DNA of 64,000 nt, taken from contig MU005972.1 in NCBI GenBank assembly GCA_010093745.1, positions 135,170 to 199,169 of the forward strand, written 5' to 3'. Shown in pieces: positions 1 to 64,000 of this stretch. The DNA is from Piedraia hortae CBS 480.64 (Eukaryota). Both the position numbers and the translations under genes were made by a program. Position 1 is the stretch's first letter. Each line of letters starts with the position of its first letter. The notes under the pieces are model-generated. The model did not search any database, had not been told where the DNA came from, and worked only from the letters and a program-made list of their open reading frames with translations.

Positions 1-203
1 TTGCAAGGCGATCCCGCCAAGGTGAGATCGGCCTTCAAGCCAGATGGAGTTTTGGCAACGTTGCTTGCCTTGTAACCAGGGCATGAGCTCAATGACCCTC
101 CATTTTCCCGACGCCAGACAACTACAGGAGTAGGACCTGCAGTGACAGTCCCTAGGAGAGGTGTCAACGCACACAAAGTGCCAAGTAACCTTGCTGTCAC
201 CAT
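1..203 (-). CDS. 5' end of a second (tandem paralogous) secreted GH31 alpha-glucosidase; runs off the window's left edge
   Basis: ATG at 203 gives [67 protein letters not shown]; nt 1-95 are identical to 6033-6127 of the full copy. Confidence 0.85.
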
Positions 204-775
204 CCCTTCAGTATTTCACGTAGTGATGCTCCTTTCAATAGGAGTCATCTGCTGATTACTTATGAGGAAATATGAGAGAAAGTGCTATGCCGAAGGGGAG
301 ACGGGGATTGTAAATAGCCATACTGCAAGCCATGACAACATGGCACGGTAGAACTCATTTGCAGCTCGGCGTAATTGTAGGCAAGGATGCAGTAAAGCCG
401 AGCAAAATCCTCCGACTGATCTTGGTGATCGGGCTATCGTTTGGCACGCCTCCCGTTAGACTTGGCAAATCATCATGTGAGGTTCAGGAACGGTCCCCGC
501 TTTCCATTAGCGCATCGGTGAAGGGCGTTCCCAATGCGGCAGTTCCAACGGTAGGCCCTTCTGGTGGGACGACGTTGGCCTGGCTGCATGTCCTTTCTTT
601 TGTTCCATCCTCGAAAGTTCTAGTGGGAATGGGTAGCGGGGTCAGAAATCTTGCAACAAGTTCCCCGCAACTTGGCGCGGGGAACTCTCGGGCCTACTAC
701 GCATGCCGAGTGGTCACCTGTGCAGGTCGGATGCAGGTCCAGTGACCATCACTTTATTCCGGTGTCTGGGGTAAC
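1..775. repeat. Tandem-duplication copy A (GH31 5' coding region plus promoter), homologous to about 6033-6870
   Basis: Direct sequence similarity at about 6.03-6.09 kb offset, including an identical 88-bp block 421-508 = 6466-6553. Confidence 0.9.
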
Positions 776-809
776 TGAAACACCCCCGCACTGTCCCCAG
801 ACACCCCAC
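495..809. promoter_or_regulatory. Cluster of CreA/Mig1-type SYGGRG sites upstream of GH31 copy A
   Basis: SYGGRG or its reverse complement at 495, 636, 663, 677, 766, 784, 795 and 804. Confidence 0.55.
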
Positions 810-3097
810 GTACCTAGTTGTCGAAGGTCTTTCGTAGCGAAAGATGTATTGCTTTCACTTCGCTTGAAGGGAATAGCTTTCATGATCTTAAGGTAAGAAT
901 TAAACGGGCTAAATGGTCCTCGCGGCTACCTTCAAGAGCCATGCGATGCGCTCTAGCGGACGAAACGCACATTAGCGACATGCATATGTTTATGCCGGTG
1001 CCTGGCACATTACCAGCTAATCGGCGCCTTTAGCGGCCAAATCTGTATTCTAACGTTTGGCTAAACTCGGGCGTGGCTACTAACCTTCAATTGCCACTTA
1101 GCCGCTATGTACCTTACCTGAAACTTGGGGCTTGTGGCAAAGCTTGTAGTAGCGTATCTATATTGTAGTATCATGGTTACAATGATCATAACGTTGGGAA
1201 AAGCCTTGGACCATAAGGAATGTTAGTAACGTGGAGAAGGTCCGTTAACGAGTCATTCACTGGCCATCAGCGTTTACCAACACTAGACCAACGAAAAGAT
1301 TGCACCGATGTTGATATGACTCTTAGCTTTGACTGCGCTGTAAAAAAGTGTTGGTACATTACTGCTGCTTAACTATAATGATCGAGACGATTGGTCGAGG
1401 TCTTAGGGGGCTCAGCTGCAGCCGTTGAAAGAGGTTTAGTCGCCTGGAAGAGTTCATAAAGGCAAATGTGTTTACTGTTAGACATGCTACCGCCAAAAAT
1501 GTGTCAAAGATTAACACCACTGTGCCAATACTTTTCATACTAACCTTATGCTGGGAAAAATCCCCAGGTTTCCTGCCAAACTTGATGAAGCCGCGAACAA
1601 CATACCTAAGTCATAATTTTGCTCCTAAACCTAACATCTGCTTTATATCTGCTCCCAAGTAAGACATAGGTTGCATACCATTCCACGTACTGATTTTCGA
1701 GCAGCACACTGAGACCTGCCCTCTTTGAGGAGCGGACTTTCTTTGACTCTAAAAACTTTCACCTGCAGCTAGGCTTGCCACGCAACCCTCGTCTAATGCA
1801 CAACATTTTCTGATATTGACACTTCACGTCCACTTAAGACTGAGCAAATGTAGGGCGTATAAGATTCCAAATACGATATGAACAGGGTCCCGCAATAGTC
1901 CTAACTGGTAGACAAGTTACGTTAGCAAACAGGACGCACAGAAAGGGTGACATCCAACCAATTATCCATGCCACGCAGTCTTTAATCGACCGAGCATCTG
2001 ATCTTTACCAAAGTATCACTCACTTGTGCGTCAGCATGCAAATCTCAAAACGGTAGTATAAAGCACCCATCTGTCGCAGTTTTCCCATTACCAGTTTCAC
2101 TATTGGTGTAACTGGTGGGGGGCCTTTCATAAAATTTCGCTAGGTCAATGGTTCGAGTTCAAACCTGATTCTGCCTCTAACGGGAACTCCTGCCGCTCCA
2201 TCGGGGGTCACTTGGAAGGAGCTTGACATCTTGAATTGGAAACAGTCAAAAGTAAGGTCACTTGAAAGGGCTCGGAAGTCCCGTACAGAGATATAAATAT
2301 CTCGTGATCGAGTTGTTTTCGTGGATATTAGACTGCAGCCTTAGACCTATCATGAGAAGGAGTTGTCCCATTGTAGAGATTATTTACAGGGTAGCCCCAG
2401 GTTAGGTCGCTGTGGGCTCACAAATGCTCTTATGGGGGCCGGGCTTATCTGAGCTAAGCCGTCCCGGGCTGGGAAAGTCAGGTCAAGCAATGGCCAGCTG
2501 CTCCAAGCGAACTTCAAGCGTCTGAGAAAAGACGAGAGTTGGAGTTGTGATATGAGAGAATCATAGGATGGGGTGATGATGATACACATACTTTAAAACG
2601 GGGGGAAAACAAAGAGAGAGAAGAATGGAAAATTTAGGCAGAACATTAGGGAGACTTTATTCTAATTATCCTCAATTTTATAATTCGCTCCTGCGGTCAC
2701 TGAGCCTGCATATCCAGTGGCACAGGATTGCTGGTATCGCACTACCTCCAGCTGACGCAAACATCTCCCTCTCTTTTCATTAGTTTTACTCAGCTTAGGT
2801 TGTCGCTGCGAGATGGAGAGGACCGTGTAGGGATTTTTTTTCATTGGTTGTGTGCGCCGACAACGATTCAATGCTAAGGAATACCCGTAGAAATAGAGCC
2901 GCATTCCCGGATAGTTCATGTAGGATCCTGTAGCCAGTTTTTCATGTCATTAACACGCCGGCAGCGAGTGAATCAGTACGACTTTGGCGATGATATCTCA
3001 ATTGTGTATAGATGAAAGGTCTGTCGGCCATGATAGTAAAAAGTACACACGATGACAACATGAATTTTCCATTACATCATTTACTTGGAATATGCGC

Positions 3098-6000
3098 TCA
3101 GATGTGAATTGTTGTCGGTCCCGTGAGAGGGATCCTATGTTTCATCATATGGCCACGAGGCTTGCCACGATGGCCGGGATAGCTGTGGTGACCGCCATAA
3201 CTGCCATAACCTCCATATCCTCCCGAGGTACCATTGCCCGAGCCACTGCCCAGAATGGTAATACCCGCAATAGCTGATTTGGTACTGTAGCCGAATGTTC
3301 CCGACATTTTCAGCGTGCGGCCACTGTATTCGAATTTGATGTCACTCGTTGCAGGCTGCTCGATACTGACACCATCGTCTAGGTAGAGACTTCCACGCGC
3401 GGTCCCGTTGGCAGATGGAGCGATTATGAGCTCAAAGTCCTTTGTGCGTAGAGCTGTTGTCGTAATCGCTGACTCGACACGTTGTGGAACGATGGATCCA
3501 CCGCGGTAGTAGAGGGGAATGGTATCGTACGCGACATCCGTCAGAGTGACTGTGCTGCCCTGGCCGTGGACGGGCTCCTGCGTGTAGTAGTCGTAGAAGA
3601 GGTCATTTGGCAAGTAGATTTCCGTGGTGGTGGAGTTCTCCTGAGTGACCGGAGCGACCATGAGACTGGGGCCGTAAAAGTACTGGTACTGCAAAGCATT
3701 GCACTTGGCATCCTCAGGATATACAAAGAACATGGGCTGCAGAGCCGGTGTGCCGTCTGCGTGTTGAGTGTTGACAGCAGTGTAGATGTAGTCGAGAAGC
3801 TTGTAGCGGATTTCAATCGCATTCTTCGCCGCCTGTTCGACAATAGGCCAACGGTAAAATTCTTGTGAGATGCCAGCAATGTCGGCATGGTTGCGGTAAA
3901 ACGTGCTGAAAGCACCAAGCATGGCCCAACGGGCACAGAGAAGCACATTTGTGCTCATACCAAAGCCACACACATCAGAGCCAACCATGCCAAATTGGTA
4001 CAATGCATTGAACTGGAGCAGACCGGAGATGGAGAAGAGGTAATGAGACCAGAGAGACAGATTATCACCCAGCCAGTGGCCAACCTGTCTGCCCGAGCCA
4101 GAAAATGTGGATCGCGTGATTACCATAGGACGGAGCCCAGGACGACGGGCTAGCATGGCCTGGCGTGAAGCTTCAGACATCATGGCCCCATACAGATCGT
4201 GGGTATCATAATCGACCCAACCACCGTAGTGCACGAGATCAGACTGCAGAGTGTGATTGCTGATGCTTCCAGCCGCATTGTTAATCTCGTACGCCGGACT
4301 GATGAGGTCACGACCCGGCAGCCCCTTTTGGTTGCCGGCTGTTTGACGCCTGGCGTTGACAGCCGGTGCGTTGACAGCGGCGATATTGCGCTTTACCTTG
4401 CTGGAGCCGGTCGGAGACGAAGTAGTGATTTCGTCGTTTGTGACCTGGCCAGTGCTATTACAATCTCCGCCACGAATGGTGCGGTTTGTGCTCTCATAAA
4501 TGTAGCTCCCGTCTGGCTCCGCTCGTAGATACTGATATGATATGTCGACGTCGGCGGGTACGTCGATAGTCACGGACCAGATGGGATAGGTATCGGCGCT
4601 GAGGGCAACGGCGTTGGAAATATCATTGGATCCCATACTAGGAATGTTGCCTAAGAGAACGATATTCTCGCCATAAAAGGTGGTCGCGTTCACATTGAAG
4701 GTCACTTCAGCACGGCATCTTAATTGGAAATCGGGGCCGAATTCCGGGAGAGGCCTTGGCGAGCCCATGCGAATTGGCGGCGGACGGGGAGGATCGCCTT
4801 GTTGGATTGCATAGCCAACGGGGTCCGAGCAGGGGTACGGACAAAAGTTGGACGCTTCGTTCATATCGATCCACAGTGCATCGATATCGACGCCGCTCCC
4901 TTCGTCGAAGAACTTTGCGAACTCATTGGTCCAGAATTTCTGCGCATTGGGATGGAACCAATCCGGGTAAACGGTGCGACCGGGCCAGACCACACCCTCA
5001 AAGACGCTACCGTTAGTGCGTTTCACATAGACATCCAAGTCCAAGCCATCATTGAAAGTGGAAGAATTCTGATAGGCAACCGCAGGGTCAACCATGACAA
5101 CGTAATGCTGATGGCGGTTATGCAGCTCGTTAACAAACTCCCGCACATAAGAAAAGAAAAACCGCTCTTGGTCCAAAGTAAATGTCCTCCGCAGGTACAT
5201 GTAGTCGATGTCAGTCCACATGGTTTCCAACGGAATGCCTGCTCTGCTGTAGTTGGCAACGACTTCGGCAACCTCATATATGTCGCGGTAGCCGTAACGA
5301 CATTGATGTAAGCCATAGCCCCAGTATGGCATCAGCGTCGTCTTGCCGACGACCTGACTGAATTGCCGCGCAGCTTCCACCGGGGTGGGGCCAGAAACGA
5401 AGTAGAAATCGAGCACTCCACCTAGCAGGTTATATTCCAGATACTGGTTGGCACCGCCATCATTGTCGATCCGGATGTCAGCACCGTTGCTGTTCAACAG
5501 GTAGACTGCATGGGTGCCTTTGGACCCGCGGTGATCAAAGTAAACCTTGTGGTCACCGTAGAGGTTGGTGCCTGGAGGTATGCCATACGAGTCTCTGTTC
5601 CAGATGGTTCTTGTGTAGTTTGTCGTATTCAGCATGAACGGATCTGTGTGCTCGCCCAAACCGTACAGGCTCGGGTTTGCAGGCAGACTGGTCCGCAGGC
5701 GCACATATTGACTCTCAAAAACAAGACTAGCGGCTGAAGAGTCGAAGAGAACCTCGCCATTGCTGCGGCGCGTCACCGAAAAGCTAAAGGGAGATTCTTT
5801 GTAATTGAAGACCAGATCAGAGCCATTCGTACCCGATCCAGAGTATGGCTGGGCTGATGGACGAGGAAACACCTGGGAGGGAACCTGGTACACCTGGTTT
5901 GCCTTATCCTGGATGAGCACGTGGAGGCGTTCGTCTGTTCATTGATAAGCAATCAAGTATACACCACAAGAAGCCATACCGGTCTGATATTCCACAGTAA

Positions 6001-6235
6001 GCGTAAGATCTTTCAGGTCGGTACCGTAAGCATTGCAAGGCGATCCCGCCAAGGTGAGATCGGCCTTCAAGCCAGATGGAGTTTTGGCAACGTTGCTTGC
6101 CTTGTAACCAGGGCATGAGCTCAATGAACCTCCACTGGCCTGACGCGGGACTACTGCAGGCGCAGGGCCTGCATTGACAGCCCCTAGGAAGGGTGTCAAT
6201 GTGCACAAAGCACTAAGCAAACCTGTCACCACCAT
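3098..6235 (-). CDS. agdC: Secreted GH31 alpha-glucosidase (AgdC-like) with internal CBM20; intron 5935-5979
   Basis: Signal peptide; [27 protein letters not shown] across a GT-AG intron; catalytic WIDMNE and HWLGDN motifs; PYWG-QCRYGY and GVVWPG motifs. Confidence 0.93.
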
Positions 6236-6870
6236 CCCTGCAACGGTTCACGTAGTGGTGCTCCTTTGAATGGGAGTCACCAGCTGATTACCTGTGAGGA
6301 AAGATGAGGGGGAGAGAGAATTGTAACGAAAGGGGAGCGAAGAGTTGTAAATAGCCATGCTGCAAGCCATGACAATATTGTCATGGTTGAACTCATTTGC
6401 AGCTCGGCTCTAACTGTAATTGTGGATATCGAAGCAGCAGAGCCGAACAAAAGCATCCGAATGACCTTGGTGATCGGGCTATCGTTTGGCACGCCTCCCG
6501 TTAGACTTGGCAAATCATCATGTGAGGTTCAGGAACGGTCCCCGCTTTCCATTGCTCTGTTAGCCTAACCGCTGCTTTCCATTAGCTTAGCGATGAGAGG
6601 CGTTCTGAATGCGGTAATCCCGCATGCTGGTGTCGTCCAGCGGCAGGTTTGTCTCATGTGGGACGGCTATGGCCTGGCTGCAAGTCTTTTCTTTTGTTCA
6701 TTTCTCGTGTGAAAATGGGTGGCTGGGTCAGGGCTATAGTCCTGAGTTCCCCCGCAATAGGGCGGGGAACTCGGCTCTTGGTGGAGAAAACGAATACCGG
6801 GTGGCGCCACTCGCTAAGACCAGTTGCAGGTCTAGTGACCACCACGTTCGCGGGGTTTAATCTGGGGAAG
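6033..6870. repeat. Tandem-duplication copy B (GH31 5' region plus promoter)
   Basis: Homologous to 1-775. Confidence 0.9.
6540..6867. promoter_or_regulatory. Cluster of CreA-type SYGGRG sites upstream of GH31 copy B
   Basis: Sites at about 6540, 6750, 6762, 6781, 6850 and 6862; the inverted pair is conserved with copy A. Confidence 0.55.
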
Positions 6871-7375
6871 CCTGTCATGGACGTAATACAAACCGTATCT
6901 GCAAGGTTATGTGCGCAGACGATAGGTAGTGTAATTCGAAATTCGCTTCTGCAAGGGGGCCGCCAAGGTGGAAGTTTCATGCACTCTATCTTTTGGATAA
7001 TCGCCTGTGACGCTATTCTACGGGGAGTTATGCACCGTCTGCCTTGTCAGCAGGTGCAGTTCTCTCCTGGAGTCTATACTCCTGAGGACTCGCCTTCATC
7101 GGCATCTATTATATCTTTGGGTAATGTTTGTTAGGCACTTGTTATCATACGAAAAGATTTGCTCTCAGAACTGACACAATTACAGGCAACAAGTGCTCCA
7201 TTGGTAATAGACATACTCTTTGCGGCGTTTTCCTGGTGGTACTATTCTGGCGCTTTGCAGTAGAAGGAAATTCTCAACTGTGTCTGAGACCAACTTCAAG
7301 TAACATTTAAATAGTTATGCATTCGAGCGTTTATAATATTTCATAATCATACATGGCCTGCTCAGTCCAAAAGTT

Positions 7376-8938
7376 TCAGCCTTCAAGCCTCCAAGCCCTC
7401 ATGTTCAAGCTCTGCAACCTCAAAGCAGCAGGCTTGATGAACAAGTAAAAAGTTAAAGTTCCAAAGATGACACATGCAATGTTGACAAAGTAATAGCCAT
7501 CCCTCCGAATATTGCACACACCTCCGGCATCTACACAACGATGTTTATCGGTTTCGAGCACACACGAAAACTCTCCGCCCTTTTCAGGAAGGGAGCAACT
7601 AGCAATGGAGAAGACGTCGACAAATTTCAGGATGAAGAAGCGTGGAAACGTGCCGCCGAGGTTGGATACTGTTGCTAGCAGCGTCATATAGGTCCCTCCA
7701 ATGGCAGGGTCTGAGATTTTGGCATGAAAGGCGCTGATTGCAACAAACATGACCGTCGAGGTAAAGGTTGAAAAGATGTGTTGAATAATAACGAGAAGTA
7801 AGCCGCTGCCACCCAACGGAAAGGTCATGACGACGGCTTGGGCAAAGAGAGCTGCAATGAGTCGCCCAACAAAGGCCCAACACCAGACTGTAACGGGCCG
7901 GTAGCGTTCGCTCCACTGACCAGCATAGTAGCCCAGGCCGATTTCGAAGGGAAAATCGATGAGAACGGTCAAGGCAAGATTCTCCTGTGAAAAGCCCTTG
8001 TCTAGAAGCTTAAGATTGGTCACGGCATCGTTGGCTTGGAAGCCGATCTTTGCGATCAAATGGATGAGCATGAATATTTGAATGTTGGGTAGCTTCAAGA
8101 TGCCGCCCATGGTCTTGTAAACTTCGGCTATGCTGTCCTTCTCGCGTGTGGGCTCTTCACGCTTTAGCAAAGCCAGACCGAGCGTGACTAGCAGATAGGC
8201 CCAACCCCAAAATGTGAGATACGAGTCTAGCGTGAGAAGACCAGAATCGAGAGGTTGCGAGCGAATGTACTTGTTTGCGAAATGGGGACTGGAAAGGGCC
8301 AAGAAAACAGTGTAGCTGAGAAAATGGCCGGCCGTGAGACCCACGGTCTGAGCAGTCGATGCATATGAAAGGTTCTCGGACGATAGCAGCGTTAATGCCC
8401 AACCGTCAACAGCAATATCTTGTGTAGCACACATAAAGACGAGTGCAAACCACCATCTCGTCAAGCCCCAAACACCAGCACCATCGTTCAAGCCCGCATT
8501 CTCCATCATGGCCTGAGCTCGGGAACCCAGCCACAGCATGCCCAAACCACTAAGCGTCTGCATCGGCAATATCCAGCTCTTCCGGCGACCAACACGCCTA
8601 CTCCAGACAGCGTCTACGATGGGGCTCCACAGTAGCTTGAGGCTGTAGGGATACGAAGCGAGCGAATACACCCCTATCTGGCCGTAGCTAAGATGACTCT
8701 TTAACAAGAACGGCACACTTCCCCCAGCTAGGCCCATGGGGATGCCTTGTAGGAAGTACAACAGCACGAGCAGCATAAAATGCCTTCGGTCACGTTCTGG
8801 CAGGCTCCAGAAGCCTTGGGCCTCTTTGCGTTGGTGGAGGTCGAGCGTCAAAGGCACCATGGTATCGGCATCGGCCTGCTTGGGCTTCACGCGCTCCCTG
8901 AACGAGCCGTTCATCTGATTCTTACTCTTGGGAGGCAT
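7376..8938 (-). CDS. Acetyl-CoA transporter (AT-1/SLC33A1, MFS-like); likely start MPPKSK at 8938
   Basis: LLYFLQGIPMGL, ASYPYSLKLLWSPIVD, GRRKSWI, ATQDIAVDGWAL and IGGTYMTLLATVSNLGG motifs. Confidence 0.92.
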   Translation of the reverse strand: MPPKSKNQMNGSFRERVKPKQADADTMVPLTLDLHQRKEAQGFWSLPERDRRHFMLLVLLYFLQGIPMGLAGGSVPFLLKSHLSYGQIGVYSLASYPYSLKLLWSPIVDAVWSRRVGRRKSWILPMQTLSGLGMLWLGSRAQAMMENAGLNDGAGVWGLTRWWFALVFMCATQDIAVDGWALTLLSSENLSYASTAQTVGLTAGHFLSYTVFLALSSPHFANKYIRSQPLDSGLLTLDSYLTFWGWAYLLVTLGLALLKREEPTREKDSIAEVYKTMGGILKLPNIQIFMLIHLIAKIGFQANDAVTNLKLLDKGFSQENLALTVLIDFPFEIGLGYYAGQWSERYRPVTVWCWAFVGRLIAALFAQAVVMTFPLGGSGLLLVIIQHIFSTFTSTVMFVAISAFHAKISDPAIGGTYMTLLATVSNLGGTFPRFFILKFVDVFSIASCSLPEKGGEFSCVLETDKHRCVDAGGVCNIRRDGYYFVNIACVIFGTLTFYLFIKPAALRLQSLNMRAWRLEG

Positions 8939-9043
8939 CGAAGGTGGATGGGGGGGTGGGGGGGGGCTAGGTGAGGTTGGGCGGAACGGAAAGGGTTTAG
9001 TTTGTGTGAAAGTTAGGGTTTGCAAAAAGTTGTAGGGTTAGGT

Positions 9044-9772
9044 TCATCTAGACCTCCAGGGCCGGTTGGTGGCATATATATCGGCTATACAGATCTCAAA
9101 TGGCCCGGGAATCCGGTCAGCAAGCCCTATGCCGACCGATGTGACCTTTTGCCGCAGCATCTCCCGCTGGGGCTCAACGATGAAGCCGTAATTTGTGCGG
9201 GCAAAGGCCGAGAAGGGGATATACACCGTCTCCCACGTACCGGGGCGAAAGGCCCGTAGGAGGTGTTGGTGGAGGTCGGTTGGAACGATGGATTCCGATT
9301 TAATGTTGACAAAGTACTTGCGACCGTCTGACTTGATTCGCAGTGCCAGATGGGTGTATGGGTCAACGTTCCATACGTGATTGCCCAGGATGCTGCTGCC
9401 CGATTCTCGAGTACGCCAGGCTGCAAAGCCCGTCCTCTCAATGCTTGGATTGTTTTCCGGTAGTTTGTTGCTGATCTCGCCGCTGAAAACGGCGTGAGAC
9501 GGCGGTTCCTTCCCCCCTATGTAGCCGTCTACATGTTCCACGTGCTCTTCTCCCTTCGTATAGACCAAACTTGCGTAACTGAAGCCGCCAGATGTATTGG
9601 CGTCGGTTATGATGCGGCAGTCGTCTGGGGCATCGGCACGATCAAACTGGATGAGCGGCAGGGCGCGGTGCGGCTCATTCTGGCCATCCATACGTACCGC
9701 AGCAACGACCTGGTGTTTCACGTAGTCCCAAGTGCTGCGCCATGACTGAGCGCGGACAGGCGAGAGTAACAT
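9044..9772 (-). CDS. CIA30: Complex I intermediate-associated protein 30 (CIA30/NDUFAF1)
   Basis: RTGFAAWRT, LALRIKSDGRKYFVNI, TDLHQH, WETVYIPFSAFARTN and GPFEICI motifs. Confidence 0.9.
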   Translation of the reverse strand: MLLSPVRAQSWRSTWDYVKHQVVAAVRMDGQNEPHRALPLIQFDRADAPDDCRIITDANTSGGFSYASLVYTKGEEHVEHVDGYIGGKEPPSHAVFSGEISNKLPENNPSIERTGFAAWRTRESGSSILGNHVWNVDPYTHLALRIKSDGRKYFVNIKSESIVPTDLHQHLLRAFRPGTWETVYIPFSAFARTNYGFIVEPQREMLRQKVTSVGIGLADRIPGPFEICIADIYATNRPWRSR

Positions 9773-9861
9773 GTCGGAGGCGCGCCGCCGGACACGTTCG
9801 GGAAAAATAACCCGGGGAACCTCGTTACGGCGGAGAACACGCCGCCCGAACTTCCGCTAAA

Positions 9862-10935
9862 ATGTTCACGCCGCCAAAGCCTCTTACCCAGGGCCGCGAA
9901 CTCGGCCTCATTGATCCCAAGACAGTGCAGAAAGACGAAGACAAAACACGGCGGCCATGGGCACATTTCGTCGCCGGCGGAATGGGCGGAATGGCGGCGG
10001 CCACGCTGACCTCGCCGCTGGACGTCCTCAAGACGCGTCTCCAGTCGACCTTCTACCAGAGCCAGTTGGCTGCCCAAAGAGCGGCACGAGGCATCCCACC
10101 GCCGTCCCAACTTCCCTTTGGCCGTGCTGCCTGGCTTCACGTGCGTGAGACTTGTGGCATACTTGCCCAGATCCCCCGAGTTGAAGGCTGGCGAGCGCTA
10201 TTCAAGGGACTGGGTCCCAATCTCGTCGGAGTGGTTCCGTCGCGCGCAATCGCCTTCTGGGCTTACGGAAATGGCAAAAAGTTCATCAGCAATACCTTCT
10301 ATGGTGGCCAGGAATCCGTCCCTGTCTTTCTACTGGCCGGAATATGTGCGGGAATGATCACAGGTACGGCCACGAACCCCATCTGGGTCGTCAAAACGCG
10401 TCTGCAGCTGGACAAGGAGCAGGCCGGTGGCCGGAAGTATAAAAATGCGCTGGACTGCATACGGAAAACGGTGCGGATGGAGGGAATTCGCGGACTCTAC
10501 CGTGGCCTATCTGCCTCTTACCTGGGAACAGCAGAATCTACGCTACAGTGGATATTGTACGAGCAAGCGAAGCGTATGCTGGCGCGACGAGAGGCGAGAG
10601 TGCTGGCCTCAGGCCGCCCACCAACAAAATGGGATGAAACAGTTTCTTGGGGAGGCAAACTCGGAGCTGCCGGTGCGGCCAAACTTGTTGCCGCTCTGGC
10701 CACGTATCCGCACGAGGTTGTCCGCACTCGTCTACGCCAGGCCCCCGTTGCCGACGGGCGGCCAAAATATAGGGGCTTGCTCAACTGCTTCGTCGTTGTG
10801 GCCAGAGAAGAAGGCATCTCGGCTCTATACGGAGGCCTGGTACCGCATATATTGCGTGTTGTCCCCAGCGCTGCCATCATGTTTGGCGTTTACGAGGGCA
10901 TGCTGCGTGTTCTGAAGGAGAGCAGTAATGTTTAA
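9862..10935 (+). CDS. RIM2: Mitochondrial pyrimidine nucleotide carrier
   Basis: Three PxDxxKxR-type repeats (PLDVLKTRLQ, PIWVVKTRLQ, PHEVVRTRL); WAHFVAGG; LFKGLGPNLVGVVP. Confidence 0.88.
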   Translation: MFTPPKPLTQGRELGLIDPKTVQKDEDKTRRPWAHFVAGGMGGMAAATLTSPLDVLKTRLQSTFYQSQLAAQRAARGIPPPSQLPFGRAAWLHVRETCGILAQIPRVEGWRALFKGLGPNLVGVVPSRAIAFWAYGNGKKFISNTFYGGQESVPVFLLAGICAGMITGTATNPIWVVKTRLQLDKEQAGGRKYKNALDCIRKTVRMEGIRGLYRGLSASYLGTAESTLQWILYEQAKRMLARREARVLASGRPPTKWDETVSWGGKLGAAGAAKLVAALATYPHEVVRTRLRQAPVADGRPKYRGLLNCFVVVAREEGISALYGGLVPHILRVVPSAAIMFGVYEGMLRVLKESSNV

Positions 10936-11591
10936 AGTGTACATTAGTGTAGAATTATGTGAAAAAAAAATTAATCAACTCCATATACATTATGCAATGC
11001 TCATTATCATCAACGGCAGCTATTAAGAGTTCAGTCAGGCACCGCAAAGGCGTACTCTGCCGGCATTGCGCACTTTGTATCCATATCTCCTTCAGTGCAC
11101 ATTGCTTAAGCCCCGTGTTTTCCCGAACATAGGCCAAGACACACGCCAAGACGCGCACGGACCCCAGGTTTTCACATCTTAATTCCAACACTGGAAGGTA
11201 TATATATCATACGCGTGCACGCTAAGCCATTGCATGTTTGTGTATTCAATCTATGCTCTGTCGACACGCAAATTGACCCTATCAGTGTCGTGACCTGCTT
11301 AATTCGCGTGTGGGCTAGTATATGGGCTTTTGTAGATGTGGAGCAAAGGCTCTTTTCCGCTTCCCCTTAGGTAAAGTTGTTGCCCAATCAAATTCTGGGT
11401 CCAGCCACGCCACGTTGTTGCCTGAGCTACCGGTGTCTTCCATACATTGAGCTCCACCTGAATAAAGTCGTGGCCAGGTAAAGTTGCGGGCCCACACTGC
11501 GTTGTTTCCTGGGCTCGGTTTGCTCCTCTTCTTTTTCTCGAGCAACCACCAAGACCTGTCCTCCGTTCAGTTACGGCACTGCAAGACACCA

Positions 11592-12309
11592 ATGGCTGGA
11601 CGCTTCCCTCTTCCTAACCCCGGCGTGATGCCGGCCAACTTTTACCAACAGGTGGCCATCACCCACACTGCTACGTTACCATCGAGTCGTTTTCAGGAGA
11701 ACGCCAGCCGTTACGCTGCTCTCTTGACAAGTCATCGCAACCTGTCTGAGAAATTCAAGGCGTTCGGCCTAGACGATGGATCAAGCGAGACACACCTGAA
11801 TGGACTTCTGACGAAGATGAAGAAGTAGAGTTTCCCCAACCCTCACGAAGTTTGATGCTGATCCCAAGCAGAGAATTGGCGCACCAGCGTTACGTGGAGG
11901 TCGGCCAGATGGTACCTAAGCCGCAAGTCGATCTGGTTGATTCCACCATGGAGCCCTTGCTCGGGGACTTCTTCATCAACAATCCACCTCCCAAAATGTT
12001 TGAATATTTTTACCTTGCCAAGCTCTGTCGTTGCACGACCGCGGCACTCGTCCTATGGTGTGAGTAGTCACTGTTTCTTGACAGGATCACAATGCTGACC
12101 AACCACAGTTCAGGTACAGTACGCCATTCTGGCCACTATCCCGTAAGGGTAATGATGCATGCTCGACAACGAAGAGGCTGGAGTGCGAACCGAGAGAGGA
12201 GGCTCTCGTGGCTATACAAAGCGTTTGTAGTAGACGACACTTTTACTAATAATGCAGCGTGACAGGAAGTGTCATTCAAGTACTCGTTGCTGCTCGTGTG
12301 TCCCAGTGA
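11592..12309 (+). CDS. Orphan multi-exon hypothetical protein (introns 11825-11871 and 12060-12108; tentative 12143-12174 and 12223-12257)
   Basis: GT..CTGAT/CTGAC..CAG introns join ORFs 11484-11828 and 11852-12067 in frame. If the last two very short introns are not real, the gene stops at 12146. Confidence 0.45.
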
Positions 12310-12511
12310 ATGGGCATCTGAGCCCTCAGGGATTTGTGATGGAGCAAATTTGTTTCACTAGTTCATCCTCACGACGTGAGAGCATTGCATTTCGTGAATA
12401 ATTGACGAGATTTGATTCTCACAGGTGGAAGCTGCGCATGGGATTCTGTCCACGCGGCTCGACAGCCTTACGTGAGTTTCGTAATGTTAGTTGTGATAGT
12501 TACGTTTCACG

Positions 12512-13081
12512 TCAAGTTGGAGTGGTGAATACCAGCCCAACTTTATAATTCCATTCAACAACTTTGCTTCTCCATTTAGCAACCATCGGATGTACGGGAA
12601 GCTCCCCTGCTGCATCAACAGCGCACCACCGCGGAAGTCCGTTTTCAAAGTACTCGCTTCCAAGCAATTTAGCTACAGCGAGCTCTTTCTCCGCTTCGGA
12701 GAGAGCTAAGGAAAGTTCCTCAGGAAGTGCGGTGTCCTTTTGTTTCAGATCATCTTCCTTTGACTGAGAAGAAAATTCACGCAGCTCAGTCAAAATACCA
12801 AGACACCAACCGGCCTGCAAACCGACTTCGATACCGAATCGGTATCCCTCATCGAAACCTTCCTGAACATGCATCTCCTTACCCTGCGCAAGTCCCTCAC
12901 GGTAGCCATCAGTCATGTGCGTACGGCGCAAACGGGGGATCTCGGACCCTTCCGATTCCACGGCAAACACTTCGTCTAGAGGTTGATTGTCCCAAACATC
13001 ATCACCATCTTCCGCAAACGTGCCAGTAATTTGCATGAGATCAAACTCTTCAATTTCCTCTCTGATGCGTGGGTTTTTCAT
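12512..13081 (-). CDS. YAE1: Essential protein Yae1 (start at 13081 or 13036)
   Basis: RLRRTHMTDGYREGLAQGKE..VQEGFDEGY repeated GX3 motif. Confidence 0.85.
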   Translation of the reverse strand: MKNPRIREEIEEFDLMQITGTFAEDGDDVWDNQPLDEVFAVESEGSEIPRLRRTHMTDGYREGLAQGKEMHVQEGFDEGYRFGIEVGLQAGWCLGILTELREFSSQSKEDDLKQKDTALPEELSLALSEAEKELAVAKLLGSEYFENGLPRWCAVDAAGELPVHPMVAKWRSKVVEWNYKVGLVFTTPT

Positions 13082-13335
13082 ATTTTGATCTGATTTCACA
13101 AAGCGCGAAATCGACACGGTGTGCAGTGGTTTGAGACGGTTCGGCCCGGATCCACAACTCTGCGGCCAGGTGTTCTCCCTCGCTCTTTGAAACACCTCCT
13201 TTCTTGACACGCTTCCACAATTCACAATTACATTTGCCTCCAGCATGGTACACGATTACAATCCTCTCTACAAAGTCACGACTAACATCAAAGTCTTCAC
13301 TTCCCGATATCCCTGAAGGATCACAATGTATCCCG

Positions 13336-14422
13336 ATGCCTCCGATTTCCGCGTTCGCGGTGGATGCAGCAAAACGCGCGGCGATGCGCGAGCAACTGCT
13401 TGAAGGGAAGAAGCTGAAGCGCACGAAGCGCTTTCCTCGTCGTGTCGCTGGGGAAAACGACCTTACGACAGCAGAGTTCCGGTTCGAATCGAAGAAGCTC
13501 GAACGCGCGGTCCGGTGGAACACGCTGCTGACGCACAGCAACCTCAACGGTGACGATGTGATTGCTGCCAGTACTGGCGGTCGCGTGCCAAAGGGCACGG
13601 GGGACTATGCCCGTTTGCGTGGGAAACTGCAGCAGAATGTGCGGTCCTACAAGAGCAAGACAACGGCCAACATGCAGTCGCTCCTGACACGGTATATGAA
13701 GATATCCGACTGGCGCGACCGGGATGACGAAGACTTTGTGTCTTGGTTTTCGGGAACTTTCACCAAACAGAGGTACTTTTACGTCTTCTATTTCCTCAAA
13801 CGCCAGATCGACTATGATGCTTCCACCGAGATGGGAAGATGGTACATGAAGAGTGCGTACAACTCCCTACAATCTTTCACTCCAACTAACAGAAAAAACA
13901 GGCGTATACACCAACCTCGGCATCGCGGTACGCGCGTACATCAAGAACGAAAGATCCAAAGACTCCCACAGCGTGCTGATGAACGAGTGGGACAGCATGG
14001 CGCTCCATCCGCAGCATGACCAGGTTGAAATTTCGGATTTCGCCGAATGGCATCCCGCCCCTCCACCCGTCGTGGAAGAGGAGAAGAAGGTGTGTCCCGC
14101 AATGGAGGCCGCGTTCGGACGATTTGTTTCCATCGGCCCCCCTCCGCCGAAGAGGGCCCGTTTGGATACAACTGAAGGTGCGGCTGACTCGGTTCCCGCT
14201 TTTGCGCCCATGCCTGATTCTGCCGCCCCGTCAACCTCCGCTTCTGCTCCTGCTCCCGCACCGGTTAGGGCCGTTGAGTCTGACGCGGGTATCGGAGATG
14301 GGGATGATCTATCTTCCCAAGGAGATGACGAAGGAAATGACTCCACCATCTTTGGATATGATTGTCTCAACGATGATGAAGTGGAAGATAGCGTGAGTGA
14401 ATCGAGTGTGGACACAAGTTAG
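13336..14422 (+). CDS. Orphan hypothetical protein of about 345 aa with acidic tail; intron 13853-13901
   Basis: GTGCGT..CTAAC..CAG intron joins ORFs 13204-14019 and 13853-14422 in frame; no family recognised. Confidence 0.6.
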
Positions 14423-14710
14423 GCAGTGAAAGTAGCAGTCTGTCCGCTCGTAATACCCAGTCCCCATATGTCCAAATTTGTCCATGTGTTCTGCCAAGAC
14501 TGGCGCACTGTATATCAAATACAGCAGAGATGAAACGACACAAAGGATAGAATACAGCAATCGCTACGTAGAAATGAAATAAAATGTGCACGCCATTAAT
14601 CATTTCCCGCTTCTGAAGAAGAGAAACTAATAACAGCCGACGCTGACATTAATAAAACCACCCACACACGTCTCGGGGCTGATGATTAAGTAGGAAGGAT
14701 AGAAGCGTGT

Positions 14711-17046
14711 CTAGAAAGCTGGTGGATACCGTCCGGCGGGGCCCAAGTCCATCCTTCGTCCGCCTCGGTTTCCGGGCAGTTCGAAGTCCGGAGCCGAATC
14801 CAGCAAAACCTCTTGTTTGCGCACCGCCGGCTTCAACGGCCGCGGTGTGTGTGCAGGGCTGCCGTACGAGGCCCCAGGCCAGTTTGGATTGACCGGTCGT
14901 TGTGAAATACTTGTGAAGTGGCTTGCTTCGCTGCCGGCCGCGGGACTCCTGGCTCCTTCCGGGATGGATTCGTAAGACTGATCGCGTGGCAAGCGGTCTG
15001 GAAGCGGTCCAGCCATCGCCGGATGCCCTACGGGAGCGCTGCGAGCGTCAGTTAATAACTCCTATTGTCCGGGCCGGTTTCGTACGATGGACCTCTGGAA
15101 GCCGAACGCTCATTGAGGTATCCTCCGGGTGTGAGAATTGAAGGCAAAGGTCCGTGTCCGCCTCCTCCTGGTACGGGATCATCAGCAAAACGTGGATCCA
15201 GGTCCTCGTAGTAAGATGACGCTCTACGATGATTGCCAAGGTCGGGCGAGCCTTTGATTGGAGATAGCGGCATGGCGGCACCAGCTTCTGGCGGGACCCA
15301 TTGAGGAGCGGCTTCAAGACCTTGTCCGTTGTTAAGGTTATTGTGATAGGGCACTGCAAAGCCAGGCTGGGCAGGAGCTGGGCTCATACGGTCCTGAACC
15401 TCATTATTGGGCACCTGGCCAAAAGACTGCTGTTGGATAGGCACTGGACTGGCCCGATCGTTCTGGACATTTGGCAGCAGGGGCGCAGGACTCCTCCTTT
15501 CGACCAAACCATGTGGAATCGTCTGCAAGGGGCCTGAATGTTGGCCCTGGTTGGATGGTGCTGGGCTTGCACGGCCAGCTTGGGGGTACGGCTGTGCGGG
15601 TACGGGGCTCATCCGGTCCTGGGCGTTGTTGTATGGCGCTAACGGCGGCTGCACAGGAGGACTTGCGCGATCCTGGGCCTGATTCATGGCGAAATTGGGT
15701 TGAACTGGCGAAGCAGTATGCTCGTTCATTTCAATTGCCTGACCAATCGGGCCCATGCCGTAGGTATCGACAGGCGACGGTGCCATTGCCGTGCGAGTAG
15801 CATAAGGGTCAGTCATTGGGCCAGAGAAACCGGATGGCCCTGGCCGAGGCATGCCTCCACGGGGAGGGCCATAGCCGCCCCGTCCACGCATCTGGACTGG
15901 ACCGCCACGGACACCACCACGAGGAGCTCCGCGTCTGGGGCCACCGTAGCCGCGATTCATTGGACTGCCTCGAGGAGGACCAGAATAGCCTCGCATGGGA
16001 GGGCCGTAGCCACCGCGACCGGCAGATCCGATGGATCCCTGCGAGCCCTGCGAGCTCTGGTGTCTCAGACCAGGACGATATCCAGCCGCAGCAGCTCCAG
16101 CGCCGGCCGCCAGAGCGGGGCCCATCATTCCAGCGCCTCTATATCCTCCTCTTGCGTGGTTGTCCATGCTCGGTCGACCAGGCATTGGCGGCGCATCCTC
16201 GCCCGGCATGAACGGCCTGCCTGCGCTGCCCACACTGTGTACACTGGATTTGCGCGATGGATTTAGCGGAGCACGATCGTCGACACTGGGCGCACCGGTG
16301 GACATGGCATCAACGCCATCCATGCTGGTTGGATCGCGCGCTGGACTCGCGTCGAAAGTCGCAAACTTGGGTGCCGTGGGTGGCGGACTGTCCGCTCGAG
16401 GTAGCTCATCAGTCATGAGACGCTGCTGATTGCGCTGATTGAAGTAGTTGGATCCGTTCATGTCGGCATTTTCGGCAATGCGCTTCTTGCGCGCCTTGCG
16501 ACTGACCAGAGTGCGGCGCATGACACAGGTGACAATGGTCGACAGAATGATCAAGATGGTCGCAGCCAGGACGATCCAGCCGCCCCAGCGCGTGTGCGGT
16601 TGAAAGAGTAAGACATCAACGAGAAAGGCAAGGAGCGTGACGAGGAGTGTCGGGATGGTGAGGATGAGCAGGGCAAGGAGGTAGCGTGGGCTGTTCGAGG
16701 GGCCATGGAAGTGAGCAGCAAGAGCGAGGCCGAGACAGATAAGGACCATCAAGGCGGCGATTGGATGGATGATAAGGATCGACGAGAGTGTCTGACGTGC
16801 CGACGACGGCAGATTGAAGTTGGCCGCGCCATCGCCGCCTTTGAATAGGCCGTCGGTGCTGTAGCCCAGCTGCGGACCGTGGCAATCGTTCCCATTGCAG
16901 TAGCCAAGCACGCCAAAGTTGTAGCCTTGATAAGAGCCAAGTGGGATGGAGTGGATGATGGGGGCAGAGAGGGTGCTGAGAAGGAGACAAACAAAGGCAG
17001 CAAGGAAAATAAGGGCCAGAGGGGTGGCAGGCCGCAGAAGGCCCAT
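14711..17046 (-). CDS. palI: pH-response PalI/Rim9 (SUR7/PalI family) membrane protein; intron 15039-15085
   Basis: MGLLRPATPL, FGVLGYC, TM helices; C-terminal SEASHFTSISQRPVNPNW is joined in frame by a 47-nt intron. Confidence 0.88.
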
Positions 17047-17569
17047 TCTCGATGTCTAATCGAGGCGTTGAAAGGAGCGACAGAGGAAGAGCGGTCGACA
17101 GCCTCGGGGGAGGCGGGAAGGCGTAGGGCGTGTGGCGAGTCTCCGCTTCGCGCCAAGCAACGGCTGCTCCCGTTTGTCAACGACTCATTCCTCGCGTGAT
17201 TGGTGCGTCACCGCCAGACGCGACCCGCCCACGCGTCCCGTTGCACTGCCACTTGCTCTGGAAGCGCTCATGGCCTTCTGTGACCTTCTGGAAGCCCCGT
17301 GAAACACGACTGACACGTCCATTTGGTGAGCTTTGGCCTTGTTTCCGCTGTCTCCCTGCCTGTCTCCTTTTGTCCTGTCATCTATCATGGCCCACAGAGT
17401 TATTATTGTCCCAAGACCCCCGCACACCGCTCTTTGGCAGATCATCACTATGCCAAGATTTGCTAAGCCACAGAACTTGTCTTGGTAAGGATCGACTATA
17501 CTCTGACTCAGTGTAGGTTTGTTAGAATATGATACAACGGAGTTGATATGGTACAGTGTAGGATCTCGA

Positions 17570-18456
17570 CTAGCTCTTATCGATAGGGCCCTTCCAGTCT
17601 CTGATATGGTCATTGATCACCTTTGCGGCGGCCTCTGAAGTGAAGTTACGTCCGATGGCCTCGACAAAGTCGCCTTCGGGGTCCATGAGATAAAAATAGA
17701 TGCTGTGATCGACGAGATAGTCCTGGCCTGGCTTAACATCTGGTGGAGTAGAGAAGTAGACCCGGTAGGCCTTACACACATCTTTGACCTCTTGCCAGGT
17801 GCCAGTCATGCCGAGAATGTCCTTGTGAAACTCGGCAAGATACTTTCTCAGCACCTCGGGCGTATCTCTGACGGGGTCGCATGAAATGAACACGGGTCGC
17901 AGAACGTTTCCGTGCTCCTTCTTCACGCTGTCAATCATGCCCGCCATCTTATCGAGTTCTTCGGGGCAGATGTCTGGACAGTGTGTGAAGCCAAAATATA
18001 CCAGCGAGTATTTTCCCTTGAGCGTTTCCTCTGTAAAGTCGTTGCCGTTCTGGTCTACCAGATGGAACTTGCCGCCCACCAGCGGCCGACCTATGCCTTT
18101 GTTTGCCTCTGCAATCTTTGCCCGTTCCATGCGTGCTTTCTCGAATCGAAAGTAGATGGTGAGCCCAGCGCCCGCCAGAAGAAATATCACACCTGCCTGC
18201 CACGAGAACGGCTGTTCAGCTGTTAGTTTACTTTGTGTATATGAACACCACATTGTCTACATACCCCCGTCCTGTGGCGCGACTTTGCTTCGTCAACGGT
18301 TTTGTACTGTGGCCTCGCTGTTGATGAGAATGTTCGGCCTTGACAGAGCCATGGCTTGGTGGTTATTGACGGGGAAGGTGCTGATCGATAAAGACGCTTC
18401 GAAAGACTCGCTTCGGCTCGCAAGCATAATAAGCTACTTAGTGGTCGCAATGCCAT
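17570..18456 (-). CDS. SCO1: Cytochrome c oxidase copper chaperone SCO1/SCO2; intron 18212-18264
   Basis: YFGFTHCPDICPEEL (CxxxC), DYLVDHSIYFYLMDP; mitochondrial presequence-like exon 1. Confidence 0.95.
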
Positions 18457-18570
18457 TGAAGTTCCATGCGTTGGACTGTCGCGCTGTCATGTAATATGCA
18501 CGGGCCACTTAGCTATGCGACCCACCTCAGTCAATTTTTCTCTAACTTCTGAGCCAAACAGCACATGCAA

Positions 18571-21500
18571 CTACCACTCCAGCTCCAATCTAGATAACAT
18601 CCTACTAACATCTCCCTCTTTTGCAACTCTCAGTTTAGTATCCGCTTTAATGCGACTGTAAAAAATGGCACAATCCTTAGATTCGCACTTCACCGGCTCA
18701 CCCGGCGCGAAGCCCGCACAGTTTCTGCACACCATGTGGGTTTCTCTCACTCTCCGCTCCATTTTCACGAGCTTCATTAGCAGGGCGTACATAGTATCCT
18801 GCTTTTTAGCCTCGCAGTCACTGCAAAGCGGAAGAGCTCCTTCAACTCTGCGTCGACAAGCAACACAATGTGAGGATCCCATATAGGCCTCCATGGTCTT
18901 CTTTCCACCCACAGCACGGATGCGTTGCACTTTTGGCATCTCTTCATACCACTGCCTCACATTGGCGCCGACAAGATTGAATATCCGCTCAAGCGGTGGG
19001 ATCAGGTTTTTTGTAATGTAGTACTCTGCATCAAGCTCGGCGTGCTCATCGTAGACAAGGCGCTCCGGCTCGACACACCGCTCCCAAAGCCGTGAACCGG
19101 GTGCGCCGGCTATGACTACGTAGGGTACTCGCTCGCCGTACTGCGGTTCTGCGCGCGGGTCACGAAGCATCTTCCTCGTGGCGATAAGGGCGCCCGGTGG
19201 AGGAGGACCTTTGTCTGCATACGTGCCAAGCTTCACCGATTTTGCAAAGCAGAAGTCTTGCACCCCAATGCTGCCTGACTTGATTTTGGTGCATTGTGAT
19301 TGGAAGTAGTGTTTCACTTGGCTCAAATCGCTGGTGCGGAAGAGAATCTTGAGAGCGGCTTCTTCGATCTTCTGTTCTGCTGGCGTGCCGTCTCGACGCA
19401 CTGTTTCGATCCCTTTTGCATCAAAAACCGGCTCTTTTTGATCCAAACTCTCGTACTTAAACCCAACATAGCGCTTCTTGGTGAGCAAGATACAAGGGTG
19501 GTATACCTTTTCAATCTTGAGCTTCATCGGTCTCGGATTTGTCTCTGTGATTGTCTTGGCCATTTCCTCCCCGATGCGAAAAGCTTCTTCTCGCGTTCGC
19601 CCGTTGAGGTGTACAAATAGACTGTCAGTGTCGCCGTAGACAACCTCTGCTCCCCACCGCTCAGTCGCGTGGATCAATGCAATGGCTTTTTCCAAAGTCT
19701 CACGTCCCGTCTGAACGATGCTGTCCGCAATTTCCGAGCACGGCATGCGACCACTGAAACTAGCACTTGTGTATCCATACGTAACGTTTGCAATCAGCTT
19801 GAGAGCAAGCTGCCTGTTGTTGAGCAGTCGCTGGAGCACTTTATCATCGCGATCGACTTTCATGCCCGACTTAACCATTACTCTCGTCTCCAAGATCTCG
19901 CCGAGCATTTTCGCGAGCAGAGACTTGCGAACAGACGGCTTGACAAACATGATGCCGTTGGGTGCAATGTTCAGGCTATCTTTGACCAACTCCAGTAGCC
20001 CCGGTGCACGCTCAAAGTTGGTAAAACCCAACTTATTTGTCCCGCGCCACGGCACTACTCTACCTAGACAAGTCGAGTAGCAGTAGTTATAGGCAATCAT
20101 GATGCTGGGGTAAAGGCTTTGGAAGTCTAGCACCAGCACGGGCGAGGTGTAAAAGGCGGACTGGGGCTCCATAATTAGAGGGAGGCATTCCAGGGCGTTT
20201 TGGCCCCCAACCTGCTTGCGTGATGGCGAGACCAGTGCAAAAGACTCTGGTTTGGCGATGCGGAACATTAGACTTTCGACTTTGAATTGGCTGCCTCGAG
20301 AGGTCACAGAGAAAAAATCCACACCCAGCAGCCGTGCTTGTTCGGATGTTCTGGCGATGAATTCGTTGGCTTCTAATAATTCAAGATCAAGCTTCGTCCT
20401 GCTGACGAAATAGTCGATTACTTTGAAGAGATCTCTCGGACTGCTGCCTTGCCACCATGTGGTCAGCGTTGCAAAGCTATATCGCGGTATACGCCGGTGA
20501 AGGAGTTGGAAAGTTACGTTTTCCAGTGTGTACTGTAAAAGTGCGAGCTCGCCCTGTAGTGCTCTCCAGATGTTGATGGTGTGTCTACCTGTAATAGTCA
20601 CAGCCGATGTGTGCGTGAATCCCCAACGATCAGCGTCTTTGCCGAACCTCCCGTGAGACTTCGACTTCATTCGTGAAAGTTCGTCAGGGAGCTTATACTC
20701 GTACTGAATCCGTGCTCGCTCAATGAGGTAGCCCCACGAGCTGTTGTGGACTTCATATCCAGTCAAAACATCGGGATCGTAACTCCGCACAATATGGACG
20801 ATCCAATTAATCAATTCCAGCTCTTCATCCTCTGCGTGAACGTCAATGCTGGTCCCGACTGCCTTTTGCACTTTCTTCGTCAAAGTCCCCTCGCCATCCA
20901 GTAGCACAATTCCTCCAAATGCTTGGTCCTGGACTATTTGTTCATCGGAAAGGTACCATACCACCATGCTTATCTCATCCTTTTCAGGGTCGGGGGCGAA
21001 CTCCCCTCTAGTGTTGACATGCACCTCAAGACTCATAGTAGACATGTAACCGGTAACATGCTGTATCGAGGTGGAAGTCTTGCGTTGCGTGTACTTGCAC
21101 CCGAATGAGCCTTTTTGCGTTGGCCCTTCGATTTGGCTAACATCACGTCGTTTAGGCGTACGAATGTTGGACTGCTGACGCTTCTTTGGTCTTCTTTCAG
21201 CATCTACCCATCCCTGTACCTCCAAGGCAGTCGGAGGATGCTTTGCAAGCTTCCAGGATCTGAGGGAACATTGCCTGCTTCTTTGCTGCTCTTCGAGCTC
21301 TACTTTGAATCGGTCTACTGTTACTCTTCCAAGCCGAACACCGCCAAATTTATCAAATGGTTGAAGATAAGGGACAGTGTTACTTGCAAGCCTAAACTCC
21401 TGTCCACCGTACTCCCTGGGACGCTCTGGGACATCCATCTCGTTGCTGTAGTATGCATCCTCATAAATGACCTGCGGGTCGATTGAATCGCGAACCTCAG

Positions 21501-23409
21501 ACCGGGTTGGGGGCGCGATTGTGAATAGGTATAAGTTGTGTGCGGACCTCCCGTAAGTCTTTGCAAACTGTTCCAATTTCATATGACTCATCAGTGGCTG
21601 TTTTCTTCGAATGAATGATGAGTTGGCACTCTTGCTGAAGAGACTGGTATAAGAGTTGGAAGATTGCCCATCTGGTATACCATCAACTGATGGCTGATTA
21701 AAAGAGTTGGCATCCTTCTGCATGTCAACTCTTGGGCTGTATTGTGACCGTTCACCGTAGATGGGGTCGACAACGGAAGGAAGTTGGCTCATATTCCGAG
21801 TAGCCTGTTGCAAGAGCGGAGCAATTTGCGTCGATGGAGGAGGCGAATCTCCTCGACGGAGGCCATCGGGGAGCTGCATCTTAGAGTCACTGTCCTTGAT
21901 ACGATGGGGAGCCTTGGGTTGAACAATGTCTCGAACACGAAAAAGCGAGCTTCTATGCAGTTCACTCTTGGATCTTACCCGTGCAGGCAAGTCTGGGCTA
22001 ACAGAAGGTTGGTCAGGGTGTGCTTGTTGCAGCTCCGCGTCTTGTTCAACGACCTTCTCTACTTCAGTATCACGCATCTGCGACAGTGCCTTGGCCCGCG
22101 CGGTGTCTTCATCGCTCTCACACTCAGCGTCTTCGTACAACTCGCTGATGTTAGAAACGTCCACCAGAGCAACACCCGGGATTTCTTGGGTGTTGCCAGC
22201 GCTCTGGGGTTGAGATGCTGTGCCGTCTGTTCCAGAATTCACATTCCAATTGCCGGATATGTGCTTGTAATAAAAGTCTTCAACGCTCTCTAGCATAGTT
22301 GGGATGCCGTCATGCGGGTTTAGTTGCCGCTCGAATGCGCCAAACGTGATGTCTGTATCTCCTCGTGCCGCACACTCTTGTTGCGCAAGTTGGTCTACCA
22401 TCTCTCGGAACTCAGCCTCATGTATCCAGTCTCCATAGTGCTCGCTACGAGGATTTGCGGACATGCTCACCAGCACCTCAGGCGCAAAGGGTGAACTCGC
22501 AGAGTCCGAGAGGCCCATTCTGCGTTTTCGTCTTCGTGTCTCGTCCTTCCACAGGCCAGCCATGGAGTGCACCAACTTTTTCTCAGGGGGCAAATTCTTT
22601 TGTGAAGAAAGCCTTTCCACAAAGGACTGATGCAGCTCTCTTGGCTGAACGGCATGACGATTCAAGATATCTTCCACTCGAATATCCAACTCTAGCTGAC
22701 AGTGGCTCATTCGGGGGAACCGATCAGCGTCCAATATGCAATTCTGGGAAATGCTTCCATTGTGCCATCGATGGGTCATGTGTATCTCAGCCCAGTCAGG
22801 TATGGGTGCCCTAAAGCTTGGCGTATTCGTTTCAATGTAATCGCAGCCGTACAGATTGTAATCGCACATCCACTGCAAAATGTACTGCATATGGGCCTCA
22901 TACGGCTGGAAAATTTGCTTCATCACCACGCCTTGCTGCAGGAGGTCCGCAAAGCGTGTCATATGTAGAGGATTGAGAAGGTATATTTTTAGGAAGCTAC
23001 GATAGCCTACATTGTAGCCAAAAAATGGAACACCCTTGACGAGGGAGATGTGGGCGACATATGTGCTCTCTCGGGGATTAGATGAGTGCGGGTTGCGCCT
23101 GTAGGAAAGGGCCAAGGCGTGATCAATTGAGGCGCGAAAGGTGGAGATGTATCTCTCGACAACATCAGGTTCAAGACTCTCGAGATATGGGACGTAAAGG
23201 TAGGGAAATGCGCCGTGGATGTGGACGCAGACCTTTTGGCCCGTTTCTGTTGACCCAAAGACTCTGATGATAGGTACTTGGGGTAACTTAGCCTGCTGGG
23301 CTGTTGCCTGAACTCCCCAGAGCGGCGGATCAAGCACCGTGGGCGCGCACTGGCAATGATCGACACAATTTAGCCGCACGCGAAAGGGTTCTTGCTGCCG
23401 TTCACCCAT
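18571..23409 (-). CDS. REV3: DNA polymerase zeta catalytic subunit
   Basis: LDFQSLYPS, LKLIANVTYGYTSA, YGDTDS, KKRYVG, KGIETVRRD; C-terminal Cys clusters. Confidence 0.97.
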   Translation of the reverse strand: MGERQQEPFRVRLNCVDHCQCAPTVLDPPLWGVQATAQQAKLPQVPIIRVFGSTETGQKVCVHIHGAFPYLYVPYLESLEPDVVERYISTFRASIDHALALSYRRNPHSSNPRESTYVAHISLVKGVPFFGYNVGYRSFLKIYLLNPLHMTRFADLLQQGVVMKQIFQPYEAHMQYILQWMCDYNLYGCDYIETNTPSFRAPIPDWAEIHMTHRWHNGSISQNCILDADRFPRMSHCQLELDIRVEDILNRHAVQPRELHQSFVERLSSQKNLPPEKKLVHSMAGLWKDETRRRKRRMGLSDSASSPFAPEVLVSMSANPRSEHYGDWIHEAEFREMVDQLAQQECAARGDTDITFGAFERQLNPHDGIPTMLESVEDFYYKHISGNWNVNSGTDGTASQPQSAGNTQEIPGVALVDVSNISELYEDAECESDEDTARAKALSQMRDTEVEKVVEQDAELQQAHPDQPSVSPDLPARVRSKSELHRSSLFRVRDIVQPKAPHRIKDSDSKMQLPDGLRRGDSPPPSTQIAPLLQQATRNMSQLPSVVDPIYGERSQYSPRVDMQKDANSFNQPSVDGIPDGQSSNSYTSLFSKSANSSFIRRKQPLMSHMKLEQFAKTYGRSAHNLYLFTIAPPTRSEVRDSIDPQVIYEDAYYSNEMDVPERPREYGGQEFRLASNTVPYLQPFDKFGGVRLGRVTVDRFKVELEEQQRSRQCSLRSWKLAKHPPTALEVQGWVDAERRPKKRQQSNIRTPKRRDVSQIEGPTQKGSFGCKYTQRKTSTSIQHVTGYMSTMSLEVHVNTRGEFAPDPEKDEISMVVWYLSDEQIVQDQAFGGIVLLDGEGTLTKKVQKAVGTSIDVHAEDEELELINWIVHIVRSYDPDVLTGYEVHNSSWGYLIERARIQYEYKLPDELSRMKSKSHGRFGKDADRWGFTHTSAVTITGRHTINIWRALQGELALLQYTLENVTFQLLHRRIPRYSFATLTTWWQGSSPRDLFKVIDYFVSRTKLDLELLEANEFIARTSEQARLLGVDFFSVTSRGSQFKVESLMFRIAKPESFALVSPSRKQVGGQNALECLPLIMEPQSAFYTSPVLVLDFQSLYPSIMIAYNYCYSTCLGRVVPWRGTNKLGFTNFERAPGLLELVKDSLNIAPNGIMFVKPSVRKSLLAKMLGEILETRVMVKSGMKVDRDDKVLQRLLNNRQLALKLIANVTYGYTSASFSGRMPCSEIADSIVQTGRETLEKAIALIHATERWGAEVVYGDTDSLFVHLNGRTREEAFRIGEEMAKTITETNPRPMKLKIEKVYHPCILLTKKRYVGFKYESLDQKEPVFDAKGIETVRRDGTPAEQKIEEAALKILFRTSDLSQVKHYFQSQCTKIKSGSIGVQDFCFAKSVKLGTYADKGPPPPGALIATRKMLRDPRAEPQYGERVPYVVIAGAPGSRLWERCVEPERLVYDEHAELDAEYYITKNLIPPLERIFNLVGANVRQWYEEMPKVQRIRAVGGKKTMEAYMGSSHCVACRRRVEGALPLCSDCEAKKQDTMYALLMKLVKMERRVRETHMVCRNCAGFAPGEPVKCESKDCAIFYSRIKADTKLRVAKEGDVSRMLSRLELEW

Positions 23410-23911
23410 TATCGCGGGATATGGTATGCCAAGTCATTGCCTTGCCATAAGTGGTAGAATATCTGCTTTTAAGCCTTGTTGCCAGCGTGATTGGAAGAGT
23501 GGCCGTTGACATTACTGGCATGCGATTGGACGGCTGAAAATCACGCTTATATTACATCCAACTTGTGATTGGTCACCCAAATTCCAGGCGAAGCATTAAC
23601 AAAGGTTCGTTTATATGACCAGTTTGGAAAACGTCCACTTCTTGTTGGATCTAGCAAGCAAATCGGGAATACGCTGGCTTGTGATTTTCCTGTAGGGCTC
23701 AACTACGTAAACCTGTCAAATGTAACCTGATCAATCTAACTACTCGTCAAATTAAACAGAACACTACTAGTGTTCTGTTTTTGAAAATCTTTTGTAGGCG
23801 GTCAATCTGCATGACATCCGAGCAACGTCTGTGGCTGAAGATGCAAGCCACAACTAATGACGTCCATGATCAAATCTGACTGGCTGGTCGTACAACGTAT
23901 GAACCACTCGT

Positions 23912-24146
23912 GTTGCCTAAAAGAGTTAGGATGGCTCTCGGATGCCACCACTAGAGAGGGTTTGCAGCTCGGCCCCATTTCCGTTTCCATTACGTTTTCC
24001 ACTTTGAAATTACCAGGTTGGGAAGGTGGGTTGGAAACGGAATCGCATTTCCACATAGTAGAAACACGATTTCTTACCTGATACAGTAATGCGGAACTAA
24101 AGCCGAAATGGAAACGGAAACGGAAACGAGCTGTAAAACCTCTCTA
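23912..24146. mobile_element. 235-bp non-autonomous MITE (hAT-like termini)
   Basis: 20-bp TIR TAGAGAGGGTTTGCAGCTCG / CGAGCTGTAAAACCTCTCTA (2 mismatches), inner TTTCCGTTTCCATT / AATGGAAACGGAAA, repeated AAACGG. Confidence 0.7.
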
Positions 24147-24726
24147 CTTCCAAGCAGAATCTCTCTACAGCTGCTACCTCAACAACGCACGATAACCTTT
24201 TGGGACCCGATACGACATGGATGCTTACCGAAAACAGCATAAAGAAATATAGCGTTATTAGATAGATTACTGTTGCGGGGACATCCTAGTCTCCTGTTGC
24301 CAGGTTAGTGACAATCTAATATATATGGTGTACGCATCTTGAACAGGGCGCTAAGCCATAAAGGACCTGGTTTTGCACCCACTTTTAGATCTGCCTTCTG
24401 CCACACATCTGGGGAACGGGTGCTAATTTATTTTTAGTTTACCCTTTTCAAGTTCTATCGACTGATCTGCGTCATTGAGATAATCTCACTGAACCATTTT
24501 GTTTGTAGACAACCTGGTTGGTGTCTCGCACCATGCACTGGAACAACATAGCAGCTAAGTCAACGAATCGACTCAATAGAACTCGAGATCTGTCGTCATA
24601 GTGTGGAAGACAGATCGGCCCCACCCGTAACCCCCGGTGCACGACAGGGGTCATGGTGACTCGACGCCACCACCAGTTAACCAGCATGGACGTCTTTTCC
24701 CTTTCCAACTCTCTCTCTCCACCATC

Positions 24727-26694
24727 ATGTCATATATGCCGCGGGCTTCTAGCGCCGCTGGCACCGTCCGGTCGTGGAATACAAACTGGTCCGGACAGAC
24801 CGATGACAGCTACTGTTTACAACCGCGTCCACTAGAAGAACTCGAGCATGCTAGGCTCCGCTCAGAGTCTGTTGCCGAGTTTCCCTGGATTGACGATGGC
24901 TACGAACCCATCCGAACCAGCCCTCGGCCGGCTCAGAGACACGGCGATTCAGAGATCAAGCGCAATTTGACCACGCGCTCCGTTCGCGATATTCCTCGAG
25001 AAAGTATTGTGGACCTGCACCTGATTGTCTCGGACCTTGATTACTATGCTGGTGCAGTGCACGACTACCAGGAGGAAGAGGAGCTTTGGGCACAAGAAGA
25101 AGACTTGTTATTAGAGGAGAACGGGGGCGAGTGGCCGTTGCCGGAAAACAGCGATGGGCAGACATTTGGCCAGATCCAAATTATAAGAAACGGGACCGTC
25201 AAGCTCAACCGTGACGGCACCATCAAGCGTGGAGTGTCGACGCGGTCGAAGAAAGGAGAGTCTGACATCAATCTGGTAACTTGGGACGGCCCAGACGACC
25301 CGGACAACCCGAAGAACTGGCCCAAAAATAAAAAATGGGCCGCCACAATTACCGTCTCGCTCTTTACCTTCATTTCACCCGTTTCCAGCTCCATGATTGC
25401 GCCTGCCATTGCAGATTTGATGGAAGATTTGCACGTAACAAGCCCCTTGCAGGGACAACTCGCCCTGTCGACCTTTATCCTGGCTTTTGCCTTTGGGCCG
25501 CTGCTATTGGGTCCACTGTCGGAGCTGTTTGGGCGGCGGATTGTCTTGCAGCTTAGCAACGCCTTCTACATGGTCTTCAATCTCCTCTGTGCGTTTTCTC
25601 CCAACGTTAGCATGCTCATCGCCTGCCGATTCTTGTCAGGTTTGGGCGGCAGCGCACCCATGGGCATCGGGGGCGGCGTACTGGGCGATATTTGGCCACC
25701 CCAGGAACGTGGCAAGGCCATGGCGTTATACTCTCTCATGCCGCTACTTGGTCCCGCCATTGGCCCCATTGCAGGAGGATTTATCGCCGAATACGCATCT
25801 TGGAGGTGGGTGTTTTACTCTACCTCAATAGCGGCCCTTGCCATCCAGGGCATCGGCTTCTTCTACCTCCGCGAATGTTACGCTGCAGCGATTCTCGATC
25901 GCAAGAAGAAGCAACTCATACGCATCACTGGCAATAAGGAGCTGCACACTGAATTCGACAACCCTTCTCGTAAATTCACCCAGCACTTGGCAACGGCAAT
26001 GAAGCGTCCGCTGAAGCTCATTACCACCCAGCCCATTGTCCAGGTCTTGGCCGCCTATATCGGCTACGTCTACGGCGTTCTCTACCTCGTACTCGCCAGC
26101 TTCCCGGCCCTGTGGGAGGCTCCACGACCGGGCCAAGACACCGGCCTGCCCAACTACGGGGAGAGACCAGCCATTGCCGGCCTCAATTACATCTCCCTAG
26201 GTCTAGGCTTCTACATCGGGACTCAGATCGCAGCCCGAACGGCCGACAAGATCTACAAAAAACTCAAAGCCAAGCACGGATTAGGCCGCAGCGAATTTCG
26301 CGTTCCGCTCATGTTCCCCGGCGCGATAATGGTTCCCATCGGCCTGCTGATATATGGCTGGTCAGCGCAAACCAAAGCGTTTTGGATCGTTCCAAACATT
26401 GGCATTGCCATCTTTGCCGCTGGCAACCAGCTCGTCTTCCAAAACTGTCAAACATATATCGTAGATTCATACACCCGCTTCGCAGCATCTGCCATTGCGG
26501 CCACCACGGTCTTCCGCTCCCTTGGAGGGTTCGGTTTCCCGCTGTTTGCGCCGTATATGTACCAATCATTGGGCTACGGTTGGGGCAATACGACATTGGC
26601 GTTTTTGGGCGTCGTGATTGGCTTCCCGGCCCCTTGTATCCTCTGGTGGTACGGCGAGACTTTGAGGAAGAAGAGTAAATTTGCGGCTGGATAG
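24727..26694 (+). CDS. MFS DHA1-family drug:H+ antiporter
   Basis: VTWDGPDDPDNPKNW, GPLSELFGRR, ERGKAMA, GPAIGPIAGGF, SWRWVF; about 12 TM helices. Confidence 0.92.
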   Translation: MSYMPRASSAAGTVRSWNTNWSGQTDDSYCLQPRPLEELEHARLRSESVAEFPWIDDGYEPIRTSPRPAQRHGDSEIKRNLTTRSVRDIPRESIVDLHLIVSDLDYYAGAVHDYQEEEELWAQEEDLLLEENGGEWPLPENSDGQTFGQIQIIRNGTVKLNRDGTIKRGVSTRSKKGESDINLVTWDGPDDPDNPKNWPKNKKWAATITVSLFTFISPVSSSMIAPAIADLMEDLHVTSPLQGQLALSTFILAFAFGPLLLGPLSELFGRRIVLQLSNAFYMVFNLLCAFSPNVSMLIACRFLSGLGGSAPMGIGGGVLGDIWPPQERGKAMALYSLMPLLGPAIGPIAGGFIAEYASWRWVFYSTSIAALAIQGIGFFYLRECYAAAILDRKKKQLIRITGNKELHTEFDNPSRKFTQHLATAMKRPLKLITTQPIVQVLAAYIGYVYGVLYLVLASFPALWEAPRPGQDTGLPNYGERPAIAGLNYISLGLGFYIGTQIAARTADKIYKKLKAKHGLGRSEFRVPLMFPGAIMVPIGLLIYGWSAQTKAFWIVPNIGIAIFAAGNQLVFQNCQTYIVDSYTRFAASAIAATTVFRSLGGFGFPLFAPYMYQSLGYGWGNTTLAFLGVVIGFPAPCILWWYGETLRKKSKFAAG

Positions 26695-27116
26695 GCCTTT
26701 TTCCGTCGAAGTTGATATGGTTTAGCGGGTGTGTAGTTCCTGGGTCTTATACAGTACATATTTTGTAACTAGTGTCTTTTTGAGGCGTTTGAGCTCAAGA
26801 CGTTCTTATCTTCATGTGTGAATTGTTGGAAGAAACCCCGAGATCTCCCTACCCCGGGAGCGATCCGCAAGAGCCGATGAACCCAATTTTCCACCTCAAC
26901 TCCATTCTCTGGAAAAGAAGTACCTGGCTGTCCCTCAATAACCAGGTATCTACAGTCTGCTTAGGAAAGAAAAAAAAAAAGTCAGGCTAAAGGGCTAGCT
27001 ACCGATGCAACAGGACAAAACAAGGGAAACCGTTAACCCGAGCAATATTCTCTTCCCATTTCATGCTTGAGAAGAAAAGACAAGGAAAAAAAAAAAGAAG
27101 AAACAGTTATTCATTC

Positions 27117-29028
27117 CTACTGCTCCTTGCTTTCGGGTGACACGGCTATCCCGATTTCCGTCGAATTCGAATTGGTGACGGCGGTGTGAGGCCTTGAAGT
27201 GTAGCCGTTCGCAGATGGAGGCGGACCGCCGCGAGAGGCCAGACTTCGTGCTAACGTTGGGCTTGTGCGTCCTTCTCGGGGAACGGCAGCCACAGGCGTA
27301 ACACCGCCCTTGACCCTCTGGCGTGAACCAGGGAGGTTCTTCAGCCTTGTGGTGCGCCAGGTTTCGTAAAAGGACTTGCGAGACAGCTCCCGCAGCTCGT
27401 CACGCCACTCGGAGAAGATGCTCTCGCGCAGGCGAGGGAAATCGCAGTGCGCTGGGTCAAAGGGCGATGCGGTCCCCCATGCGTACCTTCGCCCTGGCTT
27501 ATCGTTGGGGTTCGCGTAACGGTCTGGGGAGAGCACAGACATGGGGAGATAAGGGAGCTCAGCGCCGTTCGCGAGGATCATCGAGTTGCGGTTGTTCGTG
27601 TTCCTGCGTTTGAGACCGGGCTTTTTCTCCTCGTCCTCTTCGCTGCTGCTATTGCTGCTGGTGCCTTCAGACGCGTCCTGGAACTCATCTTCTTCTTCAT
27701 CCTCCTCCGAGCTTTCGCCTTCGAGGTCAAGCGCATCTAGAGGGTCGAGCTTTTCCCTTTCCATGCACATCCAAACAGCGCGTTTGAGGTGCTCCATGTG
27801 GGGGATGGTAAGGGTATCGGCTTTGGAAATCAGTGGGATTATAACCGTTTTGCCCCAGAGTGCGCGCAGAGTCTGAAGGTCCACTTCGTCCAGGGCTGCT
27901 CCCACAGGTGACCTTTCAGCATTGTCATCCAAGTGTTGCGGGTCGAGCAGGAGAAAGGTGGCGTGGATGTGAGTGTCCTTTGCACCTGGACTACGCATGA
28001 GCTTCTGCTCTTCGACAAAAGTCTCTTCAAACTTGAATTCAACAAACGCCGACAACTCACGCAGCTGCAAGTCGATGAGATCGGCTTCGAGACCGACAGA
28101 GTCATACAGCGTTATGCCGATGCGTTCGTTGGATATTTCTGTCTCAACAAAATGTCCGATGAAGCCGTTTACGTGGCGGGGCTTGTCCACAGCCGGCGTG
28201 GTTGCGGTAACTGGAGAATTGGCCGTGGTCCTGGATGAAACGGCAAAGGCGTTTCGGAGAAAAGAAATCAGAGTGGTCTTGCCACTTCCCTTGGCACCGA
28301 TGACAAGGATATTGAACGGAGTAGGCTCCTTCTTGCGTCGCATACGACGCGGGAGGGAATTTGTGCCAAAAGAGGGACTCATGCTAACCGCACGATCCAT
28401 GGGGGTGTTGTGTTGCTGAGGGATTGGCGGCGGAGGAGCTTTGGGAAGCTGCGGAATCCCCTGCTGAGAGGACATCGACAAAGGACCGGGACGCGAGAAG
28501 TTTGCTGCCGGCTGCACAGGCTGTGGGACACGCGACGGAGGCTGCGACGGCTGCGATGGCGGCTCGTTCATGTTGAAGATTGAATACGAGTCCGGACGCG
28601 GTTGATCAACAGAAAGGGAGCCTAACTGGGGAAGCGGGTTGATGGACTGCAAACGCGGCGGTTGTCTGGACAGAGAGGAAGCTACGACCTCGCGGGTGAG
28701 TCGCTCCTGCTCCTCGCGTGCCTGCTGCTGACGCTGGCGCGAGTGTTTGCGCAACATAGTCCTACTATTTCCCTCACCGCTCCACTTGCGCACGTGAGCA
28801 AGGCGGGACGAGGGATGACCACGCGCGTCTTCTTCGTCGCGCGATGGCCGGGTGGCGCGGCGGAAAAATGGAAAGGTGCGGGAGTCGTGGGAGTGGTGGG
28901 AGTGGTGGGACTTGTGGGATTCGGAAACGGAAGGAGCAACAGTGGTGGCCATATCTGGAAAAACGAAAATGAAAAAAAGGCGGGAAATGTGATAAACGGG
29001 CGGGAAGACGCGGGCGCGTACTTAGCAT
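27117..29028 (-). CDS. Divergent septin-family GTPase (group 5/AspE-like); possible 7-nt first exon 29022-29028, otherwise start 28952
   Basis: FNILVIGAKGSGKTT P-loop, DTHIH, IIPLISKADTLT, GRRYAWG and HCDF..LR septin motifs. Confidence 0.85.
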
Positions 29029-29500
29029 GGTTTGTACCTGGCCATCGCCCGGGGTTTCATTTCGTTTCATCTGTGACGTGTAAGCGCATATTGCTCGAGC
29101 TTACACGCCGCAACCACGCGGAAAAAGACCTGGGCGAGGGGTCTGGTGAACTATGATTATCGCGTCTCCACCATTAAGCTTTCCAGGCCTGCATCGCCCG
29201 TGAACGATGTTGGGGGGCTACAGTAGCAAACATGTCCAGGGCTCCAGGGACAGATCGTACTAGCCGTTGAGCGTTAGCCCGCACCGACCTGCCCATGGCC
29301 TGTTGACAGACGTTGCATGTTCTGAGCAATTGCCCCGACGAGCTGTCATAGCGCTGTCCCATGACCGCCCTTGGTCAACGCTCGAATCGGTGAGGGTTAC
29401 GCAACCTTCACTAGTTGTGCAGTCTAGAGCTGCATTCACGTATTAGCTGTCATACTATCTGCCAACGCCCAAGCCGTGCGACACTAAATACAAGCGAGAA

Positions 29501-30472
29501 CTAGTCCATCTTGGGCCTCTTGTTGCCGTTACCCGCGCTATTCACGTATTCGCTCCCGGTAAAGCCCCCATAGTTACCGTTCCACCCTCCTCTGTTCATG
29601 CCCATGTTGCCCCGCATGTTGGCCATGGGATTGAAGCCGCCTCTCATCATGCCCATGCCCATGCCGTTGACCATGCCGCCTCTCATATTGTTGTAGCCCA
29701 TCATCATCATGGGATTGTTGAATGCGGCAAAGTTACCCCAGCCTTGCTGTTGTTGGTTCCTCTGCATCATGGGGTTGTTAAAAGCTGCTCCGCCGCGGGG
29801 CACGAAACCACCTCTCTGGTTTGCAAAGCCTCCCCTGCCGTAGCCTCCTCCCCTCGACACATTGTTCTGCATCATCGTATTGCCGCCCCAGTCCTTCCGC
29901 GTGCCGCCAGCAGCGCTCTTGTACGGGTTACCGACTGGAGCGAAATTGGCCGTAAACGGCGTCTGGCGGGCAGGGGCGCCCTCCTTTTGCTCGCTCCTGG
30001 CATCGATTTCGCGTTTGACTGCGGTTGACGCCTGGACCGATGTGAATTCTAGATAGGCCTCGCCTTTGCTCTTGCCGTTGATCTTGTGCTCGCCAAAGCT
30101 GAGGTCGATTAATTCGGCTTCGGCTTTGACGGAGGCGCAAATCGCGCGCAGGTCGTCCTCGGAAGTCGCCCAGTGCAGCTCACACACTTTGAGCGCAGGA
30201 AAGGCGCTAGGATCGACTGGCCTATCGTCATACTCCTCTTCGTTGTCGCCGTACGGTTCTTCGGGCGGCGCTTTGCGCTTGGTACCGCTACCGCCGACGC
30301 TTGCATCGGCCTCTTGATGGCCACCTACTTGGAGAAGGTTCGAGTCACCGGTCGGCTCCGACTCTGAATGCACATTCTGTTGTAGACCCTCTGCGTTGTT
30401 TCCGGGCTGCGGTTGGTCGGGCTCGGGCTGGTCGCCGTAAATGTCGATTTCAAAAGTGTCCTCTTCGGACAT
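29501..30472 (-). CDS. RRM protein, CFIm68/CPSF6-like, with RGG/M/N-rich tail
   Basis: IDIYGD N-terminus; LHWATSEDDL..FGEHKINGKSKGEAYLEF. Confidence 0.75.
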   Translation of the reverse strand: MSEEDTFEIDIYGDQPEPDQPQPGNNAEGLQQNVHSESEPTGDSNLLQVGGHQEADASVGGSGTKRKAPPEEPYGDNEEEYDDRPVDPSAFPALKVCELHWATSEDDLRAICASVKAEAELIDLSFGEHKINGKSKGEAYLEFTSVQASTAVKREIDARSEQKEGAPARQTPFTANFAPVGNPYKSAAGGTRKDWGGNTMMQNNVSRGGGYGRGGFANQRGGFVPRGGAAFNNPMMQRNQQQQGWGNFAAFNNPMMMMGYNNMRGGMVNGMGMGMMRGGFNPMANMRGNMGMNRGGWNGNYGGFTGSEYVNSAGNGNKRPKMD

Positions 30473-30642
30473 TTTAGATCATTGTACTGCGGCCGCCACG
30501 GGTCAGTTTTTCGAGCACAGACGAGCGGAGCACAACCTACCGAGGGAATCGGGTAAGCAAGGTGTCGAGTCGCTGTTGATCGGCCGAAAGGGGGAGCGGC
30601 CGCAACTTCCCCACATTCTGCCATCCGGCCGCTGGAAATCAA

Positions 30643-31521
30643 ATGTGCGGCTTCTGGGCCCTTTTGGAGCCCGGAGACGTTCGTGCGCAGAGACGCAACG
30701 GGAACCTAGAGTCACTGTCATGTCAGCTGTCACAGCCCTTGTCACAGCAGCCGCCTTCGCAGGCCCCTCACCCAAAACAGCCGCCAGACGGTCTCCTCTC
30801 CCCTGCGGCTCGCAGAGACAGACAAAACAACGCCTTCTACACTGGCGTCGCAGGAACCGTCTTCTCCGCGCTTCTCACGCGTCGCGTTATAAGGGCTAAG
30901 CGGTTGCCCTTTCCTTCCACTTCAACCTCCGGCGTCAATTCTGAGGCGCCCGGAGTTGGCGCAAGCAAAGCACACGTACCAAACATCAAAGTGCTTTCCG
31001 GTATAGATGCAATCCAGGCTCTGGGGCTGGCCACACTGAATGTTTGCTCAATAGCAACCCTCATTTTTGGCGCCGTCGCAAAGATCTTTGACCTAGCAGA
31101 AGTCGAAGACCTGCGACATCTCGTTCGCAGAGGCGTAGGGTACGATGTTTACGGAGGAGATGCGAAGGGGGATGAAGAGGTAGAGCAATGGTTGGAGAGT
31201 TTGCTAAAGGAAGGCGGGATATCAAAGGAAGGAATTGAGAGCAAATTGCGGGAGCTGGAACGGGAAGAGCGGAAGTCCAAAGGCGCTCCCAGCCCAGAAC
31301 CTGTACGGATAGTGGAGCAACTGCACCATTCAGAGACGGGGAAACTGCGACCCACCCAAGACTCGGCAAACCCATACGTTAACGGAACCAAAAAGTGGGA
31401 TGGGAGGACACTTTGCACAAGATGCGGCCAGGTAGGCCACACTGCCGTAAATTGCCTGTATGCCCCTCTCAAGGAGCGAGAACAGAGTATACTCAGACAG
31501 ATGGTGGAGAGGAGAAGGTGA
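30643..31521 (+). CDS. AIM11: AIM11-like mitochondrial membrane protein with C-terminal CCHC zinc knuckle
   Basis: AIQALGLATLNV..FDLAEVEDLR core; CTRCGQVGHTAVNC. Confidence 0.7.
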   Translation: MCGFWALLEPGDVRAQRRNGNLESLSCQLSQPLSQQPPSQAPHPKQPPDGLLSPAARRDRQNNAFYTGVAGTVFSALLTRRVIRAKRLPFPSTSTSGVNSEAPGVGASKAHVPNIKVLSGIDAIQALGLATLNVCSIATLIFGAVAKIFDLAEVEDLRHLVRRGVGYDVYGGDAKGDEEVEQWLESLLKEGGISKEGIESKLRELEREERKSKGAPSPEPVRIVEQLHHSETGKLRPTQDSANPYVNGTKKWDGRTLCTRCGQVGHTAVNCLYAPLKEREQSILRQMVERRR

Positions 31522-31563
31522 ATAATGTACATAATAGCGCAGTCCCCCCTTTAATGTCTAAAC

Positions 31564-32096
31564 TCAAGTGTATTTTTGCGCCGCACTCTGGCAAGCCCGG
31601 AGCTGCTCGAGGTAGTAGGCGCAAATGTTCAAATCGCCCTGGTTCTGGTCCATGCACTGGCGGAACTGCAGGACATCACGTTCACACACGCGGTTCCCAC
31701 CCATCTCCGTGTTAGAGGCCGAGGCTGCGTTGTTGCCATTGTAGTAGTCCATCTGTTGTTGCTGCTGCTGGGCTGCTGGCTCGGCCGAGCTGCCTCCGCT
31801 AAAGAGCCCTCCGATGGCATGGCCGATTGAAGACCCTACAGCTACGCCACTACGCCTATCAGCAGCGTTTCTACGATGGAAAAGGAAACTACTTACGCGG
31901 CGGTACTGGCCATTTGCCCAAACAGGCCCGGAGATTGCTGCTGGGCCTGAGGTGGGTGGGCATGTTGCTGCTGAGCTGGAGGATACGCAGCGGTCGATGC
32001 TTGACGCTGGGGCTGTTGAGCAGGCGGAGGAGCCGCGCGAGCCGGAGCAGCAGAAGGACGTTTTGGAGGGGCGGAGCTACGCGATTGACGAGGCAT
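31564..32096 (-). CDS. MIX17: Mitochondrial IMS twin CX9C protein Mix17/CHCHD2; one intron at about 31850-31896
   Basis: PGLFGQMASTAA|GVAVGSSIGH; C-X9-C..C-X9-C. Confidence 0.92.
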
Positions 32097-32304
32097 ATTG
32101 TTCGAGTGACAGGTGTTCGGTGTTGTATGATAATGTTGTTGTGGTCACGGAGCATTGCCCTTGCCGAGGGTATCGTTTAGTCAATACATTGATGAGCTTC
32201 GATTAATGAGATCATTGAAGCCATGGGCAGACTACACATCCACAACGGTTCACAAGCCCATGAGAACCATTGAGGATATAGTATCTACTCGAGCTAGAAG
32301 TCAT

Positions 32305-33096
32305 CTATTCCTCCTCTTCTTCGCCGCCTTCTTCACCTTCATCGCCCTTCTCAGCGGCCTTGGCCTTCTTTCTCTTCACACGGCCGGGACGCCCGCCACC
32401 GAACGGCGAAGTGAGGGCAAAGTCAATGTGCTTCTGCGAATCAAGACGGACAATGAATGAAGGCACGTTGACGATCTGCTTCCCGACACTAGTCAATAGT
32501 CAGTAGGAGAAGTGAATCATCTGTTAAGACACTAACCGAATATGGCGCTGGCGAATGAGCACACGGGCGTGATGGATGGACTTGGCGAGGCCCAGCTTGT
32601 AGACACACGTCTGCAGACGACGCTCGAGAAAGTCCTCGATTTTGAGCGCCAGGACGTAGTCGAGCCTCATACGAGACTCGTCAAGCACACCAACGCGCAC
32701 GAGACGGCGAATGAGCGCATTGCCCTCAAACAAGCGCTTCGGGTCCTTCTCTTCCAGAGTAAGAAGCTCACTGTATATGTGTTAGACACGGCCGGAAGAT
32801 ATTTCGTATTCCATACCGAGCCGCACGACGGATCTTGGACAGCTGAAGCTGGACGCGCCACACTTCGCGCTTATTGCGCAGTCCGTACTCGCCGACAATC
32901 TTCAACTCTGCATCCCTACGTGCCGGTTAGACCGTGACTTGAGAGGAGCACGCTCACACTCAGTGGCCATGGGGATACTAACAGGCGAGCCGACTCAAAG
33001 GGGCGGCGGGGGACCTTGTAGGTCTTGGAATAGCTGCGACTGCGTTTTTTAGATAAGCCGCGGTGTAGTGAGGCGTGTATAGACTTACGGCGCCAT
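32305..33096 (-). CDS. RPS9: 40S ribosomal protein S9 (uS4), multi-intron
   Basis: [58 protein letters not shown]. Confidence 0.97.
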
Positions 33097-33240
33097 GCTG
33101 CTACTGCTATTGTTGAGGTGCAGACCAAAGTGTCGGACTGAAAACTGAAATCAAAGTGGGCGGGATTAGCCGAGTTCTTGGCACGCGCACCACAATTGCG
33201 CTCCACTTGCACCTGCACCACACTCGCAACAACTCTCGCA

Positions 33241-33811
33241 ATGGGTCATTCCGCCGGTCTCAGAGCGGGCACTCGCTATGGTAAGTCGGCCTACGTTGGC
33301 AAGATGTAGCTAATTGTCCAGCCTTTTCGCGGGATTTTAAGAAGAAGGGCATGATCCCTCTCTCGACGTATCTGAAGCAATACCGTGTTGGGGATATAGT
33401 AGATGTCGTCGCCAATGGCGCAGTCCAAAAGGGCATGGTATGTGCACCAAATTGGCCTTCTCAGCTTGGGTCTGACCCGTTTAGCCTTACAAAGTCTACC
33501 ACGGCAAGACTGGGGTCGTGTACAACGTCACGCAGCGCGCTGTTGGCGTCATCCTCTACAAGCAGGTTGGCAATCGCTACATGGAGAAGCGCATCAATGT
33601 ACGGATCGAGCACGTGCGCCACTCGCGCTCAAGGGAGGAGTTTTTGCACCGCGTCAAGGAGAATGCGGAGAAGAAGCGTGCGGCCAAGGCAGAAGGCAAG
33701 GTCCTCCACCTCAAGCGCCAGCCTGCACAGCCACGCAAGGCACACATTGTCAAGACAACGAACAACAAGCCCGAGACGATCACGCCGATCCCGTACGAGA
33801 CGACGATTTAG
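33241..33811 (+). CDS. RPL21: 60S ribosomal protein L21 (eL21), two introns
   Basis: [52 protein letters not shown]. Confidence 0.97.
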
Positions 33812-33941
33812 ATAATCCTGCTGCTTCGTCATGTCAGTTGTGCCTGCATCTACTAGACTCTAGCGGAAACGTGTGTTGTGAGTTGTGTGTCTGCGTAAAT
33901 GCATGAGTGAGTATCCGATGTCTCCGCGAGTATGATAGCGA

Positions 33942-34979
33942 GTGGATACAACGTCTTGGAGGGACGACCGACTCTTTTCCACTCCAACGCAAACACAATC
34001 GATGGAGAAGGCCGTACCGTCAAAGCCTCGTAAACAGGTGCACTACACTGTCCTTGTTCGTCTTCCCTTTCCGCGCCCGCCCAGTTTTGTAGATCCACCG
34101 TCCATAGAGTGGAATGCGTCCAAAGACGCCCATCTCTGGAAGCTCGTATCAAGCAGAAACCCCAACATCAACTGGTCGGCGACAGCCGCCGAGCTTAACG
34201 TCAGCCTACCGTTCCTCCTGCAGCAAGCGGCATGGCTGTCCGAAAAGCATTTCGAAGGCGTCAGGAAGCAGATGCAGCGGCTGGGCGTGACGACGACCAG
34301 CGCGGCGTTGTCACCGGCAATACCCTCCAATGCCGATGGCGGCTGGGGAGACAAGGGAAGTGTTATTGAAAGGTCGCCGTCCAGCTTGACCGTCACACAG
34401 GGCAACATTGCCGCTGTGTCTACGGCTGGTGGACGGCAGCCAACAGTCACTCGTGCTGTGAGAACGCGACCGTCTACAAGGGAAGACGAGTACATTCAGG
34501 GCCACGAAGAGCCAACATCAGACGAAGAAGAACGAGACGATGATAACGACCCGCCGTCACGTAATAAACATAGGACAGCGACATTTATACCGTCCATCAG
34601 GGCGGAGGCTGAGGACGAAGATTCCAGCGGAGCCTCGCTCCCGTCTGAAAACAAGGCAAAGGGTAAACGAAAGCTTCGGGCTATCCATCCGCCCACTGAG
34701 CCTTCGTCCGATTCTACCACGTCGCCGCCGCAGTCCACAGCCTCTCGTCCGGACACTTTATCGCCCAGACACCGCTCACAACTTACAAAAGCAGCACTGT
34801 CGGACGGAACAACGACTCCCAGCATGGAAAGCAGCTTCAGCGATCTCGACGACGCAAGCGTCACGCAGTCTGCCTTGGAAGAGGCGTTGCTGAGCAACAT
34901 GCAGGCTGGGAGGGGCTCGATGAGCATTGGCAGCCGACTAGGCAGCCTACGGGATGTGTTTGGAGCAGGTGGGAGATAG
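33942..34979 (+). CDS. ATG29: Autophagy protein Atg29
   Basis: YTVLVRLPFPR..FVDPP..W..LPFLLQQAAWL; C-terminal PSMESSFSDLDDASVTQSALEEAL. Confidence 0.88.
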   Translation: MDTTSWRDDRLFSTPTQTQSMEKAVPSKPRKQVHYTVLVRLPFPRPPSFVDPPSIEWNASKDAHLWKLVSSRNPNINWSATAAELNVSLPFLLQQAAWLSEKHFEGVRKQMQRLGVTTTSAALSPAIPSNADGGWGDKGSVIERSPSSLTVTQGNIAAVSTAGGRQPTVTRAVRTRPSTREDEYIQGHEEPTSDEEERDDDNDPPSRNKHRTATFIPSIRAEAEDEDSSGASLPSENKAKGKRKLRAIHPPTEPSSDSTTSPPQSTASRPDTLSPRHRSQLTKAALSDGTTTPSMESSFSDLDDASVTQSALEEALLSNMQAGRGSMSIGSRLGSLRDVFGAGGR

Positions 34980-34987
34980 AATATAGT

Positions 34988-36542
34988 CTACAGCCTGGCC
35001 TTGACAAGCATAGGGAGCGGCGGTGGCAGTTTGGCCTCCAGCTCGACCGTGTTCAGCCACTCGGTTCTGCCTCTGACGCCGTCGAGGTTGGTGATTCCGC
35101 AGAGCTTCATTGCTGTGCCAAGTTCGTCTTGCAGAACTGTCTTTTATCAGTCATCGTTTTCGGCTTCTTGTATACCAACCTACTCTCAGCACATGCTAAA
35201 GGTCCTTTATCGTCCCAGGCAAGTGAATATTGGAATGGTCGACCAATTCCGACGCCTCTTGCACCGAGGATGACAGCTTTGAGGATGTCGCTGCCTCGCC
35301 GCACACCGCCGTCGACGAAGACCTCAATCTTGTCAAATATATGCGGAGCGTCTCTCCGGACCTCCAGCAACACCTCCAATGTACTGGGGGCAGTGTCCAG
35401 TGCTCTTCCGCCGTGATTTGATATCACAATACCCTGGCAGCCCGCCTCTAGAGCCTTGACAGCATCAAGCGGCGATTGAATGCCCTTGATAACAATCGGT
35501 AGCTTCGTCGCCTTTTTCAACCACACCAAATCCTTCCAAGAAAAGGTCGAGTCAATGAAGCCGCCAGTGGTTCGGGCAACGCCGGCACCCTTTTCATCAA
35601 TTTTGGGTCCTTGATGACCTGGTCTGACCAGGTTCTGCGGCGCGGAGCTGATCCTTTCATCAGCCTCCCGCTTTGACACGACAGGAAGGTCGACGGTGAC
35701 AAAGACACCTTTCACCTGTGGCAATGCCTCGACCTGTCGTAGTAGGGCCTCGCTCTTCGCTCGGTTTTTGTCGACATAAAGCTGGAAGAAGTAATTCGCC
35801 TGCGGTGCGGCGGCCACAACTTCGGTAATGTCGTAACTTGCCACCGTGGATACACAGTGGACGATTCCTGAGGCTGCCGCGCAATGTCCCAGAGCCTTCT
35901 CGCCCTGGGGTCCGCCCGTCTTACCCATACCCATAGGCGATATCATGACGGGCATGCTGACCGGCACACCCAGCATGCTGCTCCGCATATCCACGGCTGA
36001 CACATCGTTGAGGATCTGCGGACGAAAACGGATTTGTGACCACGAGGTCAGGTTAGCCTCACGCGTGAGGTTGTCATTTGCGCCGCTGGAGATGTAGGCG
36101 AAGCCCTTTTGATTAGATGACTTTTCGAAGAATGTTTCAAAGTCATGAAGCGATATTATGGACGAAAGGGCCGGTTTGGCATCGTCATCTCCCGTGGCTG
36201 CCTTCTCCAGCTCTGTCTTTTGCGCCTCCAGCCACTCCTCTGTCAAAGTCCCCTCGTCCAATTCGCCTTTTTTCTCCGAATCAGACAGTTCTCTCTCGAT
36301 CAAAGTGGCCGAGTGGAACTCGTTGTATGTCTTGCTACCGTCTCTGCCCGCAAACGCATAAAGGACTGCTTACAGTTAGACATCTTCCTGGTGCTAGAAC
36401 ACTTTTGTTAATGTTTACCATCTGCCCCTCCAGGATGGTTGGGAGCGAAATTGGTCAAGTCATAGACTTTACCGTTGACAACGATCCACAAATCGTCGGG
36501 TGACGAGTGTTTGATGATTTCGCTAACGGATACTCTGGTCAT
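34988..36542 (-). CDS. Flavocytochrome b2-type FMN alpha-hydroxy acid dehydrogenase (cytochrome b5 domain plus FMN domain), two introns, ends in -ARL
   Basis: WIVVNGKVYDLT.F..HPGG b5 motif; FFQLY, SNHGGRALD, DGGVRRGSD; spliced C-terminus ..VKARL*. Confidence 0.9.
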
Positions 36543-37645
36543 TGCTGTTCTTGTGTTTCCTGTTTCTTTTCCCCGCATCGAACTAGGGACCGGGAAGTCA
36601 AGCTGAAAGTGACTGGCAGGTACTACATTGGACCAACAGGTGCAAAAACCGTTGCCTATACCCTGGGTAAACCCGAGATGCCTAGTGCGTCCTCATTTCA
36701 CATCACTCAATCCTTGAAGTCCTGTAGGATAGCTTCGAACAGGGCAATACCCGTTGCTCCGTTCGAAGCCATCACAGCCCTATATTGGTGAGAAGGATTC
36801 ATCGTAGCAGGTAATATATATCGATTGGAACAGAAAATGGCAATCTTCCCAGACGAGAAATAAAGCACGCTACAATTTACGGATATACCCATGAACCTGT
36901 GCACAGGCCTGCGTCCTCCCCTCGTAGTTGAAGGACGGTCTGGAAGGAAGAGAGACGTGATGTTTGTTTCTGGACATTGTCAACAAGCCTTCATCTCACT
37001 TTGTACGAGCTTGGGTCTCGACATCGCTGACTGCTCCTTATGCAGGATATCGCTTGAACAGTTGGAAAAAAGGGTTAGAGGACGGTATCCCATTGCAATA
37101 CATGTGTCACGCACGATCTTGTGGATCACACATTGGATCCTCAGGAGTTCGATTCCTTGGCGGCTACTATCCTCTCGACCAGTGGGGGACCAAGCTGGAT
37201 TATCAAGACACATTTGACATCTGTTTTCATAGTCGAAGCAGATATCGTAGCCACTAAAGCCTCTGTCGTATATAGTTGTACTGTCCCAACAGTGTCATTC
37301 ACAGGAGGCCGGGGGGGGGGGCCGAAGGGATCCAAGGATGCGGCCTGCGCCACGCTATAATGTCTAAACGACTACATGGAACAACGCATGGAGAGGAGCC
37401 AAGGCAGTTGCTCGGATGGTGGCGATTCCTGACGGAGGGAAAAACCTCATGATTACATATGATTGGACCCGTGATCCAGAAAGTTGGGGCTTGGTATGAT
37501 ATTCTATATGGCCCTCGGGAGTGCATATAGTCAGGGCGATGATTGGATGGGGTGTTGCATTAGTTGCTGGGGAACGCCACAGTGCACCATGACATTGATG
37601 TGGCCTTGGGTTAAGTGCCAGGAAAAAGGTAGAATGGTGTGCGGT

Positions 37646-38993
37646 CTACAACACGCAGAATGCCTTAGACGCAACCAATCGCTCCCTCCCTTTGCCTGTA
37701 TTCGTCATTTTCAGTTGAGCCGTGGCACCAACGAAATACACATAACCTTCTTTCAGCTCTTTCGTGGTCGAGCCCACGGTTATCGTGCCATTCCCCTGAG
37801 TGCAAATGACCACCGACGGTCCTTCAATAGGCTCGAAGGTAACGCTAGCCCCCGGCAAATCTAGCGTCATCCGCACCACGCTGAACTCCTCGATTGGAGG
37901 GTCATAAAGTGTTGCTGTGCCAGTTCCTTTACTGCTAAACTTGCAGTTATCGTAATTGGATGGCTTCATCATCTGCTCAGTAAACGGAGCGTAGTTGTAC
38001 GTCAGCATACTAGTCAATGTGTCTACGTCTTTGAACTTGGGCGTAAACCCAGCTCGTACCACGTTATCCGAAGACGCCATGCACTCTAGCATGTCCCCAC
38101 AAATGTATGCATGGATGTCGTCTGCTCGTAAAAACATAGCGTCTCCTGGCTGTAATTTGATGTAATTCAAGAAAAGCACGACGAAAAGCCCAATATCGGC
38201 CGGAAACTGGTCATTTAGACGAATGATCACGTTCGCCAGCTCGTCACACGATGGAATATTTTCGTCACCGCCAGCAAAGCGCGGGCCTTCATCTTGCGCT
38301 TGTTTGAGAAGCTTTGAGGCCGCTTGTTTGACATCATCTGAAGACGATTTCATCAGACTTGTGAATGCATTTTTCAAAGCTATTTTGCCATCAGATTGTC
38401 GAATGTGAGACGCTCCCTCTAAAGCTTTTGCTTCTTCATCGCCAACCAGCTGACGAAGGCTGGGAACAGCTTTCAAAAAATGCGCAATTTCCTTTAGCGG
38501 CCGAAAGCCGCAAAGGCCTTCCACAGGTGAGATCGCAATGACCATTTCTGGCTTATGGTTATCATCCGGATAGTTTTTAGGATCGCGATCATGAAGCTGT
38601 TTGGCCAGACTTTTGTTGGGATGGGCCTGGATACTCGCAGCTGTTCTCATACTTAGCACTTTGAACAGAAAAGGCAACCGATTTCCGTATTTCTGTGCGA
38701 TTTCCGGCGACAAAAGCATCTGGTTGTCCTGCACCAAGTCTAGGAGGGTGCAGCCGGTGTCAGCATCCTTCGAAGGATTAGAAGGGTGTGTTCCCATCCA
38801 AAGCTCGGCATACGGTCGATCCTCTTGAATGGTGAAATCAGGGGATGACGCTGCCGCATACCGAGCAGCAGCACTGTCACTCCCTTTCTTGCCCCAGTCG
38901 TAGCTGTTGCAATCTGGAAAGCTGTCTCAATAATCACTCAACATCGCACGACAGCTACTCACTGCATTGCAAACGAACAAGAGGTAGTTGCAT
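37646..38993 (-). CDS. PMI40: Mannose-6-phosphate isomerase; one 5' intron
   Basis: [59 protein letters not shown]. Confidence 0.96.
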
Positions 38994-39676
38994 GTTTTGT
39001 TCATCAAGCGAGCGATTAGTCAGGATCTTTGACTTCTTACAAGGTTGCGGCTGATAGATGCAGGCAAACTCAAGAATGAGGCTATCCAACGTTTCGAAGG
39101 CGTCGTGGATGATGTCATTCTCCTGACTACACTCCTCTCAGCTTTGGTAGAACGCCACGTCAATCAACCCAATCGAACGATCAAGCAAGAAGTTTACTTA
39201 TTGATTCGAGACTGGGCATAGCTTTAGAAACCTATGCCCGTGTAGGAAGTTTGGATGGCAGCTCGCGATGGGAGGTCGACGGCATACATGCTTTCGGCCA
39301 TCAGACAACCTGAAAAGGCTCGAGTGGGATGATCTTCGTAGATGAAATGGGTCACAGGAAGAAATCAAAAAGTAAACGTGCTGATTTGCAGTAGTCATGA
39401 CCACCATAAAGGCTGTGTTTGACCAATCTCCTAAAAACACGGTAAAGGAGAATGACATAGCAAAGTGGGATGGCACCCGTCAATATTGGTCCTAGCGGGT
39501 AGCGAGTCTTGGCGGATTACGTTCACAATTGCATCTTTTATTTCGTCACTTTTGCAATCCCGCAGAAGTGCTGCCCACCTTCTCGCCTCCGCCCGACCAC
39601 GCTTGGCTATGCGGGGGGTTGTCACCACTTGAGCATTCACATCACTTGGTGACCTCTTCGGGTCAAGCCGCACCTA

Positions 39677-42097
39677 ATGCGGATTCGAGCAAGTTGGGAA
39701 TTCGGATGCTTAAACCCGTGCTGCGACGCTTCAACCTCCCCACCTCTAACATTGGGTCCGCCAACCCCGTCAAGCTCAGGCTCTGATAGCTCTTCTCACA
39801 CTAGTCCACCCTCAGCTGTTGGTCCACAGGTTCTGCCAGCCTGGGCGGAATTTGCTGACCACCTCGATTGCTACGTCGACGACATGGTGCATCGTCGCCA
39901 TCGAACCCGCAAGCCCGCCGCGGCTCTGCCCCAGGGCCGAATGCCGATCGGAACGTGGAATTCACACCCGGTTCGTTGCAGTGAAGATGGCCTCCGCCCT
40001 GGTAGCAGCTCCGCTGCTGCTCCTTCCGATAACGATGACAACACGTCTCTCTCTTCCTCGCCCGGCGGGGTGAGGCTTTGGAACGATCAGCCGGATGCGG
40101 CTGATGATCATGATGTCGGCTACCAGCAGATATCCTACCCGGTGAATCGCCTCCACGATGGATTGTCTCCAGTTTCGTTGGGGCACACGCCAGGCCTGCA
40201 TTCCGTCGCACAGGACGATGGCCCGGTGATCTATGGCAACAAGGTGGTAGGCCCAGAGTATGTCAAGGCCAAACATGGGAAAGCGAACGGCGAAGTGCAG
40301 TTCGCGGTCCATCGAAATGGTGACATTTCAGCACAGCAATGGTCCCAAGCTCGTGGACTCTGGGAGATCATTGGCCAATATTCCTACGCCCGACAGAGGA
40401 CAGAGGGCCAGCTTGCAGCTGACAGGCTGAAAGGCGAGACAACGGTTCACGCGCTCCAAAAGGATTCGTTTCCCTACTTTTGTGCCGTTGCTAAACAGCG
40501 CGAACTCGTTGCCTCTGGCAACACGTCACTGGATTTTACGGCACTGCTAGACGCTAGCTTGCACAAATACACCTACATGGAACCCTCAGGCAAGGAGGAG
40601 CCACATCCGCAGCCACTGGTGGGAAACCACGGAGCTGAGCGCCAGCGCTTCAACCAGTCTTCTGCGCAAGAATCTGTCGGAGCTTGGCGTCTGCCGATCC
40701 CGCAGCACAACCTCAGCAACTCATTCGCCTTTGCCAGTCGCTTCAACAATCCATATCCCAGCTCGGACTACGGCTATATGAATGGCACGATAGGGTATCA
40801 ACGAGAGACGCCGATATATGGTGATGCCGTTCCCGACTCAGCCGCCCGTTTGCGCTGCCAGGCGCCGGTGTGGATGAGTACCAACAGCAACTCGGCGTTC
40901 AATCCGCAAATGTTGTCGAACGTGCGTGGTGATATGGTGAAACACATTGCGGAACGGACGCACATGCGTTCTCACGGTTTGTTGGCAGAAGAGCAGCCCA
41001 AGACTTATAGTCAAAACATGCAGTCGCCCCTTGTTCTCATGGGGGAGTCTCCGAGCCGCAATTCTTCATACATTGCCACTCCGTTCCGCGGCCATCGCCC
41101 GGCGAATTTGTTCAGTGCTCAACAAGTGCCCGATCCATACGGCACCCCTCAGCACAACCAAGTCCAGTATGCACAAACGCCTAGCCCTATTGCATCGTTT
41201 AATCAGCAGGATCTCAAGAAAACGGTTGCTAATCCCAGCGGCGTTGTCCCGCCTCGCGAATATGGGAACGAATCGCAGTATCCTGTGCAGCACCACATGT
41301 ACACAGCCAGGAACATGGGAACAGGCCCGTTTGCTAACAAGAAGTCAAAGACTGTCGCAGAGATGGGAGTTGTGGGAGGGCATGTTTTTGTTACTAACCA
41401 GGGACGCACAACGGAACAGAAAGAGCCAGAGCCAAAAGTTGAGTTGATCAAGCCTTTTTCCAACGAACCGATTCGTACAATTGAGGAGCTTGATGATGAG
41501 TTGCTGCGTGGATGGAAGCCGAAAATTTCGCGCCACGATGACCCTCACTTGTGGAGCGAATTCCATGATAAGCTTGTGGCTGATTACAAGGCTGGGCTCC
41601 CAAAAGACCAGAAATATGAGAATTACGACCTTTTCAGTGCTGCATGTAGGAAGAAGACTTCTCAATGGCATGACAGCCTCTATGAGCGCGTCCTAGAGGG
41701 CGCGAAACTGATGGGAGATCATTCTGGGATCATCTATTTGCCTTCGGCAGAGAATGGCCGCGAGCCCGTGAGCGTTACGCGTTCGGTCCTGCCCTTCTTC
41801 GAGAATATGGTTCATTACCATGCCAAGATTCCTGGCTACGGTGATAACTGGGGCACGGCGCCACAGTGTGCCATTGATCTATCGCCAACCGGAAACCATT
41901 CATTTTTCGGAGACGCTGCTCAGAAGACAACGGATGTCAAGACTGATAATGGCCATCCTGAGGATGCGGGCGCTGAAGCGAATACGAGCATGGAAGATGC
42001 AGAGACCAAGGTTAACATGTGGCTCACGGGGACTCTAGGTGGTACTAAAAGCAAGGCTGCGATGGGTAAGGCCCCGAACAGACGTCAACGAGATTAA
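39677..42097 (+). CDS. Hypothetical low-complexity protein (true start possibly 39884)
   Basis: 806-codon ORF; no family recognised. Confidence 0.7.
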   Translation: MRIRASWEFGCLNPCCDASTSPPLTLGPPTPSSSGSDSSSHTSPPSAVGPQVLPAWAEFADHLDCYVDDMVHRRHRTRKPAAALPQGRMPIGTWNSHPVRCSEDGLRPGSSSAAAPSDNDDNTSLSSSPGGVRLWNDQPDAADDHDVGYQQISYPVNRLHDGLSPVSLGHTPGLHSVAQDDGPVIYGNKVVGPEYVKAKHGKANGEVQFAVHRNGDISAQQWSQARGLWEIIGQYSYARQRTEGQLAADRLKGETTVHALQKDSFPYFCAVAKQRELVASGNTSLDFTALLDASLHKYTYMEPSGKEEPHPQPLVGNHGAERQRFNQSSAQESVGAWRLPIPQHNLSNSFAFASRFNNPYPSSDYGYMNGTIGYQRETPIYGDAVPDSAARLRCQAPVWMSTNSNSAFNPQMLSNVRGDMVKHIAERTHMRSHGLLAEEQPKTYSQNMQSPLVLMGESPSRNSSYIATPFRGHRPANLFSAQQVPDPYGTPQHNQVQYAQTPSPIASFNQQDLKKTVANPSGVVPPREYGNESQYPVQHHMYTARNMGTGPFANKKSKTVAEMGVVGGHVFVTNQGRTTEQKEPEPKVELIKPFSNEPIRTIEELDDELLRGWKPKISRHDDPHLWSEFHDKLVADYKAGLPKDQKYENYDLFSAACRKKTSQWHDSLYERVLEGAKLMGDHSGIIYLPSAENGREPVSVTRSVLPFFENMVHYHAKIPGYGDNWGTAPQCAIDLSPTGNHSFFGDAAQKTTDVKTDNGHPEDAGAEANTSMEDAETKVNMWLTGTLGGTKSKAAMGKAPNRRQRD

Positions 42098-42168
42098 CGT
42101 GTGGCTTACAGGAACTCTGAGTGGTACCAAAGCACGGTTGCAATGGGCAAGACACCAGACAGACATTA
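42011..42168 (+). repeat. Diverged tandem duplication of about 82 bp spanning the stop codon
   Basis: TTAACATGTGGCTCACGGGGACTCT.. recurs as TTAACGTGTGGCTTACAGGAACTCT.. Confidence 0.8.
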
Positions 42169-42583
42169 AATTAGTAACCACTTCAGAAATATAATGTCTT
42201 ATAGTTCTCAATCCTTTTTTTCCATTTCTCACGTTGCATCTAAGTTGTGGAAGGACAATATCTCGCTAGACGTTTTGCAAGACTTCCATGCACCACTGAT
42301 ATCGAATAAAGTTTTTCAAGGCGCACCCCGCAACAATTACTGGCCAATCACAGGGCCGTTTAGACGAGCTTGGTGGTTGCCTTTTCCCCACGTCCAACCA
42401 ACCAATCACTAACCCCTTCTTAAGCTAGCGCCGATGACGTTATCGCAATCTAAACATTAAAAAAGTTTTGATACTCTACTCAAGATAAATTCATAGGTAG
42501 CATCTAGGGGACCAATGGAGCGATATCTCGGATCTCTTTAAGCGGCCTGAAAACAACAACTCCAATCTCGAGACAGATTCAAG

Positions 42584-44155
42584 ATGAATGAGCAAAAGAC
42601 GAAACAGACATTCCTAGCATCTATCCTGTGCGAGGGACACATTCATCTGATTATCGGTTCTAATGTGCTTGCTTCAGCACGATGTAGACGCTCTCTTCAA
42701 ACTGGAGCGAGGCCTATACTTATCGCACCAGACCCCGAGACAAATTTGCCTGAAGGGCTGGCGAGCGGGATCGAAGATGGCAGCATACGGTGGCTTAAGA
42801 GAACTTTCCACAAGGACGATCTCAAAACACTCGGTCGGGCAGACGTTGACAACTACGTGGACGCTGTCTTCATTACTACACCTGGAGAGGATGCCGCGTA
42901 CATCTCATCGCTGTGCAAGAGGCTGAGGATCCCGATCAACGTAACAGACTCCCCCGAGTTGAGCACGTTTACACCGTTGTCGACGTACACATCTGGTCCG
43001 CTGCAGGTTGGTGTCACGACATCTGGAAATGGTTGTGCATTGGCGGCGAGAATTAGGAGGGAGATTACCGCTTTCTTGCCGCAGAATCTTGGTCAAGCCG
43101 TGCAGAGGCTTGGGGACGTGAGACGGACGATTAAAGAGTATGATAATGTGCGGTTTCTGGGCGAGGAGGGGGAGGAGTTTGGTCAAAGTGCAGATTTTAA
43201 TAAGCTGCTAAGGGACGAACAGGAAGTTGCGAAAACTAGGAGGGCGAGGTGGCTAGCACAGGTGTGCGAATACTGGCCGCTAAGTCGTCTTGCTGAGGTT
43301 ACAGATGAGGATGTGAATGCTTTGCTTGAGGATTATAAAAGCAAGCCACTGGTCAATGGTGGAGGCCAAGTTAAAGGCAAAGGGAGGATTATCCTGGCCG
43401 GTGCGGGGCCAGGCCATCCGGATTTGCTGACCGTAGCCACACTCAAGGCTATCCGCAATGCGGACTTGATTCTGGCGGACAAATTGGTGCCCGCACCCGT
43501 GTTGGAGTTGGTCCCTAGGCGCACCCCGGTGCGGATTGCGAGAAAGTTTCCAGGCAACGCTGATGCGGCGCAGGAGGAACTGCACCGCATAGGGCTAGAG
43601 GCTATGGAGGAGGGAAAGACGGTTGTGCGGTTGAAACAGGGAGATCCGTATCTCTACGGCAGAGGGGCAGAAGAAGTGGACTTTTTCCGGGGCCATGGCT
43701 ACGAAGCCACCGTCTTACCTGGCATTACGAGCTCGTTGAGTGCGCCGCTTTTTGCCAAAATACCCGCGACGCACAGATGCGTCAGTGACCAAATAGTAAT
43801 TTGCACAGGGACGGGAAGAAAGGGCGCCAGCCCAGAGCCACCCTTTTTCCGTCCAAATCAGACGGTTGTTTTTTTGATGGCGCTGCACCGACTACGGAAT
43901 CTCGTTGCGAGCCTGACGAGCGAGGGTGGTTATCCTCGCAGCACGCAGTGTGCCATTATCGAGCGGGCATCATGTCCGGACCAGCGCGTTATTAGAACTA
44001 CCCTAGAACATGTGGATGCGGCATTTGAGGAAGCCGGCAGTCGTCCTCCGGGTTTGCTGGTGGTGGGGGCGGTGTGTGGGGTGCTGGCGGCCGCTAGCCC
44101 GAAGTGGAGCATCGACGATGGCTTCCGGTTGGACGACATCTATATGTGGGGTTGA
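42584..44155 (+). CDS. MET1: Uroporphyrinogen-III C-methyltransferase (siroheme synthase-type)
   Basis: GAGPGHPDLLT, ADLILADKLV, VVRLKQGDP..YGRG.EE, IERASCPDQR; N-terminal CysG-like domain. Confidence 0.93.
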   Translation: MNEQKTKQTFLASILCEGHIHLIIGSNVLASARCRRSLQTGARPILIAPDPETNLPEGLASGIEDGSIRWLKRTFHKDDLKTLGRADVDNYVDAVFITTPGEDAAYISSLCKRLRIPINVTDSPELSTFTPLSTYTSGPLQVGVTTSGNGCALAARIRREITAFLPQNLGQAVQRLGDVRRTIKEYDNVRFLGEEGEEFGQSADFNKLLRDEQEVAKTRRARWLAQVCEYWPLSRLAEVTDEDVNALLEDYKSKPLVNGGGQVKGKGRIILAGAGPGHPDLLTVATLKAIRNADLILADKLVPAPVLELVPRRTPVRIARKFPGNADAAQEELHRIGLEAMEEGKTVVRLKQGDPYLYGRGAEEVDFFRGHGYEATVLPGITSSLSAPLFAKIPATHRCVSDQIVICTGTGRKGASPEPPFFRPNQTVVFLMALHRLRNLVASLTSEGGYPRSTQCAIIERASCPDQRVIRTTLEHVDAAFEEAGSRPPGLLVVGAVCGVLAAASPKWSIDDGFRLDDIYMWG

Positions 44156-44224
44156 CGACGATCGTCGCGTCGTCAGGGGATCTACGTGCCAACCGCTAAA
44201 GAAGCTCACTGAGACCTCGACACA

Positions 44225-46472
44225 CTGGCAGAGTGCGTTCCTCACATATCCACATGTCTCTTTCTGACTCTCCAGCTTTCTCTTTTCCAACGGCTGGGCC
44301 AGCAATGGCATTTCGGCCCTTGTCTCGCGTCCCTCGGCCCTGATCCGGCCGCGACAGATCCAAAGCATGACGGTCGTGCAGCCCTCGCGCGAGCGCGACG
44401 AGGTCATGGACACCCGCACACCCTCACCCGGCCAGGACGCCCCGGCGGATCTCAGCGCAGAAGTGGCCACGCTGAGCACAAAGCTCGTTAATGCAATCAA
44501 CCACCAGACAAATCTCGACGATTCGTTGCAGAGCACACGACTCGAGCTGGAGAAGACACAACAGGAGCTTGCGCGCGTGCGGCAGGAGGCCACCAATGAG
44601 GTAGCGCAATTACGACAAGAGCTGAGCCGGGAGCGCGCGAGGCGCGATGAGGCCGAACGGCAGCGCAAGCAAACCGAGGGTGAGCTTGAAAATCTAACCA
44701 CTGCACTGTTTGAGGAGGCCAACACTATGGTGGCCGCCGCGCGGAAGGAAGTTGAGGCGGTCGAGCGGCGGAACGGCCAGCTCCGTACACAGCTGTCTGA
44801 CACTGAGGTTCTGCTGGCCAGCCAGACGGAGCAGCTCCACGGTCTTAAGGGCGTCATGGAGCAGCTGGAGCGCGCCAGCGAGACGGAGCGTGACTCCAGC
44901 CTTCCTGCAACTCCCGTCCGCTCCAGCGCTCAATGGGACGCCGATCCCTCATCACCGCTGGATGCACCGTGCGTAGACGTGACATCGTACCCGCCACTGC
45001 ACTTCGCGCAGTTCCTCGTGCCCGCGCTACGCTTTGATGTTGCCGCTTACCATGAGTTTGAGGATCTTCTCGCCATCGGTCGTCGCTCCGGTCCTCATTC
45101 ACGGCATACCAGCGGCGGGACACCTAGCACATCCTCACCCAGTCTCCCCGGCGGCCTTTCCTTCACCACTAGTTCATCTCCAACGCCAAACAATCCCTCA
45201 TCTGTTTTGACGCCACTAAAGGACTCCAAATTCTATAAACGCTCACTGGAAGAAGACATTGAGCCAACCCTCCGACTCGACCTCGCACCAGGCCTCACAT
45301 TTCTCAGCCGCCGGACGGTTCTGGCCTCACTGCTATCAGGCTCCCTCGTTGTTGAGCCTTTTACACCGCAGGAACGTTTCTACAGCCCCGTCTTTGCCTG
45401 TGCCTTGTGCGGCGAGGGACGCAAAGACGAAGTGTACTTGCGAAAACATCGCTTGCGCACCAACGAGGATGAAGGCGCCCAGCGCTATCCGCTCTGCGAC
45501 TACTGCCTTAACCGCGTCCGCGTAGCCGGTGACTTTGTTGGTTTCCTGCGCATGGTACGTGACGGACACTGGAAAGCTGAGGGCGAGGAGGAGCAGCATT
45601 CTGCTTGGGAAGAGTGTGTCAGATTGCGGGAGAGAATGTTCTGGGCCCGCATAGGTGGCGGTGTGGTCTTGAGAAGAAGCGACGACAGGTTCCCTAGACC
45701 GAGCGTTGACGGGTTGACGGCAAGTAGGGATGCTTCCCCAGCCAAAGCAAGGGAAGAGTTGCGAAGAGCAAATAACAGTAATCCTACAGTTACTATCTGG
45801 GAAGCTTCTCCTCCTACTGAAAAGGAAGCCGTGCCGGCTGCAGACAATGAGGATGCAGTTGCAGCAGTCAAAGCACAAGAGCATCCTACAGAGAAACAGG
45901 TTATAGAAACCCCCACCGCAACAATTCCAGAAGAACCTCCCGATCCCACCAATGAAGGCGACACCGTCCCAACAAGCGAACCATCCTCCCCCGAAGAAGC
46001 CTTCTCCACACCAATCAAGCAACCAACATCCTACTCCTTCCCAGAAGAAACCTCCCAACAAAGCAACCCAACCTCCGCCCCTAGGATAAAACGCTTCTCC
46101 ATACCGTGGAGCCCATCCACCGTGCCTCAGAGCCCACCGCGCGCAGGCGCCAGCAGGCGTCCACTCAGCGCAGCAGCAGAACGAACAGGCTCCCCGCGTC
46201 GAACAGCAGATTCAGCGTCCCCATTGCGGCAACCCCTCGTCCGCGAACGAGGGATCTCCTCACCTCCGAACCGCAACCCAGCGCCCGCGTCCCGCACGAA
46301 TTCCTTCCCACAAACAAAGAAAGGTAGCGAGTCACCGACACGGAAATCCCAGAACCAAAGCCAAGCCCAGAGCGTCCGCCCTTCTTCCGTCCTAGCGCGT
46401 GTACGCGCCATGGAGGCCATTTCCGCACAGGAGGGGAATAAATCCGGGAAGTTGCCTGGGTCGTTTACTTGA
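44225..46472 (+). CDS. SEC2: Rab GEF Sec2 (first ATG 44367; candidate CUG start 44225 with intron 44233-44275)
   Basis: LSTKLVNAINHQTNLDD; ELENLTTALFEEANTMVAAAR; EDIEPTLRLD.APGL; C-x2-C pairs; LRERMFWARIGGGV. Confidence 0.92.
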
Positions 46473-46811
46473 TTCCTTCATGCGAGGCTAAACAAAATGT
46501 TTTGTTGTATGTGTACTTTTATTAGAAAGGGGTGGTTAGATAGATGGGAATGGAAAGATGCTATGAGTTTCTCCGTTTATGAAGATACTTGCCTCTACTC
46601 GAGGTGCATGTGCTGCCTTTTTGCATTTGAGTGGGCACTTGTTTTTCGTCTTTCCCAAGCAGAATGGGTTAGTTAAGGCATACCATGAGAGTGAGTTTTG
46701 ACCACAACTTTTCCTTATAGTTACATATACGACTGGTTGAAAAAGTAGACACCGAAAGACGAAACGGATCTACTGTACACATTCTCGATGCCAGTACAAA
46801 GAGACATGTAA

Positions 46812-49800
46812 TTACCAGTTGACTGCAGTGTTGGTCGATGGCGACGCACCATTGTCCCAGCTGGTAGAGAATGCTTGCTGCTGAGGCAATGCCCAGCTTC
46901 CAGTGCTCGCGCCCGCGGTATTGTTTGCTGCCGAAGCCTGACTACTGCTCGCATTATTCCATCCTCCAGCAGCTGGGGTCATCTGGCCATTAGTGTTTCT
47001 TCTACGCATATCATCACCACCGTCAGCATTGCGTGCGGGAGCAGGGTGATTGTCAGAAGTATTGACCCAGCCGCTGGAAACAGTACGATTCCCCGAATTG
47101 TCCCAGCCGCCCCTGGCACTGTTGTTGCTTGAGACATTAGGCTCAGGGTTGGTTTCGTTCGGGGCATTGTTGTCCCAGCCGCTATTTGCTTTTGCAGCTG
47201 GCGGAGAGCTGTTCCATCCATTATTGGCCTGGGACGATGCAGCATTGCCATTGGAAGAGTTGTCCCTGCTGTTGTTTCCCTGGGACTTCGGAGTATTGTC
47301 CCATCCACCGCTCGCTTGTCGCGCAGTCTGGGCCGACGAAACGCTGTTACTCCATCCATAATTCGATTTGGGTGGTGCCGAGTCATTGACCCAGCCATTT
47401 CCTCCAGAGGGCTTGGCTTGGGCCGGGCTGTTTGCACTGTTGTCCCAGCCACCGCTCTGATTCGTCTGCGCCGCGCGATTATTGGAGGCAGACCAAGCGG
47501 AGGTGGCACTAGCAGGCTCATCGTTCCATCCGCCACCGGTATTACCAGAGGGTGAGGCTCCCCATCCACCGTTCCCATCAGTGCCTACTGAGGCACGGCC
47601 CTTGCTGCCCCTAGCGCTTCTGGCAGCTTTGAGAGCAAACCCGGGCGCTGCCGCATTTCGCGGATTGCCAGATCCCCAACCACTGAAACTCGGGGGAGCG
47701 CCACCATCCCAGTCGGCCGAGCGACTAACCTTCTGACCACCGGCGTGGCTCCGTTCGCTAACAGGTGCTTGCTTTGCAGGAGCGGCTGGCTGCGCAGTCG
47801 TCCCGCCAAAAGTAGTCGCGTTCATGCCCATCTTGTCCTGGGACTCCCAGCCATTAGCAACACCTCCGCTAGCAGTAGATCCTTGGGCATTCAATTCATT
47901 CGCAGTTCCTCCAGATATACCATTAGCTCCTCGTCCGCCATAACCGTTAGTAGTATTCTTGTTATCTGGCGCCTCCCAGCTTGCGGTTTCAGCCGCGCTC
48001 TTGGCGCTGGGTTCGGTGTTCCATCCACTAGCAACACCGATGTTTGAAGCCACGCTACCCCATCCGGTAGTAGCTCCTCCAGAGTTTTCCGTCTGAGGCG
48101 CCCACGCCAATGCCGGAGCAGGCTCAGCGCTTGTACTGGTACCCCATCCACCGTCAGCCGCCCCGCTGTTATCCCAGCCTCCAGTGGCCGCACCCCCAGT
48201 GCTACCGGCATCGACCCATCCACCCGTAGCAGCTGTGCCCGTGTTTCCAGCATCACCCCAACCACCGCTACCGGTATTACCATTATCACCAGTATCACCC
48301 CAACCGCCGGTCGTAGCCCCGCTGGTATTTCCTTCATTACCCCATCCTCCACCAGTGCCAGAATCTGCGCCCCACGAATTGTCTTGGTTCAACGGATCCG
48401 ATGTTTGCGGGGGACCATCGAAATCCTCAGCTTCTTCAAAGCCCGAAATCTCCAGGCTATCACGGTGGTTCAGCGGTGAAAACTTGCAATAGATCCTTCC
48501 ACCACGGAACGCACAATTGGCGTTTTGGCAAACATGCCCGAACTGACACTGCTGTCTTCGGCATCTGCCCTTTCGCTGGCAAGGTCTCGAGTAAAGGAAT
48601 TGCCTATGAGCGTTGGCAATGCCTTCAGGAACAGGCTCATGGGGAAGTCTTTAGCAGTAAGTCACAAAGTTCGACACGGAAAAGAGGACTTACGAGCAAT
48701 CGGCGTCGATACAGCGTCCCAGAGCAAGGAATGAGTTGCAAAAAGTCTTGTTGGCTCTGAAATCTTTATATGCTAGTGTATCCTGTATCGAAGGCGTTGG
48801 GAATAAGGGATCGAGCCGCCAGCCATTCATGTTGACGGGAATCTGGCCGGGGGCGATGCTATCAGGCGAGGGTAGCACTGACACATCATTCAGGGGGTTG
48901 TAAGTCTGCCTTTGACGCACATTAGGATCTACAGTGAACGGGTGTCCAGGGTCACTGGCCGAGCTGTCACTTTCATAGCCCTGAGCATTAGTATCAACCT
49001 ATATTCCATCAGTCTTCCATAGAGACGCCAAGATAATGGGTACATACCGCGACCGCAAAAGCTGAGGCTTGCGCTGGAACCTGAGCCTGAACAGAAGCCT
49101 GATAGGCCTGTTGCTGAGGTTCATAAGCCTGCCGCCGAGGGGGATGATAAGACTGTGGCGGAGGAGGCTGAGGAGCCTGCGATCGGGAGGCCTTATAGCC
49201 CGATGATTGGGGAACTTGGTAAGCTTGTTGAGGCTGGGCGGGCGGCTGCTGAGGAACTTGCTGTTGAGGAGCCTCCACTTGCTGAGGCAGAGCGTTCCAC
49301 GCCTGGCTGACGTCCGGTAAAGGCTTTTGAGCACTACCAGGCCCTGAGGCAGAAGTGAAGATGGGGGAGAAGTCCTCCGTTTCGAAACCGAGCTGAGAGT
49401 ACTGCGGCAGGCTTCCAGGAATGTTCATGAGCGTGATTTTCTTCAGATTGCCCCGGTTCGAAGTGATGGTGGGAATGTACTCTGGCTCCGTGCAGCCGCC
49501 AAAGAAGATGCGTCGGCACTGCGGAATACCTAGGAAATGCTGCACCAAGCCTGCAGTCTTGAAGACGGCAGCACCCTCAGAATCACCAACATGGACAAAG
49601 TCAAAGAGTTCATTGGATCGGGTGAAGTCGGCGGCAAAGGCGGCAACAGAGCGACCGCCTTTGTTGTTCCCCGTCATTCGATCGAAGCGGTTGGACAGAC
49701 GGGCAAGATTTGCGGATACTTTGACCATAATGGGGCAATCATCCAGGCCTTGTTTCTGTATGCTCTTCCTCACAGCATCGCGCAAGAGGGTTGCAGCTTG

Positions 49801-50055
49801 ACGGCCACCTTCAGCACCCATTCCTATCAGGTTATCATCGAAAGCATAAGAATCGCCGTCAATAGCAACCATGACAAATGGTTTCTGGTCTCCAGAAGCA
49901 TCGCTGTTGGTCTTCAGGATCTTGAGGAGCTGGTGCTCCTTCAAGAGAGCTTCAAACTGCTGCAACAGGGCATCGCGTTGCTGCTGGTGCTGTCCGTCTG
50001 CACGCTTGAAAGCGTCCAGAGAGGCGACGCAGTGCGCTACATCTACACCGGACAT
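46812..50055 (-). CDS. About 1049-aa protein: NYN/PIN-like (DUF7923-type) domain, tandem CCCH zinc fingers, GW/WG-repeat tail; introns 48999-49047 and 48649-48693
   Basis: Canonical GTATGT..TAG and GTAAGT..AAG introns join ORFs 49009-50055, 48690-48920 and 46812-48392 in frame (3150 nt CDS). Confidence 0.85.
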
Positions 50056-50266
50056 TGGTTAGTGACGGATACAAAATGGCAAAAACGAGTGTGGCTGAAT
50101 CTTTAGTAAAACGCCCAAAACTTCGCCCGTTGAACTGAGACGCGGGGCCATCCATGGGGCCCAAGTATCGCGGCGTTTGCGCTAACCATGGCCGTTTGCT
50201 GTGCGACCAATAGGAGCTGGAGGATCTACGGCTGTCTACATGTATGGCTCTGACAACACCGGGCAG

Positions 50267-51439
50267 CTAGTTTCGAGCCAACAACTTGTCAATTTCATCC
50301 ACAGTGAACCCTAGTACATGCATAACGTCTAATAGGGATGCAGTGTTTAGACGTGCCGGGGCTGCTGCTTGTACCTTGGGCTTGGCGTTGACCGCTATAC
50401 CCAGGCCAGCAGCACCCATCATCAGTAGGTCATTGCTCCCATCGCCTACAGCAATTGTACGTTCTAGAGGTATTTGGTTCTCCGCCGCCAGGCGAATCAA
50501 CAGTTCACGCTTCTTCTCCGCATGTACTATAGGAGCCGTGGGGAGCAGCTCGCCTGTTAGAACCTGCTCAATGTCGTCTTGAACAAGGTGATTGGCAAAA
50601 GCGTAATCCAGGCCAAGAACATCCTTGGCCCATTCTGCCAGTGGTGTGAAACCTCCACTTACCACGGCCGTCTTCCATCCTAAATTCTTGAGTACTTGAA
50701 CCAAGCCTTTAGCTCCGGGAGTAAAGGTGATGGGTCCGGCTTTCAACCGATCCCATATTGATAATGGCACCCCCTCGAGTAGGGCAACTCTAGCCCGTAG
50801 TGAGGCCTCAAAATCAGTATACGGGGCTTCACCTCTCATTGCAGCCTCGGTGATAGCAGACACAGCATCATATCGACCGACAGCACGCGCGAGCTCGTCT
50901 ATGACTTCTTGCTGGACTAATGTGCTGTCCATGTCAAAGACGGCCAAGCCTGGACTCTTGTGCTCGGCATAAAGTTGAGCAGGCTGCACGATAATTTGCA
51001 TGTTATGCACAATTTGCAAACCAACGATTGTGTCAACTTTTGTAAGATTCGTGCAGTCTTGTAGGGTAGCCGGTGGGCCGGCCAGCCCAATGACTACCTC
51101 GGAAACGCGGTTGGGTACCAGAAACCGACAGCTGACAATATCCTGCGAGGCCGAGCCCAACGACAGCGTGTTCAGGATGCTATCATGGACAGTCTGCCAT
51201 GTTTGATGCGATAGTTGATGCCTGGCAAATACGAGCCACACAATCTCGCCCATGGTATGGATCCAAGTTGGTTGTGCGTTGTGCATATATGGTAGGCGCC
51301 AAACGCCAAGAACTAATTTTCGAGCCCACATGGAGCTGTCAGTCAAGGTTTGGCTGATGGGCATTCTTCCAACTGCCACTAGCCAACCGTCATGCGGCAC
51401 GTGTTCTGTCGTTCCAGTTGGGCGATGGGAAGGCTGCAC
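50267..51439 (-). CDS. SER2: Phosphoserine phosphatase (HAD family); true start probably downstream (for example 51253)
   Basis: AVFDMDSTLVQQEVIDELA, ITEAAMRGE, VSGGF, AVGDGSNDL. Confidence 0.93.
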   Translation of the reverse strand: MQPSHRPTGTTEHVPHDGWLVAVGRMPISQTLTDSSMWARKLVLGVWRLPYMHNAQPTWIHTMGEIVWLVFARHQLSHQTWQTVHDSILNTLSLGSASQDIVSCRFLVPNRVSEVVIGLAGPPATLQDCTNLTKVDTIVGLQIVHNMQIIVQPAQLYAEHKSPGLAVFDMDSTLVQQEVIDELARAVGRYDAVSAITEAAMRGEAPYTDFEASLRARVALLEGVPLSIWDRLKAGPITFTPGAKGLVQVLKNLGWKTAVVSGGFTPLAEWAKDVLGLDYAFANHLVQDDIEQVLTGELLPTAPIVHAEKKRELLIRLAAENQIPLERTIAVGDGSNDLLMMGAAGLGIAVNAKPKVQAAAPARLNTASLLDVMHVLGFTVDEIDKLLARN

Positions 51440-51537
51440 GACTACGTCATCAACAAAGCTCTGACCATTCCGACGTTCCCGATGACTTAGCCATTGTTGT
51501 TGTAAACACCCTCGCTCTTTTCCTCGAACCTAGCAGC

Positions 51538-52346
51538 ATGGCCATTGCCCGCCCTCTGCTCTCACTACTCTCGATAATTCTGCTCGCAGGGGGTACCCTA
51601 CTAACCATTTTCATCGTCCTGTCCGGTTCTCACAAGTACACCCCACCCATCAATCGCACCTATTTCCTCGAAGCGTCAACCAATGGATTCGGTCCAGGCA
51701 GTCCGCACTTGCACAACCCTGCGCGCTGGACCTGGCTGTCCATATGTGGCGTAGAAAACAACAAGAATGCGCACTGCGGACCCATTCGCGCAGCGCAATC
51801 CTTTGACCCCGTGAGGAACTTTGGCACCCGCGACGGTGTTCCTCAACCGTTCTTGAAGCATCGCACATTTTGGTACTACATGAGCCGCTTCACCTGGGTG
51901 TGGTACCTCTTAAGCCTGTTGTTTGCGGCTATTGCGTTGGTAGTGAGCGCTTTGGCCCTCTGCACGCGTCTGGGTGCTTATATCACGGCCTTGGCGGTTT
52001 GGGTGGCATTGTTCTTTCAGACTCTGGCTGCAGCCATGCATACGTAAGTCGACCAGTTGTTGTCATGACACTTTCTAACGTTGATAGTGCCTGGGTGGTC
52101 AAGGCGCGCCATGCGTTTCGGTCCAACGGACAGAAGGCAAGAATCGGTCAATATGCCATGGCATTTGCCTGGTCGACTGTGGCCTGCTACTTCCTTGCCA
52201 CTTTGCTATTTTGTATTGGTGGCAAAGCCAGCAAGAGATCTGCTGGAAGCAGCCCCAGCTCAACGTCACGGTTTGGGCGAAAGAAGCGCAATCAGGGAAC
52301 TTTTGCCGATAATACCCAAGCGCGGGTGAAGGATGATTATGCATGA
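51538..52346 (+). CDS. SUR7: SUR7-family eisosome membrane protein; intron at about 52044-52088
   Basis: 4 TM helices, ARWTWLSICG..C, FDP.RNFG, YYMSRF. Confidence 0.85.
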
Positions 52347-52529
52347 GATGAAAAAGAATTGATATGATAACCAGATAATTGACTAATGCACTGAGTGTTT
52401 TGCCCTCGCCCTGCCCCTCTGTGTCATTACCCCACCGGAGGAATTCCGTGTCTTCGCGACTCATTTATGATACGCGCAGCGGGGACGTTGCACTAAATTA
52501 GCGCCAGACACAGAGAAAAAACTTGGACA

Positions 52530-53357
52530 ATGTCAGAACCCAGCCAACGTAAACAAAAGAAAGCTCTACGCGATGCAGAGCGGCGGAAAACCAGATTGCG
52601 GCCAAGGAAAACAACACTTGTCGCAACTCCCGAAGATATCCCCGAGGCTGATGTTCACGATGTCTCTGAAGCAGGTGACGCGCGAAAAAGGCGCATAGAA
52701 GATGAAGCACGCGATGAAGTGGCAAACAAAAAATTGAAAACGTCGGGGCCCGAGTATAAGGATGCAGCGAAAGAGAAGAAGAGCAAAGGCGAGAAGCGCA
52801 AGGCAAGGAAGAAAGCTGTCGCGGAGAAGCGGATAATTGAAGAGGAGGAAGGCACAGGCAAGAGGCCCAAAACGACCAAAGAAAGCAAAGACCGTTTCAT
52901 CGTTTTTGTGGGGAACCTCCCGTTCAACACCACCGATGCTTCACTAGCAGCGTTCTTCCAGCCCTTGGCGCCAACATCAATCAGACACCGTACCGATCCC
53001 AAGACCAAGAAGAGCAAAGGGTTTGCCTTTGTCGAATTTGAAGGATATGACCGCCTCAAGACGTGTCTTCAAAAGTATCATCATGTCGAGTTCAATCCAG
53101 AAGAACACGGCGCAGAAGGAACGGGCAAGGGCGGCCGCAAAATTAATGTCGAGCTCTCTGCCGGCGGAGGTGGCAAGTCAAAGACACGAATGAGCAAGAT
53201 CAAGGCTAAGAACGAAAAGCTAACAGAAGAACGTTCAAGAAGGATACAGCGAGAGTTGCAGGAAAAGGCAGCAAAGACGACGGCGGATGCAGGGGAACCC
53301 AAAGGAGCTATCTCTGCTGTAAACGGCATGCATCCAAGTCGTCTGGCGAGAATGTAG
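52530..53357 (+). CDS. NOP6: Nucleolar RRM protein Nop6-like
   Basis: RFIVFVGNLPF, SKGFAFVEF, RKINVELSAGGGG, MHPSRL. Confidence 0.82.
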   Translation: MSEPSQRKQKKALRDAERRKTRLRPRKTTLVATPEDIPEADVHDVSEAGDARKRRIEDEARDEVANKKLKTSGPEYKDAAKEKKSKGEKRKARKKAVAEKRIIEEEEGTGKRPKTTKESKDRFIVFVGNLPFNTTDASLAAFFQPLAPTSIRHRTDPKTKKSKGFAFVEFEGYDRLKTCLQKYHHVEFNPEEHGAEGTGKGGRKINVELSAGGGGKSKTRMSKIKAKNEKLTEERSRRIQRELQEKAAKTTADAGEPKGAISAVNGMHPSRLARM

Positions 53358-53381
53358 AGCATTCGAAGCGTAATACTGACA

Positions 53382-53785
53382 TCAATCCCATCTGGTTTTG
53401 CTTGTTAGTTGCTTGGATTCCATATTCAAAAATACGCACCCTTGGTCTTTTTGCCTTACAATATCACCTCCGTGTGTTTGTTTGCCCGTCTTGCCGCCTT
53501 CGACAACCAATCGGTCTAATTGGTAAAATTGACTGATAATTGTTTGTCTCTGCTTCGATCAGTCTGCTCCAATTTATCCGTTGGTTTAAGACTCACCCGC
53601 ATCATCTGAAGGTCTTTTTCGCCTTTCGCCATTGTCTCTCGAATTTCATCTGCGCCGTTGCGCGGCTCGCGAAAGGCGTCGCGAGTTCGTCTTAGGGCAT
53701 ATTCGCGGAAGTTATAGTTGGCGAATTGACGACCTTGGCGCAACAACGAGCGGTACAAGCTGCGCACGTTGCCTGCAGTGGACAT
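53382..53785 (-). CDS. ISD11: LYR-motif Fe-S assembly protein Isd11 (two introns; ends QGWD)
   Basis: [48 protein letters not shown]. Confidence 0.93.
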
Positions 53786-54228
53786 TGTTAGATAAGAGGG
53801 GTGAGATGTTTAACTAGCCTCTTTGGGATAGCAATGACAGATATTAGGGTTAGGGATATCATCAGTCAGCCCAGTATCGGGCTACGGATGATTGACGTAC
53901 ATTACCGGGGAAGGCAAGGGTTCAAATTAATCACGTCAACGGTAAGACTACAGCAAGATGTCTTGCCCTGACACACTGTCCGCTATGACAAATGAGACCA
54001 GTAAGAACAGAGATAAGCTGTGCAACGAAGAGGGAAGTCGCATGGCAAGGCGTGGGGCGGGAAACCCCAGCCACCGCTCGCAGTCTGCAAAAAAAGCGGG
54101 ACGGACCACAACGGCCCGCACACATGAAACGGACCGCCCGCCCCGCCCACTCGGGACGCACTGAACAAGTCCCAGCCTCTCCCGTGCTCCTTGGCTTCCG
54201 TCATGGGAGACTCTGAACAACATGAGAT

Positions 54229-56040
54229 TTGACCACATTGCTGCCCCCACGCTCCGCCATCACTCACTGCTTGCTCGGCCGTGAGCTTTCGCCGTGTGGC
54301 CTATGTGACTCGCTAGACGCAGCCCTGTCGCCCCTATATTATTCGGACGGCAGCGACGACTCGGACGGCCGGTGCCAGGGCAATTGCTGCGTAGCGCGGA
54401 CGCACCGGCCTGAGTCATCTCCCGGCACTCACGCCGCCGTCCTATACGCCGTTGAGGAGGGCTTCCGCTTCCCGCATACACTGACCCCCGATCTGGACGA
54501 GGAAAATTCGCAAATGTCCGAAGTTGGCGCGCGCGCAACGCACACCGGAGCGCGTCCTGGCGGCCCCGTGCCCATTTCTGCTGCTGCTCCAAGCATTCGC
54601 ACACCCCGTGACGTGATGCGAGAGCGGAATGCGCGTGAAGCGCGTCGTTTCCAGGCACAACGAGAGGAAGAAGCGCGACGGCATGTGGCGCTTAGCAGCG
54701 AGGATGGCTTGGCGCGTGACGGCTCAGTCCGCGTCTCGGGGGCCGAAGCGCTTGGGGAACCCGTAAGCAGAAGTCAAGGTACCCAGAACTACGCGTCTAA
54801 CAGCCGTCCCCGTCGCATTTCTGGTGCCTCCGGCGGTAAGCATGCTCCGCAAAATCATGTTGCAACATCGTTTCCACTTGCATTCGAGCGTTGGGAGACA
54901 CTGTCGTCACACTGGGAAGGGCTGACGTCGTACTGGTTACACAAATTGGAGCAGAACACGGAAGAAATCAGGCACACGGTGCCCAACGTGTCGAGCTTGA
55001 ACAGGCAAATCACGGATCTTTCGGCCGCTGGGGCTAATCTCTTCCACGCCGTTGTTGAACTGCAACGGCTCCGGGCCAGCAGCGAACGCAAATTCCAGCG
55101 TTGGTTCTTTGATACCCGCGCCGAGACGGAGCGGAATGCTGAGAGGCAGGCTGAACTCGAGCGGCAACTGCAGCTCGAGCGCGGAGCGCACGAGGAGGCG
55201 GCGTCAAGGAAAGCCGATGCAGAAGCCGCTGCCAGCCAAGCCGACCGGGAGCTGCGAGAGCTGCGACGAGAGCTCATCATTGCTAAAGAAGAAGCCCGGC
55301 GTGCGTGGGAGGAGCTAGGCAAACGCAATGACGAGGCCCTGCAGCAAGCGGAAAACCTCAAGAGCGGCTGCGTAGCTGTAGTTGCCGGCGTGCAGGTGGT
55401 ACCCTACGTTTCTCGTGTTAGCCGCAGCGGCACCGTTGCCAGTGCTGTGCGTCCAGACGTTACGAGCAGCCCAGGAGAGCGTCACTACGAACGCTATGCC
55501 AGCCCAACTAACACAGATCCCTTTGCCGAGCTGGCCAGGCAAACTGTACCGCAGACGCCGCCATGGTCAGCCGAGCGTCGGGCCGGTGTGAGGTCGCCAG
55601 CATCGTCAGCCTACACTCAGCCACACTACGCCACTGACGGGACTCCAACGCACGTGCAGCCCAACGTCATGGTGACTTCGCCCACAGCATCGCCTCATAC
55701 TCGCAGCGAAGGACGTCAGGAGGGTCCTTTTACTATGGGCAGCGAGGCCGAAACTGTCTATGCCATTGACTCGGCCGGACAGCTCCAATCGCCACCCGCA
55801 GCCATAACGAGGGACACAGAGGACACGCAAATTAGCGAGAGTGGCTATTCGGACTACGGGTCTCTGCCTACTCTACCGGCAACAAGTGCAGAAGCAATGG
55901 CAACCTTCACGCCATCGTCCGGGCCTGACGACTTTGCTGACTGGGATACCGCTGGGGCCACAACCCACCATCACCCAACTCGACTGAGCGATGTTTTGGA
56001 AGAGGACGAAGAACGCAGCAGTAGACGCACTGCTGAGTAA
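54229..56040 (+). CDS. Fungal coiled-coil hypothetical protein (start uncertain)
   Basis: 603-codon ORF with SFPLAFERWETLSSHWEGLTSYW, coiled coil and HHHPTRLSDVLEEDE tail. Confidence 0.75.
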   Translation: MTTLLPPRSAITHCLLGRELSPCGLCDSLDAALSPLYYSDGSDDSDGRCQGNCCVARTHRPESSPGTHAAVLYAVEEGFRFPHTLTPDLDEENSQMSEVGARATHTGARPGGPVPISAAAPSIRTPRDVMRERNAREARRFQAQREEEARRHVALSSEDGLARDGSVRVSGAEALGEPVSRSQGTQNYASNSRPRRISGASGGKHAPQNHVATSFPLAFERWETLSSHWEGLTSYWLHKLEQNTEEIRHTVPNVSSLNRQITDLSAAGANLFHAVVELQRLRASSERKFQRWFFDTRAETERNAERQAELERQLQLERGAHEEAASRKADAEAAASQADRELRELRRELIIAKEEARRAWEELGKRNDEALQQAENLKSGCVAVVAGVQVVPYVSRVSRSGTVASAVRPDVTSSPGERHYERYASPTNTDPFAELARQTVPQTPPWSAERRAGVRSPASSAYTQPHYATDGTPTHVQPNVMVTSPTASPHTRSEGRQEGPFTMGSEAETVYAIDSAGQLQSPPAAITRDTEDTQISESGYSDYGSLPTLPATSAEAMATFTPSSGPDDFADWDTAGATTHHHPTRLSDVLEEDEERSSRRTAE

Positions 56041-56132
56041 TCATGTACATAAGTTAAATTTAAACGTAATTACCCAAATTCAATACACTAGCGACGTTCT
56101 TTTGGGGTGGTGGGAGAGGGGAGGGGAGGACG

Positions 56133-57359
56133 ATGCTGATCCGGCCACGGTGGAGCCGGGTGGTGCGAATGGTATACGGCATTCTGGCCGTCCTCTCTAC
56201 CTGGACGCTCCTTGACGTCGTAAACGTCCACCGGCCGCAACTCATTCCCCCCCCACCGTTTGGTCCAAATGAGCGCATCTTTATAGCCAGTATCCATTGG
56301 ACGGACGAGGCCGTTTTGCGTGCGCGGTGGGCTCCCGCCGTGGCCTCCCTTGCACGCACTCTGGGATCCGACAACGTATTCGTGTCTATCTACGAGAGCG
56401 GCAGCTTCGATGACACCAAGGGAGCCCTGCAGCTCCTGAATGAAGACCTTTCGCACTCTCACATTCCTCACCGCATCATCCTCGACGATGCCATGCACCG
56501 AGATGAGGTCGAGAAGCAACCGGCCACGTCCGGCTGGATCCAGATGCCGCAATCCCAGCAGTTCCGTGCAAACTGGACGCATTGGTTCACCCTCGAAAAG
56601 GGCCACTGGGTCCCGCGCAGGATCCCGTACCTTGCTCGTTTACGCAACAGGGTCATGGAGCCCCTGACTGAGCTCCAAAGGGACGAGGGCAAGGTCTTTG
56701 ATAAAATCTTGTGGCTGAACGACGTCGTCTTTGACACGGACGATGTCAAGCGTTTGCTCGCTACAAATGACGGAGTCTATGCTGCCGCCTGTGCACTGGA
56801 CTTTAAGCGTCCTCCAAGCTTTTATGATACCTTTGCGTTGCGCGACTGGGAAGGCTACGCCCCCATAAGCGACGTCTGGCCTTACTTTCGAAGCAAGACT
56901 TCTCGAAAGCCAATGATTAAGGGCCAACCCGTGCCGGTTTCGTCTTGCTGGAACGGCATGGTCATGCTCGATGCCAAGCCTTTTTATCAAAATTTGCAAT
57001 TTAGAGCGATAGACGATAGTCTTGCAAAATCTCATCTTGAGGGATCTGAATGCTGTCTGATTCACTATGATAATCCCCTCACGGGAAAAGCGGGTGTTTG
57101 GGTCAACCCCAATGTCAGAGTTACCTACGATGCTGCTGCGTACGGTAGGGTCAAGGGTGGTGTGTGGCCGAAGTGGCCGTGGAACATTGTGGCCGGCATA
57201 TGGAAGAACAGGTTCAATCGGTGGTGCAGTAGGGGTCATAGGGACGAGAAGAGGGTCATTGCTAAACGCCTAGCTCAGTGGCAAGGCAAGGAGCCTGGGG
57301 CTGATTGCCTTATCGATGAGATGCACATTATGCTCTGGAACGGATGGGGCCATGCATGA
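56133..57359 (+). CDS. GT69 (CAP59/CMT1-like) mannosyltransferase
   Basis: FVSIYESGS.D, RRIPYLARLRN, LWLNDV, CALDF, FYDTFALRD, SCWNG, SECCLIH. Confidence 0.9.
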   Translation: MLIRPRWSRVVRMVYGILAVLSTWTLLDVVNVHRPQLIPPPPFGPNERIFIASIHWTDEAVLRARWAPAVASLARTLGSDNVFVSIYESGSFDDTKGALQLLNEDLSHSHIPHRIILDDAMHRDEVEKQPATSGWIQMPQSQQFRANWTHWFTLEKGHWVPRRIPYLARLRNRVMEPLTELQRDEGKVFDKILWLNDVVFDTDDVKRLLATNDGVYAAACALDFKRPPSFYDTFALRDWEGYAPISDVWPYFRSKTSRKPMIKGQPVPVSSCWNGMVMLDAKPFYQNLQFRAIDDSLAKSHLEGSECCLIHYDNPLTGKAGVWVNPNVRVTYDAAAYGRVKGGVWPKWPWNIVAGIWKNRFNRWCSRGHRDEKRVIAKRLAQWQGKEPGADCLIDEMHIMLWNGWGHA

Positions 57360-57408
57360 CTTGCAAAAGAACTTGATGTATCATATTTTAAAGAAAGTGT
57401 TGTAGTTT

Positions 57409-58557
57409 CTAATCACCCGTCCATCTTGTCAAGATGGTCAGGATTTGCTTCCATCTCTCTATCACAATCTCTCTCGCTCCCTTTGATTCCAACATGCTCA
57501 CTTTTTCCCAACCATGCTTGACAAAGTCCGTAGTCAAGTGCTTCGCAAATTTTACAACTTTAGACTCCAGAGCAGCATTCAAATCCTCACCAGTTTGCAT
57601 AAAATGGCCCCATTCCTCATCATTTTTACTCAGCTCTGCGCGAAGAGCAACCTGGGCGCGGAAGCACAGCTCCCATCTCATTTCTGTGGTGGGCAAAAGA
57701 ACATACGACCCCAAAAACCCGACCATTTGCAGAGCATCCCTAGTTTCAGACCTTAGATGCGGCAGCAGAAATTGATCAAGCACAACGTTATCATCATAAC
57801 TTCCTGATGGAATGATGAACCCATAATGCACCAGAAGGAAGTCGTTCGAATGGGAGCCGTATGTAGCTAGGACTTCTTCTCCAACATCTTTTTGCATACG
57901 TACACGATTAGAAAAGGACGAAAAGCTACGAACGTAGGGGCACGAAAACTCCTTACCATAGTCACGCGTCGCGAGAACTCGATAGCCGTCTTTGCCTTGC
58001 GACACGGCCACCGCAGAGGGCGTCTGTCCTGCTGGTGAATGGTTGATGTAGTCAGTCACCGGACAGAGAACCATGTCCTTCTTTCCCAGGTGGAAACTCC
58101 GGGTGTTGACAATCGCCCAGGCGTAGTCCCAGTCGTTGTTTAGCACGTCAATACCAGCTGCAGCTGCATCTTTGGTGTCTCTCTCGTAGCCTCGCTGCTG
58201 TCGTTGCAAAACTGCGCGTGTAGCATCTGGCAACTGTTCCTGCCCCTCTGCCAGCCAAAACAAAGGTAGACTTGCCAGCAAATTGGCTTTTGCTGGCCAT
58301 GTACGAGTCCAGGCTTCATCTGGAGGAGATATGATGATCGAAGCTGCGAGCTGGGCCTGTGGTGAGGCTTCTTTGGCTAGAGGTTTTTGACTAGAGAACA
58401 TGGCACTTGAAGGGACATGTAGGATCTGATCACCTTTCTTGATAGGGCCAGTGGTAACGAGGCCAATTCCATGATCAGGAATATGTTCAGGATGCACTGC
58501 ATGCAGTTTTACAGATTGAGCAGAGGCCCATGCTAAAAATTCTTTGTGGATATCCAT
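57409..58557 (-). CDS. SET-domain lysine methyltransferase (Rkm/SETD-type); in-frame intron 57888-57956
   Basis: GIGLV, AWAIVNTRSF, LCPVTDYINHS, GEEVLATYGSHSNDFLLVHYGF. Confidence 0.88.
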   Translation of the reverse strand: MDIHKEFLAWASAQSVKLHAVHPEHIPDHGIGLVTTGPIKKGDQILHVPSSAMFSSQKPLAKEASPQAQLAASIIISPPDEAWTRTWPAKANLLASLPLFWLAEGQEQLPDATRAVLQRQQRGYERDTKDAAAAGIDVLNNDWDYAWAIVNTRSFHLGKKDMVLCPVTDYINHSPAGQTPSAVAVSQGKDGYRVLATRDYGKEFSCPYVRSFSSFSNRVRMQKDVGEEVLATYGSHSNDFLLVHYGFIIPSGSYDDNVVLDQFLLPHLRSETRDALQMVGFLGSYVLLPTTEMRWELCFRAQVALRAELSKNDEEWGHFMQTGEDLNAALESKVVKFAKHLTTDFVKHGWEKVSMLESKGAREIVIERWKQILTILTRWTGD

Positions 58558-58629
58558 TTGTCTGTGTTTGTGTTGGAGGAGCCCCGCAGATTTTTCTCTT
58601 CGGTGACATTCCGCACAAACACATACACC

Positions 58630-59079
58630 ATGAACACAACAGCACAAATGCGCGAATGTGCAGACGACCTGCGCGACAAGATCGATGCGTTGGAGGCTGC
58701 ATTTGCGCCGATACTTAAAGCGGGTATAAGTGGCAGCGCAAGCAAATTACCTCTGATGGATCAGGCCCAACTGTACACGTTGACGACGTATGCCATTGAA
58801 TCGCTTTTGTTCTCTGCAATACGTCTGGACGGAAGCGAGGATGCAAAGAAACATCCAGTCTTTCAGGAATTGAATCGTGTAAAGGGCTACTTTGCGAAAA
58901 TCAAGGCCGCCCAGACGACGGCAGAGGGAAAGCGATCTAGAGTTGATGTGGAGGCCGTTGATAGGATGATCAAGCACGGGACAGAAAGTGTGAAAAAGCT
59001 ACAACATGGGCCACCCATGAGGGAGAGGAAGAGGAAAAGGGCAGAGGGCAAGGATGAGGTAAATAAAAAGCAAAAGTAG
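58630..59079 (+). CDS. LRP1: Exosome cofactor C1D/Rrp47 (Sas10/Utp3/C1D family)
   Basis: LPLMDQAQLY...YAIESLLFS..HPVFQELNRVKGYFAKI..AVDRMIKH. Confidence 0.85.
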   Translation: MNTTAQMRECADDLRDKIDALEAAFAPILKAGISGSASKLPLMDQAQLYTLTTYAIESLLFSAIRLDGSEDAKKHPVFQELNRVKGYFAKIKAAQTTAEGKRSRVDVEAVDRMIKHGTESVKKLQHGPPMRERKRKRAEGKDEVNKKQK

Positions 59080-59371
59080 ATCGTTCAGTTCCTTCCATGC
59101 CAAACGTCTTTTGGTGGTGGCCGCGTGGGAGCGCGCCGTTCCGAATCACCTCGGGTCGCACCGAGCCGCAGGCCCCCACGCGCGGCCAGTCGGTCCCCTG
59201 CGTTGGGAAGCATCAACCTCCCCGTCACGCAACCGCATCGCTTACAATCCGCCAGTGGCAACCTCGCTTCTCGCAAACCATTGCCGTAACGCCGCAAGCT
59301 ACCCCCAGCAGAAGAATCTAGCGCGCCAGGTCACCCGAGACCCCGCTGTCAAGGAAGGCGGACGGCTGTGA

Positions 59372-60136
<765 letters not shown>

Positions 60137-60560
60137 TGCTCTCCAAATCCACTGACTACTAACAACGACACGTATCTTTTACTAACGAAAGAAGGGGCAA
60201 GGGAGCAAGGGGGGTGTGGTTGCAGGTTGGAATAATGTAGAACTCTGGGGACAACGTCATGTGTGCAAGCTGGAAAGGTGGGGTAGATGAATAAGGAAGC
60301 GATTCGCGTTCTTGCATGCGTGCTCAGCACGGATTGAAATGATTTCTAATGTTCCACTTTCAGAGGTGTAGATTATGCTATGCCGACCATGGGATTTGCG
60401 CTCGTCCTTGGTCCATCCAACTGCCTATAGAAGAACGAATAGTTATAGAAATCATCATTTGACGTCGAAATTATCATATATTCATACCCCGAGGGTGTTA
60501 ATACACAGATATCCCAACTCCACTGCACCCATACATCAGAAGCGCTAGACTCAATGATAC

Positions 60561-61844
60561 TCAATTTTCGCCAAATAAATCCTCACCGACTTCCAGAGCG
60601 GGCAAATCCTCCTGGCTCGCACCAGGTGGTTGAGTAGGGATATCCTCCACTTTATCCAAAACGCCAGGTCCCAACGGAACAATATTCTCCTGTGCTGGAT
60701 CTGAAACGGACACGTGCACGTCCATTGGGACGGGATCAATACCCAATTTATCAGGTACGTCTGTTCCGTCGTCAGGCTGGACGGTATCGTCCTTTTGATC
60801 CACCTGCTGGATGAGGGGTTCATCCGGTGAACTGCTGATTCGTCTCATCCCACGACGGGACGGGGTCCCGGACTTCACGGTTGCCGTCTCCACGCCCGCA
60901 GTGGAATCTTCTGAGTCGCTCTCGCCGCTCTCTTGTTGCTGCAGAGCGGCCTGCTCCGGGGTCACGTCCACGGGTATTTCCTCGCCCTTGGACACATGTT
61001 TGACCGTTTGGCCGGGCTGTGGGACAATCTTGGTTGCGTTGGGGACGATAGTCGTGTATGTTGAGCCGTCTGGGTTGATGAACGTGACTCTCTTCTTGCC
61101 GCGACCGGGCCCACCTTTCTTCTTCGGCGGAGGCCGGTTCTTCCGCCTTGTTTCAGCTACAATGACGATGCCGTCTTCGTTGGCGATTCCTAGGCCTTCT
61201 ACATATGTTCCAGGTGGCGCCGTTAGAGCGGGAGGGAGCTCGGCAAGCTCGGCAGCATCGGTAATCTCCCCTTCGGCCAATTGTCCTTGTGGCACCAGAG
61301 CTTCGTAGACCAGAACCTCGCCGTCGTGTGCTGTCTTGCGCACCTTCGCCCGACGCATGGGCGCCACGCCGTCGGCGCCCGCCGGTCCGTAGAGGCTGGG
61401 CATGCCTTTTCTTCGCCGCGCGAGGAACTCAAAGTGCTTGTGCTCGGGCTTTTGAAGGGCCGTAGGGGTTATTTTCCACCTGCGTGTCAGGAAGGCGCGG
61501 TTATTGTTTTCCTTGGCCGCCTCATCCTCCTCAGCCGCATCTTCTTCGTCCGCGCAGTCGGTTTTGCGCTTGGCTCCGCTGCTGCCGGTGCGTCCGGTGC
61601 GTCCGGTGCGGGCAAGGCGCAAAATGTGCTGCGTCCATGGCTGCAACAGCTGGTAGTCTTGTGGCATTGGCAGCTCCCCCCATCGGTCGTCTTTGCCGTC
61701 GCTGCTGCCCAACGCCGGCGCAGCCAGCGATACTCGCGTCTCTTGTCGGCTCCATTGCTTCACTGGAAGTCCCTCAAACACCTCGTTGTTGGTTTGGTTG
61801 CGACCCGTTCGGTTGCTCCGTCCCGGTGGTCTGTAGTGGTCCAT
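60561..61844 (-). CDS. Fungal hypothetical protein (probably nuclear)
   Basis: 427-codon ORF; FEGLPVKQW, ELPMPQD..LL, EFLARRRKGMP, KGGPGRGKKRV. Confidence 0.75.
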   Translation of the reverse strand: MDHYRPPGRSNRTGRNQTNNEVFEGLPVKQWSRQETRVSLAAPALGSSDGKDDRWGELPMPQDYQLLQPWTQHILRLARTGRTGRTGSSGAKRKTDCADEEDAAEEDEAAKENNNRAFLTRRWKITPTALQKPEHKHFEFLARRRKGMPSLYGPAGADGVAPMRRAKVRKTAHDGEVLVYEALVPQGQLAEGEITDAAELAELPPALTAPPGTYVEGLGIANEDGIVIVAETRRKNRPPPKKKGGPGRGKKRVTFINPDGSTYTTIVPNATKIVPQPGQTVKHVSKGEEIPVDVTPEQAALQQQESGESDSEDSTAGVETATVKSGTPSRRGMRRISSSPDEPLIQQVDQKDDTVQPDDGTDVPDKLGIDPVPMDVHVSVSDPAQENIVPLGPGVLDKVEDIPTQPPGASQEDLPALEVGEDLFGEN

Positions 61845-61959
61845 GGCTGGTGAAATATCGATGCTAAACTTTTGGATGTCTCGATTAGGGTTAGCACTTC
61901 ACCAGCACTTCACAAGCACTTTCATTGACAGCTGGGGGACCGCGCCCAAGCCCCACCAC

Positions 61960-62396
61960 ATGGCTCAATTCAGAGCGAAGAAGCTCGACCTGGGCTGTTT
62001 TATCAATGCTCGTGTCATTCGCGACCATACTAAGCGAAAGGTGTTTGAGCAGCAGGAGCCGGAGCGGTACATATAAGTAAATATCCCATTGAACGCATCT
62101 GATTCGCAACAGTCAAGCCCTGCGCTATATCATACGCAACCTATCCCTTCCTGCGCGCACAAGAGCCCAGGCCCAGCTCCAGCTAGCGCAGATGCATAGC
62201 TACACGCGATCGACCCAGATCAACAACAGATGTGCAGAAGGTGGCAAGGCGAGATGGGTTATTGGGGATTACAGGATAGCAAGGGTAAGTGTGCATCATT
62301 ACGAAACTTGGGAGGGAAGGCTGAATGAGGCAGTATCCTTTCCGTTTAAAAGCACTTGCGGGTCAGCTGCCGGGGGTGCAAAAGGCGATGTGGTAA
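61960..62396 (+). CDS. MRP2: Mitochondrial ribosomal protein S14 (uS14m), two introns
   Basis: FRAKKLDL..IRDHTKRK..ER|QALRY..AQLQL..TQINNRC..R|YPFR..ALAGQLPGVQKAMW. Confidence 0.92.
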
Positions 62397-62536
62397 CCAG
62401 CGCCTTCTCAAAAGCTTGAACAAAAGCTTGGGCAAGGCAGTATGTAGTCACACGCACCTGTACATCACGCAAGATCAAAGCTCTCCATTTTCCAATGTTT
62501 GCTTTCATGCCGTTTATGCACAGACCTTTGGCACGC

Positions 62537-62537
62537 A

Positions 62538-62588
<51 letters not shown>

Positions 62589-62599
62589 ACAACACACAC
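62537..62599. repeat. (CA)n microsatellite
   Basis: About 17 perfect CA units with degenerate flanks. Confidence 0.95.
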
Positions 62600-62631
62600 T
62601 CGAAATTTTCCAATCCAACTCACCCACAACA

Positions 62632-63996
62632 ATGGCTTTTAGGAGATTGTCCACAGACCTCCCCAAGGATCCCGTCTATCCCGCCGATCTTAAAGAGCTG
62701 GGATTCAAGCAAACTGACGACGGTCATTTTGTGAACATTGAAACCGGCGAATACTTTGCTTATCGTCATACAAACAATGACCGCGCCAACGAAGTCCGCC
62801 GGGAGGCCATGACTCAATGCATTCGTTCTGCTGTTTTTGAAGCCCTCAAGGAGTTTGACATCAAACCTCTCTACTGTCATGGAGATACGTATAGCGAAAC
62901 GGCGGATGGACCAGCCGTACCCATCCTGACCACCTCCCGTCAGTCTTTGAAGGCGAAGCGGGAGGTTGTCATGCTTGTGGGAGAATATAACCACGATCTT
63001 GGCATCTTTGCCTACCGTTTGCTAATGAACGAAGGTGGAATGGAAGAAGGCTCGGTTATTGGTCTGTTAAAACAGCTACAGACGCTGGCCCGCCCCCCCG
63101 GTGTTATCATCTTCAACCCGGGCCAGCTGCTCTACAGTCACAAGGAGAAGCAGGCCATGTCACAGACCTCTTGGCTCGCTCGCAACAAGGAAAGTGCTTT
63201 GCATGAGCATTACCGCATTCACCCGGTGCACAACTACGTTACTGGACACACCACGCCCAATGAACATGTAGCTACTGTTTTAAAGTATGTTGTTCCGGAG
63301 ATCACGCACGAAGGTGCCAAACTTTACACCATCGCCATCAGTGACGGCTGCGAGAACATGCTAAAGGCCATCGATGTGCAGCTGGAAGAAGATAGCGACG
63401 CATGGATCGGAGGCGCCGTGGAGGCCTTTGCACTTATGCAGACTACTCATCGCCCGCACGAGATCAAGAACGCAGCCCTTCGCATGTTTCTCAACCTACG
63501 TGGACGCGGCTGGGTGACGGCTCTCGACGTTCCGCCTGGCAAACTCATCGCCCTGCCCGATGAGGAAGAAGTCCAAAATGCGGTTCGAGCCGTGGACGGT
63601 AAGGCTGGGTCGACCTCTCCCAGTAGGGATAAGCAGAAGCCTCGCATCGACCGTCGTGGAAGTGTCAGCGCCACTTCACCGCCTATCGCCATCCCAGGCA
63701 CGTCGGGAGCCGACGATGATGCCTCCACCGATGATGAGACAGTCAAACGCATCGCCGAGCAACGTGGTAAGGATAACGATCTTATCACTAAACACACGCG
63801 CGGCAGTTTGTTATACAGGCTACGAAAGATCAATATAGTGCCGTGCACGACACCCGAATTTGCCAAGAGCGAGTATGCAGAGGTGGGCGTAAACTGTCCG
63901 ACCATCAGCAGTGATGCCGATTTGATCGAGCTTGTCTTCCCCGCCGCCAGGGACGAAGTCATGAAGTTTTTCCGTGCTGTCAGGGATTCGGGCTAG
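62632..63996 (+). CDS. arb2: Arb2-domain protein (Argonaute siRNA chaperone complex subunit-like)
   Basis: MAFRRLSTDLPKDPVYPADLKELGF..NDRANEVRREAM..DLGIFAYR..PGVIIFNPGQL..HTTPNEHV match my recollection of fungal Arb2-domain proteins. Confidence 0.78.
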   Translation: MAFRRLSTDLPKDPVYPADLKELGFKQTDDGHFVNIETGEYFAYRHTNNDRANEVRREAMTQCIRSAVFEALKEFDIKPLYCHGDTYSETADGPAVPILTTSRQSLKAKREVVMLVGEYNHDLGIFAYRLLMNEGGMEEGSVIGLLKQLQTLARPPGVIIFNPGQLLYSHKEKQAMSQTSWLARNKESALHEHYRIHPVHNYVTGHTTPNEHVATVLKYVVPEITHEGAKLYTIAISDGCENMLKAIDVQLEEDSDAWIGGAVEAFALMQTTHRPHEIKNAALRMFLNLRGRGWVTALDVPPGKLIALPDEEEVQNAVRAVDGKAGSTSPSRDKQKPRIDRRGSVSATSPPIAIPGTSGADDDASTDDETVKRIAEQRGKDNDLITKHTRGSLLYRLRKINIVPCTTPEFAKSEYAEVGVNCPTISSDADLIELVFPAARDEVMKFFRAVRDSG

Positions 63997-64000
63997 ATGA

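Follow-up and report, generated by a model that had tools for sequence, protein, structure and literature searches.

A spliced Piedraia hortae gene encoding a predicted NYN-like fold, CCCH fingers and a tryptophan-rich GW-repeat tail

What protein is encoded on the minus strand at 46812..50055 of this stretch, and what might its long glycine- and tryptophan-rich C-terminal region do? The window, that is, the whole stretch of DNA that was analysed, covers 64,000 nucleotides of contig MU005972.1 of Piedraia hortae CBS 480.64. The sole public model of the gene, P0001 (Piedraia hortae, 429 aa, "partial"), contains neither the Q/P linker nor the tail described below. The first-pass annotation, made from the sequence alone, had proposed instead a hidden spliced gene of about 1049 aa with an NYN-like domain, CCCH fingers and a tail that would bind Argonaute.

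The gene starts at ATG 50055, the earliest in-frame ATG downstream of a TAA, and stops at 46812. Two GT..AG introns fuse three ORFs into a spliced CDS of 3150 nt, which encodes 1049 aa plus the stop (exons 50055-49048, 48998-48694 and 48648-46812 including the stop). Intron 1 (48999..49047, minus strand, 49 nt, GTATGT..ATATAG) and intron 2 (48649..48693, minus strand, 45 nt, GTAAGT..TAAAG) are both absent from record 6 of run X1, a contig of 3997 letters. The junctions of this contig (48996|49046, cut +2, and 48648|48694) are exactly the predicted ones, which bears out the hidden gene. X1 was the only sequencing run found and its label 'RNA?' is a guess; the intron-less contig is read as a spliced transcript on the strength of the GT..AG ends at both skips, the 45-nt skip appearing with CT..AC ends on the plus strand. 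The gene is expressed and spliced, with an intron-less DNA copy as a formal possibility. An alternative acceptor, a CAG 18 nt downstream, and the large first intron of P0001 were rejected, as both differ from the junctions of record 6; an alternative isoform may exist.

Record 6 is unbroken across 49046-50200, so that the linker is retained in the mRNA. It is also continuous from 48648 to 48298 (residue 555) and therefore includes fingers B and C together with the first three tryptophans of the tail. Record 1 covers 46700-48175 without a joint, and the interval 48175-48298 is bridged by no single contig among those listed, with short pieces present there. Of the 1049 residues, the public model has 429; it leaves out the protein's most distinctive region, and is corrected by the intron-less contig. 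Two 445-aa ORFs elsewhere in the window (57412-58746 and 60564-61898) were found to be unrelated (E 0.17).

The N-terminal part of the protein consists of a long helix, a possible coiled coil (residues 6-53; 49897..50040, minus strand; block pLDDT 94-96 in AlphaFold model m8be782d39076), followed by a DUF7923 domain (residues 56-233; 49357..49890, minus strand). The Pfam profile of DUF7923 (PF25540) was matched over positions 2-185 of 185, with an E of 7.6e-44 and 150.1 bits against a cut-off of 24.5. For the fold comparison, an alignment-based AlphaFold model (pLDDT 92.1) replaced a single-sequence model (pLDDT 44.5). The VIA-align comparison returned the NYN domains of mouse and human MARF1 (5yaa_A, Z 14.8; 6fdl_B, Z 14.6) and the bacterial protein VPA0982 (2qip, Z 12.3), and the next unrelated fold reached a Z of at most 7.9. 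The 5yaa match had an rmsd of 2.7 Å over 146/150 residues; across the MARF1 and VPA0982 matches, 144-146 residues were aligned at 2.6-3.8 Å with an identity of 9-11%, the fold being the same and a sequence-level match being absent. The model thus places DUF7923 in the alpha/beta/alpha NYN (PIN-like) nuclease fold, with a parallel sheet as in the MARF1 NYN domain, in agreement with the NYN-like domain proposed at first.

Other searches with this region recovered the family or returned no NYN match. Foldseek with the model gave no match in the PDB at E≤0.001, a PDB sequence search with the N-terminal domain gave no match (best E 0.89), and a profile search of the PDB yielded CCCH and coiled-coil chains only and no NYN chain. 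The ESM Atlas search with the domain returned DUF7923 clusters only. Described NYN families were found neither among the Pfam matches of the protein at E≤1 nor among the 25 most frequent of the 75 families matched by 81 relatives.

A fold of this type invites the reading that the protein works as an active endoribonuclease of the Regnase/MARF1 type, to which the fingers bring substrates and in which the tail only tunes localisation or stability. In line with this, D66 and D68 are retained, N116 is family-like and E190 is a conservative change; moreover, all four columns are Asp in 46 of the 81 aligned family members, which makes the DUF7923 family as a whole look catalytic. However, H155, V164 and E190 of the present protein occupy family columns that are mostly Asp (76/81, 52/81 and 69/81, respectively), and K160 and H189 of the family motif are replaced here by E and T. 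Column 164 may be non-essential, since 25 of the 81 members also carry no acidic residue there. In MARF1, each of four Asp residues is required for cleavage and a single Asp-to-Ala change abolishes it (PMC6217404). When mapped by range offset and secondary-structure position rather than by residue-level superposition, D66 corresponds to D178, N116 to D215, V164 to D246 and E190 to D272. The full MARF1-type catalytic Asp set is absent, as only D66 is Asp by this offset. Judged by these residues, the protein is probably not an active nuclease, and the degenerate site at H155, V164 and E190 suggests that it is probably an adaptor; an active endoribonuclease appears quite unlikely. An effector nuclease is made doubtful by the loss of acidic residues that the family conserves.

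Between the DUF7923 domain and the fingers lies a Q/P/A-rich linker (residues 239-336; 49048..49341, minus strand), recognised by its composition (25 Q, 18 P and 17 A of 97 in residues 240-336) and by comparison with the family consensus. Its position is the site of a zf-CCCH_12 finger in most relatives. Finger A (C-x8-C-x4-C-x3-H, residues 423-441; 48639..48740, minus strand) agrees with the family consensus CN...L...C....C..DH and is split by intron 2, which interrupts a Ser codon. It is followed by finger B (C-x5-C-x4-C-x3-H, residues 461-476) and the irregular finger C (residues 478-499), together at 48465..48581 on the minus strand. For fingers B and C (exon-3 residues 15-63), the zf-CCCH_tandem profile (PF25543) gave an E of 2.8e-09 and 37.3 bits, above its cut-off of 24. 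The three strings originally quoted as CCCH fingers are located at these same residues. A CCCH profile matched the RNA-binding fingers of KIAA1064 (1.4e-06) and TTP (5e-04), and the Pfam zf-CCCH profile PF00642 gave no match to the protein at E≤1. By these profile matches, the three fingers are of the RNA-binding type.

Regnase-1/ZC3H12A is an animal PIN-like nuclease that works with CCCH fingers. It resembles the present protein in design, as does KHNYN, which is reported to work with ZAP (PMC6615859), each design combining a PIN-like nuclease fold with CCCH RNA recognition. Both Regnase-1 and KHNYN are active nucleases without a GW tail, unlike this protein. In MARF1, the NYN domain is paired with RRM and LOTUS domains, whereas here CCCH fingers and a GW tail accompany the NYN fold. 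The predicted NYN fold of DUF7923 beside CCCH fingers would make the family a fungal counterpart in design to Regnase and KHNYN-ZAP, and a candidate mRNA-decay family.

After finger C, the protein continues into a GW-repeat tail of 550 aa (residues 500-1049; 46815..48464, minus strand), which is traversed without a joint by X1 records 6, 2-5 and 1. The tail contains 95 G, 83 A, 75 S, 64 N and 29 W, and its final residue is W. A first and most regular Trp array (residues 530-662; 47976..48374, minus strand) holds 11 W at gaps of 10-15, mostly as GGWG or GGWD. Across the tail, 22 of the 29 Trp residues are adjacent to Gly, and none of 10000 shuffles reached this number (mean 9.2, sd 2.4), so that the GW statistics noted at first hold. 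The smallest Trp gap is 10 and 21 of the 28 gaps are 10-18; a minimum of at least 10 occurred in 0 of 20000 random placements. As a control, 24 other long ORFs in the window had 1.46% Trp, 19% of them Gly-adjacent.

Could the tail be a lineage-specific, largely neutral low-complexity expansion without a function of its own? It is common to no relative, the protein has a long branch (0.88) outside any supported clade, and the public gene model stops before the tail; these observations favour such a reading. Against it, the tail frame stays open for 612 codons with no internal stops, compared with 5-50 stops in each of the other five frames, and the jointless passage of the X1 contigs also counts against it. 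The 29 tryptophans, each of which has a single codon, make up 5.3% of the tail and are non-random in both neighbour and spacing. There is also little repetition at the DNA level, as Tandem Repeats Finder detected no strong repeat in the tail DNA and one weak 9-nt repeat (48270-48299). A Trp repeat at the protein level with almost no tandem repeat in the DNA points to selection rather than recent slippage, and a neutral expansion is therefore very improbable.

Comparison with relatives showed how much of the architecture is shared. The family, defined by Pfam DUF7923 with zf-CCCH_12 or zf-CCCH_tandem, comprised 697 representatives (50% identity clustering) at E≤0.001, mostly from Ascomycota, and no literature was found under the DUF7923 Pfam names. 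By consensus alignment, the family has the same N-terminal helix and fingers A-C as this protein; zf-CCCH_12 is present in 49 of 81 members, whereas the present protein has the Q/P linker instead. Tails of at least 150 aa occurred in 16 of the 113 finger-bearing representatives, the typical length in the tree labels being tens to ∼130 aa, against 550 aa here. The richest tails among 150 representatives were those of P0032 (12 W, 7 GW) and P0061 (13 W, 7 GW). The first-pass annotation knew of no characterised fungal protein with this architecture; the NYN-like and CCCH parts belong to an uncharacterised family found across Ascomycota, and by these comparisons only the extreme GW tail sets this protein apart.

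W-bearing tails are scattered over the family tree and none of them is the same as this tail, so conservation lends no support to a tail function. The comparison of tails is weak either way, because the gene models of many relatives may be truncated like P0001. In searches with parts of the protein, exon 1, whole or as region 1-240, gave no homologue at E≤0.001 among longer proteins, and exon 3 matched only P0001 among proteins of near length, with no close orthologue or named relative. The ESM Atlas search with the tail gave no usable match.

Sticker-and-spacer models expect evenly spaced stickers. The tail might accordingly be read as a disordered region that draws the protein into condensates (P-bodies, stress granules or others) without a specific pocket-bearing partner. 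The regular Trp spacing fits this expectation; Trp is nearly the sole aromatic residue (6 F and 2 Y besides) in a matrix in which G/A/S/N/T/P/D account for 421 of the 550 residues, and a Q/P-rich linker is also present in the protein. Stickers do not need the preference for Gly beside Trp (22 of 29 against 9.2 expected), though, and this preference is a hallmark of pocket-binding GW motifs. Condensation without a docking partner is an unlikely account of the tail. GW182 both condenses and binds through pockets, and the two readings are compatible.

We favour a docking function, in which the protein is a post-transcriptional regulator, namely an adaptor acting through its Trp motifs; for this mechanism as a whole, we estimate a probability of about 0.5. 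RNAs would be selected by the fingers, possibly with help from the NYN-like domain, and the degenerate NYN-like site would leave the protein to act as an adaptor. The tail would form a multivalent Trp-motif platform, whose Trp side chains could enter the Trp-binding pockets of the silencing or decay machinery, and docking would bring the bound RNAs to repression or decay. Overall, the tail resembles a platform on which the RNA-silencing or mRNA-decay machinery could dock.

Tas3 is an Argonaute-binding GW protein of S. pombe. Tas3, GW182/TNRC6, the plant proteins NRPE1 and SPT5L, and Gwo1 each have many GW/WG motifs in a G/S/N-rich disordered region, as does the present tail, whose composition and GW density fit. 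None of these proteins was found described, in the sources consulted, with an NYN-like domain and CCCH fingers. GW/WG domains are reported to bind AGO (PMC2910046), and the fungal GW protein Gwo1 of Cryptococcus to bind Ago1 (PMC10402008). On this analogy, Argonaute is a putative partner of the tail through an 'Ago hook' of the GW182/Tas3/Gwo1 type, a proposal that we hold only tentatively. A literature search found no paper with both Piedraia hortae and Argonaute. Were the tail to bind Argonaute, the protein would be a GW-type effector for filamentous fungi, of which none was found described in the literature searches.

The silencing domain of GW182 is marked by UBA, PAM2 and RRM modules, which define that family. 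No module of this type was found here, the Pfam scan of exon 3 at E≤1 giving only zf-CCCH_tandem. More speculatively, the protein could play the part of GW182 in a filamentous ascomycete, with a CCCH RNA-binding scaffold, a nuclease-dead NYN fold and a 29-Trp tail that would hold several Argonautes and perhaps Ccr4-Not. In that role it would tie small-RNA targeting to the recognition of specific RNA sequences and to RNA decay. A literature search for this architecture (NYN fold, CCCH fingers and GW tail) found no description.

The first-pass annotation had not considered docking to Not9 of Ccr4-Not as a rival to Argonaute. The Trp pockets of Not9 are reported to be conserved across eukaryotes and to serve as docking sites for the disordered parts of RNA adaptors (PMC12819147). 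TTP/Zfs1, Puf3, Roquin and Unkempt, which like the present protein join an RNA-binding module to a disordered region with Trp motifs, are reported there to recruit Ccr4-Not, partly by the Not9 Trp pockets (PMC12819147, citing Bulbrook 2018). Adaptors of the TTP/Puf3 type carry one or few Trp motifs, whereas the tail carries 29; TTP/Zfs1 has tandem C-x8-C-x5-C-x3-H fingers (PF00642), in contrast to the C-x8-C-x4-C-x3-H, C-x5-C-x4-C-x3-H and irregular third finger found here. By analogy with TTP, Puf3 and the GW182 silencing domain, Not9 is a possible, if uncertain, partner of the tail, nearly on a par with Argonaute. The Argonaute and Not9 readings are compatible and do not exclude each other. 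If the tail binds Not9, the recruitment of Ccr4-Not by Trp motifs would here take an extreme and multivalent form.

The gene is encoded on the minus strand (50055 to 46812) and was assembled from three stop-free ORFs at 49009-50058, 48690-48998 and 46812-48650. These are joined across intron 1 (48999-49047, 49 nt, GTATGT..ATATAG) and intron 2 (48649-48693, 45 nt, GTAAGT..TAAAG), the latter of which splits the first CCCH finger, finger A. The start was placed at 50055, the first in-frame ATG downstream of a TAA, and fusing the exons by their coordinates gave 3150 nt, equivalent to 1049 aa and a stop. Sampled words of the window were 95% present in one public sequencing run, X1, whose molecule type, 'RNA?', is a guess and whose contig depth is uninformative on expression level. 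When the X1 contigs were mapped against 46700-50200, the sixth listed contig (record 6, 3997 letters) lacked exactly 45 nt (48648|48694) and 49 nt (48996|49046, cut +2), and both skips had CT..AC ends on the plus strand, which is GT..AG on the strand of the gene. The hidden gene of three fused ORFs and two introns proposed in the first-pass annotation was therefore matched at both junctions. In our reading this contig, which lacks both introns, derives from a spliced transcript; an intron-less DNA copy is a formal alternative.

Apart from the two skips, record 6 was continuous from 50200 to 48298 (residue 555), so that one molecule carries exon 1, the Q/P linker, fingers A-C and Trp 1-3 of the tail. 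The first listed contig (record 1, 5659 letters) covered 46700-48175 without a joint. The stretch between them, 48175-48298, is the most repetitive of the tail and was covered by short pieces alone among the X1 records listed, so continuity here rests on the open frame, which had 0 internal stops in 612 codons, where each of the five alternative frames had 5-50.

The public model of the gene, P0001 (429 aa; titled 'hypothetical protein K470DRAFT_245428, partial [Piedraia hortae CBS 480.64]' in one source), was 100% identical to our protein over residues 1-240. It passes from '...VEAPQQQ' straight to 'GYESDSS...', which removes the Q/P linker, and its C-terminus '...RDSLEI' corresponds to residue 505 of the 1049-aa model. 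Neither its large intron nor its joint at 48447 was present in record 6. As the public model lacks 620 of the 1049 residues, the whole tail included, describing the gene as hidden was fair.

Pfam assigned residues 56-233 in exon 1 to DUF7923 (PF25540; E 7.6e-44, 150.1 bits, cut-off 24.5) and fingers B and C in exon 3 to zf-CCCH_tandem (PF25543; 37.3 bits, cut-off 24), while the 101-aa exon 2 piece had no Pfam match at E<=1. Searching 1.84 billion representatives with residues 1-240 (phmmer) retrieved 697 matches at E<=0.001, of which 208 reached 1e-10 and 22 reached 1e-30; the best match other than the protein itself had 41% identity. An alignment (A1) was built from these 240 residues and 80 of the 149 other representatives among the matches listed, mostly higher-ranked ones whose match spanned most of the domain; most proteins above 700 aa were left out. 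DUF7923 was found in 81/81 A1 members, zf-CCCH_tandem in 52, zf-CCCH_12 in 49 and zf-CCCH in 48. The ESM Atlas clusters of the domain were named DUF7923 and were mostly from Ascomycota. These profiles place the protein in the DUF7923-CCCH family, for which literature searches under DUF7923, PF25540, PF25543 and zf-CCCH_tandem found nothing.

The single-sequence structure model of the domain was poor (pLDDT 44.5), and the A1-based model reached pLDDT 92.1 and pTM 0.76; in it, a long helix (residues 6-53) precedes a series of alternating strands and helices. Foldseek returned no match to it at E<=0.001. VIA-align comparison with 48,161 PDB representatives gave the mouse MARF1 NYN domain (5yaa_A; Z 14.8, rmsd 2.7 Å, 146/150 residues), the human MARF1 NYN domain (6fdl_B; Z 14.6) and VPA0982 (2qip_A; Z 12.3). 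The Pol I 5'-nuclease, ExoIX, Rae1/YacP and T4 RNase H, and then unrelated Rossmann-like folds, followed at Z <=7.9. No sequence-level match of the domain to NYN structures was found, so the NYN-like character suggested earlier is borne out at the level of the predicted fold.

According to passages of PMC6217404, MARF1 has four conserved Asp, each required for cleavage, with D178, D215 and D272 at the C-terminal ends of β1, β2 and β4 and D246 at the N-terminus of α3. We mapped these by offsets in the aligned ranges (model 57..234 against chain 169..317) and by the secondary structure of the model, with no superposition; D178 corresponded to D66, D246 to column 164 and D272 to column 190, and the counterpart of D215 would most parsimoniously be N116. 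In A1, Asp occupied column 66 in 74/81 rows, column 155 (end of β3) in 76/81 and column 190 in 69/81. Column 116 was Asn in 70/81 and Asp in 10/81, and column 164 was Asp in 52/81, Glu in 4/81 and non-acidic in 25/81. Asp was present at all of columns 66, 155, 164 and 190 in 46/81 members, and just 10/81 rows had two or fewer acidic residues there. Our protein carries D, H, V and E at these four columns, a combination unique among the A1 rows, and the family-motif residues K160 and H189 are replaced by E and T. It shares its predicted fold with the NYN nucleases but probably not their chemistry. An active nuclease, a reading that overlaps partly with the adaptor role considered below, is quite unlikely given this site; the offset mapping and the tolerance of column 164 keep our inactive reading at the level of a probable one.

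All three fingers, A (residues 423-441, C-x8-C-x4-C-x3-H), B (461-476, C-x5-C-x4-C-x3-H) and the irregular C (478-499), could be aligned with the family consensus. The family profile matched solved RNA-binding CCCH fingers of KIAA1064 (1.4e-06) and TTP (5e-04), and more weakly those of CPSF30, Roquin, MBNL and RBM22. A 98-residue Q/P/A-rich linker occupies the place of the zf-CCCH_12 finger that most relatives carry right behind DUF7923.

The 550 residues C-terminal to finger C comprise G 95, A 83, S 75, N 64, T 43, P 32, D 29 and W 29, with F 6 and Y 2 as the only other aromatics, and the last residue of the protein is Trp. Gly adjoins 22 of the 29 Trp, a count reached by none of 10000 tail shuffles (9.2±2.4). 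Gaps between Trp range from 10 to 46 residues, 21 of 28 being 10-18; among 20000 random placements, 0 had a smallest gap of at least 10 and 0 had at least 21 gaps of 10-18. Trp 1-11 (residues 530-662) form a GGWG/GGWD array spaced by 10-15 residues. The only repeat found by TRF in the tail DNA was 9 nt x 3.3, and the periodicity is therefore held in the protein and not in the DNA. As a control, 24 further long ORFs from the window were counted: they had 1.46% Trp, 19% of it adjoining Gly. One of the 24, a CAP59-type mannosyltransferase ORF, had 5.1% Trp, but just 3/22 adjoined Gly. Set beside these figures, neutral expansion of the tail, which overlaps partly with an adaptor role, appears improbable.

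Among the 150 representatives in the matches listed, a regex found one or more CCCH in 113, and 16 had tails of at least 150 aa past the last finger, of which 7 reached at least 2.9% Trp. The Trp-richest tails were those of P0032 (12 W, 7 GW) and P0061 (13 W, 7 GW), and GW contexts occurred in P0032, P0005 and P0061. The tails of P0012, P0055 and P0082 showed repeated 'EWxP' and 'F[AD]DDWG' motifs, unlike GGWG/GGWD and unexplained. In a FastTree phylogeny of 127 domain rows (23/150 dropped for fewer than 140 matched profile positions; our full protein in place of P0001), Trp-bearing tails were dispersed. Trp motifs in tails are thus a recurrent family theme. Our row lay on a long end branch (0.88) outside every starred clade. 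No counterpart of the 29-Trp tail was found among the 150 representatives, which is weak evidence because relatives' models may be truncated like P0001; so far, the GW tail appears to be a single-lineage feature.

The protein combines fingers of RNA-binding type, an NYN fold whose site is degenerate and a disordered tail in which the GW motifs are non-random. It may act as an adaptor whose tail would insert Trp side chains into pockets of a partner, working like an Argonaute hook or like a Ccr4-Not adaptor. Tas3 and Wag1/CnjB are among the GW proteins that bind Argonaute, and tandem Trp pockets follow a spacing rule of ~10 residues between Trp. PMC2910046 describes AGO binding by the GW/WG domains of NRPE1, SPT5L and GW182, and PMC10402008 (citing Dumesic 2013) describes Cryptococcus Gwo1 as an Ago1 partner influencing siRNA production and silencing. 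In PMC12819147, Not9 is described as having two Trp pockets, conserved eukaryote-wide and used by RNA adaptors through disordered segments, the Puf3 DFW motif for example; GW182 and TTP are cited there as well (Chen 2014; Mathys 2014; Bulbrook 2018). In Drosophila GW182, the GW repeats double as effector motifs (PMC2965232). Argonaute PIWI domains are favoured by Trp density and Gly context, Not9/CNOT9 by the setting of a CCCH adaptor and by not requiring RNAi; we assign each a probability near 0.3, the two not being exclusive. A pure condensate 'sticker' role for the tail, overlapping partly with the adaptor reading, is a lesser possibility. Pfam did not find the defining modules of the GW182 or TTP families, of which the protein is thus a non-member. 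Among the matches listed in literature searches, no paper described an Argonaute partner of GW type from a filamentous fungus or a combination of NYN-like domain, CCCH fingers and GW tail, and no joint mention of Piedraia hortae and Argonaute was found. The analysis yields a solid, unusual anatomy, a corrected annotation and a predicted fold for a large DUF.

Elsewhere in the window, a stand-alone ORF of at least 548 aa at 62350-63996 (+), running past the window end, carries Arb2 (PF22749; E 1e-42, residues 110-390). The domain is named after S. pombe Argonaute-binding protein 2 and occurs in Hda1-type deacetylases too, so the ORF is no evidence of RNAi. A distance of ~2.4 kb separates the GW gene from an upstream RRM ORF (PF00076, E 4.7e-15) at 52497-53357 (+), with no sign of a functional link, and a HAD/phosphoserine-phosphatase-like gene at 50267-51529 (-) lies between them. 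ORFs of 313-814 aa without Pfam at E<=1e-5 were located at 39653-42097 (+), 54226-56040 (+), 57409-58746 (-), 60561-61898 (-), 29501-30478 (-) and 30580-31521 (+); the two 445-aa ORFs at 57409-58746 and 60561-61898 were compared as possible mutual relatives and proved unrelated. A Sec2p/Rabin8-type GEF gene (PF06428, PF25555) at 44268-46472 (+) is convergent with the GW gene (46812, -), 340 nt from stop to stop. X1 record 1 extends past 46700 and record 6 past 50200, and the contigs therefore fuse adjacent transcripts or overlapping 3' ends.
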